The notes beneath the pieces are model-generated. The model made no database searches and was not told the DNA's origin. It saw nothing but the letters and a program-made list of their open reading frames with translations. Shown one piece after another: positions 1 to 64,000 of a stretch of DNA of 64,000 bases; within the stretch, counting starts at the first letter, position 1, and each line of letters opens with the position of its first letter. The DNA comes from Escherichia coli (GTDB lineage: Bacteria > Pseudomonadota > Gammaproteobacteria > Enterobacterales > Enterobacteriaceae): NCBI RefSeq assembly GCF_046105845.1, contig NZ_CP151004.1; one strand, written 5' to 3'. Made by a program: the position numbers and the translations under genes.

Positions 1-858
<858 letters not shown>

Positions 859-908
859 TTATTTAAGCACTTGATAAATTTGGAAATATTAATTTTCGGA
901 GAACCCGT

Positions 909-2372
909 ATGTCTTTAGCAAAAGATAATATATGGAAACTATTGGCCCCACTGGTGGTGATGGGCGTCATGTTTCTTATCCCTGTCCCCGACGGTATGCC
1001 ACCGCAGGCATGGCATTACTTCGCTGTGTTTGTGGCAATGATTGTCGGCATGATCCTTGAGCCAATTCCGGCAACAGCGATCAGTTTTATTGCGGTTACT
1101 ATTTGCGTTATTGGCAGTAATTACCTGCTCTTTGATGCCAAAGAATTAGCTGACCCAGCGTTTAATGCGCAAAAACAGGCGCTGAAATGGGGTCTGGCTG
1201 GTTTTTCCAGCACCACGGTATGGCTGGTATTTGGCGCATTTATTTTTGCATTAGGGTATGAAGTTTCCGGGTTAGGTCGTCGCATTGCCCTTTTCCTGGT
1301 GAAATTCATGGGCAAACGCACGCTGACGTTGGGTTATGCGATTGTCATTATCGACATTCTGCTGGCACCGTTTACACCGTCCAACACCGCGCGTACTGGC
1401 GGGACCGTTTTTCCGGTCATTAAAAACCTGCCGCCGTTATTTAAATCATTCCCCAACGATCCGTCTTCCCGTCGCATTGGTGGTTATTTGATGTGGATGA
1501 TGGTCATTAGTACCAGTCTGAGTTCTTCCATGTTTGTCACCGGTGCGGCACCAAACGTGCTGGGTCTGGAGTTCGTCAGCAAAATTGCCGGTATCCAGAT
1601 TAGCTGGTTGCAGTGGTTCCTCTGCTTCCTGCCGGTTGGGGTTATCTTGCTTATCATTGCGCCGTGGCTTTCCTACGTGCTGTACAAACCGGAAATCACA
1701 CACAGTGAAGAAGTGGCAACCTGGGCGGGTGATGAACTAAAAACCATGGGTGCGCTGACACGCAGAGAGTGGACGCTGATTGGCCTTGTATTGCTCAGCT
1801 TAGGTTTGTGGGTATTTGGCAGTGAAGTCATTAATGCTACTGCGGTAGGTCTGCTGGCAGTTTCGCTAATGCTGGCCCTGCACGTTGTGCCGTGGAAAGA
1901 CATTACCCGCTATAACAGCGCATGGAACACGCTGGTCAACCTGGCAACTCTGGTTGTGATGGCTAACGGCCTGACTCGTTCTGGTTTTATTGACTGGTTC
2001 GCTGATACCATGAGTACGCACCTGGAAGGATTCTCACCAAACGCAACGGTGATTGTACTGGTTCTGGTGTTCTACTTTGCACACTACCTGTTTGCCAGCC
2101 TGTCTGCGCACACCGCAACCATGCTGCCGGTTATTCTGGCCGTCGGTAAAGGTATTCCGGGCGTACCAATGGAACAACTGTGTATCCTGCTGGTGCTGTC
2201 TATCGGTATCATGGGCTGTCTGACGCCGTATGCAACCGGTCCTGGGGTGATTATTTACGGCTGTGGCTATGTGAAATCAAAAGATTACTGGCGACTTGGT
2301 GCAATCTTCGGGGTGATTTACATCTCTATGCTGCTGTTGGTTGGCTGGCCGATTCTCGCCATGTGGAACTAA
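909..2372 (+). CDS. citT: Citrate/succinate antiporter CitT
   Basis: 487 aa polytopic membrane protein ORF, recognised as CitT; synteny citG-citT-rna. Confidence 0.9.
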   Translation: MSLAKDNIWKLLAPLVVMGVMFLIPVPDGMPPQAWHYFAVFVAMIVGMILEPIPATAISFIAVTICVIGSNYLLFDAKELADPAFNAQKQALKWGLAGFSSTTVWLVFGAFIFALGYEVSGLGRRIALFLVKFMGKRTLTLGYAIVIIDILLAPFTPSNTARTGGTVFPVIKNLPPLFKSFPNDPSSRRIGGYLMWMMVISTSLSSSMFVTGAAPNVLGLEFVSKIAGIQISWLQWFLCFLPVGVILLIIAPWLSYVLYKPEITHSEEVATWAGDELKTMGALTRREWTLIGLVLLSLGLWVFGSEVINATAVGLLAVSLMLALHVVPWKDITRYNSAWNTLVNLATLVVMANGLTRSGFIDWFADTMSTHLEGFSPNATVIVLVLVFYFAHYLFASLSAHTATMLPVILAVGKGIPGVPMEQLCILLVLSIGIMGCLTPYATGPGVIIYGCGYVKSKDYWRLGAIFGVIYISMLLLVGWPILAMWN

Positions 2373-2403
2373 TACGTTCGCCAAACGCTGAATAAATCAT
2401 CAC

Positions 2404-2437
2404 GCCCGCCAGGTAAGCCCACCTGGCGGGCTTTTTT
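2404..2437 (+). terminator. Rho-independent terminator downstream of citT
   Basis: Inverted repeat gcccgccagg / cctggcgggc followed by a T-run, directly after the citT stop codon. Confidence 0.7.
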
Positions 2438-2485
2438 ATGATTTAATAGATAGTATTCAGTATATGTATGAGTTCCACACCCATT

Positions 2486-3292
2486 ATGAAAGCATTCTGG
2501 CGTAACGCCGCGTTGCTCGCGGTTTCTCTGCTTCCCTTCTCTTCTGCCAACGCCGTGGCGTTGCAGGCAAAACAGTATGGCGATTTTGATCGCTATGTCC
2601 TGGCCCTCTCCTGGCAAACCGGATTTTGCCAGAGTCAACACGATCGAAATCGTAACGAACGAGATGAATGTCGCCTGCAAACCGAAACGACCAACAAAGC
2701 TGATTTTCTGACCGTACATGGTCTGTGGCCAGGATTGCCTAAATCGGTTGCTGCCCGTGGTGTTGATGAACGCCGCTGGATGCGCTTCGGTTGCGCTACT
2801 CGCCCAATCCCGAATCTGCCAGAAGCACGCGCCAGCCGGATGTGTTCATCGCCGGAAACCGGGTTATCACTGGAAACGGCAGCTAAACTAAGTGAAGTCA
2901 TGCCAGGAGCTGGCGGACGTTCCTGCCTGGAACGCTACGAATATGCCAAACACGGTGCCTGCTTTGGTTTTGATCCAGACGCATACTTCGGCACGATGGT
3001 ACGCCTGAATCAAGAAATTAAAGAGAGCGAAGCCGGAAAATTCCTTGCGGATAACTACGGTAAAACAGTGAGCCGCCGTGACTTTGACGCCGCCTTTGCC
3101 AAAAGCTGGGGAAAAGAGAACGTGAAAGCAGTTAAGCTAACATGCCAGGGTAACCCTGCGTATTTGACTGAAATTCAGATCTCGATCAAAGCTGACGCCA
3201 TCAACGCTCCGCTTTCTGCCAACTCATTCTTGCCACAACCACACCCAGGCAACTGTGGCAAAACCTTTGTGATTGATAAAGCAGGTTATTAA
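2486..3292 (+). CDS. rna: Periplasmic ribonuclease I
   Basis: ORF 2468..3292; chosen start at the MKAFWRNAALLAVSLLPFSSANA signal peptide gives 268 aa, matching RNase I as recalled. Confidence 0.9.
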   Translation: MKAFWRNAALLAVSLLPFSSANAVALQAKQYGDFDRYVLALSWQTGFCQSQHDRNRNERDECRLQTETTNKADFLTVHGLWPGLPKSVAARGVDERRWMRFGCATRPIPNLPEARASRMCSSPETGLSLETAAKLSEVMPGAGGRSCLERYEYAKHGACFGFDPDAYFGTMVRLNQEIKESEAGKFLADNYGKTVSRRDFDAAFAKSWGKENVKAVKLTCQGNPAYLTEIQISIKADAINAPLSANSFLPQPHPGNCGKTFVIDKAGY

Positions 3293-3440
3293 TCCTCTGA
3301 TTTACAAAAGACGCTAATTCGTCTTCCATAAACCATGACGATTAAGATTTATACATAATGCGCTGCATTGAGGAATTCCCTGAATGTGACGCAAATCACT
3401 TCAAAGAGTGAGCAACAGTCAGTATCATCATGTGAGTTAA

Positions 3441-3474
3441 ACCCTCGCCGCCTGACGGTGAGGGTTTTCTTTTG
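3441..3474 (+). terminator. Candidate rho-independent terminator in the rna-rnk spacer
   Basis: Imperfect hairpin accctcgccg / cggtgagggt followed by tttcttttg, about 150 nt downstream of the rna stop. Confidence 0.5.
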
Positions 3475-3521
3475 GGTATGTTTATCTGCGACACTCGCAG
3501 TACCGACGACATGGAGTAAAA

Positions 3522-3932
3522 ATGTCCAGACCAACTATCATCATTAACGACCTGGATGCCGAACGCATCGATATTCTGCTGGAGCAACCCGCCTATGCTG
3601 GTTTGCCAATCGCCGACGCGTTAAACGCAGAGTTGGATCGCGCCCAAATGTGTTCGCCAGAAGAGATGCCACACGACGTGGTGACAATGAACAGCCGGGT
3701 TAAATTCCGCAATCTTAGCGATGGCGAAGTGCGTGTGCGCACGCTGGTGTATCCGGCAAAAATGACCGACAGCAATACTCAGCTTTCCGTTATGGCTCCG
3801 GTAGGTGCCGCACTGCTGGGGCTGCGCGTTGGCGATTCCATTCACTGGGAACTTCCGGGCGGCGTTGCAACCCACCTTGAAGTGCTGGAACTCGAATACC
3901 AGCCAGAAGCTGCTGGCGACTACCTGCTTTAA
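3522..3932 (+). CDS. rnk: Regulator of nucleoside diphosphate kinase Rnk (GreA/GreB-like)
   Basis: 136 aa ORF recognised as Rnk; synteny. Confidence 0.9.
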
Positions 3933-3965
3933 TCCCATCTGCACAAGCGATAACTCGCTTTGCCC

Positions 3966-3987
3966 AGAGGATGCACTCGCATCCTCT
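3966..3987 (+). terminator. Hairpin downstream of rnk (candidate terminator)
   Basis: Perfect 9-bp stem agaggatgc / gcatcctct with a 4-nt loop, about 35 nt after the rnk stop; the U-tract is weak. Confidence 0.45.
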
Positions 3988-4074
3988 TTCCGCTCAAATA
4001 TCAACCAGATTTATCATTTTGCTCTTAAGCGCAGCATTCTAATCTGAACTGGTTATTCATCTGCGGAACCTCAT

Positions 4075-4164
4075 ATGAGCGAAGCTCTCGGTATCACTGC
4101 ATTTTATATATTCATAGCCGCAATTATTGTTGCTGCAGTGCTATACCTTGAACAACGCTGGTAG
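4075..4164 (+). CDS. Candidate small hydrophobic protein (29 aa, MSEALGITAFYIFIAAIIVAAVLYLEQRW), hypothetical
   Basis: ATG-initiated 30-codon frame in the rnk-uspG spacer encoding one predicted transmembrane helix; weak GGAA upstream; contains rare ata and cta codons. Sequence-only prediction. Confidence 0.25.
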   Translation: MSEALGITAFYIFIAAIIVAAVLYLEQRW

Positions 4165-4287
4165 CGCCTGGTTTTATTTATTTTCCAGCTCAATAGCAAA
4201 TTCAGATCAAATCAGCCTCGCAAATCATAGATTCATAACCAATAATGTGCTGTTATGTATACATGCAAAAACAAGGAGAGAATGCTT

Positions 4288-4716
4288 ATGTACAAAACAA
4301 TCATCATGCCAGTTGATGTATTTGAAATGGAATTGAGCGACAAAGCGGTTCGCCACGCTGAATTCCTCGCCCAGGATGACGGAGTTATTCATCTACTTCA
4401 CGTACTACCGGGGTCAGCCAGCCTGAGCCTGCACCGTTTTGCCGCTGATGTACGTCGTTTTGAAGAGCATCTGCAACATGAAGCAGAAGAACGTTTGCAA
4501 ACGATGGTCAGCCACTTCACCATCGATCCTTCCCGCATTAAACAACATGTCCGTTTTGGTAGCGTGCGGGATGAAGTTAACGAGTTAGCGAAAGAACTTG
4601 ATGCAGATGTAGTAGTGATTGGTTCGCGTAACCCATCAATTTCAACTCATCTGTTGGGTTCTAACGCCTCGAGCGTGATCCGCCACGCCAATTTGCCGGT
4701 GCTGGTTGTGCGTTAA
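4288..4716 (+). CDS. uspG: Universal stress protein G
   Basis: ORF 4255..4716; start chosen at [11 protein letters not shown] to give 142 aa matching UspG as recalled. Confidence 0.9.
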
Positions 4717-4774
4717 TTGCCAGAATAAGTATCCCGCCCTGCCCGGAGCCATCCCGGCGGGGCTTTTTATTGCC

Positions 4775-4807
4775 ATAAAAAAGCCGCCAGGTTTGACCCC
4801 GGCGGCT
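4775..4807 (-). terminator. Rho-independent terminator downstream of ahpF
   Basis: Stem agccgcc / ggcggct with a 12-nt loop; on the minus strand it is followed by a U-tract (plus-strand ataaaaa). A second structured GC-rich hairpin plus T-run around 4732..4771 probably terminates uspG on the plus strand. Confidence 0.6.
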
Positions 4808-4836
4808 AAGCAATTGCAGGTGAATCTTACTTCTTC

Positions 4837-6402
4837 TTATGCTGTTTTGGTGCGAATCAGGTAGTCAAAAGCACTCAGAGAGGCTTTGGCACCTTCGCCA
4901 GTGGCGATGATGATCTGCTTGTACGGAACCGTTGTACAGTCACCCGCTGCGAACACGCCTTTCACGTTGGTTTCGCATTTCGCATCAATGATAATCTCGC
5001 CCATGCGGTTACGTTCGACTGCGCCTTCGAGCCAGTTGGTGTTCGGCAGCAGACCAATCTGCACGAAAATACCGGCCAGTTCGATGTTGTGAATATCGCC
5101 GCTGACACGATCTCGATATTCCAGACCAATGACTTTGCTGCCGTCGCCTTTCACTTCCGTAGTTTGCGCATTCAGAATAATGTCGACGTTTTTCAGGCTG
5201 CGCAGTTTGTCCTGCAGAACCTGGTCGGCTTTCATTTCTGGCGCAAATTCCAGCAGCGTTACGTGCTCAACGATACCCGCCAGGTCGATTGCCGCTTCCA
5301 CGCCGGAGTTACCGCCGCCGATAACCGCTACGCGTTTGCCTTTAAACAGCGGGCCGTCGCAGTGCGGGCAGTAGGTCACGCCTTTGGTGCGATACTGATC
5401 TTCGCCCGGAACGTTCATGTTGCGCCATTTTGCACCGGTCGCCACGATAATGCTGCGTGCTTTCAGTACCGCGCCAGAAGCTGTTTCAATCTGATGCAGA
5501 CCACCTTCAACCGCTGCCGGGATCAGTTTGCTGGCGCTCTGGCTGTCGATCACATCAACGTCGTATTCATCAACGTGAACTTTCAGCGCTCCTGCCAGCT
5601 TCTGCCCTTCAGTCTTCGGTACAGAAATGTAGTTTTCGATATCAACGGTATCGAGGATCTGACCACCAAAACGTTCGCCCATCAGACCAGTACGGATGCC
5701 TTTACGTGCGGAGTAAATTGCTGCCGCTGCACCCGCTGGGCCGGAACCGACGATTAATACGTCATAAGCATCACGCTTGTTCAGCTCTTCTGCCGCACGT
5801 TTTTCCGCGCCAGTATCAATTTTGGCGACGATTTCAGTCAACGTCATGCGACCCTGACCAAACTCTTTCCCGTTTACGAATACTGCCGGAACGCCCATCA
5901 CGTTGCGATCGGTGATTTCGTTCTGGAAGGTACCTCCGTCAATTGCAGTGTGCTTGATGCGCGGGTTCAGTACGCTCATCAGGTTCAGCGCCTGCACCAC
6001 ATCCGGGCAGTTGTGGCAAGAGAGCGAGTAATAGGTTTCGAATTCAAAATCACCGTCAATATGGCGAATCTGCTCCAGCAGAGACTGCGCTTCTTTCGAC
6101 GGATGACCACCGGTCCACAACAACGCCAGTACCAGCGAGGTAAACTCGTGGCCCAGCGGGGAACCTGCAAAACGTGGCCCCTGGTTAGAACCTGGGTTAG
6201 TGATCAGGAAAGACGGCTTACGCACCGGCAAGCTGTTATCTTCTTTAAAGGTGACTTTGTCTGACAGTTCTGCGATTTCAGCCAACAGTTCCTTGATTTC
6301 TGCCGATTTAGCGCTGTCATCCAGCGTGGCAATTAACTCAACAGGCTTGGTCAATTTCTCAAGGTAAGCCTTGAGTTGAGTTTTCATATTTGTGTCGAGC
6401 AT
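4837..6402 (-). CDS. ahpF: Alkyl hydroperoxide reductase subunit F
   Basis: ORF 4837..6432; start trimmed to MLDTNMKTQ to give 521 aa; two CxxC motifs are visible in the translation. Confidence 0.93.
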
Positions 6403-6572
6403 GTTTATCTCCTGGGCTTTAAACATCATCATGCAAGCGGCCTCTGCGGCTACCTGGATGCAGCTTGCATCATGGTGCGGGGAAGAAAATCGGGTGCCGC
6501 AGCACCCGAAGAATTAGGTGAATTTCCGAAGTATTTCGCGCCGGAGTTGGTAGCGCGAAAGACGAAGGAAAT

Positions 6573-7136
6573 TTAGATTTTACCAACCAGGTCCAGAGAC
6601 GGAGCCAGAGTTGCTTCACCTTCTTTCCATTTAGCCGGGCAAACTTCACCTGGGTGAGAAGCTACGTACTGTGCTGCTTTGATTTTACGCAGCAGGTCAG
6701 ACGCGTCACGGCCAATGCCTTCAGCGGTAACTTCGATTGCCTGGATGATACCCTGCGGGTCAACAACGAAGGTCGCACGGTCAGCCAGACCTTCATCTTC
6801 ACGCATGTTGTCGAAGTTACGGGTCAGGGCGCCAGTCGGGTCGCCGATCATCGCATATTTGATTTTAGCGATGGTTTCAGAGCTGCTGTGCCATGCTTTG
6901 TGGGTGAAATGAGTATCGGTAGATACTGCGTATACGTCTACGCCCAGTTTCTGCAGTTCTTCGTAGTGGTCAGCAACGTCACCCAGTTCGGTCGGGCATA
7001 CGAAAGTAAAGTCAGCCGGGTAGAAGAAGAAGACGCTCCAGCGGCCTTCGGTATCTTTTTCGGTGATTTCGATGAATTCGCCGTTTTTGAATGCCTGGTT
7101 TTTAAAAGGTTTAATTTTGGTGTTAATCAAGGACAT
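6573..7136 (-). CDS. ahpC: Alkyl hydroperoxide reductase subunit C (peroxiredoxin)
   Basis: 187 aa ORF recognised as AhpC; followed by ahpF. Confidence 0.95.
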
Positions 7137-7507
7137 CTATACTTCCTCCGTGTTTTCGATGAGATGTAAGGTAACCAATTTTTGCCGATTCGGCTAATGC
7201 GTTTCCATTATCAAATCGATAAGTTTTACCTTACAACCTTCGTAAGACAACTTTGTGAACTTTGCACCGCCAGCGGCGATAAAAAGTAAAATGGCCCCCT
7301 TTCCAGGTGACCGTGTAATCTGAACTACCCTTTGGTATCTTCAGCGCCTGCCTGCAGGCTGAGGTGTTGCCCTTACAAATGCAACAACGACATGGATTAC
7401 AACACCCTCATAAACAAAGGGCAATCACCTGATCTAAGCTCTTACCTATGACAGTGATAGGTTATGCCTTTTACTCGACTTTTGCACTGACTGAAAAGGA
7501 CAAATTA
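7137..7507. promoter_or_regulatory. Divergent ahpC / dsbG control region (OxyR-regulated promoters expected here)
   Basis: Intergenic region between the divergently oriented ahpC and dsbG; OxyR control of ahpCF and dsbG is established knowledge. The exact operator was not mapped from the sequence. Confidence 0.4.
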
Positions 7508-8254
7508 ATGTTAAAAAAGATACTTTTACTGGCTCTGCTTCCTGCAATCGCCTTCGCAGAGGAACTTCCTGATCCAGTAAAAGCGATTGAAAAACAGGGC
7601 ATTACAATCATCAAAACGTTCGATGCTCCCGGAGGAATGAAAGGTTATCTCGGCAAGTATCAGGATATGGGCGTCACCATCTACCTGACTCCAGATGGTA
7701 AGCACGCTATCTCTGGTTACATGTACAACGAGAAAGGTGAAAACCTGAGTAACACACTTATCGAAAAAGAAATTTACGCACCAGCCGGACGCGAAATGTG
7801 GCAACGGATGGAACAATCCCACTGGCTCCTCGACGGTAAAAAAGACGCGCCGGTCATTGTCTACGTCTTCGCCGATCCGTTCTGCCCATATTGTAAACAG
7901 TTCTGGCAGCAGGCTCGTCCGTGGGTAGATTCTGGCAAAGTGCAATTAAGAACATTGTTGGTTGGGGTTATCAAACCAGAAAGCCCGGCGACAGCAGCGG
8001 CAATTCTTGCCTCCAAAGATCCCGCAAAAACCTGGCAAGAATATGAAGCCTCTGGTGGCAAGCTTAAGCTAAACGTGCCTGCAAACGTAAGTACAGAGCA
8101 AATGAAAGTGTTAAGCGACAACGAGAAACTCATGGACGATCTGGGGGCAAATGTCACACCAGCTATCTATTACATGAGTAAGGAGAATACGCTGCAACAG
8201 GCCGTGGGGTTGCCCGATCAGAAAACGCTTAATATCATTATGGGGAATAAATAA
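7508..8254 (+). CDS. dsbG: Periplasmic disulfide isomerase/chaperone DsbG
   Basis: ORF 7448..8254; start chosen at the [17 protein letters not shown] signal peptide (248 aa); CPYC active-site motif is present. Confidence 0.9.
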
Positions 8255-8266
8255 AAGGTAATTCAT

Positions 8267-8302
8267 GGATGGTTGAACTATATCCCTGCTTTTCAACCAT
8301 CC
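8267..8302 (+). terminator. Strong hairpin downstream of dsbG (candidate terminator or boundary element)
   Basis: Perfect 11-bp inverted repeat ggatggttgaa / ttcaaccatcc with a 14-nt loop, 13 nt after the dsbG stop; no clear U-tract. Confidence 0.4.
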
Positions 8303-8463
8303 TAAAAAAGCATGAATTGCTCGCTCTGCCCTAAGTGGCTGTGCTATTTTAGTAAAACTTAATCCTGAGTTAAGCAAAAAAAAATAATCAATAAAAATAT
8401 ATACGCAAAAAAACATTGATTAAGTGAATATATCATGGAAGAAAAATATAACCGGAGTAGTGT

Positions 8464-9366
8464 ATGGCCAATCTCTACGACTTGAAAAAGTTCGACTTAA
8501 ATCTTCTTGTCATATTTGAGTGTATTTATCAGCATTTAAGCATTAGCAAGGCTGCTGAATCACTATATATCACCCCGTCAGCCGTGAGCCAGTCGTTACA
8601 ACGCTTACGTGCGCAATTTAATGACCCTTTATTCATTCGCTCAGGAAAAGGTATCGCGCCGACGACGACAGGGTTAAATCTGCATCACCATCTTGAGAAA
8701 AATCTCAGAGGCCTTGAACAAACAATTAATATAGTCAATAAGTCCGAACTAAAGAAAAACTTTATTATCTACGGTCCTCAGCTCATTTCTTGCTCTAATA
8801 ATAGTATGCTGATCCGCTGCCTACGGCAAGATGCCTCTGTCGAGATTGAGTGCCATGATATCCTCATGTCAGCAGAGAATGCTGAAGAACTGTTGGTTCA
8901 CCGCAAAGCCGATCTGGTGATCACCCAAATGCCAGTGATCAGCCGTTCCGTCATTTGCATGCCATTGCATACAATTCGCAATACTCTAATTTGTAGTATT
9001 AAGCATCCGCGAATTACTGACAATAGCACTTATGAACAAATTATGGCAGAAGAGTTCACCCAATTAATATCCAAATCAGCAGGAGTTGATGATATTCAAA
9101 TGGAAATAGACGAGAAGTTTATGAATCGCAAAATTTCATTTCGTGGTTCCTCTTTGCTGACAATCATTAATAGCATTGCAGTTACAGATTTACTGGGAAT
9201 AGTCCCCTATGAACTTTATAACTCCCACCGTGACTTTCTTAATTTAAAAGAGATAAAACTAGAACATCCGTTACCTTCAATAAAGCTTTACATTTCCTAT
9301 AATAAATCTTCTTTAAACAATCTGGTGTTCTCACGATTTATTGACCGTCTAAATGAGTGTTTTTGA
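8464..9366 (+). CDS. ybdO: LysR-family transcriptional regulator YbdO
   Basis: 300 aa ORF with N-terminal helix-turn-helix typical of LysR regulators; the gene is visibly AT-rich; synteny dsbG-ybdO-ybdN. Confidence 0.85.
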   Translation: MANLYDLKKFDLNLLVIFECIYQHLSISKAAESLYITPSAVSQSLQRLRAQFNDPLFIRSGKGIAPTTTGLNLHHHLEKNLRGLEQTINIVNKSELKKNFIIYGPQLISCSNNSMLIRCLRQDASVEIECHDILMSAENAEELLVHRKADLVITQMPVISRSVICMPLHTIRNTLICSIKHPRITDNSTYEQIMAEEFTQLISKSAGVDDIQMEIDEKFMNRKISFRGSSLLTIINSIAVTDLLGIVPYELYNSHRDFLNLKEIKLEHPLPSIKLYISYNKSSLNNLVFSRFIDRLNECF

Positions 9367-9512
9367 TATATAACTTCAGACAGCTACTATAACTTTCACC
9401 TATTTATTCACAGCGCGAATGAAAAATAAAACACTCTGCTTTTCAGTGTTTACTTTATAATTAACAGTCTTATCTCACTGATCACCCTGTAACGTTCAGA
9501 GAGCGTCTTCAG

Positions 9513-10733
9513 ATGTCTATTTATAAAATTCCTCTTCCGCTCAATATTCTGGAAGCTGCAAAAGAACGTATTACCTGGACACTTAACACCCTACCCCGCG
9601 TTTGTGTCTCATTTTCTGGCGGCAAAGACTCTGGTTTAATGCTGCATCTGACAGCCGAACTTGCTCGACAAATGGGCAAAAAAATCTGTGTTTTGTTTAT
9701 CGACTGGGAGGCGCAATTCTCTTGCACCATTAACTATGTTCAGTCCCTGCGCGAGTTGTACACCGATGTGATCGAAGAGTTTTACTGGGTTGCGCTCCCG
9801 CTTACGACGCAAAATTCCCTTTCACAATACCAACCCGAATGGCAGTGCTGGGAACCTGATGTCGAATGGGTACGTCAGCCCCCGCAAGATGCGATAACCG
9901 ATCCTGACTTTTTCTCCTTTTACCAGCCTGGCATGACCTTCGAACAATTTGTGCGTGAGTTTGCCGAATGGTTTTCGCAAAAACGCCCGGCGGCGATGAT
10001 GATCGGCATCCGTGCGGATGAGTCCTACAACCGTTTTGTCGCCATCGCCAGTTTAAATAAACAACGTTTTGCCGACGATAAACCCTGGACTACGGCCGCA
10101 CCAGGCGGGCATAGCTGGTACATTTACCCCATTTACGACTGGAAAGTGGCTGATATCTGGACCTGGTATGCAAATCATCAAAGTCTCTGCAACCCACTGT
10201 ATAACCTAATGTATCAGGCAGGCGTTCCTCTGCGTCATATGCGAATTTGCGAACCTTTTGGCCCGGAGCAACGACAAGGATTATGGCTCTATCACGTTAT
10301 CGAACCGGATCGCTGGGCTGCTATGTGCGCACGAGTCAGCGGGGTAAAAAGTGGCGGCATTTACGCCGGACATGACAATCATTTTTATGGTCATCGGAAA
10401 ATCCTCAAGCCCGAACATTTAGACTGGCAGGAGTATGCATTATTGCTACTCAACAGCATGCCGGAGAAAACAGCTGAGCATTATCGCAATAAAATCGCCA
10501 TTTATTTGCACTGGTATCAGAAAAAAGGCATCGAGGTTCCACAAACCCAGCAAGGGGACATTGGCGCGAAAGATATCCCCTCCTGGCGGCGAATATGCAA
10601 AGTTTTACTCAATAACGATTACTGGTGTCGGGCATTATCATTTAGCCCGACCAAAGCGAAGAACTATCAGCGTTATAACGAACGAATAAAAGGAAAACGT
10701 CAGGAATGGGGGATACTATGCAACAACGATTAA
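9513..10733 (+). CDS. ybdN: PAPS-reductase-like (adenine nucleotide alpha-hydrolase) protein YbdN, function unknown
   Basis: 406 aa ORF; SGGKDS P-loop motif near the N-terminus; recognised as YbdN (IbrA-like). Confidence 0.85.
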   Translation: MSIYKIPLPLNILEAAKERITWTLNTLPRVCVSFSGGKDSGLMLHLTAELARQMGKKICVLFIDWEAQFSCTINYVQSLRELYTDVIEEFYWVALPLTTQNSLSQYQPEWQCWEPDVEWVRQPPQDAITDPDFFSFYQPGMTFEQFVREFAEWFSQKRPAAMMIGIRADESYNRFVAIASLNKQRFADDKPWTTAAPGGHSWYIYPIYDWKVADIWTWYANHQSLCNPLYNLMYQAGVPLRHMRICEPFGPEQRQGLWLYHVIEPDRWAAMCARVSGVKSGGIYAGHDNHFYGHRKILKPEHLDWQEYALLLLNSMPEKTAEHYRNKIAIYLHWYQKKGIEVPQTQQGDIGAKDIPSWRRICKVLLNNDYWCRALSFSPTKAKNYQRYNERIKGKRQEWGILCNND

Positions 10734-11335
10734 CGCAGGATTTAACCCAATTTCTCGCCAGCTTGCCGGAAGACGATCGCATCAAAGCGATTAATGAAAT
10801 CCGCATGGCGATCCATCAGGTTAGCCCCTTTCGAGAAGAGCCAGTGGATTGCGTTCTGTGGGTTAAAAACAGCCAACTTATGCCTAATGATTACAACCCA
10901 AACAACGTGGCACCACCCGAAAAAAAACTGCTGAAAAAATCCATTGAAATAGATGGTTTTACCCAACCCATTGTGGTCACGCATACGGATAAAAATGCCC
11001 TGGAAATCGTGGATGGTTTTCACCGCCATGAAATTGGTAAAGGCTCATCATCGTTAAAATTACGCTTAAAAGGTTATTTGCCGGTGACCTGTCTGGAAGG
11101 TACGCGTAATCAACGCATCGCCGCGACTATTCGTCATAATCGCGCCCGTGGACGTCACCAAATCACTGCCATGTCAGAAATCGTCCGTGAACTCAGCCAG
11201 TTGGGATGGGACGATCATAAAATCGGCAAAGAGCTGGGAATGGACGGCGACGAAGTGCTGCGCCTGAAGCAAATTAACGGCCTGCAAGAACTGTTTGCCG
11301 ACCGTCAATTTTCCCGCGCCTGGACGGTTAAATAA
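10706..11335 (+). CDS. ybdM: ParB/sulfiredoxin-like domain protein YbdM, function unknown
   Basis: 209 aa ORF overlapping the ybdN 3-prime end by 28 nt (an alternative start at MQQR, 10718, is possible); recognised as YbdM (IbrB-like). Confidence 0.8.
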   Translation: MGDTMQQRLTQDLTQFLASLPEDDRIKAINEIRMAIHQVSPFREEPVDCVLWVKNSQLMPNDYNPNNVAPPEKKLLKKSIEIDGFTQPIVVTHTDKNALEIVDGFHRHEIGKGSSSLKLRLKGYLPVTCLEGTRNQRIAATIRHNRARGRHQITAMSEIVRELSQLGWDDHKIGKELGMDGDEVLRLKQINGLQELFADRQFSRAWTVK

Positions 11336-12496
11336 CTACAGCTGGCGCAGGCGTTCAGCTGCTGCCAGCAACGTCGATTCCTTCTTGGCAAAACAGAGAC
11401 GAATCAGTTTATGGGGGAAGGGATCGGCGCAAAACACCGACAGCGGAATCGCCGCTACACCGTGCTCCCGCGTCAGCCACTGGCAAAACTCAACGTCATC
11501 CAGGGTAGAAACCGCGCTGTAATCCACCAGCAAAAAGTATGTACCTTCACACGGTAAAATCTCCAGCCGGCTTTCATTTAAAGCATTCACCAGAATATCG
11601 CGTTTCTGGCGATAAAAGTCCGGTAACGCAAGATAATGCTCAGGTTCTGCACGTAGCATATCCGCAAGTGCCAGCTGTGCCGGGGTATTCACCGAAAAGG
11701 TCAGATACTGGTGTACCTTGCGAATTTCAGCGCTGATGGGCGCTGGCGCAACGCAATAACCCACTTTCCAGCCGGTCATATGATAGGTCTTGCCAAATGA
11801 AGAAACTGCCACCGCCCGCTCACGCAGCTGCGGATGCGCCAGCACGCTGGCATGGCCCTGTTGTGAAAAGTTGATGTGCTCGTAAACTTCATCGCTAATG
11901 ACAAAAATCTCGTGCCCGCCGATCGCCTGCCACAGAGCGGAGAAATCAGCCTGCTGCCAGACAGTTGCACTGGGGTTATGCGGGGTGTTGAGGATCACCA
12001 GTCGGGTGCGCTCGCTTAACAATGCGGCAAATTCCTGCCAGTCCACGCGAAAATGCGGTGGTTGCAGTGCAATACGTTTCACTATTCCCCCCGAAAGCGC
12101 GATGGCGGGCGCGTAACTGTCATAGCTGGGATCAAAGCAGATCACTTCATCACCATTGCGCACCAATGCGGTAATCGCTGCATATAACGCTTCCGTCGCC
12201 CCTGCCGTTACGGTGATATCGCTATCGGCATCCGGTTGATAGCCATACAGACGTTCCGTTTTCTGAGCAATCGCCTCGCGCAAGGCCTGCACGCCAGTCA
12301 TAGGCGCGTATTGGTTTGCCCCCTGGGCAACGTGGTACGCCAGCCGCTCTTGTAAATAGCGCGGACCATCAAAATCAGGAAAGCCTTGCGAAAGGTTAAT
12401 CGCCTGGTGTTGCTGCGCCAGCGCGCTCATCTGGGTGAAAATAGTGGTGCCAAGTTGTGGAAGTTTGCTTTGTGGAATCAGAGGGTTATTTGTCAT
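11336..12496 (-). CDS. ybdL: PLP-dependent methionine aminotransferase YbdL
   Basis: 386 aa class I aminotransferase ORF; synteny. Confidence 0.9.
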   Translation of the reverse strand: MTNNPLIPQSKLPQLGTTIFTQMSALAQQHQAINLSQGFPDFDGPRYLQERLAYHVAQGANQYAPMTGVQALREAIAQKTERLYGYQPDADSDITVTAGATEALYAAITALVRNGDEVICFDPSYDSYAPAIALSGGIVKRIALQPPHFRVDWQEFAALLSERTRLVILNTPHNPSATVWQQADFSALWQAIGGHEIFVISDEVYEHINFSQQGHASVLAHPQLRERAVAVSSFGKTYHMTGWKVGYCVAPAPISAEIRKVHQYLTFSVNTPAQLALADMLRAEPEHYLALPDFYRQKRDILVNALNESRLEILPCEGTYFLLVDYSAVSTLDDVEFCQWLTREHGVAAIPLSVFCADPFPHKLIRLCFAKKESTLLAAAERLRQL

Positions 12497-12604
12497 TTTT
12501 ATTGTACCTGACGAAGTTGCGTGTTGAAGGCACTATAACACGATGCTAGTATTTGGCAATCAAGACGTTTAGATGTCTAAATAAAACAATAAGGACAACA
12601 CAAC

Positions 12605-13693
12605 ATGCCTCACAATCCTATCCGCGTGGTCGTCGGCCCGGCTAACTACTTTTCACATCCAGGAAGTTTCAATCACCTGCACGATTTTTTCACTGATGAA
12701 CAGCTTTCTCACGCGGTGTGGATCTACGGCGAACGCGCCATTGCTGCGGCGCAAACAAAACTTCCGCCAGCGTTTGAACTGCCAAGGGCAAAGCATATTT
12801 TGTTTCGCGGCCATTGCAGCGAAAGCGATGTACAACAACTGGCGGCTGAGTCCGGTGACGATCGCAGCGTGGTGATTGGCGTCGGCGGCGGCGCACTGCT
12901 CGACACCGCGAAAGCCCTCGCCCGCCGTCTCGGTCTGCCGTTTGTTGCCGTTCCGACGATCGCCGCCACCTGCGCCGCCTGGACACCGCTCTCCGTCTGG
13001 TATAACGATGCCGGACAGGCGCTGCATTATGAGATTTTCGACGACGCCAATTTTATGGTGCTGGTGGAGCCAGAGATTATCCTCAACGCGCCGCACCAAT
13101 ATCTGCTGGCGGGGATCGGTGACACGCTGGCGAAATGGTATGAAGCGGTGGTGCTGGCTCCGCAACCAGAAACGTTGCCGCTAACCGTGCGGCTGGGGAT
13201 CAATAATGCGCAGGCCATTCGCGACGTCTTGTTAAACAGTAGCGAACAGGCGCTGAGCGATCAGCAAAAACAACAGTTAACGCAATCATTTTGCGATGTG
13301 GTGGATGCTATTATTGCTGGTGGTGGGATGGTCGGTGGTCTGGGCGATCGTTTTACGCGTGTGGCGGCGGCCCATGCCGTGCATAACGGTCTGACCGTTT
13401 TGCCGCAAACCGAGAAGTTTCTCCACGGCACCAAAGTCGCCTACGGAATTCTGGTGCAAAGCGCCTTGCTGGGTCAGGATGATGTGCTGGCGCAATTAAC
13501 AGAGGCGTATCAGCGTTTTCATCTGCCGACTACGCTGGCGGAGCTGGAAGTGGATATCAATAATCAGGTGGAGATCGACAAAATGATTGCCCACACCCTA
13601 CGTCCAGTGGAATCCATTCATTACCTGCCAGTCACGCTGACACCAGATACCTTGCGTGCAGCGTTCGAAAAAGTGGAATCGTTTAAAGCCTGA
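12605..13693 (+). CDS. ybdH: Iron-containing (glycerol dehydrogenase-like) hydroxycarboxylate dehydrogenase YbdH
   Basis: 362 aa ORF with the GVGGGALLD nucleotide-binding motif; synteny. Confidence 0.88.
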   Translation: MPHNPIRVVVGPANYFSHPGSFNHLHDFFTDEQLSHAVWIYGERAIAAAQTKLPPAFELPRAKHILFRGHCSESDVQQLAAESGDDRSVVIGVGGGALLDTAKALARRLGLPFVAVPTIAATCAAWTPLSVWYNDAGQALHYEIFDDANFMVLVEPEIILNAPHQYLLAGIGDTLAKWYEAVVLAPQPETLPLTVRLGINNAQAIRDVLLNSSEQALSDQQKQQLTQSFCDVVDAIIAGGGMVGGLGDRFTRVAAAHAVHNGLTVLPQTEKFLHGTKVAYGILVQSALLGQDDVLAQLTEAYQRFHLPTTLAELEVDINNQVEIDKMIAHTLRPVESIHYLPVTLTPDTLRAAFEKVESFKA

Positions 13694-13702
13694 CGTACAC
13701 AT

Positions 13703-13900
13703 TTAGCAGCAGCGCGCGCCGCCTTTTCCACCGTAGCGCGCGTCCTGCCGCTCACGGAAAAACTCCTCGTAGGTCATCGGCGTTTGATCGGGATGGTTAA
13801 CCCGCATATGTTCGACATAGTTGTCGTAATCAGGCATACCAATCATCAGCTTCGCCGCCTGACCTAAATATTTTCCGGCTTTTGCCAGTGAATCAAACAT
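13703..13900 (-). CDS. ybdD: Small protein YbdD (DUF466), partner of CstA
   Basis: 65 aa ORF immediately downstream of cstA on the same strand. Confidence 0.85.
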
Positions 13901-14052
13901 CAATACCTCCGGTAAACAGGTTGCTGATAGAGTGCATTAATAGCTATCAACGCGCTCGGTCAGTCCCCTCGCCCCACAGGAGAGAGGGTTAGGGTGAGGG
14001 GGAACCCTCGGCACCATGCCAACATTCGCCAACATCCCCCCTCACTCTGACT

Positions 14053-16158
14053 TTAGTGCGCGCCTTTCGCCTGCGCCACGATCTCTTCGACATTTTCCGG
14101 CATCGGCTCATACGGCGTTTCTTTCGCCGTTGGCTTCGGCTCTTTCAATGCCGCCAGTGCAGTCTTAATCGAGAACAGCGCCAGAACCACCACGACCACC
14201 ATAAAGAAGATGGTTAACCCGGCATCCAGACGGTTGTTGAACACCAGTTGCGCCAGTTGTGACTCAGTATACTGCGACGGAATATTGCCGCTGTCGATCA
14301 TTGCCTGGAACTTGTTAGCAATCGCCAGGAAGCCGACCTTCGCATCCGGGCTAAACGCTTTCTGCCAGCCAGCGGTCAGAGTACAAATCAGCAGCCAGGC
14401 CGTTGGTACCAGCGCCACCCAGGCGTAACGTTGACGTTTCATTTTGAACAGCACCACAGCACAGAGCATCAGCGCCATCCCTGCCAGCATCTGGTTGGCA
14501 ATACCAAACAGCGGCCACAAGGTGTTAATACCGCCCAGCGGATCGACCACGCCCTGATGCAGGAAGTAGCCCCACGCCAGCACGCACAGCGCCGTTGCCA
14601 GCAGGTTAGCAGGCAGTGAATCGGTCCTTTTCAGGCCCGGAGACACCACGCCCAGCAGATCCTGCAACATAAAGCGCGCAGCACGCGTACCTGCATCCAC
14701 CGCCGTCAGAATAAACAGTGCTTCAAACAGAATGGCGAAGTGATACCAGAACGCCACATCCATCATGCCGCCCAGCGCACCGTGCAGAATGTAGGCCATC
14801 CCCACCGCCAGGGTCGGCGCACCGCCCGCACGGGAAATGATCGACTGTTCACCCACTTCGCTGGCAATCTGGTTGAGCGTATCTGGTGTAATGCTAAATC
14901 CCCAGCTACTCACCACTTGCGCTGCAGAAGCGACCACATCCGCCGTCCCTGCCGGAGCCAGCACCGCCATCGGGCTGTTCATAGCGAAGTACACACCCGG
15001 ATCGATGATACAGGCGGAAACCAGCGCCATAATCGCTACGAAGGATTCCATTAACATCCCGCCGTAGCCGATAAAACACGCCTGCCCTTCGTTCGCCAGC
15101 ATCTTCGGCGTGGTACCGGAAGAGATCAGCGCATGGAAGCCAGACACCGCGCCACAAGCGATGGTGATAAACAGGAACGGGAACAGGTTACCGGTCCATA
15201 CCGGGCCAGTGCCATCAACAAATTTGGTCAGCGCAGGCATGGTCAGCGTCGGGCGCATGATCAGAATGCCTACCGCCAGACCGACGATAGTCCCGATTTT
15301 CAAGAAGGTTGAGAGGTAGTCACGCGGGGCCAGCAGCAACCACACCGGCAGCACCGCCGCCACGAAGCCGTAACCCACCAGCATCCAGGTCAGCTGCACG
15401 CCGGTAAAGTCAAAGTACGGTGCCCAGGTCGGACTTTCTGCCACCCAGCCGCCAGAGATAATGGCGAAAATCAGGAACACCAGGCCAATCACCGACACTT
15501 CGCCAATACGCCCCGGACGCAGATAACGCAGGTAGATCCCCATAAACAGCGCCAGCGGAATGGTGAACGCAACGGTATACGTTCCCCACGGGCTATGAGT
15601 CAGGGCTTTCACCACGATCATCGCCAGTACTGCAAGGATAATGACCATGATCATAAAGCAGGCCACCAGCGCTATCACCCCGGCGGTTGGCCCCATCTCT
15701 TCTTTGACCAACTCACCCAGCGAGCGACCATCGCGGCGCGTAGAAACAAACAGCACCATGAAATCCTGCACCGCACCGGCGAGAACCACCCCGGCGAGCA
15801 GCCAGATCATCCCCGGCAGGTAGCCCATTTGCGCTGCCAGCACCGGCCCAACCAGCGGACCTGCTCCGGCAATGGCCGCAAAATGGTGACCGAACAGCAC
15901 TTTCTTGTCCGTCGGCACATAGTCCAGCCCGTCGTTATGGCGCACCGCTGGCGTCATACGCGTCGGGTCAACCGCCAGCACATTTTTGGCGATATACAGA
16001 CCATAAAAACGGTAAGCGATCAGATAGATACAGACCGACGCCACCACAATCCACAGCGCGTTGATCTGTTCCCCACGATTTAAAGCAATATATCCCAGAG
16101 CAAATGCTCCCATTACAGAGAGCACTGTCCAGACGAGGTATTTCCCTGATTTGTTCAT
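14053..16158 (-). CDS. cstA: Carbon starvation protein A (peptide/pyruvate transporter)
   Basis: 701 aa polytopic membrane protein ORF recognised as CstA. Confidence 0.93.
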   Translation of the reverse strand: MNKSGKYLVWTVLSVMGAFALGYIALNRGEQINALWIVVASVCIYLIAYRFYGLYIAKNVLAVDPTRMTPAVRHNDGLDYVPTDKKVLFGHHFAAIAGAGPLVGPVLAAQMGYLPGMIWLLAGVVLAGAVQDFMVLFVSTRRDGRSLGELVKEEMGPTAGVIALVACFMIMVIILAVLAMIVVKALTHSPWGTYTVAFTIPLALFMGIYLRYLRPGRIGEVSVIGLVFLIFAIISGGWVAESPTWAPYFDFTGVQLTWMLVGYGFVAAVLPVWLLLAPRDYLSTFLKIGTIVGLAVGILIMRPTLTMPALTKFVDGTGPVWTGNLFPFLFITIACGAVSGFHALISSGTTPKMLANEGQACFIGYGGMLMESFVAIMALVSACIIDPGVYFAMNSPMAVLAPAGTADVVASAAQVVSSWGFSITPDTLNQIASEVGEQSIISRAGGAPTLAVGMAYILHGALGGMMDVAFWYHFAILFEALFILTAVDAGTRAARFMLQDLLGVVSPGLKRTDSLPANLLATALCVLAWGYFLHQGVVDPLGGINTLWPLFGIANQMLAGMALMLCAVVLFKMKRQRYAWVALVPTAWLLICTLTAGWQKAFSPDAKVGFLAIANKFQAMIDSGNIPSQYTESQLAQLVFNNRLDAGLTIFFMVVVVVLALFSIKTALAALKEPKPTAKETPYEPMPENVEEIVAQAKGAH

Positions 16159-16338
16159 AGTTGTTATCCGTGTGCGTGTCCATAGAGATGTTACATTTTG
16201 TTTCTATAACATCTTTGTACAATTTAACAACACGGCAACCATGTAAATCGGAGTTGAAACCAATATTTAACTTAACAATGTTAACTCGATCACTCCGTTA
16301 ACCGAGTTTTCCTGCAATCTCATTTAATTCTGTCGGGC

Positions 16339-17500
<1,162 letters not shown>

Positions 17501-17501
<1 letters not shown>

Positions 17502-18361
17502 TATTTCACCTCGCGGGAGAGTAGCTTCCACCAGGCGTCGATGGTCGGGTTTTTCGCCAGCATGACAAAGTCGATATCGCCATGCACTTTGCGCCAGCGC
17601 GCCGCCAGCGCCATCATGCGCACCGAATCCAGACCGTAGTCGATCAGGTTGTCATCATCGAACGGTTCATCGGACTCGTCCAGCAACGGCAGGATCACCT
17701 CACGCAGCGCCGCTTTGCTGGCGGGGATAGGTGCTGCTGGCAGCAATTCTTCGGTCATCACCACCCGGCCAGAACGTCCGGCCACATATTTCAGCGACAT
17801 CAAATGCTCGTCACGGCTGAAATCGGCCAGCGCATCTGCCACCATAAACGGTTTAATATCGCGCATAAATGCGTCCGTTGCGGTGGTCATACAGCCAATG
17901 TGGGCATATACCCCGGTAATAATCAGCTGGTTACGTCCACTCTCTTTGAGCATTTGCTCCAGCGGGGAACGATGAAACGCGCTGTAGCGCCACTTCACCA
18001 GCACCGTGTCGTCGGCATCTGGCGTCAGGCGATCCACCACCTTTTGCTGTTCCGGCGAACGGGTCAGGCCTGGCCCCCACATATCATTCAACAGCGCCCG
18101 ATCTTCATCGCTCTGCTCTTTCGGCTGGGCGGTGTAATAAACCGGGATATTGTGCTGTTTGCAGTAGTCGCGTAGTGCCGCAATATTCGCGATCACCTGC
18201 TCCATCATCGGGCAGTTCTCGCCCCAGAAGCTGACAAAATAGTCCTGCATATCATGGATTAACAACGCGGCATGTTGCGGTTCAAAGGCCCAGTCGACTT
18301 TATTCTGCGGAATATCGTGAGACTCCGGCAGTGCGTAAGCCTGTAATTTTGGAATAGCCAT
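17501..18361 (-). CDS. entB: Isochorismatase / aryl carrier protein EntB
   Basis: 285 aa ORF; synteny entC-entE-entB-entA. Confidence 0.95.
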
Positions 18362-18374
18362 CGTGTTCTCTCCT

Positions 18375-19985
18375 TCAGGCTGATGCGCGTGACGCCAGCC
18401 ACTGACGTAATTGTTTTTTATCGACTTTCCCGACCGCCGTCAGCGGAAGTGAATCCACACACTCCACGCGATCCGGTAATTTAAATTCGGCAATACCCTG
18501 TTCACGCAGGAAACGACGCACCTGCACCGCGCGCAGCGGCTCTTTTACCACCAGATAAGCACAGCTTTTTTCGCCCATCAGCTCATCTTCCATGCTCACC
18601 AGTGCGGCGTAGATCACCGCCGGATGGCGCAGTAACAGGTTTTCGATCTCTTCGGCAGCGATCTTCTCGCCGCCACGGTTAATCTGATCTTTCTCGCGCC
18701 CCTGCACGGTGATGTAACCCTCTGGATCAATAGAGATCAGATCGCCAGAACAGTAAAAACCGTTGGCATCAAAGGCGCTGGCATTGTGCTGCGGGCTTTT
18801 GTAATAGCCGCGGAAGGTGTACGGACCGCGCGTCATCAGGCGTCCGACTTCCCCTTGCGGCAGTGGATTTCCTTCGGCATCGGCAACCCACACTTCATCG
18901 TCCGGACACATTGGATAGCCCTGGGTATGGATTATTTTCTCCGCGCTATCATCAAGTCGGGTGTAGTTCACCAGTCCTTCCGCCATGCCGAATACCTGCT
19001 GTAACTGGCAGCCAATCTCTGCGGGAATACGCGCCGCAAGCGTGGCAGAAAGACGTGCACCACCGACCTGTAACAGTTTCAGCGAGGCAAGCTGCGCCCG
19101 GCTTTCTCCTTCGGTCAGCGCCTGTAACCACAGGCTGACTGCGGGTGGCACCAGCGCGGTGACGTTCACCTGATGTTTTTCAATCAATGGGAAGCAGAGC
19201 GTGGCGCTGGGGTCGGCAGCCAGAACGACAGTGCCGCCAGCGAGAAATACTCCCAGCGATCCTGGCGAACTCATGGCGTAGTTATGAGCCGCCGGGATCG
19301 CGCACAGGTAGCGTGTCTGTTGTGTGAACTGACAAATCTCGACGCTACGACGCACGCTGTAGTAGTAGTCGTTATGAGTGCGCGGGATCAGTTTCGGTGT
19401 GCCGGTGGTGCCGCCGGAAAGCTGGAAATAGGCCACTTCATCAGCAGGTGACGGCGTGGCAGTAAAATCCTCAGCCGGATGGTTAATCGCATCCTGCAAA
19501 TTATGCTCACCGCTGTCGTTGTGCAGTTGCACCACGCGAATGGAGGAATGCTCTGCAACAAATGTATTGAGGAAATCATCCCCGCTAAACAGCGCATGCT
19601 GGCGATCGGCAATCAGTAACGCCGGTTCAATCTGGCTGGCATAGGCGTTCAGTTCACTACGCTGATGGCTGAACAGCGCCAGCACCGGCGCAACGCCCAG
19701 TTTCAGCAGCGCGAAAAAAGTAATGTAAAGTTCAGCGACGTTACCCAGTTGTACCAGCGCAGTTTCACCAGGTTTAATGCCCTGAAGGCGCAAACTACAC
19801 GCGAGGTTATCCGCCGCCTGATTCAGCTCCCGATAACTCAACTGCCGTTCGCCGTCGATGACCGCGATGCTGTCGCTTGCGGCATGACGGGTCAGAATGT
19901 CGGTCAGCGGCAAATCCTGCCAGTAGCCTTTTTCCCGATAGCGACGGGCAAACTCTTCCGGCCAGCGGGTGAATGGAATGCTCAT
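18375..19985 (-). CDS. entE: 2,3-dihydroxybenzoate-AMP ligase EntE
   Basis: ORF 18375..19991 trimmed to MSIPFTRW (536 aa); adenylation-domain motifs present. Confidence 0.95.
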
Positions 19986-19994
19986 CCTCACTCC

Positions 19995-21170
19995 TTAATG
20001 CAATCCAAAAACGTTCAACATGGTAGAAAGTTTGACGCCCGTTTCGCGCCACTCACCCAACGGTGACGACGCAGGCACAATCCCCGCTCCGGCAAACAGA
20101 CGCACCTGATTTTCCCGCAGCTTCGCGCAGCGGATGGTCACCACCCATTCACCGTTACCTTCGCTGTCACACCAACCCACAATGCCGCCAAACAGTTCGC
20201 GGTCGAACGGCTCCAGTTCAGCAATAACCTGAGTCGCGGCCTGATGCGGGAAACCGCTCAGCGCGGGGGTCGGATGCAGCAGACAGGCCAGAGTCAGTGC
20301 GTTTTCTTGCGAATTCGCTTTACCTTCAAAGGGAGTTGCGAGATGCCACAGCGTCGGCGTGGTGATCAGTTGTGGAGAAGAAGGAACGTGTAACTCACTA
20401 CTGCGTTCGCGCAATACCTCTTTCATCGCCTGAGTCACCAGTTCATGTTCATGGCGATCTTTTTCTGACGCCAACAGACGATTACCCGCTTCGCGATCGA
20501 GCACTTCATCCGGCTGACGACGCGCGGAACCGGCTAACGGAATGGAGCTAAAACGCTCGCCGTCTTTACGTAGCAGCAGTTCCGGGCTGGCCCCCAGCAG
20601 AACGCCACCATCAGCCAGCGGGACATGGAAGTTGTAACTAACCGGGTTTTGCGCAATCAACCGTTCCAGCAATACGCCACTATCAATGGCGGCGTCAGTG
20701 GTGATATCAATCAACCGTGACAACACCACTTTGTCGACCTGCGGCGTGGCGGTAAGTGCGGCGGCGCGAGCAACCATCTGTTCAAACGTGGCTTGTTCCG
20801 GAATTGCCTGGCGTTCCACCACGTTCAGCGACTGGCTGCGGGTAAAACGGCGGGCTGAAGATTGTTTTTCCTGGCGGGAGAACGACTGCCAGGATTCAGG
20901 AATATACAGCGATGAAGGCTGACGTGGATCGAAGGGAATCGCCCCGACCATCACCGGATTTTTGATGCCCTGCGCTTTGGCATCGGCAAACAGCGCGGCG
21001 AGTTTTTGCTGGAAGGGACTGTCGGGTGAATCCCCGTTCACAGCGGGTTCATCGAAGCGGGCGAAACATCCTGACGTCGTAAAACTGCGGTACGGCGACA
21101 TAAAGAAAAAGCGATTGGGCGCAAGTGTTGCCATGGTCTGCTGTACTTCCTCAGCCAGTGACGTATCCAT
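19995..21170 (-). CDS. entC: Isochorismate synthase EntC
   Basis: ORF 19995..21182 trimmed to MDTSLAEEV (391 aa). Confidence 0.93.
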
Positions 21171-21200
21171 ATCATCCTCCACAAAATGATAAAGGCTTTA

Positions 21201-21219
21201 ATAATGATTATCATTTATA
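21201..21219. promoter_or_regulatory. Fur box in the entC / fepB divergent promoter region
   Basis: aataatgattatcatttat closely matches the Fur consensus GATAATGATAATCATTATC; a weaker second match lies near 21315..21333 on the fepB side. Confidence 0.75.
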
Positions 21220-21358
21220 TTTTCGGTCGCTAACCTAAAAGCAAACGCGCACTATGTCAACTCTTGAGGTAACGCAATCTGCAACTCGGGGTTGCATCTG
21301 GTTGTGGTTACAATGAAAATGAGAAGCATTAACTTCATTAATAACAGGAAGCTGATTT

Positions 21359-22315
21359 GTGAGACTCGCCTCGCTCTACCGCAACGCCCTTCTATTAACA
21401 GGACTTTTGCTTTCAGGAATAGTCGCAGTTCAGGCCGCCGACTGGCCGCGTCAGATTACTGACAGCCGTGGCACTCATTCCCTGGAAAGCCAGCCGCAGC
21501 GTATTGTTTCCACCAGCGTCACCCTGACCGGCTCACTGCTGGCGATTGATGCTCCGGTGATTGCCAGCGGCGCGACCACGCCAAATAACCGCGTCGCGGA
21601 TGACCAGGGCTTTTTACGCCAGTGGAGCAAGGTGGCGAAAGAACGCAAACTGCAACGGCTCTATATCGGCGAACCGAGCGCCGAAGCGGTGGCCGCGCAA
21701 ATGCCGGATCTGATTTTAATCAGCGCAACCGGCGGCGATTCGGCGCTGGCGCTGTACGATCAGCTTTCCACCATCGCCCCGACATTAATCATCAATTACG
21801 ACGACAAAAGCTGGCAGTCGCTGTTAACGCAACTTGGCGAAATTACCGGGCATGAGAAACAAGCGGCAGAGCGGATTGCGCAGTTTGATAAGCAACTGGC
21901 GGCGGCGAAAGAGCAAATCAAATTACCGCCGCAGCCGGTCACGGCCATTGTCTATACCGCCGCTGCACACAGTGCCAATCTCTGGACGCCTGAATCAGCA
22001 CAAGGGCAGATGCTGGAACAACTCGGCTTTACGCTGGCGAAGTTGCCAGAAGGGTTAAACGCCAGCCAAAGCCAGGGCAAACGCCATGACATCATTCAGC
22101 TTGGTGGGGAAAATCTGGCGACGGGATTAAATGGCGAGTCACTATTCCTGTTCGCCGGTGATCAGAAAGACGCCGATGCGATTTATGCCAATCCACTGCT
22201 CGCGCACCTGCCTGCAGTACAAAACAAGCAGGTTTATGCGCTGGGAACCGAGACGTTCCGACTGGATTACTACAGCGCCATGCAAGTGCTGGAACGACTT
22301 AAGGCGCTGTTTTAA
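21359..22315 (+). CDS. fepB: Ferric enterobactin periplasmic binding protein FepB
   Basis: 318 aa ORF with signal peptide; synteny. Confidence 0.93.
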
Positions 22316-22318
22316 GCA

Positions 22319-23569
22319 TTAACTGTCGGACGCTGTCACCTGCGGCGGCGTCTGGCGAAAACGCCGCAACTCCACCAGCACCAGCAACAACAACACGCCG
22401 ATAATCAACAAACCAAAACCGCTCGCGCTTGCGGAAGCAACCGGTGTCATCATCGCTCCCAGACCGCCTAACAGCGCCGCGCCTATGGCATCGCCCGTCA
22501 CGTTTTGCGCCGTCCACAAACCGTTAATCCGCCCTAACATCGCTTCCGGGGTTTGCGTTTGCAGCATTGTGTATTGCAGCAACGAACTAACCGCGCTCAG
22601 CCAGCCGAACAGTGCCAGGCAAACCACGCCTAAAATCCACATCGGCATCAGGCCAAACAGACCAATGGCGAGGAACGATCCCAGCGTGGAGAGCAGCATC
22701 AATAACCCTGGTCGCGCGCTATGTGCCAGCTTCCCGCTGGTTAACGCGCCAATAGCCGCGCCGAGCGGGATCGCCGCATAGAGAAAACCAATCTGTGCCG
22801 CCGACATCTGCCAGTTGTCAGCCAGCGCCGGATACAGTACCCGCACCGCGCTCGCCATCGTCAATAAACCACCCAACAGCGCAATCCCTCCTACCAGCGG
22901 GCTGGCGAGCAGAAAACGAAATCCTGCCAGTAATGATTTCAACGGATGCTCACGCGGCTGAGGTGGCGGTGGCAACGCCGGAAGGCTTAATAACGGCAGC
23001 AAGGTAATAAACGTGCCCGCCGCCGCCAGCCCGTAGTTCCAGGCTACGCCGCCGGTCGCCAGCAATAAACCGCCAATCATGGGCGAAATCACCGACCCCA
23101 GGCGCACGGTCAACATGGTGATCGCCCCGGCCTGCATTAAGTTTTCACGCCCTACCAGTGCAGGTGTCGCCGCCAGTAGCGCCGTAACGCCAAGCGATGC
23201 GAAAAAACCATCCCATAATCCGAGTAAATAGATTGCCAGCAAAGATGGCTCCGGCAGCAGCGCGTTCAGGCACAGTCCAATGAAGCCAATGCCACAGGTG
23301 CCGCGCGCCAGCAAAATCACTTTTTTGCGCTCATAGCGATCCGCCAGCACACCGCCGACCATCAGGCCAACAAACATCGCGCCGCCGGTCAGCGTCACCG
23401 AAAGCCCCACCTGCCAGGTAGAATGCGTCATCATCTGGATCTGCACCGGCACCGCGACGCCGAGCAAACCCAGAGACACAATTGAGATAAAACGAGCGAG
23501 GAATACTGCGCGAAACGCCGGGTGCGTTTTCAACAGGCTGAGGTTAAGCAGCCAGGATTGTTTATTCAT
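22319..23569 (-). CDS. entS: Enterobactin exporter EntS (MFS)
   Basis: 416 aa MFS transporter ORF divergent from fepD. Confidence 0.93.
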
Positions 23570-23642
23570 TACAATGCCTTGCCATCAAATATTTTAAATA
23601 CCTATTCTTAGGCTGCACATGCTAACATATCCAAATAAGATC

Positions 23643-23667
23643 GATAACGATAATTAATTTCATTATC
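23643..23667. promoter_or_regulatory. Fur box in the entS / fepD divergent promoter region
   Basis: gataacgataattaatttcattatc, a Fur-box-like AT-rich dyad just upstream of the fepD start. Confidence 0.65.
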
Positions 23668-23679
23668 ATGGAAGTTCGT

Positions 23680-24684
23680 ATGTCTGGTTCTGTTGCCGTG
23701 ACACGCGCCATTGCCGTGCCCGGATTGCTGTTATTACTGATTATCGCGACGGCATTAAGCCTGCTCATTGGGGCAAAATCACTCCCCGCTTCCGTAGTGC
23801 TGGAGGCGCTCTCCGGCACCTGCCAGAGCGCCGACTGCACCATTGTGCTCGACGCCCGTCTGCCGCGCACCCTTGCCGGTTTACTGGCAGGCGGTGCGCT
23901 TGGGCTTGCCGGGGCGCTGATGCAAACCCTCACCCGAAACCCACTTGCCGACCCCGGCTTGCTTGGTGTGAACGCCGGAGCCAGCTTTGCCATTGTGCTG
24001 GGTGCGGCGCTGTTTGGTTACTCATCCGCGCAGGAACAACTGGCGATGGCCTTCGCCGGGGCGCTGGTGGCCTCATTGATTGTTGCCTTTACCGGCAGTC
24101 AGGGCGGAGGGCAGTTAAGTCCGGTGCGTTTAACCCTGGCGGGCGTGGCGCTGGCGGCGGTGCTGGAAGGGCTGACCAGCGGCATCGCCCTGCTTAATCC
24201 TGACGTCTACGATCAACTGCGTTTCTGGCAAGCCGGTTCGCTGGATATTCGTAATTTACACACCTTAAAAGTAGTGCTGATCCCGGTGCTGATCGCCGGA
24301 GTAACCGCGCTATTACTGAGCCGCGCACTGAACAGTTTAAGCCTTGGCAGTGACACCGCGACGGCGCTGGGCAGTCGCGTGGCGCGCACACAGTTGATTG
24401 GTCTGCTGGCGATTACCGTGCTTTGCGGTAGTGCAACGGCGGTAGTTGGCCCGATTGCCTTTATTGGCCTGATGATGCCGCACATGGCGCGCTGGCTGGT
24501 AGGTGCCGATCATCGCTGGTCGCTGCCCGTCACGCTACTTGCCACCCCTGCCCTGCTGCTGTTTGCCGATATCATCGGGCGGGTGATTGTGCCCGGCGAG
24601 TTGCGCGTTTCTGTGGTCAGTGCCTTTATTGGCGCACCGGTGCTGATCTTCCTCGTGCGACGTAAAACGCGAGGTGGCGCATGA
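23680..24684 (+). CDS. fepD: Ferric enterobactin ABC transporter permease FepD
   Basis: ORF 23668..24684 trimmed to MSGSVAVTRAIAV (334 aa). Confidence 0.92.
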   Translation: MSGSVAVTRAIAVPGLLLLLIIATALSLLIGAKSLPASVVLEALSGTCQSADCTIVLDARLPRTLAGLLAGGALGLAGALMQTLTRNPLADPGLLGVNAGASFAIVLGAALFGYSSAQEQLAMAFAGALVASLIVAFTGSQGGGQLSPVRLTLAGVALAAVLEGLTSGIALLNPDVYDQLRFWQAGSLDIRNLHTLKVVLIPVLIAGVTALLLSRALNSLSLGSDTATALGSRVARTQLIGLLAITVLCGSATAVVGPIAFIGLMMPHMARWLVGADHRWSLPVTLLATPALLLFADIIGRVIVPGELRVSVVSAFIGAPVLIFLVRRKTRGGA

Positions 24685-25673
24685 TTTACGTCTCTCGCCG
24701 ATTAATCATCACCTGTTTGCTGCTAATTACCGCCTGTGTGGTTGCAGGTATCTGGGGATTACGCAGCGGTACCGTCACGCTGGAAACCTCGCAGATATTC
24801 GCCGCGTTGATGGGCGATGCGCCGCGCAGTATGACGATGGTGGTCACCGAATGGCGTTTACCACGCGTGCTGATGGCGCTGTTAATTGGCGCGGCTCTGG
24901 GCGTCAGTGGCGCGATTTTTCAGTCGCTGATGCGTAACCCACTCGGCAGTCCTGACGTAATGGGCTTTAACACCGGGGCGTGGAGCGGCGTGCTGGTGGC
25001 GATGGTGCTGTTTGGTCAGGACCTGACGGCTATCGCCCTAGCAGCAATGGCGGGCGGCATTGTCACCTCGCTGCTGGTCTGGCTGCTCGCATGGCGTAAC
25101 GGCATCGACACCTTTCGGTTGATTATTATCGGTATCGGTGTTCGCGCCATGCTGGTGGCCTTTAATACCTGGCTGTTGCTGAAAGCGTCTTTAGAAACGG
25201 CACTAACAGCGGGTTTGTGGAATGCCGGATCGCTCAACGGCCTGACGTGGGCAAAAACCTCGCCTTCCGCACCCATCATTATATTGATGCTAATTGCCGC
25301 CGCCTTACTGGTACGCCGGATGCGCTTGCTGGAAATGGGCGATGATACCGCGTGTGCGCTGGGCGTCAGCGTCGAACGTTCGCGGCTATTAATGATGCTG
25401 GTCGCCGTAGTGCTTACCGCAGCTGCCACTGCCCTGGCGGGGCCGATTTCCTTTATTGCTTTAGTCGCGCCACACATTGCCCGGCGCATTAGCGGCACCG
25501 CTCGCTGGGGGCTGACCCAGGCGGCGCTGTGCGGGGCGTTGTTACTGCTGGCGGCCGATCTCTGCGCCCAACAACTGTTTATGCCGTATCAACTTCCGGT
25601 TGGCGTCGTTACCGTCAGCCTCGGCGGTATTTACCTTATCGTCTTGTTAATTCAGGAGTCTCGCAAAAAATGA
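24681..25673 (+). CDS. fepG: Ferric enterobactin ABC transporter permease FepG
   Basis: 330 aa ORF; 4-nt overlap with fepD. Confidence 0.93.
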   Translation: MIYVSRRLIITCLLLITACVVAGIWGLRSGTVTLETSQIFAALMGDAPRSMTMVVTEWRLPRVLMALLIGAALGVSGAIFQSLMRNPLGSPDVMGFNTGAWSGVLVAMVLFGQDLTAIALAAMAGGIVTSLLVWLLAWRNGIDTFRLIIIGIGVRAMLVAFNTWLLLKASLETALTAGLWNAGSLNGLTWAKTSPSAPIIILMLIAAALLVRRMRLLEMGDDTACALGVSVERSRLLMMLVAVVLTAAATALAGPISFIALVAPHIARRISGTARWGLTQAALCGALLLLAADLCAQQLFMPYQLPVGVVTVSLGGIYLIVLLIQESRKK

Positions 25674-26485
25674 CCGAATCAGTAGCCCGTTTGCGTGGCG
25701 AACAGTTAACCCTCGGATATGGCAAATATACCGTTGCGGAAAATCTGACTGTAGAAATTCCTGATGGTCACTTCACGGCAATTATCGGGCCAAATGGCTG
25801 CGGTAAATCCACGTTACTGCGTACCTTAAGCCGCCTGATGACGCCTGCTCACGGGCATGTCTGGCTGGATGGCGAGCACATTCAACATTACGCCAGTAAA
25901 GAGGTTGCACGCCGGATTGGCCTGTTGGCGCAAAACGCCACAACGCCGGGAGATATCACCGTGCAGGAGCTGGTGGCGCGTGGGCGTTACCCGCATCAAC
26001 CGCTGTTTACCCGCTGGCGCAAAGAAGATGAAGAAGCGGTAACGAAAGCGATGCAGGCCACGGGAATCACTCATCTGGCAGATCAAAGCGTGGATACCCT
26101 TTCTGGCGGACAACGCCAGCGAGCGTGGATAGCAATGGTGCTGGCCCAGGAAACGGCAATTATGCTGCTCGATGAACCAACGACCTGGCTGGATATCAGT
26201 CATCAGATTGATCTCCTGGAACTGTTAAGCGAACTGAACCGCGAGAAAGGCTATACCCTGGCGGCGGTGCTGCACGATCTTAATCAGGCCTGTCGTTACG
26301 CCAGCCATTTGATTGCATTGCGGGAAGGGAAAATTGTTGCTCAGGGAGCGCCGAAGGAGATTGTCACTGCTGAATTGATCGAGCGCATTTATGGTCTGCG
26401 CTGCATGATTATTGACGATCCGGTAGCCGGAACTCCGCTCGTGGTGCCGCTCGGACGAACGGCACCTTCAACTGCCAAGATTTAA
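25670..26485 (+). CDS. fepC: Ferric enterobactin ABC transporter ATPase FepC
   Basis: ORF 25529..26485 trimmed to MTESVARLRGEQL (271 aa); Walker A GPNGCGKST; ATGA overlap with the fepG stop. Confidence 0.93.
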   Translation: MTESVARLRGEQLTLGYGKYTVAENLTVEIPDGHFTAIIGPNGCGKSTLLRTLSRLMTPAHGHVWLDGEHIQHYASKEVARRIGLLAQNATTPGDITVQELVARGRYPHQPLFTRWRKEDEEAVTKAMQATGITHLADQSVDTLSGGQRQRAWIAMVLAQETAIMLLDEPTTWLDISHQIDLLELLSELNREKGYTLAAVLHDLNQACRYASHLIALREGKIVAQGAPKEIVTAELIERIYGLRCMIIDDPVAGTPLVVPLGRTAPSTAKI

Positions 26486-27615
26486 ACTAAGTGCTCTTCC
26501 ATCACGGCATCCTGTTTTCTGGATGCCATCGCATGGCGCAACAGCACGCCACCACAAGCCACCATCCCGCCGATCATCGCAGAAAGGATCACAATAATCG
26601 CCTTACCCGGACCATCTTTTTTCACTGGCAATGACGGGCTTAACTGATATTTAAACGGCGTAAAATTCACATCGTTGATATTTGCTTTTGTTAGCTGCTC
26701 AACAAGATACTGACGATTACGTAATTCACCGTTCAGTTCCGCAACGTCAGTGACCGCTTTTTCAATTTCCAGTTTGCGTTCAATACCGTCTGCGCCGAGA
26801 GAAATAGAGAAATCGGGGTCATCTTTAACGGCCTGACCATTACTGTAAACGGGCTTTTTAATTCCTGCCGCGTTGGCAATGTCGAGTGAATAATTGAGGC
26901 GCTGAATGTTTGCATCAAGTTGATTTTTCGTTTTAATGCGATCCTGAGCCAGTTTTTCTTTTTCAAACTGGGTTTTGATCTCCAGTTTATTACGGACGTT
27001 TTCTATCGACTCTTTCACCACCAACGCAGAGATATAATCGATATACCCGCTCAAAACGGTCTGCGCCTCTTCACTGGTTGGCGCGGTAAAACTTAGCGTC
27101 CAGGAGGTATACAGTGACGGTTCATCTTTTTTCTTACTGGCATTGTCATCAACCGCTTTCATTTTTTCGCTCAATGCGACAATTGCGCGATGCAAATCCA
27201 GTTCGTCGATTTTCGCCTCTTTTAATTGGTCCATCACATAAGGTGTTGAGCGCAGGTACTCTTCCAGCAAGCTAACCGACTGAAACTTCTTGATAAACAG
27301 GTTAAATGCTTCTGTACGATCAATTTTGATATCCAGATCCAGCACACGAAGCTTAGTGAATGTTTTCTCAAGCGCCTGCCACTGAACAGGTTCTGGAGGC
27401 GTGACAACCGCCGCGCTGGTCCATTTTTGCGGCAGGATGAAAGAGATCAGTAAACCTGCGCAGGCAAATGCAAAAATGACCGCCATGACCGTTTTTTTGG
27501 CCCGCCATAAAACTGCGATTAGATTAAGTAAATCAATTTCATTATTACTGGGCGACGCCAGAGGATACTCGGGAAAATGAGTGTCACTTCCCTGTTTAAT
27601 ATTCAGTGATGACAT
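26482..27615 (-). CDS. fepE: Polysaccharide co-polymerase (Wzz-like) FepE
   Basis: 377 aa ORF recognised as FepE. Confidence 0.9.
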   Translation of the reverse strand: MSSLNIKQGSDTHFPEYPLASPSNNEIDLLNLIAVLWRAKKTVMAVIFAFACAGLLISFILPQKWTSAAVVTPPEPVQWQALEKTFTKLRVLDLDIKIDRTEAFNLFIKKFQSVSLLEEYLRSTPYVMDQLKEAKIDELDLHRAIVALSEKMKAVDDNASKKKDEPSLYTSWTLSFTAPTSEEAQTVLSGYIDYISALVVKESIENVRNKLEIKTQFEKEKLAQDRIKTKNQLDANIQRLNYSLDIANAAGIKKPVYSNGQAVKDDPDFSISLGADGIERKLEIEKAVTDVAELNGELRNRQYLVEQLTKANINDVNFTPFKYQLSPSLPVKKDGPGKAIIVILSAMIGGMVACGGVLLRHAMASRKQDAVMEEHLV

Positions 27616-27769
27616 GGGGTATAACCTGAAAATGAGTCCAATAGGGGGAAATCTCCACGGCGCTCACTTTACCAGTTGGTGAGAATTATCCGAAGCTGAA
27701 GTTTGTAAATTCCTTCCACTGAATGCAACATTCACTCTATTTAAGAGCAATATCCACCAAACTTATAAA

Positions 27770-27815
27770 TTAAATAAATGATAAACCCATAATCATTTCC
27801 AGTAATTATGGGTTT
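27770..27815 (-). terminator. Rho-independent terminator downstream of entF
   Basis: Perfect 11-bp inverted repeat aaacccataat / attatgggttt (27783..27815) followed on the minus strand by a U-rich tract, 16 nt after the entF stop. Confidence 0.55.
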
Positions 27816-27830
27816 ATGGATAATATTAAT

Positions 27831-30800
27831 TTACCTGTTTAGCGTAGCGCGAATAATCGGCCCAATTTTTTCAAACGCCACCGGAGAGATAATATCCACA
27901 TGCGCACAATCCTGACGATAGATATCCAGCTCAGCAATCCACGGTGCCCAGGCCTGTTCAGGACTCATACCTTCCTGAAGCGTGCGTTCGGCAACAAATA
28001 GCGTCGCTTTACCATCAAACGGTACGCTATGAGCTGTCGTCAGCAGGCGCACAGCATCAGCGTAGTTGCCTTCAATGGTGGTAAACAACTCCGTTGAAGT
28101 ACTTCCCTGCTGTGCCGCCAGGAAGGCTTCGCGCTCGCGGTTAATCTCCGCCAGCACTTCCGGGTCCAGACCATTGGCTTCTTTTTCCTGCCAGTTTTGC
28201 GTTTCTGGCGGCCAGGTATCCAGCAAGCCAAGAAATGCCACCTGTTCGCCACGGGCACGCAGCCGCGCCGCAATACCCTGCGCCAGCGTACCGCCCAGCG
28301 AATAACCCAGCAGGTAATAAGGGCCGTGCGGTTGATGCTCAAGTAACGTTGCCAGATGCGCTTCGCAGACTTCATCCAGATTTGCCGCGGTCTGCATGGG
28401 GCCATTGGGGCGCGGCGACTGAATGCCGATAATCGACCATTGTGGATCGAGATAACGCGAGAGCACGCTGAACTGCCAGGCAAAACCGGACGCAGGATGG
28501 AAACAAAACAGCGTCGGGCCATTACCTTCACGCAACGGCAGAATGGTTTCGAATCCCATGCGCTGGGTGCTGTCTTCTTCACCATCAATAATCGTTGCCA
28601 GTTTGGCGACGGTTGATGCGACCATCACCTGCCCCGGCGTCACCTGACGGGCAAAGTGTCGACTTAACTGCGCTGCCAGTTTCATTGCCAGTAGCGAATG
28701 ACCGCCAAGCGCGAAGAAATCAGCATCGGCATCCTGCACGTCACAACCCAGCAACGACGAGAATGCCGCGGCGATAATCGTTTCACTGCCCGCTTTCGGC
28801 GCACGCCCCGGCGCTTGTGCCTTCAGTTCAGGCAACGGTAAGGCTTTGCGATCCAGCTTGCCGTTGGCGCTAAGCGGCAACTGCGGAAGTTGCAGCAGAA
28901 CCACGGGCACCATATGCGGTGGCAATGTTTCGCGCAACTGCGCCTGCAATGCGCTGGTATCCAACGGCAGGCCCGATTGCGACACCAGATAGCCCACCAA
29001 CTGACGCGCATCGCCTCCCGTTGCGGCAGCCTGGTTAATGACGCAGGCGTGGGTCACGGCTTGTTCGACATCCGGCAGCGCCTGCATCACGCGATCGATT
29101 TCGCCCAGTTCGATACGCTGCCCGCGAATTTTTAGCTGATCGTCACTGCGCCCGAGGTACTCCACCGCGCCGTTATCCAGCCAGCGGGCAACGTCTCCGG
29201 TACGGTACATCCGTTCACCAGGGGCAAAAGGATCGGCAATAAAGCGGCTGGCGGTCAGATCGGGTCGTCCAAGATACCCCTGCGCCAGTTGTATGCCAGT
29301 GAGATAGAGATCTCCCGCCACACCCGGCGGCACCGGATGCATCATCGCATCAAGAATACGCAGGCCCGTATTCCACACCGGATAACCAATCGGCACACTG
29401 CTGCCGCGCACCTGTGCCAGTTCCTCGCCAAAAGCCGGATACCAGCTGACATCTACCGCCGCTTCCGTCGGGCCATATAGATTATGCAACGGCACGCTGG
29501 TTAACTGTTGCCATTCGCGGCATAAATCAGCGGGTAAGGCCTCACCACTACAGAAAACCTGTTTCAACGTCGCGCAATTCTGGCGAGCGGTTTGCGGAGT
29601 CAGCGATGCAACAAAAGCTGCCAGCATCGACGGCACAAAGTGCGTGGTCGTTACGCCATATTCGGCAAAGAATTGCTGCATAGCGAGCGGGTCGCGGTGC
29701 GCTTCCGGTTCAGCCATCACCAGTTTAGCCCCGGCAATAAACGGCCAGAAAAACTCCCACACCGAGACATCAAAACTGCACGGCGTTTTTTGGGCAACGA
29801 CATCTTCGCCTGTAAGCGGGTAGTGGTTTTGCATCCAAAGCAGGCGGTTAACGATAGCCGTCTGCCCGACCATTACCCCTTTCGGCCTGCCGGTAGAGCC
29901 AGAGGTAAAGATGATATAAGCCGTGTGGTGCGGTTGTGAAAGTTTCAGCGGCGCACTGCCCTGCGGTGTAAGCGGGGCGTTATAGCAAAGGCGGGTTAAA
30001 TCTGGAACATCGGCAAAGCGCGGCAGTTGATCGTCGGTGGTGATTAACAGCGACGGACGCGCATCTTCCAGCATCATTTTCAGGCGATCGTCCGGATAGC
30101 CGGTATCCAGCGGTAACCAGGCCGCACCAGCCTCAACAATTGCATGTAGCGCCAGAGTCAAAAAGACCGAGCGCGGTAGCGCCACCGCCACGCTGTCGCC
30201 TGGTTTAACGCCGCGCTCACGCAGCAGATTCGCCAGCGCCACCACCTGCTCGCGCATTTCCCGATAGCTAAACTGGTAACTCGCATCAACCAGCGCCGGA
30301 GCATGCGGTGTTTTTGCCGCCTGTTCCGCCACCAGCGCGCTCAGCGTGGTTTCTGGAATCTCAACCTGAGTGGCGTTGATCTGCGCCAGCTGCACATATT
30401 CACCTGGCAGCATAATATCGACATCGCCGCACAACAGCGCCGGATCCGCGGCGAACTGGGCAATCAGCATTTTCAGGCGTTCAGCGTGTTGAATTAACGT
30501 TGGCTCATCGTAACGCTGTTTATTGGCGAGGATCTCAATACTCAAATCACCGTGTTCATCCGGGAACAGTGCCAGTTCAAGGTCATTAACCGGACCGGTT
30601 GCCAGGGTATGGGTTTGCGCCTGAACACCAGGAATATCCAGTTGGTAATCAAATACCTTGATATTGAGTACCGGACCAAACAGCGGTTCATCACCTGCCG
30701 CTCGCCCGCTGTCACGGACAATTTGTTCGGCATCGTAACGTTGATGACGACGCATTTTTTTCAGTTGTGCTGCCAGTCGGGTTGCCAGTTGCGGCAGCGT

Positions 30801-31712
30801 TTCTTGCGCCTCAATATGAATACCCAACGGCAAAACGTTGAGCACGGGTCCGGTAGCCGTCAGCGCCGCCGAGCCCAGTCGACGCATAAAGATAAATCCG
30901 GCGGCGTAGTCCATGCGATTGCACAATCGCCCCAGCCATAAGGCCACCAGCGCAAGGGCTAAATCGGTACGCTGCACACCTGAAAGTTGCGTAGCCAGCT
31001 GGCGGAATTCCCCGTCAGTAAATTCCAGTTTCAGGCGAAGAATATCTGCCGAAGCGCTGCGCCCCGGTAAAGGTGCCGGAGAAAGTGACGCGGGCGGCGG
31101 CAATTGACGACGCTGTTCCGCCCAGAATGCCGCATCACGCTGCCAGGCTTCGCTTTCGCGGTATTGCTGGTACTCTTCCACTACATCAGCGAAAGGCGTA
31201 AACGGCGAAGCAGGCGTTGGTTCGCCACGCAGCCATGCGCAGTAAATATTGGCGATCTGGCGGGTAATGGCCGGGAAACTGAAGCCATCGACCAGCAAAT
31301 GGTGATAACGCTGATACCAGTACCAGCGGTTATCCGCCACCTGTATCAACTGATGAAAGACCAGTGGTTTACCGCTATCGACGCGCAGATCTTGTTGCAA
31401 ATCCGCCTGCATTAATGCCCGCGCAGTACCGTGCGGATCAATGTTGGTTCGCAGGTCGATAATTTCTGGCAGTTCGAACGTCAGCGCATCATCGACCCAC
31501 TGCCAGACTTCGCCGTTATCTTCCGTAAAACGCATCCGCAGCGTATCTGCTTGCGCTAATCCGGCAACCACCGCGCGGGCCAGTAATGGCGCATCAACCT
31601 CTCCGGTTAACTCAACGTAATGCGCCACGCTCCAGGCGGAGGGTAAATCCGACAGTTTTTCTGCCATCCAGATGCCGGGCTGTGCGGCGACCAAAGGTAA
31701 ATGCTGGCTCAT
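27831..31712 (-). CDS. entF: Enterobactin non-ribosomal peptide synthetase EntF (C-A-PCP-TE)
   Basis: ORF 27831..31850 trimmed to MSQHLPLVAAQPGIWMAEKL (1293 aa); adenylation and thioesterase motifs present; ATGA overlap with the ybdZ stop. Confidence 0.95.
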   Translation of the reverse strand: MSQHLPLVAAQPGIWMAEKLSDLPSAWSVAHYVELTGEVDAPLLARAVVAGLAQADTLRMRFTEDNGEVWQWVDDALTFELPEIIDLRTNIDPHGTARALMQADLQQDLRVDSGKPLVFHQLIQVADNRWYWYQRYHHLLVDGFSFPAITRQIANIYCAWLRGEPTPASPFTPFADVVEEYQQYRESEAWQRDAAFWAEQRRQLPPPASLSPAPLPGRSASADILRLKLEFTDGEFRQLATQLSGVQRTDLALALVALWLGRLCNRMDYAAGFIFMRRLGSAALTATGPVLNVLPLGIHIEAQETLPQLATRLAAQLKKMRRHQRYDAEQIVRDSGRAAGDEPLFGPVLNIKVFDYQLDIPGVQAQTHTLATGPVNDLELALFPDEHGDLSIEILANKQRYDEPTLIQHAERLKMLIAQFAADPALLCGDVDIMLPGEYVQLAQINATQVEIPETTLSALVAEQAAKTPHAPALVDASYQFSYREMREQVVALANLLRERGVKPGDSVAVALPRSVFLTLALHAIVEAGAAWLPLDTGYPDDRLKMMLEDARPSLLITTDDQLPRFADVPDLTRLCYNAPLTPQGSAPLKLSQPHHTAYIIFTSGSTGRPKGVMVGQTAIVNRLLWMQNHYPLTGEDVVAQKTPCSFDVSVWEFFWPFIAGAKLVMAEPEAHRDPLAMQQFFAEYGVTTTHFVPSMLAAFVASLTPQTARQNCATLKQVFCSGEALPADLCREWQQLTSVPLHNLYGPTEAAVDVSWYPAFGEELAQVRGSSVPIGYPVWNTGLRILDAMMHPVPPGVAGDLYLTGIQLAQGYLGRPDLTASRFIADPFAPGERMYRTGDVARWLDNGAVEYLGRSDDQLKIRGQRIELGEIDRVMQALPDVEQAVTHACVINQAAATGGDARQLVGYLVSQSGLPLDTSALQAQLRETLPPHMVPVVLLQLPQLPLSANGKLDRKALPLPELKAQAPGRAPKAGSETIIAAAFSSLLGCDVQDADADFFALGGHSLLAMKLAAQLSRHFARQVTPGQVMVASTVAKLATIIDGEEDSTQRMGFETILPLREGNGPTLFCFHPASGFAWQFSVLSRYLDPQWSIIGIQSPRPNGPMQTAANLDEVCEAHLATLLEHQPHGPYYLLGYSLGGTLAQGIAARLRARGEQVAFLGLLDTWPPETQNWQEKEANGLDPEVLAEINREREAFLAAQQGSTSTELFTTIEGNYADAVRLLTTAHSVPFDGKATLFVAERTLQEGMSPEQAWAPWIAELDIYRQDCAHVDIISPVAFEKIGPIIRATLNR

Positions 31713-31927
31713 TGCACCTCCTGCAACTGGGTGAAATTCGACGGTGTCAGAGTACGCCAGTGGGCTTCCAGCCACTGCTGGCAGGACGCCTGTGACTGCG
31801 GCTGACACACAACGTCCCAGCCTGCCGGTAAGGCGCATTGTTGCGGCCACAGACTGAATTGCCCCTGCGCATTGCGCAAAATGTAAAACGCTCCCTGCGG
31901 ATCATCGAAGGGATTACTGAATGCCAT
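31709..31927 (-). CDS. ybdZ: MbtH-like protein YbdZ
   Basis: ORF 31709..31933 trimmed to MAFSNPFDDPQGAF (72 aa), between fes and entF. Confidence 0.9.
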   Translation of the reverse strand: MAFSNPFDDPQGAFYILRNAQGQFSLWPQQCALPAGWDVVCQPQSQASCQQWLEAHWRTLTPSNFTQLQEVQ

Positions 31928-31929
31928 AT

Positions 31930-33132
31930 TCAACTCCTGTCATGGAAAAGTGGTTGCCAGAGGTCGATTAGCCCCTGCATCAAGCCACCGCGCCAACAAA
32001 GCGCATCATGTCCGCCGTCAACCTGACGCCAGAAAATGGATTCTTTTATAGGGTGTAATTGCGCATACAGCGCCTGATTGGCCCGCATGATCATCGGCTC
32101 GCGAATACCCGCTTCCAGCACAATGCGCAGACCTTCGGCGCTAACTTGACCAGCTTTAAGTTGCTCAAGTAAAACACCTTCTTGCTGCCCGCCCCGATGC
32201 GGCCACCAGTACGATCCTGACTGGCTTAATACACAGCCAAAGCGTTCAGGCCAGTGCAGTCCGGCATACAGCGCGGACAGCCCACCAAAACTCTGCCCGG
32301 CGACCACGGTGCGATCGGCGCGATCGCTAAAAGGGGCAATAGCTTTCACCAGGGGTAATAACTCTTGCTGTACTGCCAGCCAGAAATCCGCATTACACGG
32401 CAGTTCGTGGGCGCGGTGCGTGGTGTCGATAGCGTCGATCAACACATACACGGCGGGAGGAAGTTGCTGACGATGGGTCAGCGAAGTCAGCACAGGCCAG
32501 ACGGGCATACTCTGCGCCCAAAATTCACCATCAAGCAAAACTGCCAGCGGGCGTTCTTCTGCTGTTGCATCGCCGGTGGTAAAAATCCATACACGGCGTG
32601 AATTTTTCAACCGTTCACTTTTCCAGATAATTTCTTTGGCAGGCGTTTCTGGCGCTTGCGGACAATCCCATCCCGGTTGCAGAGGCGCTTGCGGCATTTC
32701 GAGTGCAGAAACAGCGTGCCCTCGCCCGCCTTTCCAGCTTTGTGGATTCAGCGGATCGGCTATCGCCTGGGGTAATAGTTTTCGCCAGCCTTCACGTAAT
32801 TCGAGGCGATCGGGGGATGGTGCAGAAAAAATGTCATCGCGTTCGGTGGGAATAAAACAGTAGCTGCCGCGCCAGTTGGCATTAAGTTGTGTCGTCCACT
32901 GCCAGACGTTGGTACCTGCAATTCGCTGCATCGACTGGGGCTGGCTGTTCTGATGGTGATCGGTCACACCAGTGATGTAGACCCATACGCGCTTTATCGT
33001 CGAGTATTCTTCAGAACCTTGGGGATCACGCCACCAGAAAGTGACCTCAAACATTTCGTCATTCAGACGCTGCCATTCCGGGCCATGTTTCGACTGCCAC
33101 CAGCTCTCACTTCCTACTTTTAACGCCGTCAC
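31930..33132 (-). CDS. fes: Enterobactin esterase Fes
   Basis: 400 aa ORF recognised as Fes; the start codon choice is uncertain (longest ORF used). Confidence 0.9.
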   Translation of the reverse strand: MTALKVGSESWWQSKHGPEWQRLNDEMFEVTFWWRDPQGSEEYSTIKRVWVYITGVTDHHQNSQPQSMQRIAGTNVWQWTTQLNANWRGSYCFIPTERDDIFSAPSPDRLELREGWRKLLPQAIADPLNPQSWKGGRGHAVSALEMPQAPLQPGWDCPQAPETPAKEIIWKSERLKNSRRVWIFTTGDATAEERPLAVLLDGEFWAQSMPVWPVLTSLTHRQQLPPAVYVLIDAIDTTHRAHELPCNADFWLAVQQELLPLVKAIAPFSDRADRTVVAGQSFGGLSALYAGLHWPERFGCVLSQSGSYWWPHRGGQQEGVLLEQLKAGQVSAEGLRIVLEAGIREPMIMRANQALYAQLHPIKESIFWRQVDGGHDALCWRGGLMQGLIDLWQPLFHDRS

Positions 33133-33176
33133 ACCATAACCCCATGTTTACTGTGCAATTTTTTATTGATTGCAGA

Positions 33177-33217
33177 AATATATTGATAATATTATTGATA
33201 ACTATTTGCATTTGCAA
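33177..33217. promoter_or_regulatory. Overlapping Fur boxes in the fes / fepA divergent promoter region
   Basis: aaatatattgataatattattgataactatttgcatttgcaat contains tandem GATAAT-type Fur hexamers. Confidence 0.75.
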
Positions 33218-33374
33218 TAGCGTAATGGCGCGCCGTGGGAAGCGCGGACATTAATTAACCAACTGCACTGCGTGTCTTTCAGGATCAAAGGTTTTCGCGG
33301 TAGCGGGATGCGTCGTGTTGATGACGACCATGCCCGACAGTTGCAATTCGTGGCAAAAATGCAGGAATAAAACA

Positions 33375-35615
33375 ATGAACAAGAAGATTCATTCCCTGGC
33401 CTTGTTGGTCAATCTGGGGATTTATGGGGTAGCACAGGCACAAGAGCCAATCGATACTCCTGTTTCACATGACGATACCATTGTCGTTACCGCCGCCGAG
33501 CAGAACTTGCAGGCACCTGGCGTTTCGACCATCACCGCAGATGAAATCCGCAAAAACCCGGTTGCCCGCGATGTGTCGGAGATCATCCGTACCATGCCAG
33601 GCGTTAACCTGACCGGTAACTCCACCAGTGGTCAGCGTGGTAATAACCGCCAGATTGATATTCGCGGCATGGGTCCGGAAAACACGCTGATTTTGATTGA
33701 CGGCAAGCCGGTAAGCAGCCGTAACTCGGTGCGTCAGGGCTGGCGTGGCGAGCGCGATACCCGTGGTGATACCTCCTGGGTGCCACCTGAAATGATTGAA
33801 CGTATTGAAGTTCTGCGTGGTCCGGCAGCTGCGCGTTATGGCAACGGCGCGGCGGGCGGCGTGGTTAACATCATTACCAAAAAAGGCAGTGGTGAGTGGC
33901 ACGGCTCGTGGGACGCATATTTCAATGCGCCAGAACATAAAGAGGAAGGTGCCACCAAACGCACTAACTTTAGCCTCACCGGTCCGCTGGGCGACGAATT
34001 CAGCTTCCGCTTGTATGGCAACCTCGACAAAACTCAGGCTGACGCGTGGGATATCAACCAGGGCCATCAGTCCGCGCGTGCCGGAACGTATGCCACGACG
34101 TTACCAGCCGGGCGCGAAGGGGTAATTAACAAAGATATTAATGGCGTGGTGCGCTGGGACTTCGCGCCTCTGCAATCACTCGAACTGGAAGCGGGCTACA
34201 GCCGCCAGGGTAACCTGTATGCGGGCGACACCCAGAACACCAACTCTGACTCCTATACCCGCTCGAAATATGGCGATGAAACCAACCGTCTGTATCGCCA
34301 GAACTACTCGCTGACATGGAACGGCGGCTGGGATAACGGCGTGACCACCAGCAACTGGGTGCAGTACGAACACACCCGTAACTCGCGTATTCCGGAAGGT
34401 CTGGCGGGCGGTACCGAAGGGAAATTTAACGAAAAAGCGACACAGGATTTCGTCGATATCGATCTCGATGACGTGATGCTGCACAGCGAAGTTAACCTGC
34501 CGATTGATTTCCTCGTTAACCAGACGCTGACGCTGGGTACGGAGTGGAATCAGCAGCGGATGAAGGATTTAAGTTCCAACACCCAGGCGCTGACCGGAAC
34601 GAATACCGGTGGCGCTATTGATGGCGTGAGTGCCACCGACCGTAGCCCGTATTCAAAAGCAGAAATTTTCTCGCTGTTTGCCGAAAACAACATGGAGCTG
34701 ACTGACAGCACCATCGTAACGCCGGGGCTGCGTTTCGATCATCACAGTATTGTCGGCAATAACTGGAGCCCGGCGCTGAACATATCGCAAGGTTTAGGCG
34801 ATGACTTCACGCTGAAAATGGGCATTGCCCGTGCTTATAAAGCGCCGAGTCTGTACCAGACTAACCCGAACTACATTCTCTACAGTAAAGGTCAGGGCTG
34901 CTATGCCAGCGCGGGCGGCTGCTATCTGCAAGGTAACGATGACCTGAAAGCGGAAACCAGCATCAACAAAGAGATTGGTCTGGAGTTCAAACGCGACGGC
35001 TGGCTGGCGGGCGTCACCTGGTTCCGTAACGATTATCGCAATAAGATTGAAGCGGGCTATGTGGCTGTAGGGCAAAACGCAGTCGGCACCGATCTCTATC
35101 AGTGGGATAACGTGCCGAAAGCGGTGGTTGAAGGTCTGGAAGGATCGTTAAACGTACCGGTTAGCGAAACGGTGATGTGGACTAATAACATCACTTATAT
35201 GCTGAAGAGTGAAAACAAAACCACGGGCGACCGTTTGTCGATCATCCCGGAGTATACGTTGAACTCAACGCTGAGCTGGCAGGCACGAGAAGATTTGTCG
35301 ATGCAAACGACCTTCACCTGGTACGGTAAGCAGCAGCCGAAGAAGTACAACTATAAAGGTCAGCCAGCGGTTGGCCCGGAAACCAAAGAAATCAGTCCTT
35401 ACAGCATTGTGGGTCTGAGCGCGACCTGGGATGTGACGAAGAATGTCAGTCTGACCGGCGGCGTGGACAACCTGTTCGACAAACGTTTGTGGCGTGCGGG
35501 TAATGCCCAGACCACGGGCGATCTGGCAGGGGCCAACTATATCGCCGGTGCCGGGGCGTATACCTATAACGAGCCGGGACGTACGTGGTATATGAGCGTA
35601 AACACCCACTTCTGA
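33375..35615 (+). CDS. fepA: TonB-dependent ferric enterobactin outer membrane receptor FepA
   Basis: ORF 33315..35615 trimmed to the MNKKIHSLALLVNLGIYGVAQA signal peptide (746 aa); ends in the terminal aromatic residue typical of beta-barrels. Confidence 0.95.
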   Translation: MNKKIHSLALLVNLGIYGVAQAQEPIDTPVSHDDTIVVTAAEQNLQAPGVSTITADEIRKNPVARDVSEIIRTMPGVNLTGNSTSGQRGNNRQIDIRGMGPENTLILIDGKPVSSRNSVRQGWRGERDTRGDTSWVPPEMIERIEVLRGPAAARYGNGAAGGVVNIITKKGSGEWHGSWDAYFNAPEHKEEGATKRTNFSLTGPLGDEFSFRLYGNLDKTQADAWDINQGHQSARAGTYATTLPAGREGVINKDINGVVRWDFAPLQSLELEAGYSRQGNLYAGDTQNTNSDSYTRSKYGDETNRLYRQNYSLTWNGGWDNGVTTSNWVQYEHTRNSRIPEGLAGGTEGKFNEKATQDFVDIDLDDVMLHSEVNLPIDFLVNQTLTLGTEWNQQRMKDLSSNTQALTGTNTGGAIDGVSATDRSPYSKAEIFSLFAENNMELTDSTIVTPGLRFDHHSIVGNNWSPALNISQGLGDDFTLKMGIARAYKAPSLYQTNPNYILYSKGQGCYASAGGCYLQGNDDLKAETSINKEIGLEFKRDGWLAGVTWFRNDYRNKIEAGYVAVGQNAVGTDLYQWDNVPKAVVEGLEGSLNVPVSETVMWTNNITYMLKSENKTTGDRLSIIPEYTLNSTLSWQAREDLSMQTTFTWYGKQQPKKYNYKGQPAVGPETKEISPYSIVGLSATWDVTKNVSLTGGVDNLFDKRLWRAGNAQTTGDLAGANYIAGAGAYTYNEPGRTWYMSVNTHF

Positions 35616-35652
35616 TGCTAACGTCAGATTGTTGACAAAGTGCGCGTCGTTC

Positions 35653-35754
35653 ATGCCGGATGCGGCGTGAACGCCTTATCAGGCCTACAAAAATCTTGTC
35701 AATTCAATATATTGCAGGACCACGTAGGCCTGATAAGCGTAGCGCATCAGGCAG
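35653..35754. repeat. Pair of inverted REP (repetitive extragenic palindrome, BIME-like) elements
   Basis: atgccggatgcggcgtgaacgccttatcaggcctac and the inverted gtaggcctgataagcgtagcgcatcaggca match the enterobacterial REP consensus. Confidence 0.85.
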
Positions 35755-35789
35755 TTTTGCGTTTGTCATCATTCTCTAATATGGTCGAC

Positions 35790-36410
35790 ATGAAAACTAC
35801 GCATACCTCCCTCCCCTTTGCAGGACATACGCTGCATTTTGTTGAGTTTGATCCGGCGAGTTTTCGCGAGCAGGATTTACTCTGGCTGCCACACTACGCA
35901 CAACTGCAACACGCTGGACGTAAACGTAAAACAGAGCATTTAGCTGGACGGATCGCTGCTGTTTATGCCTTGCGGGAATATGGCTATAAATATGTGCCCG
36001 CTATCGGCGAGCTACGCCAACCTGTGTGGCCTGCGGAGGTATACGGCAGTATTAGCCACTGCGGGACTACGGCATTAGCCGTGGTATCTCGTCAACCGAT
36101 TGGCATTGATATCGAAGAGATTTTCTCTGTACAAATCGCAAGAGAATTGACAGACAACATTATTACACCAGCAGAACACGAGCGACTCGCAGAATGCGGT
36201 TTAACCTTTTCTCTGGCGCTGACACTGGCATTTTCCGCCAAAGAGAGCGCATTTAAGGCAAGCAAGATACAGGCCGCTCAAGGTTTTCTGGATTATCAGA
36301 TAATTAGCTGGAATAAACAGCGGATCATCATTCGACTAGAGGATGAGCAGTTTGCTGTGCACTGGCATATAAAAGAAAAGATAGTCATAACGCTGTGCCA
36401 ACACGATTAA
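35790..36410 (+). CDS. entD: Phosphopantetheinyl transferase EntD
   Basis: ORF 35640..36410 trimmed to MKTTHTSLPFAGHTL (206 aa); the longer ORF would read through the REP elements. Confidence 0.92.
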   Translation: MKTTHTSLPFAGHTLHFVEFDPASFREQDLLWLPHYAQLQHAGRKRKTEHLAGRIAAVYALREYGYKYVPAIGELRQPVWPAEVYGSISHCGTTALAVVSRQPIGIDIEEIFSVQIARELTDNIITPAEHERLAECGLTFSLALTLAFSAKESAFKASKIQAAQGFLDYQIISWNKQRIIIRLEDEQFAVHWHIKEKIVITLCQHD

Positions 36411-36531
36411 TTGACAACTTCTGGTACGATTCGCCCGCAGCCATTGCTGACCGCGGGCGAAAGTGTAAAGCAGGTGCCTTACCATCCTGACCTGACAACC
36501 GGATATGCGGGGATTGCTCCCAACACAACGG

Positions 36532-36684
36532 CTACTTCTTCGGTTCGTAAGCGAGAACAGCCTTAAACTCAATATTACGTTCCTTCACCGTAAACTCACA
36601 CAGCGAGTCTCCGACCAGAAGCGTAAATCCCAGCACCGTTAAACACAGCACTATGACTGCCACAAGGGCATATTTCGTCAGCAT
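36532..36684 (-). CDS. hokE: Type I toxin Hok-family protein HokE, copy 1 (50 aa)
   Basis: [50 protein letters not shown]; Hok-family hallmarks (single TM, LCE and AYEP motifs); recognised as HokE. Confidence 0.9.
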
Positions 36685-36784
36685 GTTTATATTGCCTCCA
36701 TGCGAAGAAGGGACTACCATCCAAATTGTTCAGGTTTGGGTAGGTAGCCCCAGGGTTGATAGAAATATCGTCCTGGGGCTTCAT
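36596..36784 (-). CDS. mok-like overlapping reading frame (modulator of killing), copy 1
   Basis: 62-codon frame starting upstream of and overlapping hok in another frame, as in hok/mok/sok loci; GGAAAG Shine-Dalgarno upstream. Confidence 0.6.
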
Positions 36785-36790
36785 CTTTCC
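36727..36790 (+). ncRNA. sokE: Candidate Sok-type antisense RNA, copy 1 (boundaries approximate)
   Basis: Plus-strand promoter-like TTGCCT-17 nt-TACCAT at 36692..36720, then a single-stranded stretch and a hairpin ccccagg / cctgggg (36749..36779) with a U-rich tail, antisense to the mok start region. Predicted from sequence architecture only. Confidence 0.35.
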
Positions 36791-37035
36791 AGACCTCAGA
36801 GTTAACCTGAAACCGGAAAGCTTCAGGCACCCGCCGTTATCTTACCCTTCCTCAGCAAAATAGCTGTTTATTTATACAGTGAATCCTGTTTCGGACTTCT
36901 GTTGGCAAAACTGATCATTGCCCTTAAAACGACATCGCCCGCAGCCATTGCTGACCGCGGGCGAAAGTGTAAAACAGGTGCCTTACCACCCTGACCTGAC
37001 AACCGGATATGCGGGGATTACTCCCCGCACAACGG

Positions 37036-37188
37036 CTACTTCTTCGGTTCGTAAGCGAGAACAGCCTTAAACTCAATATTACGTTCCTTCACCGTAAACT
37101 CACACAGCGAGTCTCCGACCAGAAGCGTAAATCCCAGCACCGTCAAACACAGCACTATGACTGCCGCAAGGGCATATTTCGTCAGCAT
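37036..37188 (-). CDS. hokE: Type I toxin Hok-family protein HokE, copy 2 (50 aa, one V-to-A difference from copy 1)
   Basis: [50 protein letters not shown]; intact frame. Confidence 0.88.
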
Positions 37189-37288
37189 GTTTATATTGCC
37201 TCCATGCGAAGAAGGGACTACCATCCAAATTGTTTGGGTTTGGAGTGGCAGCCCCAGGGTTGATAGAAATATCGTCCTGGGGCTTCAT
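37100..37288 (-). CDS. mok-like overlapping reading frame, copy 2
   Basis: 62-codon frame overlapping hok copy 2; differs from copy 1 in its N-terminal part (GAATPNPNN versus GATYPNLNN). Confidence 0.55.
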
Positions 37289-37294
37289 CTTTCC
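37231..37294 (+). ncRNA. sokE: Candidate Sok-type antisense RNA, copy 2 (boundaries approximate)
   Basis: Same promoter-like element and hairpin as copy 1; the predicted 5-prime tail carries 5 substitutions relative to copy 1. Confidence 0.3.
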
Positions 37295-37622
37295 AGACCT
37301 CAGAGTTAACCTGAAACCGGAAAGCTTCAGGCACCCGCCGTTATCTTACCCTTCTTCAGCAAAATGGCTGTTTATTTATACAGTGAGTCCTGTTTCGGAC
37401 TTCTCAATCCTCATTTGATCAACTGAAGCTGAACCCGTTTTTTTTCTGCATGCCTCAATCGTCAAAATTCTTCGCCACCAGTCCGCACTGCCATAACTTG
37501 TCATATTGCAAAATGTAGCCAATTTGCTTCAGTCACCATCATCAAAAAAAGAAACATTCCAGAACTTCCGCATCTCGCCCAGTCGCTCCCACTTCTATAC
37601 TGAATAGAAAACGCCAACATAA

Positions 37623-38750
<1,128 letters not shown>

Positions 38751-38815
38751 GCCGGGAATTGCCTTACAGAAGAATATCCCTGACAATGGTGTTTTAACTT
38801 ACATTTAACAATGTT

Positions 38816-39064
38816 ATGAAACACCCTTTAGAAACCTTGACCACCGCAGCAGGCATTTTGCTGATGGCTTTCCTTTCTTGCCTGCTGCTGCCCGCCCCCG
38901 CACTGGGGCTGACGCTGGCACAAAAACTGGTGACCATGTTCCATCTGATGGATCTTAGCCAGCTTTACACTTTATTGTTTTGTCTGTGGTTTTTAGTGCT
39001 GGGCGCTATTGAGTATTTTGTTCTGCGCTTTATCTGGCGACGCTGGTTCTCGCTGGCGGATTAA
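38816..39064 (+). CDS. ybdJ: Small inner membrane protein YbdJ
   Basis: 82 aa ORF with two hydrophobic segments; synteny. Confidence 0.8.
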
Positions 39065-39128
39065 ACGTCGATTATCGCCGAACTTCGCGGCATACTTTGC
39101 TTATTCTCCTTCGCCTAAAGGAACGTTT

Positions 39129-39497
39129 ATGGATAAGCAATCACTGCACGAAACGGCGAAACGCCTGGCCCTTGAGTTACCCTTTGTCGAGCTTTGCTGG
39201 CCTTTTGGCCCGGAGTTCGATGTTTTTAAAATTGGCGGCAAGATTTTTATGCTGTCGTCGGAGCTGCGCGGCGTCCCCTTTATCAATCTGAAGTCCGATC
39301 CACAAAAATCCCTGTTAAATCAGCAAATATACCCGAGCATCAAGCCAGGGTATCACATGAATAAAAAGCACTGGATTTCAGTGTATCCCGGCGAGGAAAT
39401 CTCCGAAGCGTTACTTCGCGATCTGATCAACGATTCGTGGAATCTGGTGGTTGATGGTCTGGCTAAACGCGATCAAAAAAGAGTGCGTCCAGGCTAA
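39129..39497 (+). CDS. ybdF: Uncharacterised protein YbdF (DUF419)
   Basis: ORF 39009..39497 trimmed to [19 protein letters not shown] (122 aa). Confidence 0.85.
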
Positions 39498-39590
39498 AGC
39501 GGGAATCTATAGCGCATTTTTCTCGCTTACCATTTTTCGTTGAACCTTGTAATCTGCTGGCACGCAAAATTACTTTCACATGGAGTCTTT

Positions 39591-40244
39591 ATGGATATCA
39601 TTTCTGTCGCCTTAAAGCGTCATTCCACTAAGGCATTTGATGCCAGCAAAAAACTTACCCCGAAACAGGCCGAGCAGATCAAAACTCTCCTGCAATACAG
39701 CCCATCCAGTACCAACTCCCAGCCGTGGCATTTTATTGTTGCCAGCACGGAAGAAGGTAAAGCGCGTGTTGCCAAATCCGCTGCCGGTAATTACGTGTTC
39801 AACGAGCGTAAAATGCTTGATGCCTCGCACGTTGTGGTGTTCTGTGCAAAAACCGCGATGGACGATGCCTGGCTGAAGCTGGTTGTTGACCAGGAAGATG
39901 CCGATGGCCGCTTTGCCACGCCAGAAGCGAAAGCCGCGAACGATAAAGGTCGCAAGTTCTTCGCTGATATGCACCGTAAAGATCTGCATGATGATGCGCA
40001 GTGGATGGCAAAACAGGTTTATCTCAACGTCGGTAACTTCCTGCTCGGCGTGGCGGCTCTGGGTCTGGACGCGGTACCCATCGAAGGTTTTGACGCCGCC
40101 ATCCTCGATGAAGAATTTGATCTGAAAGAGAAAGGCTACACCAGTCTGGTGGTTGTTCCGGTGGGTCATCACAGCGTTGAAGATTTTAACGCTACGCTGC
40201 CGAAATCTCGTCTGCCGCAAAACATTACCTTAACCGAAGTGTAA
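39591..40244 (+). CDS. nfsB: Oxygen-insensitive NAD(P)H nitroreductase NfsB
   Basis: ORF 39540..40244 trimmed to [17 protein letters not shown] (217 aa). Confidence 0.93.
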
Positions 40245-40303
40245 TTCTCCCTTGCCGGGCATCTGCCCGGCTATTTCCCCTCAGATTCTCCTGATTTGCA
40301 TAA

Positions 40304-41599
<1,296 letters not shown>

Positions 41600-41608
41600 T
41601 TAAAAAAA

Positions 41609-41635
41609 CCGCTCTCATCGAATGGATGAGAGCGG
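41609..41635. terminator. Bidirectional terminator hairpin between the convergent ybdG and pheP
   Basis: Perfect 11-bp stem ccgctctcatc / gatgagagcgg with a 5-nt loop, flanked by an A-run upstream and a T-run downstream; a degenerate REP-like sequence follows and overlaps the pheP stop. Confidence 0.7.
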
Positions 41636-41666
41636 ACATCGTTTTGTCGGATGTAGCGTGAATGCC

Positions 41667-43043
41667 TTATTTCCGACGCAGCGTTTTAAACGCTACAAAC
41701 AGGAATACAATCCACACTGGCAGCAGAATCGCTGACAAGCGCATATCATCCATCGTGCACATCAGCAGCAAAATCATGCCGAGGAAGGCGATGCAGAGAT
41801 AGTTGCCGAACGGATAGAGCAGCGCCTTAAACTGTGTTTCACGTCCCTGACGTCGCATCGCCGCGCGAAAACGCAGATGCGCCAGGCAGATCATAATCCA
41901 GTTCAACAGCAGCGTTGCTACCACCAGCGCCATCAGCAGACCAAACGCTTTTTGCGGCAGCAGATAGTTGATTAACACCACCAGCGAAGTGATGGCTCCG
42001 GAAAGCATCAGCGAGTTAATCGGCACGCCGCGACGGCTGACGCGAGTCAAAAACTTCGGTGCATTACCCTGCACAGAAAGGCCAAACAGCATCCGACTGT
42101 TAGAGTAAACCCCGCTGTTATACACCGATAATGATGCTACCAGAATGACGAAGTTCAGCGCAGAAGCTACCACGTTGCTGTCGAGATTATGGAAAATCAT
42201 CACAAACGGGCTACTGTTGGATTTCACTTCCACCCACGGATAGAGTGCCAGTAAAACCACCAGTGAACCGATATAAAACAGCAGGATTCGATACACCACC
42301 TGATTCACTGCTTTCGGGATGCTTTTTTCCGGATCGCGCGCTTCAGCCGCAGTAATCCCAATCAGCTCCAGACCGCCGAAGGAGAACATAATTACCGCCA
42401 GCGACAAAATCAGCCCATTCCAGCCGGTGGCGAAGAAACCACCGTAGCGCCAGAGGTTGTCGATACTGGCTTTCTCGCCGCCGTGACCAGAAAACAGCAG
42501 CCACAGGCCAAAGCCGATCATACCGATGATTGCCAGCACTTTAATCAGCGCAAACCAGAACTCGGTTTCGCCATATAAGCGCACGTTCACCAGGTTAACG
42601 GCGTTGATGATAATAAAGAAGGCGGCAGCCCAAATCCACGTTGGAACATCCGGGAACCAGTACTGCATATAGATGCCCGCAGCGGTCAGCTCTGCCATTC
42701 CCACCAGCACGAACATTACCCAGTAGTTCCAGCCAGAGAGGAAGCCCGCAAACGGTCCCCAGTATTTATAGGCAAAGTGGGCAAATGAACCGGATACCGG
42801 CTCTTCGACCACCATCTCGCCGAGCTGGCGCATAATCAGGAAAGCGATGATCCCGGCGACGCCGTAGCCCAGCAATACAGCCGGACCCGCCATCTGAATC
42901 GCCGGGCCAATGCCAAGAAACAGACCAGTACCAATTGCGCCACCCAGCGCAATCAGTTGAATATGACGGTTATGTAATCCGCGATGAAGCGTCGGCTCTT
43001 GATTCGACGCAGTATCTTCCGATACGGTTGACGCGTTTTTCAC
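41667..43043 (-). CDS. pheP: Phenylalanine-specific permease PheP
   Basis: 458 aa APC-family transporter; the codon corresponding to the recalled N-terminus (KNASTVSEDT) is GTG here, preceded by AGGGGAAAGG; an in-frame ATG 12 codons upstream (43079) is the alternative start. Confidence 0.9.
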   Translation of the reverse strand: MKNASTVSEDTASNQEPTLHRGLHNRHIQLIALGGAIGTGLFLGIGPAIQMAGPAVLLGYGVAGIIAFLIMRQLGEMVVEEPVSGSFAHFAYKYWGPFAGFLSGWNYWVMFVLVGMAELTAAGIYMQYWFPDVPTWIWAAAFFIIINAVNLVNVRLYGETEFWFALIKVLAIIGMIGFGLWLLFSGHGGEKASIDNLWRYGGFFATGWNGLILSLAVIMFSFGGLELIGITAAEARDPEKSIPKAVNQVVYRILLFYIGSLVVLLALYPWVEVKSNSSPFVMIFHNLDSNVVASALNFVILVASLSVYNSGVYSNSRMLFGLSVQGNAPKFLTRVSRRGVPINSLMLSGAITSLVVLINYLLPQKAFGLLMALVVATLLLNWIMICLAHLRFRAAMRRQGRETQFKALLYPFGNYLCIAFLGMILLLMCTMDDMRLSAILLPVWIVFLFVAFKTLRRK

Positions 43044-43144
43044 GCCTTTCCCCTGTGTGTCTTTTTTGTTGAGGGGCACCTTTTAACATTTAGTGCCCAT
43101 CGTCGCAAGACACAATCCACACGGTTAAACCGGGTATCCTGCTT

Positions 43145-46100
43145 TTATTTCCGTACCCGATGTCGGTGCAGCCACATCAGCTTATACGCCGCCGGGATAA
43201 TAAACAGCGACAGCAAAGGCGCGGTGATCATGCCGCCAATCATCGGCGCGGCAATCCGGCTCATCACCTCTGATCCTGCCCCCGTTCCCCACAGAATCGG
43301 CAGCAGACCAGCGATAATCACCGCCACCGTCATCGCTTTCGGGCGCACGCGCAGGACAGCGCCGTGATACAACGCCTCATCCAGCTTCTGCTCGCTGAAT
43401 GTTTGCGGATTATTCAACGACGGCTCGGCCTCTATGGCGTGACGTAAATACATCAGCATCACCACGCCAAATTCGGCGGCGACTCCGGCGAGGGCAATAA
43501 AACCGGTGCCCGTCGCCACGGAAAGATGAAAGCCCATCCACCACAGCAACCAGATGCCGCCCACCAGCGCAAACGGTACGCTGCTGATAATCAGCAACGC
43601 TTCGCCCACCCGACGGAACGCCAGATACAACAGCACGAAGATGATCATCAACGTCATCGGCACCATGAGTTTCAGCTTATGGTTGGCGCGCTCCAGTAGC
43701 TCGAACTGCCCGGAGAATGCCACGCTGGTGCCCGGTTTTAACTGCACTTTTTCAGCTATCGCTTTTTGCAAATCGTGAACCACCGACACCATGTCACGAT
43801 CGCGGGCATCGATATAAATCCAGCTCGTCGGGCGCGCATTCTCGGTTTTCAGCATCGACGGTCCGGTAGAGACTTTAACGTCGGCCACGTCTGCCAGGGT
43901 GATTTGCTGCTTCATCGGCGTCAGGATCGGCAACTGGCGCAGCGCCTGCGGACTATCGCGCCAGCTTTGCGGATAACGCAGATTAATTGGATAACGGGCA
44001 ATCCCTTCCACCGTTTCGCCAACCATCGCCCCGCCCACCGCAGATGTCACAAACAACTGCACATCCGCCACCGTCATACCGTAACGCGCGGCTTTTTCAC
44101 GGTTAATCTCAACGTTGATATAGCGCCCACCTTCCAGACGTTCAGCAAGGGCAGAAGCCACGCCTGGCACCGTTCGTGCCACTTCTTCAATTTGCTCCGC
44201 CATCGCGTCGATATCCGCCAGCACAGTGCCGGAAACTTTAATGCCGATGGGGCTTTTAATGCCAGTCGAGAGCATATCGATACGGTTACGAATTGGCGGC
44301 ACCCACAGATTCGCCAGCCCCGGCAGCCGCACGGTGTTATCCAGTTCCTCGATGATTTTGTCCATCGTCATGCCTGGCCGCCACTGATCTTGTGGCTTAA
44401 GCTGGATGGTCGTTTCTACCATCTCCAGCGGAGCAGAATCGGTGGCGGTTTCCGCTTTCCCGGTTTTGCCAAATACCCGCGCCACTTCAGGTACGCTCAT
44501 AATCAGCTTGTCGGTTTTTTGCAGCATACTCGCCGCCTCTGCTGCGGAAATCCCCGGCAGCGTCGATGGCATATATAACAAGTCGCCTTCATTAATCTGC
44601 GGTAAAAATTCCCCGCCAACTTTATTGAGCGGCCAGAGAATCGTCAGCACCGAAAGCGCTGCCACCAGCAGCGTGGTTTTCGGCCAGTGCAGTACTTTCA
44701 GCAACAGCGGATGATAAACACGAATCAAGAAGCGATTGAGCGGGTTACTGCTTTCTGGCGGAATTTTGCCACGGATCCAGTAACCCATCAGGATAGGGAT
44801 CACTACGATCGCCAGCAGCGCCGCGCCCGCCATCGCATAGGTTTTGGTGAACGCCAACGGGCCAAACAGACGCCCTTCCTGCCCTTCCAGGGTGAAGATC
44901 GGGATAAACGACAGTGTGATAATCAGCAGACTGATAAACAGCGCCGGACCCACTTCAACAGACGCATCGGTAATCACCTGCCAGCGCGTTTTATTATCCA
45001 GCGTGGCGTCAGGATGCTGGTGCTGCCACTCTTCCAGCCGTTTATGCGCATTCTCGATCATGACGATAGCGGCATCGACCATCGCCCCGACGGCAATCGC
45101 AATACCGCCCAGCGACATAATATTGGCGTTCAGTCCCTGAAAGTGCATGACAATAAAAGCAATACACAACCCCAGCGGCAACGAAATAATCGCCACCAGC
45201 GCCGAGCGCACATGCCAGAGAAACAGCGCACAGACTACCGCCACCACAATAAACTCTTCCAGCAACTTGCCGCTGAGGTTGTCGATGGCGCGGTCAATGA
45301 GCTGGCTGCGATCGTATGTTGTAACTATCTCCACGCCTTCCGGCAGACTGCTTTTCAGCGTTTCCAGTTTGTCTTTCACGGCGGCGATCACTTCTCGGGC
45401 GTTTTTGCCGGAGCGCAGGATCACCACCCCGCCCGCCACTTCGCCTTCGCCGTTCAGTTCGGCAATGCCCCGGCGCATCTCCGGGCCAATCTGGACCTTC
45501 GCAACATCGCGCAGATAAACGGGCACGCCATTTTCACTGGCTTTTAAAACGATGTGATTAAAGTCGTCGAGCGTTTGCAGATAGCCGCTGGCGCGCACCA
45601 TATATTCCGCTTCCGCCAGTTCGATCGACGAACCGCCCGCTTCCTGGTTTGAAGCATCCAGCGCGCTTTTTACTTCGGCGAGACTGATACCATATTGCGC
45701 CAGGCGCTGGGGATCGATAACCACCTGATACTCTTTCACCACGCCGCCCACCGACGCCACTTCCGCAACGTCAGGGATGGTTTTTAGCTCATATTTGAGA
45801 AACCAATCCTGCAATGAGCGTAAATCGGCCAGATCGTGCTTACCGCTGCGATCCACCAGTGCATATTCATAGATCCAGCCAACACCCGTGGCATCTGGTC
45901 CCAGCTCGGCGCTGACTCCCGCAGGCAGCTTACCCTGTACCTGGTTGAGGTACTCCAGCACCCGCGAACGCGCCCAGTACGGATCGGTACCATCTTCGAA
46001 AATGACATACACATAAGAGTCGCCAAACTGCGAGAAACCGCGCACAGTCTTCGCGCCAGGCACCGACAACATGGTGGTGGTTAGCGGATAAGTCACCTGA

Positions 46101-46288
46101 TTTTCAACGATTTGCGGTGCCTGACCGGGATAGCTGGTTTTAATAATCACCTGCACATCGGAGAGATCCGGCAGCGCATCCACTGGCGTATTAATGATGG
46201 TCCAGGTGCCCCAGATACTCAGAAACAACGCGCCCATCAGCACCAGAAAACGGTTCGCCACCGAGCGACGAATAATCCATTCAATCAT
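43145..46288 (-). CDS. cusA: Cu(I)/Ag(I) efflux RND transporter CusA
   Basis: 1047 aa RND pump ORF; operon cusCFBA. Confidence 0.95.
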
Positions 46289-46299
46289 TGGTTATTCCC

Positions 46300-47523
46300 T
46301 CAATGCGCATGGGTAGCACTTTCAGAGCGCATCCGCTCCAGTGCGCCAGAAATATTGGCTTCGGAATCAATCAGGAACAGGCCGCTGGAAACCACCTTTT
46401 CACCTTCCGCCAGACCAGAGCGTAACGCGGTGACGCCTTGCGATGCCTGGAAAACGGCAACGCGTTTCGGTACAAAGCGTCCGTCGGCATCAACGGTAAT
46501 CACCCGCTGTTCACTGCCGGTATCAATCAGCGCCTGTGACGGAATGAGCAGCATCGGTTCGCTGGTGGTATTGAGTTGCAACCAGGCGTTCATGCCCGGT
46601 TTTAGCGACTCGTCGGCGTTGTCGACTTCCAGACGCAGCTGCAGCGTGCGGGTCGCGGCATCCACGCCGGGTAGCAGCGTCCATTTGCGAATGGTGAGTG
46701 TTTTATCAGGTCGCGCCGGAACGGTGAGCGTAAACTGCGAGGCATCTTTCACCAGCCAGGCGATGGACTCCGGGATCGCTGCAGTGACCCACACCGGGTC
46801 CATACCCTGAATTTTCGCGACCACATTATCTTTGGCGATATTCATTCCCGCGCGCAGATCAAACGCGGTGATCACGCCATCAATGGGCGCTTTGAGCGTA
46901 AAGCGAGTCTGTATTTTTTGCGTGGCGATCAGGCGGCGAATATCCGCCTCCGGCATTCCCGCCAGTCGCAGTCGCTCAAGAATGCCTTCAGTCTGGGTCG
47001 CCGTACCGCCGGTTTCGCGCAGCAGTAAATACTCACTCTGCGCTTCCACCCAGTCGGGAATGGTCAGGTCGAGAAGCGGTGTGCCCTTTTGTACTTTATC
47101 GCCCACCGTAAGCGGATACACCTTGTCGATAAATCCGGCAGCGCGAGCCTGCACAATGGCATACTGATACTCGTTGTAACTGACATTCGCCGGGAAACTC
47201 TGGGCAAAAGTCAGCGGCCCGCGCGTGACGGTAGCCGTTTTCACCCCCAGATTCTGCGTCTGGGTCGGGTCAATGCGTACACCAGACGCAGAACTCTCTT
47301 CATCGGCATATTTCGGCACCAGATCCATATCCATAAACGGCGATTTACCTGGTTTATCGAACCGCGTATTGGGATACATCGGGTCGTACCAGAATAAGAT
47401 TTTACGTTCTGCGGTCGGCGTTTTTTCTGCGGGCGGTTCAGCCTTTGCAAACCAGGTAAAACCTGCCGCAGAAATAATACCGCCCGCGATCATGCTGCCG
47501 ATAATAAGCGCGATTTTTTTCAT
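46300..47523 (-). CDS. cusB: Cu(I)/Ag(I) efflux membrane fusion protein CusB
   Basis: 407 aa ORF; synteny. Confidence 0.95.
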   Translation of the reverse strand: MKKIALIIGSMIAGGIISAAGFTWFAKAEPPAEKTPTAERKILFWYDPMYPNTRFDKPGKSPFMDMDLVPKYADEESSASGVRIDPTQTQNLGVKTATVTRGPLTFAQSFPANVSYNEYQYAIVQARAAGFIDKVYPLTVGDKVQKGTPLLDLTIPDWVEAQSEYLLLRETGGTATQTEGILERLRLAGMPEADIRRLIATQKIQTRFTLKAPIDGVITAFDLRAGMNIAKDNVVAKIQGMDPVWVTAAIPESIAWLVKDASQFTLTVPARPDKTLTIRKWTLLPGVDAATRTLQLRLEVDNADESLKPGMNAWLQLNTTSEPMLLIPSQALIDTGSEQRVITVDADGRFVPKRVAVFQASQGVTALRSGLAEGEKVVSSGLFLIDSEANISGALERMRSESATHAH

Positions 47524-47538
47524 CTCATTAAACCTGGG

Positions 47539-47871
47539 TTACTGGCTGACTTTAATATCCTGTAATAAAGAAAGGTTGCCCTGCTGGACAAAATTAAACG
47601 CCACTTTGTCGCCGGTTTTAATTTCACTCATTTTCGTCTGCGGGGTGATGGTAAAGCGCATGGTCATCTCCGGCCAGTTCACGGCTACAATCGGATCGTG
47701 ATGGATGGTGATTTTTTTGCTTTCCAGATCAACACCTTTTACCACCCCAGTGGCGCTAATGACCTGTGGTTTTGCTTCGCTCGTGGTTTCATGATGATGT
47801 TCGTTAGCCTGGGCATTAAAGCCAATAATGGTAAACAGACTGAACATTGCGACTTGCAGTGCTTTTTTCAT
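47539..47871 (-). CDS. cusF: Periplasmic copper chaperone CusF
   Basis: 110 aa ORF with signal peptide and His-rich N-terminus. Confidence 0.93.
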   Translation of the reverse strand: MKKALQVAMFSLFTIIGFNAQANEHHHETTSEAKPQVISATGVVKGVDLESKKITIHHDPIVAVNWPEMTMRFTITPQTKMSEIKTGDKVAFNFVQQGNLSLLQDIKVSQ

Positions 47872-47894
47872 TTATTCTCTCCTGGAGTTAAAAA

Positions 47895-49277
47895 TTATTG
47901 CTGCCAACCGCCACCAAGTGCGGCATATAAAGAAATTTCGTTAACCTGACGGGCATAATTCAGGTCAAGTAAGGTTTGTCGGGTTGCAAATAAAGAACGC
48001 TCGGCATCCAGCACTTCCAGATAACTTACCGCGCCGTGCTGATATAATGCCCGCGCCCGTTGCAAAGTAATTTGCAGCGACGCCAGATAACGCTGCTGGG
48101 CGCTGATTTGATCGTTCAGGCTTTGACGTAATGCCAGCGCATCTGCCACTTCTTTAAAGGCGTTCTGGATTTTCTGTTCATAATTCACTACCGACTGCTG
48201 CTGGCGAATTTCGGCGATATCCAGATTGGCCTGGTTGCGTCCGGCATTAAAAATGGGGATCTCAATTTTCGGAATAAAATTCCACATCCCGCTGCTGGCG
48301 TTAAATAATGACGACAGATCGCTGCTGGCGGTTGATATTCCGCTGGTCAGGCTTATAGATGGGAAAAATGCCGCGCGTGCGGCCCCAATATTGGCATTAG
48401 CCGCCATTAACGCGTGTTCAGCTTCCATAATATCCGGGCGCTGCAATAAGATTTGCGACGACAAGCCCGCCGGTAATTTAACGCTTTGCAGGCTGTCGCT
48501 GTTTACTGTCTGCGCTTGCGGCAGCTTGCCGTAGCTTCCCAATAACAGTTGCAATGCATTATTCGCCTGCGCCAGTTCCCCCTGACGTTTAGCGATGTCA
48601 CTGCGGGTACTTTCTATCACCCCGCGAGCCTGTTCCAGCGCCAGAACATTGCTGCTACCGGTCAACAGTTGTTTTTCGACAAACGCATATGACTGCTGAT
48701 AATTACGCAGCGTTTCTTCGGCGATTTGCAATTGCGCATACGCCAGCTGCTGATTGAAATAGCTTTGCGCGACATTAGAAACCAGCAGAATATGCACCGC
48801 GCGCTGGGCTTCCTCCGTGGCTAAATAATTTTGGCGCTCGGCTTCGCTCATGTTCTTTAAGCGACCGAAAAAATCGAGATCAAAGCTGGCGTTAAGGCCA
48901 GTCGAGAACTCCCGCGTCGTGGCTGAATCGCCTTTAAGATTGCCGCTCCAGCTGCCGCTGCCCTCGCCATTGAGCTGTGGGTAGCGGTCGGTATCGGTCA
49001 GACGATATTGCGCCCGCGCTTCCTGCACTTTCAGCGTCGCCATGCGCAAATCCCGGTTATTCACCAGCGCCTCGCTAATCAGCGTCTTCACCTGATTATC
49101 AACAAAAAAGGTGCGCCAGCCCGCGTTCTGGTAGTTATCTGCTGCGTTAACCAGGCCGTTCTGGCTGAGTGAGAACTGCTGCGGCACGGGCATTGCCGGA
49201 CGCTGATAATCCGGTGCCAGTGAACAACCGGTTAGCGCAAGGGCCACACAAAATGGCAGAAGTTTACAAGGAGACAT
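47895..49277 (-). CDS. cusC: Cu(I)/Ag(I) efflux outer membrane factor CusC
   Basis: 460 aa ORF with lipoprotein signal (LTGCSLAP); synteny. Confidence 0.93.
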   Translation of the reverse strand: MSPCKLLPFCVALALTGCSLAPDYQRPAMPVPQQFSLSQNGLVNAADNYQNAGWRTFFVDNQVKTLISEALVNNRDLRMATLKVQEARAQYRLTDTDRYPQLNGEGSGSWSGNLKGDSATTREFSTGLNASFDLDFFGRLKNMSEAERQNYLATEEAQRAVHILLVSNVAQSYFNQQLAYAQLQIAEETLRNYQQSYAFVEKQLLTGSSNVLALEQARGVIESTRSDIAKRQGELAQANNALQLLLGSYGKLPQAQTVNSDSLQSVKLPAGLSSQILLQRPDIMEAEHALMAANANIGAARAAFFPSISLTSGISTASSDLSSLFNASSGMWNFIPKIEIPIFNAGRNQANLDIAEIRQQQSVVNYEQKIQNAFKEVADALALRQSLNDQISAQQRYLASLQITLQRARALYQHGAVSYLEVLDAERSLFATRQTLLDLNYARQVNEISLYAALGGGWQQ

Positions 49278-49336
49278 AGGCTCATAATTTCTGGTGATTT
49301 TATGCTGCCAACTTTACTCGCCAGGCTCTGATTTTC

Positions 49337-49358
49337 CGGTGACAGGAAAATGACAAAA
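49337..49358. promoter_or_regulatory. CusR box in the cusC / cusR divergent promoter region
   Basis: Palindrome aaaatgacaa-aa-ttgtcatttt between cusC and cusR, matching the known CusR operator. Confidence 0.85.
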
Positions 49359-49433
49359 TTGTCATTTTGCCAATAAGCGATTGCCATCTGATCCCGCTAC
49401 TCTAGAATTGCCCGGGCAACATGCGGAGGAAAT

Positions 49434-50117
49434 ATGAAACTGTTGATTGTCGAAGATGAAAAGAAAACCGGAGAATACTTGACCAAAGGGTTAACCGAAG
49501 CCGGTTTTGTGGTCGATTTGGCCGACAATGGGCTGAATGGCTACCATCTGGCGATGACCGGTGATTATGACCTGATAATTCTCGATATTATGCTGCCGGA
49601 CGTGAACGGCTGGGATATCGTGCGCATGTTGCGTTCCGCCAATAAAGGGATGCCGATTCTGTTGCTTACCGCGCTTGGTACCATTGAACATCGCGTCAAG
49701 GGGCTGGAGTTGGGGGCGGATGACTACCTGGTGAAGCCGTTCGCTTTTGCTGAACTGCTGGCGCGGGTGCGCACCCTACTACGGCGCGGAGCGGCGGTGA
49801 TTATCGAAAGTCAGTTTCAGGTTGCCGATCTGATGGTCGATCTCGTCAGCCGCAAAGTCACCCGTAGCGGCACGCGCATCACGTTGACCAGTAAAGAATT
49901 TACTTTGCTGGAGTTTTTCCTCCGCCATCAGGGTGAAGTGCTGCCCCGCTCGCTTATCGCCTCGCAGGTGTGGGACATGAATTTCGACAGCGACACTAAC
50001 GCTATTGATGTGGCGGTGAAGCGGCTGCGCGGCAAAATCGACAATGATTTTGAACCAAAGTTGATTCAGACCGTGCGCGGCGTGGGTTACATGCTTGAGG
50101 TGCCGGATGGTCAGTAA
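49434..50117 (+). CDS. cusR: Copper-responsive response regulator CusR (OmpR family)
   Basis: 227 aa ORF recognised as CusR. Confidence 0.95.
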
Positions 50118-51549
50118 GCCATTTCAGCGCCCGTTTTCGCTGGCAACCCGCCTGACCTTTTTTATCAGCCTGGCCACCATCGCGGCGTTTTTCGCCTTTG
50201 CCTGGATCATGATCCACTCAGTAAAAGTGCATTTTGCCGAGCAGGATATTAATGATTTAAAAGAGATTAGCGCCACTCTTGAACGGGTACTTAATCACCC
50301 TGACGAAACGCAAGCCCAACGCTTAATGACGCTGGAAGATATCGTCAGTGGTTATTCCAATGTGTTGATTTCCCTGGCAGATAGCCACGGTAAAACGGTG
50401 TATCACTCCCCCGGTGCGCCGGATATCCGCGAGTTTACGCGTGACGCCATACCCGATAAAGACACGCGGGGCGGTGAGGTGTATCTCCTTTCCGGCCCGA
50501 CGATTATGATGCCGGGCCACGGTCACGGGCATATGGAACACAGCAACTGGCGGATGATTAGCTTGCCGGTTGGCCCACTAGTGGACGGCAAACCGATTTA
50601 TACGCTCTACATTGCGCTTTCGATCGATTTTCATCTTCATTACATAAATGATTTGATGAATAAACTTGTAATGACCGCATCGATCATTAGCATCCTGATC
50701 GTCTTTATCGTGCTGTTGGCGGTACATAAAGGTCACGCGCCGATCCGCAGCGTCAGCCGTCAAATCCAGAATATCACCTCGAAAGATCTCGACGTTCGCC
50801 TTGACCCGCAGACCGTGCCGATTGAGCTGGAACAGTTGGTACTGTCGTTCAACCATATGATCGAGCGTATTGAGGATGTCTTTACCCGCCAGTCCAATTT
50901 CTCAGCGGATATCGCCCACGAAATTCGTACACCAATTACGAATCTCATCACGCAAACGGAAATCGCCCTCAGCCAGTCGCGCAGCCAGAAGGAGCTGGAA
51001 GATGTGCTCTACTCTAATCTCGAAGAGCTGACGCGAATGGCGAAAATGGTCAGCGATATGCTGTTTCTCGCCCAAGCCGATAACAACCAGTTAATCCCCG
51101 AAAAGAAAATGCTCAACCTGGCGGATGAAGTCGGCAAAGTGTTCGATTTTTTCGAGGCATTAGCGGAAGATCGCGGCGTGGAGTTGCGGTTTGTTGGTGA
51201 CGAATGTCAGGTTGCGGGCGATCCGCTGATGCTGCGTCGGGCGTTAAGCAACCTGCTTTCTAATGCCCTGCGTTATACGCCAACCGGAGAGGCAATTGTA
51301 GTGCGCTGTCAAATGGTCGATCACCAGGTGCAAGTTACCGTCGAAAACCCCGGTACGCCCATTGCGCCCGAACACTTACCGCGATTGTTTGACCGTTTCT
51401 ACCGCGTTGACCCCTCCCGCCAGCGAAAAGGTGAAGGTAGCGGCATTGGGCTGGCGATAGTGAAATCAATTGTTGTCGCGCATAAAGGCACGGTTGCGGT
51501 AACGTCGGATGCGCAGGGGACAAGGTTTGTTATCATATTACCCGCTTAA
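50107..51549 (+). CDS. cusS: Copper-sensing histidine kinase CusS
   Basis: ORF 50095..51549 trimmed to [16 protein letters not shown] (480 aa); overlaps the cusR stop by 11 nt. Confidence 0.93.
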
Positions 51550-51698
51550 TCCTTCAGCAAACGGCAACTTTTATAACCAGTGTAAAAATAACGTGCCGCA
51601 ATAGTCATACCTATTAATGGTAAAAAGCTGTCACAATTCATAAAAAACCTTAATATACGCCACCCTAAACATAACCAGCGTTAATGTAAGGTTTTTGT

Positions 51699-53936
51699 GT
51701 GGACTGGCTTCTTGATGTTTTTGCTACCTGGCTCTACGGCTTAAAAGTAATCGCGATAACGTTAGCGGTCATCATGTTCATCAGCGGGCTGGACGATTTT
51801 TTTATTGATGTCGTCTACTGGGTACGCCGCATTAAACGCAAGTTGAGTGTTTATCGCCGCTACCCGCGAATGAGTTACCGCGAACTGTATAAACCAGATG
51901 AAAAACCGTTAGCGATTATGGTTCCGGCGTGGAATGAAACGGGCGTCATCGGCAATATGGCCGAGCTGGCGGCGACCACGCTCGACTATGAAAACTATCA
52001 TATCTTTGTTGGCACCTACCCCAACGACCCCGATACTCAGCGTGATGTTGATGAAGTGTGCGCTCGCTTCCCAAACGTGCATAAGGTAGTCTGCGCGCGT
52101 CCTGGCCCCACCAGCAAAGCCGACTGCCTGAACAACGTGCTGGACGCCATCACCCAGTTTGAGCGTAGCGCCAATTTCGCTTTTGCTGGTTTTATTCTGC
52201 ATGACGCCGAAGACGTAATTTCACCGATGGAATTGCGTCTGTTCAACTATCTGGTCGAGCGTAAAGATCTGATTCAGATCCCGGTATACCCATTCGAACG
52301 CGAATGGACGCACTTCACCAGCATGACTTACATTGATGAGTTTTCAGAACTGCATGGCAAAGATGTTCCGGTGCGTGAAGCCCTCGCCGGACAGGTGCCC
52401 AGCGCAGGCGTCGGTACTTGTTTCAGCCGCCGCGCCGTGACCGCACTGTTAGCTGACGGTGACGGTATTGCTTTCGACGTGCAGAGTCTTACTGAAGATT
52501 ACGACATTGGTTTCCGCCTGAAAGAAAAAGGTATGACGGAAATTTTTGTCCGTTTTCCGGTGGTGGACGAAGCCAAAGAACGCGAGCAGCGTAAATTTTT
52601 ACAGCACGCACGGACGTCAAACATGATCTGCGTGCGCGAATATTTCCCCGATACCTTTTCGACTGCGGTTCGACAAAAATCTCGCTGGATCATCGGCATT
52701 GTTTTCCAGGGCTTTAAAACCCACAAATGGACCTCCAGCCTGACGCTGAACTACTTTCTCTGGCGCGACCGCAAAGGGGCAATCAGTAACTTTGTCAGCT
52801 TCCTCGCGATGCTGGTGATGATCCAGCTTTTGCTGTTACTGGCGTATGAAAGTTTGTGGCCCGATGCCTGGCATTTCCTTTCTATTTTCAGCGGCAGCGC
52901 ATGGTTAATGACCCTGCTGTGGCTAAACTTTGGTTTGATGGTTAACCGCATCGTGCAGCGGGTGATTTTTGTCACTGGCTACTACGGTCTGACGCAGGGG
53001 CTGCTATCTGTCCTGCGTCTTTTCTGGGGCAACCTGATTAACTTCATGGCCAACTGGCGCGCGTTAAAACAGGTACTTCAACACGGCGATCCACGTCGCG
53101 TCGCGTGGGATAAAACAACGCATGACTTCCCCAGCGTGACTGGCGATACCCGCTCGTTGCGCCCGTTAGGCCAAATTCTGCTGGAAAATCAGGTCATCAC
53201 TGAAGAACAACTCGATACAGCACTGCGTAATCGCGTCGAAGGTCTACGCCTGGGCGGTTCAATGCTGATGCAGGGGCTGATTAGCGCCGAACAGCTGGCA
53301 CAGGCGCTGGCAGAGCAAAACGGCGTGGCGTGGGAGTCGATCGACGCCTGGCAGATCCCTTCATCACTGATTGCCGAAATGCCGGCCTCCGTGGCGCTGC
53401 ATTATGCAGTACTGCCGCTGCGTCTGGAAAATGATGAGTTAATTGTCGGCAGTGAAGATGGTATTGACCCGGTTTCGCTGGCGGCCCTGACGCGTAAAGT
53501 CGGATGCAAAGTGCGTTACGTCATTGTTCTGCGGGGACAAATTGTCACGGGGTTACGCCACTGGTATGCGCGCCGACGCGGTCACGATCCGCGGGCAATG
53601 TTGTACAATGCGGTTCAGCATCAGTGGCTCACGGAACAGCAGGCCGGTGAAATCTGGCGGCAATATGTGCCGCATCAGTTCCTGTTCGCCGAAATACTGA
53701 CCACGCTCGGTCATATTAATCGTTCAGCAATTAACGTGTTGTTATTGCGCCATGAACGTAGTTCTCTGCCGCTCGGCAAGTTTTTGGTCACCGAAGGCGT
53801 TATCAGCCAGGAAACGTTGGATCGCGTCCTGACAATTCAACGCGAATTACAAGTTTCGATGCAATCACTATTACTCAAAGCAGGTTTAAACACAGAACAG
53901 GTTGCGCAACTGGAGTCCGAAAATGAAGGAGAATAA
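51699..53936 (+). CDS. nfrB: Bacteriophage N4 adsorption protein B (inner membrane glycosyltransferase family 2)
   Basis: 745 aa ORF recognised as NfrB; synteny with nfrA. Confidence 0.9.
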   Translation: MDWLLDVFATWLYGLKVIAITLAVIMFISGLDDFFIDVVYWVRRIKRKLSVYRRYPRMSYRELYKPDEKPLAIMVPAWNETGVIGNMAELAATTLDYENYHIFVGTYPNDPDTQRDVDEVCARFPNVHKVVCARPGPTSKADCLNNVLDAITQFERSANFAFAGFILHDAEDVISPMELRLFNYLVERKDLIQIPVYPFEREWTHFTSMTYIDEFSELHGKDVPVREALAGQVPSAGVGTCFSRRAVTALLADGDGIAFDVQSLTEDYDIGFRLKEKGMTEIFVRFPVVDEAKEREQRKFLQHARTSNMICVREYFPDTFSTAVRQKSRWIIGIVFQGFKTHKWTSSLTLNYFLWRDRKGAISNFVSFLAMLVMIQLLLLLAYESLWPDAWHFLSIFSGSAWLMTLLWLNFGLMVNRIVQRVIFVTGYYGLTQGLLSVLRLFWGNLINFMANWRALKQVLQHGDPRRVAWDKTTHDFPSVTGDTRSLRPLGQILLENQVITEEQLDTALRNRVEGLRLGGSMLMQGLISAEQLAQALAEQNGVAWESIDAWQIPSSLIAEMPASVALHYAVLPLRLENDELIVGSEDGIDPVSLAALTRKVGCKVRYVIVLRGQIVTGLRHWYARRRGHDPRAMLYNAVQHQWLTEQQAGEIWRQYVPHQFLFAEILTTLGHINRSAINVLLLRHERSSLPLGKFLVTEGVISQETLDRVLTIQRELQVSMQSLLLKAGLNTEQVAQLESENEGE

Positions 53937-56895
53937 CCTTAATCGCGTCATCGGATGGTCTGGTTTACTGCTGACGTCTTTATTGAGTACCAGCGCACTC
54001 GCAGACAATATCGGCACCAGCGCAGAAGAGCTGGGGCTGAGCGATTATCGCCATTTTGTTATTTATCCCCGTCTCGATAAGGCGCTGAAGGCACAGAAAA
54101 ATAACGACGAAGCAACCGCCATCCGCGAATTTGAATATATACACCAGCAGGTGCCGGATAATATTCCGCTGACTTTATACCTTGCGGAAGCCTATCGCCA
54201 TTTTGGTCATGATGACCGGGCGCGGCTGTTGCTTGAGGATCAACTGAAACGTCACCCAGGAGATGCCCGACTTGAGCGCAGTCTGGCGGCTATTCCAGTT
54301 GAAGTGAAAAGCGTTACGACTGTTGAAGAACTGCTTGCCCAGCAAAAAGCGTGCGACGCTGCGCCGACCCTGCGTTGTCGCAGTGAAGTCGGGCAGAATG
54401 CCCTGCGGCTGGCACAATTACCTGTCGCCAGAGCGCAACTGAACGATGCGACGTTTGCTGCATCGCCGGAAGGAAAAACGCTGCGAACCGATCTGCTGCA
54501 ACGCGCAATCTACCTGAAACAATGGTCCCAGGTAGATACGCTATACAATGAAGCACGCCAGCAGAACACATTAAGCGCGGCAGAACGCCGCCAGTGGTTT
54601 GATGTGCTTCTTGCCGGGCATCTGGACGATCGGATCCTGGCGCTGCAATCACAGGGGATCTTCACCGATCCTCAGTCATATATTACTTACGCGACCGCGC
54701 TGGCTTATCGTGGCGAAAAAGCACGCCTCCAGCATTATCTCATTGAAAATACGCCGCTATTTACCACGGACGCACAAGAGAAAAGTTGGCTCTATCTGTT
54801 ATCTAAATACAGCGGCAACCCCGTTCAGGCGTTGGCGAATTATACGGTACAGTTTGCCGACAACCGCCAGTATGTTGTTGGCGCGACGCTACCGGTGCTG
54901 TTAAAAGAAGGTCTGTACGACGCAGCGCAAAAACTGCTCGCCACCCTCCCCGCCAATGAAATGCTTGAGGAGCGTTATACCGTTAGCGTGGCGACCCGTA
55001 ACAAGGCTGAAGCTCTGCGTCTGGCACGATTGCTGTATCAGCAAGAACCGGCAAATCTTACCCGCCTGGATCAACTGACCTGGCAACTGATGCAGAACGA
55101 GCAGTCACGCGAAGCTGCCGATTTATTGCTGCAACGCTATCCTTTCCAGGGCGATGCGCGTGTCAGCCAGACTTTAATGGCGCGACTGGCGTCTCTGCTG
55201 GAAAGTCATCCTTACCTGGCAACTCCGGCGAAGGTGGCGATTTTATCGAAACCCTTACCGCTGGCGGAGCAACGTCAGTGGCAAAGTCAGTTGCCGGGTA
55301 TTGCAGATAATTGCCCGGCAATAGTTCGCTTGCTGGGCGATATGTCGCCTTCCTACGATGCCGCCGCCTGGAACCGTCTGGCAAAGTGTTATCGGGACAC
55401 GCTACCCGGTGTGGCGTTGTATGCATGGCTTCAGGCCGAACAACGACAACCGAACGCCTGGCAACATCGTGCGGTAGCCTATCAGGCGTATCAGGTTGAG
55501 GACTACGCCACCGCACTGGCGGCCTGGCAGAAAATCAGTCTTCACGACATGAGCAATGAGGATCTGCTTGCTGCTGCCAATACCGCCCAGGCGGCAGGAA
55601 ATGGTGCGGCTCGCGATCGCTGGCTTCAGCAGGCAGAACAACGTGGGCTGGGAAACAATGCCCTCTACTGGTGGCTGCATGCGCAACGTTACATTCCTGG
55701 TCAGCCGGAACTCGCACTGAACGATCTCACGCGCTCAATCAATATTGCGCCTTCTGCCAACGCTTACGTTGCGCGGGCGACAATTTATCGCCAACGTCAT
55801 AATGTCCCGGCGGCGGTGAGTGATTTGCGCGCCGCTCTGGAACTGGAACCGAATAATAGCAACACCCAGGCAGCGCTCGGTTACGCCTTGTGGGATAGCG
55901 GTGATATCGCACAGTCGCGGGAAATGCTCGAACAGGCGCATAAAGGGCTACCGGACGATCCGGCACTTATCCGACAACTGGCCTACGTGAACCAGCGTCT
56001 GGATGACATGCCTGCGACGCAGCACTACGCCCGGCTGGTGATTGATGACATTGATAATCAGGCGCTGATAACCCCACTGACCCCAGAGCAAAATCAGCAA
56101 CGCTTCAATTTCCGCCGTCTGCATGAGGAGGTCGGTCGCCGCTGGACGTTCAGTTTCGATTCTTCCATCGGCTTGCGTTCCGGCGCGATGAGTACCGCTA
56201 ACAATAATGTCGGCGGCGCAGCGCCAGGGAAAAGCTATCGTAGCTACGGGCAACTGGAAGCCGAGTACCGCATCGGACGCAATATGCTGCTGGAAGGCGA
56301 CCTGCTCTCGGTTTACAGCCGTGTATTTGCCGATACCGGAGAAAACGGGGTGATGATGCCGGTGAAAAATCCGATGTCCGGCACCGGTCTGCGCTGGAAG
56401 CCGCTGCGCGATCAGATCTTTTTCCTCGCCGTCGAACAGCAGTTGCCGCTGAACGGGCAAAATGGCGCATCCGATACCATGCTGCGCGCCAGCGCCTCAT
56501 TCTTTAATGGCGGCAAATACAGCGACGAATGGCACCCGAACGGTTCAGGCTGGTTTGCCCAAAACCTGTACCTCGATGCGGCGCAATATGTCCGCCAGGA
56601 TATTCAGGCGTGGACGGCAGATTATCGCGTAAGCTGGCATCAGAAGGTGGCGAACGGACAGACTATTGAGCCTTACGCTCACGTTCAGGACAACGGTTAT
56701 CGTGATAAAGGCACTCAGGGCGCGCAGCTTGGCGGTGTCGGGGTCCGCTGGAATATCTGGACCGGCGAGACGCACTACGACGCCTGGCCGCACAAAGTCA
56801 GTCTCGGCGTCGAATATCAACATACCTTTAAGGCGATTAATCAACGTAACGGAGAGCGCAACAACGCGTTTCTCACCATTGGAGTGCACTGGTAA
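53923..56895 (+). CDS. nfrA: Bacteriophage N4 adsorption protein A (outer membrane, TPR-containing)
   Basis: ORF 53902..56895 trimmed to MKENNLNRVIGWSGLL (990 aa); overlaps the nfrB stop. Confidence 0.9.
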   Translation: MKENNLNRVIGWSGLLLTSLLSTSALADNIGTSAEELGLSDYRHFVIYPRLDKALKAQKNNDEATAIREFEYIHQQVPDNIPLTLYLAEAYRHFGHDDRARLLLEDQLKRHPGDARLERSLAAIPVEVKSVTTVEELLAQQKACDAAPTLRCRSEVGQNALRLAQLPVARAQLNDATFAASPEGKTLRTDLLQRAIYLKQWSQVDTLYNEARQQNTLSAAERRQWFDVLLAGHLDDRILALQSQGIFTDPQSYITYATALAYRGEKARLQHYLIENTPLFTTDAQEKSWLYLLSKYSGNPVQALANYTVQFADNRQYVVGATLPVLLKEGLYDAAQKLLATLPANEMLEERYTVSVATRNKAEALRLARLLYQQEPANLTRLDQLTWQLMQNEQSREAADLLLQRYPFQGDARVSQTLMARLASLLESHPYLATPAKVAILSKPLPLAEQRQWQSQLPGIADNCPAIVRLLGDMSPSYDAAAWNRLAKCYRDTLPGVALYAWLQAEQRQPNAWQHRAVAYQAYQVEDYATALAAWQKISLHDMSNEDLLAAANTAQAAGNGAARDRWLQQAEQRGLGNNALYWWLHAQRYIPGQPELALNDLTRSINIAPSANAYVARATIYRQRHNVPAAVSDLRAALELEPNNSNTQAALGYALWDSGDIAQSREMLEQAHKGLPDDPALIRQLAYVNQRLDDMPATQHYARLVIDDIDNQALITPLTPEQNQQRFNFRRLHEEVGRRWTFSFDSSIGLRSGAMSTANNNVGGAAPGKSYRSYGQLEAEYRIGRNMLLEGDLLSVYSRVFADTGENGVMMPVKNPMSGTGLRWKPLRDQIFFLAVEQQLPLNGQNGASDTMLRASASFFNGGKYSDEWHPNGSGWFAQNLYLDAAQYVRQDIQAWTADYRVSWHQKVANGQTIEPYAHVQDNGYRDKGTQGAQLGGVGVRWNIWTGETHYDAWPHKVSLGVEYQHTFKAINQRNGERNNAFLTIGVHW

Positions 56896-57786
56896 ATGCG
56901 TAAGTTCATTTTCGTATTGCTGACACTGCTTTTGGTCAGCCCTTTTTCCTTTGCGATGAAAGGTATTATCTGGCAACCACAAAACCGTGATAGTCAGGTT
57001 ACCGATACCCAGTGGCAGGGGCTGATGAGTCAGTTACGTTTGCAAGGCTTCGATACCCTGGTTTTGCAATGGACCCGTTACGGCGATGCATTCACCCAGC
57101 CAGAACAGCGCGCGTTATTGTTTAAGCGTGCCGCAGCTGCGCAACAGGCTGGCCTGAAGCTGATTGTCGGGCTGAATGCCGATCCGGAATTTTTTATGCA
57201 CCAGAAACAGTCATCCGCGGCGCTGGAAAGCTATCTTAATCGCCTGCTGGCTGCCGATCTCCAGCAAGCCAGATTATGGAGCGCCGCGCCTGGCGTAACG
57301 CCGGATGGCTGGTACATCAGCGCGGAAATTGACGACCTGAACTGGCGCAGCGAAGCCGCCCGTCAACCTTTGCTGACATGGTTAAACAACGCGCAGCGGT
57401 TGATTAGCGATGTTTCAGCAAAACCGGTTTATATCAGTAGTTTTTTCGCCGGAAACATGTCGCCCGATGGCTATCGCCAACTGCTGGAACACGTTAAAAC
57501 AACCGGCGTTAATGTCTGGGTACAGGATGGCAGCGGCGTGAATAAACTTACCGCTGAACAGCGTGAACGTTATCTACAGGCCAGCGCCGATTGCCAAAGT
57601 TCCGCCCCTGCCAGCGGCATTGTTTATGAACTGTTTGTCGCCGGCAAAGGCAAAACCTTTACAGCGAAACCGAAACCGGATGCAGAGATCGCCTCGCTGT
57701 TAGCGAAACGTTCCTCTTGCGGTAAAGACACGCTCTATTTCTCTCTGCGCTATTTGCCCGTCGCGCACGGCATTCTCGAGTATTAA
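56896..57786 (+). CDS. ybcH: Uncharacterised protein YbcH
   Basis: 296 aa ORF with signal peptide; starts immediately after the nfrA stop. Confidence 0.85.
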   Translation: MRKFIFVLLTLLLVSPFSFAMKGIIWQPQNRDSQVTDTQWQGLMSQLRLQGFDTLVLQWTRYGDAFTQPEQRALLFKRAAAAQQAGLKLIVGLNADPEFFMHQKQSSAALESYLNRLLAADLQQARLWSAAPGVTPDGWYISAEIDDLNWRSEAARQPLLTWLNNAQRLISDVSAKPVYISSFFAGNMSPDGYRQLLEHVKTTGVNVWVQDGSGVNKLTAEQRERYLQASADCQSSAPASGIVYELFVAGKGKTFTAKPKPDAEIASLLAKRSSCGKDTLYFSLRYLPVAHGILEY

Positions 57787-57968
57787 ATCCCCTCCAGGTA
57801 AGTCGGGTACGACCTGACTTACCACTTTCGCTCTCGTCAGAATTCCATCAAGATTAATTGCTAAAAAGCGTGCTAAAGAAAGAAGATCGTTATCGGCGAA
57901 CGGGCCGATCACTCATGCAGGAAGCATAGATCCTTTGAGCGGAGTTTCTGATATCTGAGGAGTGCGAA

Positions 57969-58730
57969 ATGCAATTGAGCAGCAGTGAACCTTGCGTGGT
58001 GATCCTGACCGAAAAAGAGGTAGAGGTAAGCGTCAATAACCATGCTACGTTTACCCTTCCGAAAAACTACCTGGCCGCCTTCGCGTGCAACAATAACGTC
58101 ATTGAACTCTCAACGTTAAATCACGTATTAATCACCCACATCAACCGCAACATCATCAACGATTATCTGTTGTTTTTAAATAAGAACTTAACCTGCGTAA
58201 AGCCCTGGTCGCGGCTGGCTACCCCGGTTATCGCTTGTCATAGCCGTACACCGGAAGTGTTCCGGCTAGCCGCCAACCACAGCAAGCAGCAACCCAGCAA
58301 ACCCTGCGAAGCGGAGTTGACGCGCGCATTGCTTTTTACCGTATTGTCTAACTTTCTTGAGCAATCGCGGTTTATTGCCCTACTGATGTATATCTTACGC
58401 AGCAGCGTCCGCGACAGCGTCTGCCGCATTATTCAAAGCGATATTCAGCATTACTGGAATCTGCGAATTGTCGCCAGTTCGCTATGTTTAAGCCCCAGCC
58501 TGCTCAAAAAGAAATTAAAAAACGAAAATACCAGCTATAGCCAGATTGTCACAGAGTGTCGTATGCGTTACGCCGTACAGATGTTATTGATGGATAACAA
58601 AAATATCACTCAGGTAGCGCAATTATGTGGCTATAGCAGCACGTCGTACTTTATCTCTGTTTTTAAGGCGTTTTACGGCCTGACACCGTTGAATTATCTC
58701 GCCAAACAGCGACAAAAAGTGATGTGGTAA
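57969..58730 (+). CDS. envY: AraC-family porin thermoregulator EnvY
   Basis: 253 aa ORF with C-terminal AraC-type helix-turn-helix; recognised as EnvY. Confidence 0.85.
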   Translation: MQLSSSEPCVVILTEKEVEVSVNNHATFTLPKNYLAAFACNNNVIELSTLNHVLITHINRNIINDYLLFLNKNLTCVKPWSRLATPVIACHSRTPEVFRLAANHSKQQPSKPCEAELTRALLFTVLSNFLEQSRFIALLMYILRSSVRDSVCRIIQSDIQHYWNLRIVASSLCLSPSLLKKKLKNENTSYSQIVTECRMRYAVQMLLMDNKNITQVAQLCGYSSTSYFISVFKAFYGLTPLNYLAKQRQKVMW

Positions 58731-58765
58731 AGGGCAAAGCGGAAACGGATAAGACGGGCATAAAC

Positions 58766-58842
58766 GAAGAAAAAATGGCGCGCCCTGCAGGATTCGAACC
58801 TGCGGCCCACGACTTAGAAGGTCGTTGCTCTATCCAACTGAG
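58766..58842 (-). tRNA. argU: tRNA-Arg (anticodon UCU)
   Basis: Reverse complement reads GCGCCCTTAGCTCAGTTGGATAGAGCAACGACCTTCTAAGTCGTGGGCCGCAGGTTCGAATCCTGCAGGGCGCGCCA, a canonical cloverleaf with encoded CCA and anticodon TCT. Confidence 0.95.
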
Positions 58843-59094
58843 CTAAGGGCGCGTTGATACCGCAATGCGGTGTAATCGCGTGAATTATACGGTCAACCCT
58901 TGCTGAGTCAATGGCTTTTGATCTGGTTGCTGAACAAGTGAACGACCGCGTCTGATTTTCTGATTTATTTCGCTATAGCGGCAAACAAACGCACACCGCT
59001 GCGCGTCTGAATCAAGAAAACCCGTATTTTCATGTATCAAAGTACAATTTCCCGACCTAACGGAAAATTGTCCGATCCAATGAGACTGGTAACT

Positions 59095-59727
59095 ATGAAA
59101 CCAACGTCGGTGATCATTATGGATACTCATCCTATCATCAGAATGTCTATTGAAGTTCTGTTGCAAAAAAACAGTGAATTGCAGATTGTCCTGAAAACGG
59201 ATGATTACCGCATAACCATCGATTATCTCCGAACCCGTCCTGTTGATTTAATCATTATGGATATAGACTTGCCCGGTACAGACGGTTTTACCTTCCTGAA
59301 AAGGATCAAACAAATCCAGAGTGCAGTGAAAGTATTATTTTTATCATCGAAATCAGAATGCTTTTATGCTGGCAGAGCGATACAAGCTGGTGCTAACGGT
59401 TTTGTCAGTAAATGCAATGATCAGAATGATATTTTTCATGCCGTTCAGATGATCCTCTCCGGATACACTTTCTTTCCCAGCGAAACGCTCAACTATATAA
59501 AAAGCAATAAATGTAGCACGAATAGTTCAACGGTCACTGTGCTATCTAATCGTGAAGTGACCATTTTACGTTATCTGGTTAGCGGATTATCAAATAAAGA
59601 AATTGCCGATAAGTTATTACTTAGCAATAAAACAGTTAGCGCGCATAAATCTAATATTTATGGCAAGCTAGGTTTGCATTCAATTGTAGAGCTTATCGAC
59701 TACGCCAAATTATATGAATTAATATAA
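59095..59727 (+). CDS. fimZ: Fimbrial response regulator FimZ (LuxR/NarL family)
   Basis: ORF 59032..59727 trimmed to MKPTSVIIMDTHPII (210 aa). Confidence 0.92.
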   Translation: MKPTSVIIMDTHPIIRMSIEVLLQKNSELQIVLKTDDYRITIDYLRTRPVDLIIMDIDLPGTDGFTFLKRIKQIQSAVKVLFLSSKSECFYAGRAIQAGANGFVSKCNDQNDIFHAVQMILSGYTFFPSETLNYIKSNKCSTNSSTVTVLSNREVTILRYLVSGLSNKEIADKLLLSNKTVSAHKSNIYGKLGLHSIVELIDYAKLYELI

Positions 59728-59729
59728 TA

Positions 59730-60245
59730 TTAATTATAATTGATCATAAATATCGCATCCGCTTTCGCCACACCTGGCTGAACACCGCTGGCTAACGCTC
59801 GATAATTGGCAAAAAAGTTTAGTGTGACATTGCCATTTGCATCTACTTCCTCAGTCGGGCTCGCCTCCCCCAGTGCGAGCCGGGAGCGATCGCTATTACG
59901 TAATTCGATGGCGACGGTTTGTGCCATTGCGGGATCATCCAGAGCCAGCAGGTTGGCATCAGATGCCGGCGTTCCCGTAAATAAAATCGCAACTGAACCC
60001 GGAGGACATCCCTCCAGCCGCAGGCTAAAAGGGACGAGTGCCGTGGTATCGCCAGCGCTCAGTAATTGTGTCGTAGGCCATCTGCCTAAATCTACCGTCT
60101 TATCAATATCCGCTGTGTTTACGGTACAGGAGAAATCAACAACGTTACCGTGCAAATTGATATTAATCGTTCCTAAAGGGTCAGCTGCCCATCCACTGGA
60201 ACTCCACAGTAGCCCGCAGAAACAGCTAAAGAGTACTCTTCTCAT
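59730..60245 (-). CDS. sfmF: Fimbrial minor subunit SfmF
   Basis: ORF 59730..60440 trimmed to the MRRVLFSCFCGLLWSSSGWA signal peptide (171 aa). Confidence 0.85.
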   Translation of the reverse strand: MRRVLFSCFCGLLWSSSGWAADPLGTININLHGNVVDFSCTVNTADIDKTVDLGRWPTTQLLSAGDTTALVPFSLRLEGCPPGSVAILFTGTPASDANLLALDDPAMAQTVAIELRNSDRSRLALGEASPTEEVDANGNVTLNFFANYRALASGVQPGVAKADAIFMINYN

Positions 60246-60255
60246 TCTCCGTACC

Positions 60256-61263
60256 TCATTGATAATCGACGCGTAAATAACCCAGCGCGCTAAACGGCCC
60301 TTCGGTCGGTTTTTGACCGGTAATACTGATAGGCCAGGCGCGAAGTGTGACATTGGCTGCCGCAGCTGCATCCAGACGGAAAGGAATAACGCTATTGAGA
60401 TCGTTAGGCGTGATCGGCGTATCGTTCTGATCGGCGACAATAAAACCTAAATCCTGATTGTCCGACACCATCGCCTGACCAGAAACGGCACTGGCTTCCA
60501 GACGCATTGTTAAATAAGCCTGCGCAGCAACATTCGTACATTTGATCGCAATATTCCTGGTTTGCGGCATGACACCATTAGGTCGATTCCCCGGCCCTGC
60601 CGCACTAAATAACGATGCACCGATATCACCAAAATCAAATTCAACAATTTGCCCGGCATTTAATTCGCAGTTTTGCGGTACTTCAACCCGGCCACCAAAA
60701 CTAATGGTATAAACAGGTGTAACCAACGGATCGTAAGGCGTTGATGTCACATACACGGTAAACATCACCTGTCTGGGGATCTCCACCATGTTAATAAAGG
60801 GCCGAATAACCTTTAAACGAAATATCAAACGAGAATCCATCACCCCGAACGGAAGGTTTTGCGAAACGTTAGGATCTGTTCCCATACGAATATAATTTTG
60901 CGGGGGAAATTGAATATCCATCACGCTATCAACCAGACTCATCGCACCTAATAGATAATCATTTAATTGCATATATTTATAATTATCGATAGTTTCCTGA
61001 ACAATAAAGTTGGTGACATAACTACGGTATGTATAATTCACCAGCGTGCCGGGTGGACAAATTGCTGACACACCTACCCAGCCGGATTTTTCCGGTAAAA
61101 CAACAATCTGCCCTGGCTGGTTATTGGTGCTATTAAAGACATTTGAGAGATCATAGTGTTCATCTTCTGCTACGCCAGTACTATTTGCACAAACAGTAGC
61201 CCAGGATATGTTTGCCAGACACAAACATGCCATTGCCAATAATAATCTGCAGATTATCTTCAT
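60256..61263 (-). CDS. sfmH: Fimbrial adhesin-like subunit SfmH
   Basis: 335 aa ORF with signal peptide; exact start uncertain. Confidence 0.85.
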   Translation of the reverse strand: MKIICRLLLAMACLCLANISWATVCANSTGVAEDEHYDLSNVFNSTNNQPGQIVVLPEKSGWVGVSAICPPGTLVNYTYRSYVTNFIVQETIDNYKYMQLNDYLLGAMSLVDSVMDIQFPPQNYIRMGTDPNVSQNLPFGVMDSRLIFRLKVIRPFINMVEIPRQVMFTVYVTSTPYDPLVTPVYTISFGGRVEVPQNCELNAGQIVEFDFGDIGASLFSAAGPGNRPNGVMPQTRNIAIKCTNVAAQAYLTMRLEASAVSGQAMVSDNQDLGFIVADQNDTPITPNDLNSVIPFRLDAAAAANVTLRAWPISITGQKPTEGPFSALGYLRVDYQ

Positions 61264-61275
61264 TGATAATTTCCT

Positions 61276-63885
61276 TTATGAGCCAGGATGTGTGCAAACT
61301 GCCGAAATAACAGTGACGGCTTGCTGTAAGCTTTGCTTCGGCAATACATAGTGCGCAATGCAGCGTGAGTTCGCGCCGTCTCCCCACTGAACCAGTAATT
61401 CACCAGACAATGGCGCACCACTTAAATAAACTTGCCCGTCATCACCCACCATACTGGTTATTCCGGTACTGTTTTCCCGTACCAGTGATCCAAACGGCAC
61501 CGGTTTTCCGCCCTGGGTAACGGTAATGAGCGCCCGCACGCCTATGCGGGTATCAAAATTGGCACGAACCAACGCGCCTTGCGTCGGCACAACGCTGCTA
61601 ATATTTTTTTCAACATCGATGGAATTCCCCATCGTATTAGTATCAAGCGCGATACGGTTATACCGATAAACCGTGGCATACGGCATCACCGCATAGCCGC
61701 GCCAGTCGGTTAAAATGCCAGTTTGATTTTCAATGCGTACACCGCCTGCGCCAGGCGCTTTAATCAAAACATTGGTATCCCCTAAAGGCTGGCTCAGCGT
61801 TATGCCATTTTCATGCCCGACCACACCGCCAGACAGCTGCCAGTTAACGTCATGTTGATCGCGGTCGTAGTTATACCCGACCCCCAGCGTACCGTAAGCG
61901 GCCTGCCAGTTTGCCGTGGCGCTGCCCGTATACCCATTATTCGAGGTATCGCCCTGGCTTACGTGATAACTCAGGTTGTGGCCTTCCAGTAAGGTCCCAC
62001 CAACGCCTGCCAGCCAGCTATTTTGCCCGTTGCTGTTACGGTTGGCGTTAAAGGAGGCATAAGCGCGATCGAGCGCATTTTCCCGGGTGTAGCGACGTTT
62101 GGTCAAAACATTGAAAGGCACTGAAACATTAAGTCCGACAATACGTTCGTTATCGGGGATCCCTACAGATTCATTCCACGAAAATGAGAGTGAATAACTG
62201 ATGCCAACCCAGCTGCTGGTATACCCCACCTGATACCACGTATCTGAATCCGAAGTATTCCAGTATTTTTGATGGGTACCAGAAATATAAAGCGAGCCAA
62301 AGTCATTAAGTGATTGTGAAATATTTAACTGCAAACGGTCTTTACGGCTAAAGCGTAAATTGTGGTAATTCACGATTATCGGTTCATCGCGATGCTCACC
62401 GTCATAATCGTAATCATATTCGTACCCCTCCATACGACGATACGCAACATCATCAAGGGTATAAAAACCTTGTGTCGAATAGCGGTAACCCATTAACTGA
62501 AAATTGGTGCCGAAAGTGTTCATTGATTTCGCATAGAGGAAGCGAATGGAATCCCCCTCATGACGACTGTCGTCGGCTAACTGACTGCGCGCATGCGTTA
62601 CATCCAGCGACACTGCGCCCCAGCTCCCGAGATTGCGCCCCAGCCCTAATAAAAAGGCGGTGTAATTGGCAGATAATTGCGTCCCGCCGTAGGCAGTAAA
62701 TTCCTGTGGTAAACCGCCGAGTGCCGTGCCCTGAAAAAAGAAAGGCGACGATTGCTGACTATTACCGCTACGAAAATCGCCCGCCGTCAGGTCAAATTTG
62801 AAACGCCCTTCGCGTTGTAAAATTGGCACTGTTGAATACGGAATAGTGTAATTCTGCTGATTACCATCGCGCTCGTCGATGGTGACGTCCAGATCGCCAT
62901 TTGAAGATGTCGGGTGCAAATCTGTAATTTCAAAAGCGCCGGGGGAAACATAGCTTTGATAGATAATAAAACCATTTTGCCGAATCGTTAGCTGGGCCGC
63001 CGTACGGGCAATCCCACGTACCGTTGGGGCAAACCCTTGCTGGCTATCAGGATACATATTATCGGAAGAATAAAGCCGTACACCTCGAAATCCGACGCCA
63101 TCGAAAATATCACTCCCTGTATTACCGTCTCCCATTACCAGTTCACTTTTCAGCGGAATAATGGCGCGCTGTACCCAGGTGCCAATATTATTCCAATGTT
63201 CTGAATGATATCCATTTCCGCGAAAATAGTTCCAGGAACCATTGTTGCGTAAACGCCACGGGCCAATATTAATCCCGCTGAGCTCACTAAAAAAATAGCT
63301 ATCGTTACCATTACCTCTGTTACCGGTGAAATTATAATTCAGGAGTAAAGCAGGAATACCTTCATCCCACTCTTCAGGCGGAATGTAACCGTGAGCGCTA
63401 CTCAACAACGCTATCTGAGGAATAGTGATGTTCAGGCGCATCGCTGCAAAATCAAAGTTAATTGTGGCATCAGGTACAGCTTTCAGTAAATTAATGCATT
63501 TATTATTTTGCTGCTGGGCTAACTCGGGGAATGCACTGCTATTAAGGCCAATTCGTTCAAGGAGTGCCTGATTAAAACAAGGCATTAACCCACCTGATTT
63601 ATCACCTGTATTTACTGTCGTCGATTCAAATACGATATCCTGTGAACCAATGAACTCATCATTACGCCAGAGATCCACCCGATACACACCCGCAGGTTGA
63701 TGATTACCTCTCTCAAAGCGCGATAAATCAGCAACGGATGTGCCATTCTCTAATAAAAATGCCGGGTTGAAATAACTTTCCGCATAGCTTAAAAAGGAGG
63801 GTAAAATGGCAAGAGATGAATAACAAATTCCGGCCAGACACCAGGTATACCTCTGCGGAATATCCGTAGTAGTGGGTATTTTCAT
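61276..63885 (-). CDS. sfmD: Fimbrial outer membrane usher SfmD
   Basis: 869 aa usher-family ORF; synteny sfmC-sfmD-sfmH-sfmF. Confidence 0.9.
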
Positions 63886-63915
63886 AATTAGCTCTGATAT
63901 TGTCAGATGATTCGG

Positions 63916-64000
63916 TTAGTTTAAGTTCACTTCTCTGACCGGGGTTACTGAACCATAATCATTAACGGTCTGAAATTTCAGCTTTCCCTGCACTCCTGAG
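63916..64000 (-). CDS. sfmC: Periplasmic fimbrial chaperone SfmC, 3-prime end only (gene continues beyond the window)
   Basis: Open minus-strand frame entering from the window edge and ending TVNDYGSVTPVREVNLN-stop 30 nt upstream of sfmD. A second open frame ending at 63962 is the alternative, so the frame choice is tentative. Confidence 0.4.
   Translation of the reverse strand, partial: SGVQGKLKFQTVNDYGSVTPVREVNLN

Follow-up and report, generated by a model that had tools for sequence, protein, structure and literature searches.

A single-copy argU attachment site for DLP12-type phages, very probably intact and now unoccupied, in an Escherichia coli genome

Gene content around argU

We analyzed a 64-kb stretch of the E. 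coli contig NZ_CP151004.1 (assembly GCF_046105845.1; 64,000 nucleotides, hereafter the window), in which the tRNA gene argU lies between envY and fimZ. The features of the region are listed in Table 1. The list of open reading frames next to argU contains only envY and fimZ. Every matching RefSeq record carries the envY label, and the name fimZ is also backed by RefSeq annotations.

Table 1. Features of the envY-argU-fimZ region (window coordinates)
Feature	Position	Strand	Basis or comment
ybcH	56896..57786	+	
envY, AraC-family regulator, 253 aa	57969..58730	+	ORF; 99.6% identical to K-12 EnvY
Spacer between envY stop and argU 3' end, 45 bp	58731..58775		envY-side bacterial arm of attB
att core, 47 bp (last 45 nt of argU plus TT)	58774..58820	-	Repeat at both DLP12 ends in MG1655
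argU, tRNA-Arg(UCU), intact	58776..58852	-	ARAGORN; Rfam RF00005, 72.1 bits
Promoter-like site TTGACT-16-TATAAT	58884..58911	-	Consensus scan, 11/12 matches
fimZ (sfmZ), LuxR-family response regulator, 210 aa	59095..59727	+	99.5% identical to K-12 FimZ

All 77 nucleotides of argU are identical to those of K-12 argU, and the predicted tRNA forms a cloverleaf with the anticodon UCU. ARAGORN and Rfam place the 3' CCA end of the gene at 58776. A sequence-only reading of this region had described envY and argU as nearly contiguous, which is correct, and had given a gap of about 35 bp and a tRNA 3' end at 58766. Both figures were off by 10, the actual values being 45 bp and 58776. The 45-bp spacer is collinear with the outer flank of attR in K-12, from which it differs by three SNPs, and it matches the corresponding flank in the lysogenic sister genomes described below without any difference.

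The intergenic region between argU and fimZ comprises 242 bp. The promoter-like site within it sits approximately 32 bp upstream of the argU 5' end and, as judged by pattern match, is the presumed argU promoter. fimZ itself belongs to the chromosome and flanks attB opposite envY. Repeats and RNA elements were also sought around the junction, and nothing beyond the tRNA and short repeats at chance level was detected there.

Two further features of the window lie away from argU. A unit of about 504 bp is duplicated in tandem at positions 36431-37438; the two copies are 98% identical and carry two hokE-type toxin loci, and NZ_CP151026.1 is annotated with the same arrangement. At 51530-51557, between cusS and nfrB, the window is without an island of about 11.5 kb (VgrG/Rhs/ISAs1, H-repeat) and thus shows a second empty polymorphic site. 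In O157:H7 Sakai and many other E. coli, the VgrG/Rhs island is present between nfrB and cusS.

The 47-bp core and its phage counterpart

DLP12 of MG1655 occupies 564755..586056 (RefSeq annotation) and is bounded by an exact direct repeat of 47 bp (the last 45 nt of argU and TT), with one copy in attL and one in attR. The K-12 att sites are credited to Lindsey et al. 1989, as cited in PMC10057817 and PMC6379469. The second of these studies describes DLP12 at argU with a 47-bp attR and scored 74% of 638 genomes of Escherichia and Shigella as carrying it (PMC6379469).

Alignment with K-12 splits the window into two blocks that overlap on this 47-bp repeat. The first block, from fimZ through argU, corresponds to the left side of the K-12 locus, and the second, comprising the core, envY, ybcH, and nfrA, to the right side. 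The breakpoint relative to MG1655 is exactly the att core, as expected for the unoccupied argU site that the sequence-only reading had proposed, and K-12 lacks the junction seen in the window. A single core is bounded by the outer flank of attL toward fimZ and by that of attR toward envY, and it is the only copy in the 64-kb window when up to 3 mismatches are allowed (chance expectation 0.00). Its sequence recurs unchanged in K-12 attL and attR, the sister lysogens, and phage genomes. Furthermore, in occupied relatives (11 loci) the match to the envY-side flank breaks off exactly at 58820 and the match to the fimZ-side flank exactly at 58774.

Using tblastn with IntD, OmpT, AppY, and 12 other DLP12 proteins, we obtained no match in the 64-kb window except for the paralogy between AppY and envY. 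Likewise, blastn with the whole DLP12 interior DNA gave no match in the window. These searches agree with the earlier statement that integrase, phage genes, ompT, and appY are missing here. We therefore regard the region as very probably an intact, single-copy attB for argU-specific lambdoid phages of the DLP12 type that is now unoccupied. Since near-identical relatives are occupied at a site of the same sequence, this attB should be competent for integrase-mediated recombination.

The single protein-level match reflects the relationship of two AraC-family regulators, EnvY, encoded on the chromosome next to attB, and AppY, which is phage-borne and encoded near attP. K-12 AppY and envY (window 58419-58706) show 44% identity over the C-terminal 96 residues.

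The sequence-only reading had also placed appY and ompT between the prophage and envY in K-12. This part has to be revised, since attR separates ompT from envY, so that both genes lie inside the element; carriage of appY on DLP12 at argU has been described (PMC10057817). It follows that the absence of ompT and appY from the window is an automatic result of the empty site. The boundary of a DLP12-type element is hence fixed at the 47-bp argU core, with envY outside and ompT and appY inside as phage cargo. envY was rightly read as native chromosomal DNA, as it is located outside the element and is found beside empty and occupied sites alike.

We reconstructed the attP that the prophage of a sister genome would form on excision, a 2,611-bp sequence containing ompT, the intergenic region, the core, and int. 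This reconstructed attP is contiguous in phage Kati (PP925833.1), with 99.8% identity over 100% of the query, and is found in the phages Turner (PP925837.1), 2G7b (NC_049954.1), and ev243 (NC_049955.1) with 98.8-98.9% identity. All four phages carry the same 47-bp core between int and ompT and thus the partner of the attB in the window. The gene order in 2G7b is tail fibre, methyltransferase, alpha/beta hydrolase, ompT, int, DUF4222, exo, RecT, and gam. Among the integrated forms beside envY, we found two types, the K-12 type with appY and a second type with the hydrolase.

Between the sister genome and an unrelated E. coli, identity reaches 100% across the ompT segment inside the element, against 98.9% in the flank; compared with K-12, the values are 99.7% inside and 98.1% in the flank. 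Since the ompT segment is far more alike between lineages than the flanks are, the element is horizontally mobile. A long residence of the element with co-divergence of its flanks was considered and rejected, as the ompT segment is much more conserved than the flanks. Overall, ompT segments fall into two types that are about 96.6% identical to each other.

A module of alpha/beta hydrolase and ompT at the right end of the Sakai prophage Sp8 (NC_002695.2, 1659644-1662268) is the same as the module beside attP in 2G7b. This suggests that the ompT cargo has moved between lambdoid phages with different attachment sites. ECs_1664, which lies beside ompT at this end of Sp8, is not an envY fragment, and no argU core was found there.

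Based on the behavior of lambdoid tyrosine integrases, we propose that the phage integrase would recombine attP, located between ompT and int, with the 47-bp core in argU, which serves as the crossover region. Integration would set int beside argU, and ompT together with either appY or the alpha/beta hydrolase beside envY, and the phage copy of the core would rebuild the 3' end of the tRNA gene. Excision, or RecA-dependent recombination between the 47-bp repeats, would restore exactly the sequence of the window. Because site-specific recombination is conservative, a site that has never been lysogenized and a precisely cured one would have the same sequence.

Lysogenic relatives and the history of the site

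The window belongs to a rare, deep-branching lineage. Over 25-kb stretches, even the closest of 5,426 complete E. coli genomes reaches only 98.3-98.6% identity, and in a collection of 153 billion gene positions the exact NfrA protein occurs on 5 contigs and the exact SfmD protein on 7. Exact matches to YbcH and EnvY were found on thousands of contigs, with empty and occupied sites both represented.

Two assemblies, GCA_044249515.1 and GCA_018015415.1, represent sister genomes. They differ from window positions 43923..58820 by 1 mismatch in 14,898 bp and from positions 58774..64000 by 0-1 mismatch in 5,227 bp, and both are interrupted exactly at both ends of the core. In GCA_044249515.1, the insert at argU measures 50,255 bp, as calculated from the core positions (contig DBAMWG010000002.1, 505,514-555,815). 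About 34 kb of this prophage were read, on either side of a middle part of about 16 kb (532,428-548,271). The parts read encode an intact integrase, an HTH_17 Xis-like ORF, Dam, exo, RecT, gam, kil, and a cI-like repressor, as well as the full lambda-type head and tail set from Nu1 through J, followed by lom, stf, tfa, a methyltransferase, appY, and ompT. The cI-like repressor and the large terminase subunit are common proteins, and look-ups of both matched other genomes. The ends of the prophage are 98.8-99.2% identical to the DLP12 ends. By sequence comparison, DLP12 would be a decayed derivative of this prophage type, and the sister copy looks undecayed in the parts read.

Three contigs of the lineage, from SRA runs, end at window position 58791, 30 nt into the core. 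This position would be the branch point of a k=31 assembly graph if the core were repeated, and these relatives thus appear to be occupied. One of the runs, ERR13115083, also contains a prophage tape-measure gene. All 3-5 evaluable relatives therefore appear to be lysogens, and their existence indicates that in this lineage the site became polymorphic recently. A slightly more distant relative is represented by the metagenome scaffold MURP18-1 (ERZ28626882, 7.3 kb), which differs by 11 SNPs in 7.2 kb and terminates right at the core's inner edge, at 58820; this hints at an assembly branch caused by an occupied site or a mixed population.

The sequence-only reading had left open whether the site is in a pre-integration or a cleanly excised state. 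This ambiguity is fair, as the two states look identical at the site itself, and the relatives provide some further guidance. One explanation, which we consider moderately plausible, is that the genome is a cured lysogen that has recently lost a 50.3-kb ompT/appY phage, either by Int/Xis or by RecA across the repeats. Consistent with this, every evaluable relative looks occupied (two NCBI assemblies and three assemblies of SRA runs), and the flanks are virtually identical between the window and the lysogens. The sister prophage possesses the intact integrase and the excisionase-like ORF noted above, and a single non-lysogen among 3-5 lysogens on an unrooted tree more often reflects loss. However, the number of relatives may be overstated, since some SRA runs may duplicate NCBI isolates, leaving perhaps about three that are independent. 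The few SNPs also yield a polytomy in which the window is not nested among the lysogens. Of the 14 sites that vary over about 20 kb, none has a derived allele common to the window and just a subset of the lysogens, and the sole SNP on the envY side that distinguishes the window from the sisters (51075) reflects a derived allele unique to the window. Moreover, precise excision is scarless, so the site offers no positive evidence of a loss.

Alternatively, the empty site could be ancestral, and the relatives could have gained the phage after their split from the genome of the window; we see this as a real possibility, though a less probable one. Empty sites are common in the species (see below), and phages that carry ompT and integrate at argU are represented among sequenced phage genomes. 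The complete identity of the ompT segment between the sister and an unrelated E. coli, whose flank is only 98.9% identical, also speaks for a horizontal arrival of the element that is recent compared with the age of the lineage. Against an ancestral empty site, the window would have to branch outside all known relatives, of which 0 of 3-5 are empty. On balance, we lean slightly toward a recent loss over a site that was never lysogenized.

A third explanation is an artefact, in which the assembly of a lysogen joined fimZ, the core, and envY across the 47-bp repeat, or in which a minority population with an excised phage was assembled. The 47-bp repeat is a known breakpoint of short-read assemblers, and contigs of the relatives do break there. 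However, assemblers usually break at such repeats and do not skip 50 kb, and the 64 kb of the window are uninterrupted and collinear with thousands of genomes with an empty site. Spontaneous excision is also far too rare for excised molecules to dominate read coverage. We consider an artefact highly improbable.

Returning to the loss of a prophage, there is about an even chance that the window comes from a newly cured strain of this rare, deep-branching lineage, all other sampled members of which are lysogens of the 50.3-kb ompT/appY phage. If it does, the cured and lysogenic strains would represent a natural near-isogenic pair, with 0-1 SNP per 5-15 kb of flank, for the study of lysogenic conversion by OmpT and AppY. 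Such a pair would also suit the study of argU-phage excision in the wild.

Prevalence, ompT status, and comparison with known systems

Using a balanced query of 800 bp across the junction, at least 80% of which had to be covered in one place, we found envY, argU, and fimZ contiguous in 2,526 of 5,426 complete E. coli genomes (46.6%). A 1,301-bp junction query detected 2,499 genomes. The empty argU site is thus an ordinary presence/absence polymorphism, correctly noticed but well known and unremarkable.

According to the sequence-only reading, the empty site implies an OmpT-negative strain. Such a phenotype is likely but not implied, as Sakai combines an empty site with an ompT gene on Sp8. ompT is present in 3,095 of the 5,426 complete genomes, in full length in 3,079. 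Because 2,526 and 3,079 add up to more than 5,426, at least 179 complete genomes must have both an empty site and ompT. In Sakai, ompT (ECs_1663) lies beside minE, at the right-hand end of the lambda-like prophage Sp8 and about 1 Mb away from the empty argU site, and strain 7.1_Anguil shows the same ompT context. With a query that joined the junction to ompT, and by sampling the resulting ranking evenly, we obtained 27 empty-site chromosomes. A second match, to ompT, was missing in 22 of these and present in five, four of which were O157:H7-type. An empty site therefore goes along with an ompT-less chromosome in roughly 80% of cases, and in more outside O157, which is a likelihood and not an implication.

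Within the 64-kb window, tblastn with OmpT detected no omptin gene, and on the basis of the population sample the strain is likely to be OmpT-negative. It could still be OmpT-positive if ompT were located elsewhere, on another prophage or on a plasmid. The Sakai arrangement by minE, the at least 179 genomes with both features, the 5 of 27 sampled chromosomes with a second ompT place, and the occurrence of omptin genes on plasmids all allow for this. Nevertheless, four of the five exceptions belong to the O157:H7 type whereas the window is not O157, the ompT seen in its relatives is the copy on the argU prophage, and most of the sampled chromosomes (22/27) are without ompT, so that we regard an OmpT-positive strain as unlikely. 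The empty argU site is a handy presence/absence typing marker but no proof of a protease phenotype, with O157:H7 as the main exception.

The layout of the window closely resembles that of O157:H7 Sakai (NC_002695.2; argU at 657183..657259, envY at 657305..658066). Sakai has the same order of sfmZ/fimZ, argU, a 45-bp gap, envY, ybcH, and nfrA, with one core and no prophage. It differs from the window by a few SNPs in the spacer and in being OmpT-positive through Sp8, and the identity between the two is 97.5-98.4%.

In Shigella and enteroinvasive E. coli (EIEC), as in the window, ompT is missing together with the DLP12 element (Nakata et al. 1993, reviewed in PMC5723341), and the review poses the same question for these bacteria, namely whether DLP12 was never hosted or was excised (PMC5723341). 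Compared with complete E. coli genomes, we detected no IS insertions that interrupt window positions 1-25000 or 39001-64000. Shigella/EIEC is unlikely as the type of the window, since its relatives carry ompT and the compared stretches are free of IS insertions.

Together with the temperate phages Kati, Turner, 2G7b (genus Nesevirus), and ev243, the window provides the two partners of integration. The phages contain the phage-side sites, and the window contains the bacterial-side site without phage DNA. The attL and attR of K-12 DLP12 have the identical 47-bp core, and their outer flanks are collinear with the window at 98.1-99.2% identity. In K-12, however, the site is occupied by a decayed element of 21.3 kb with intD, IS3, IS5, nmpC, appY, and ompT, whereas the window corresponds to the empty recombined product.
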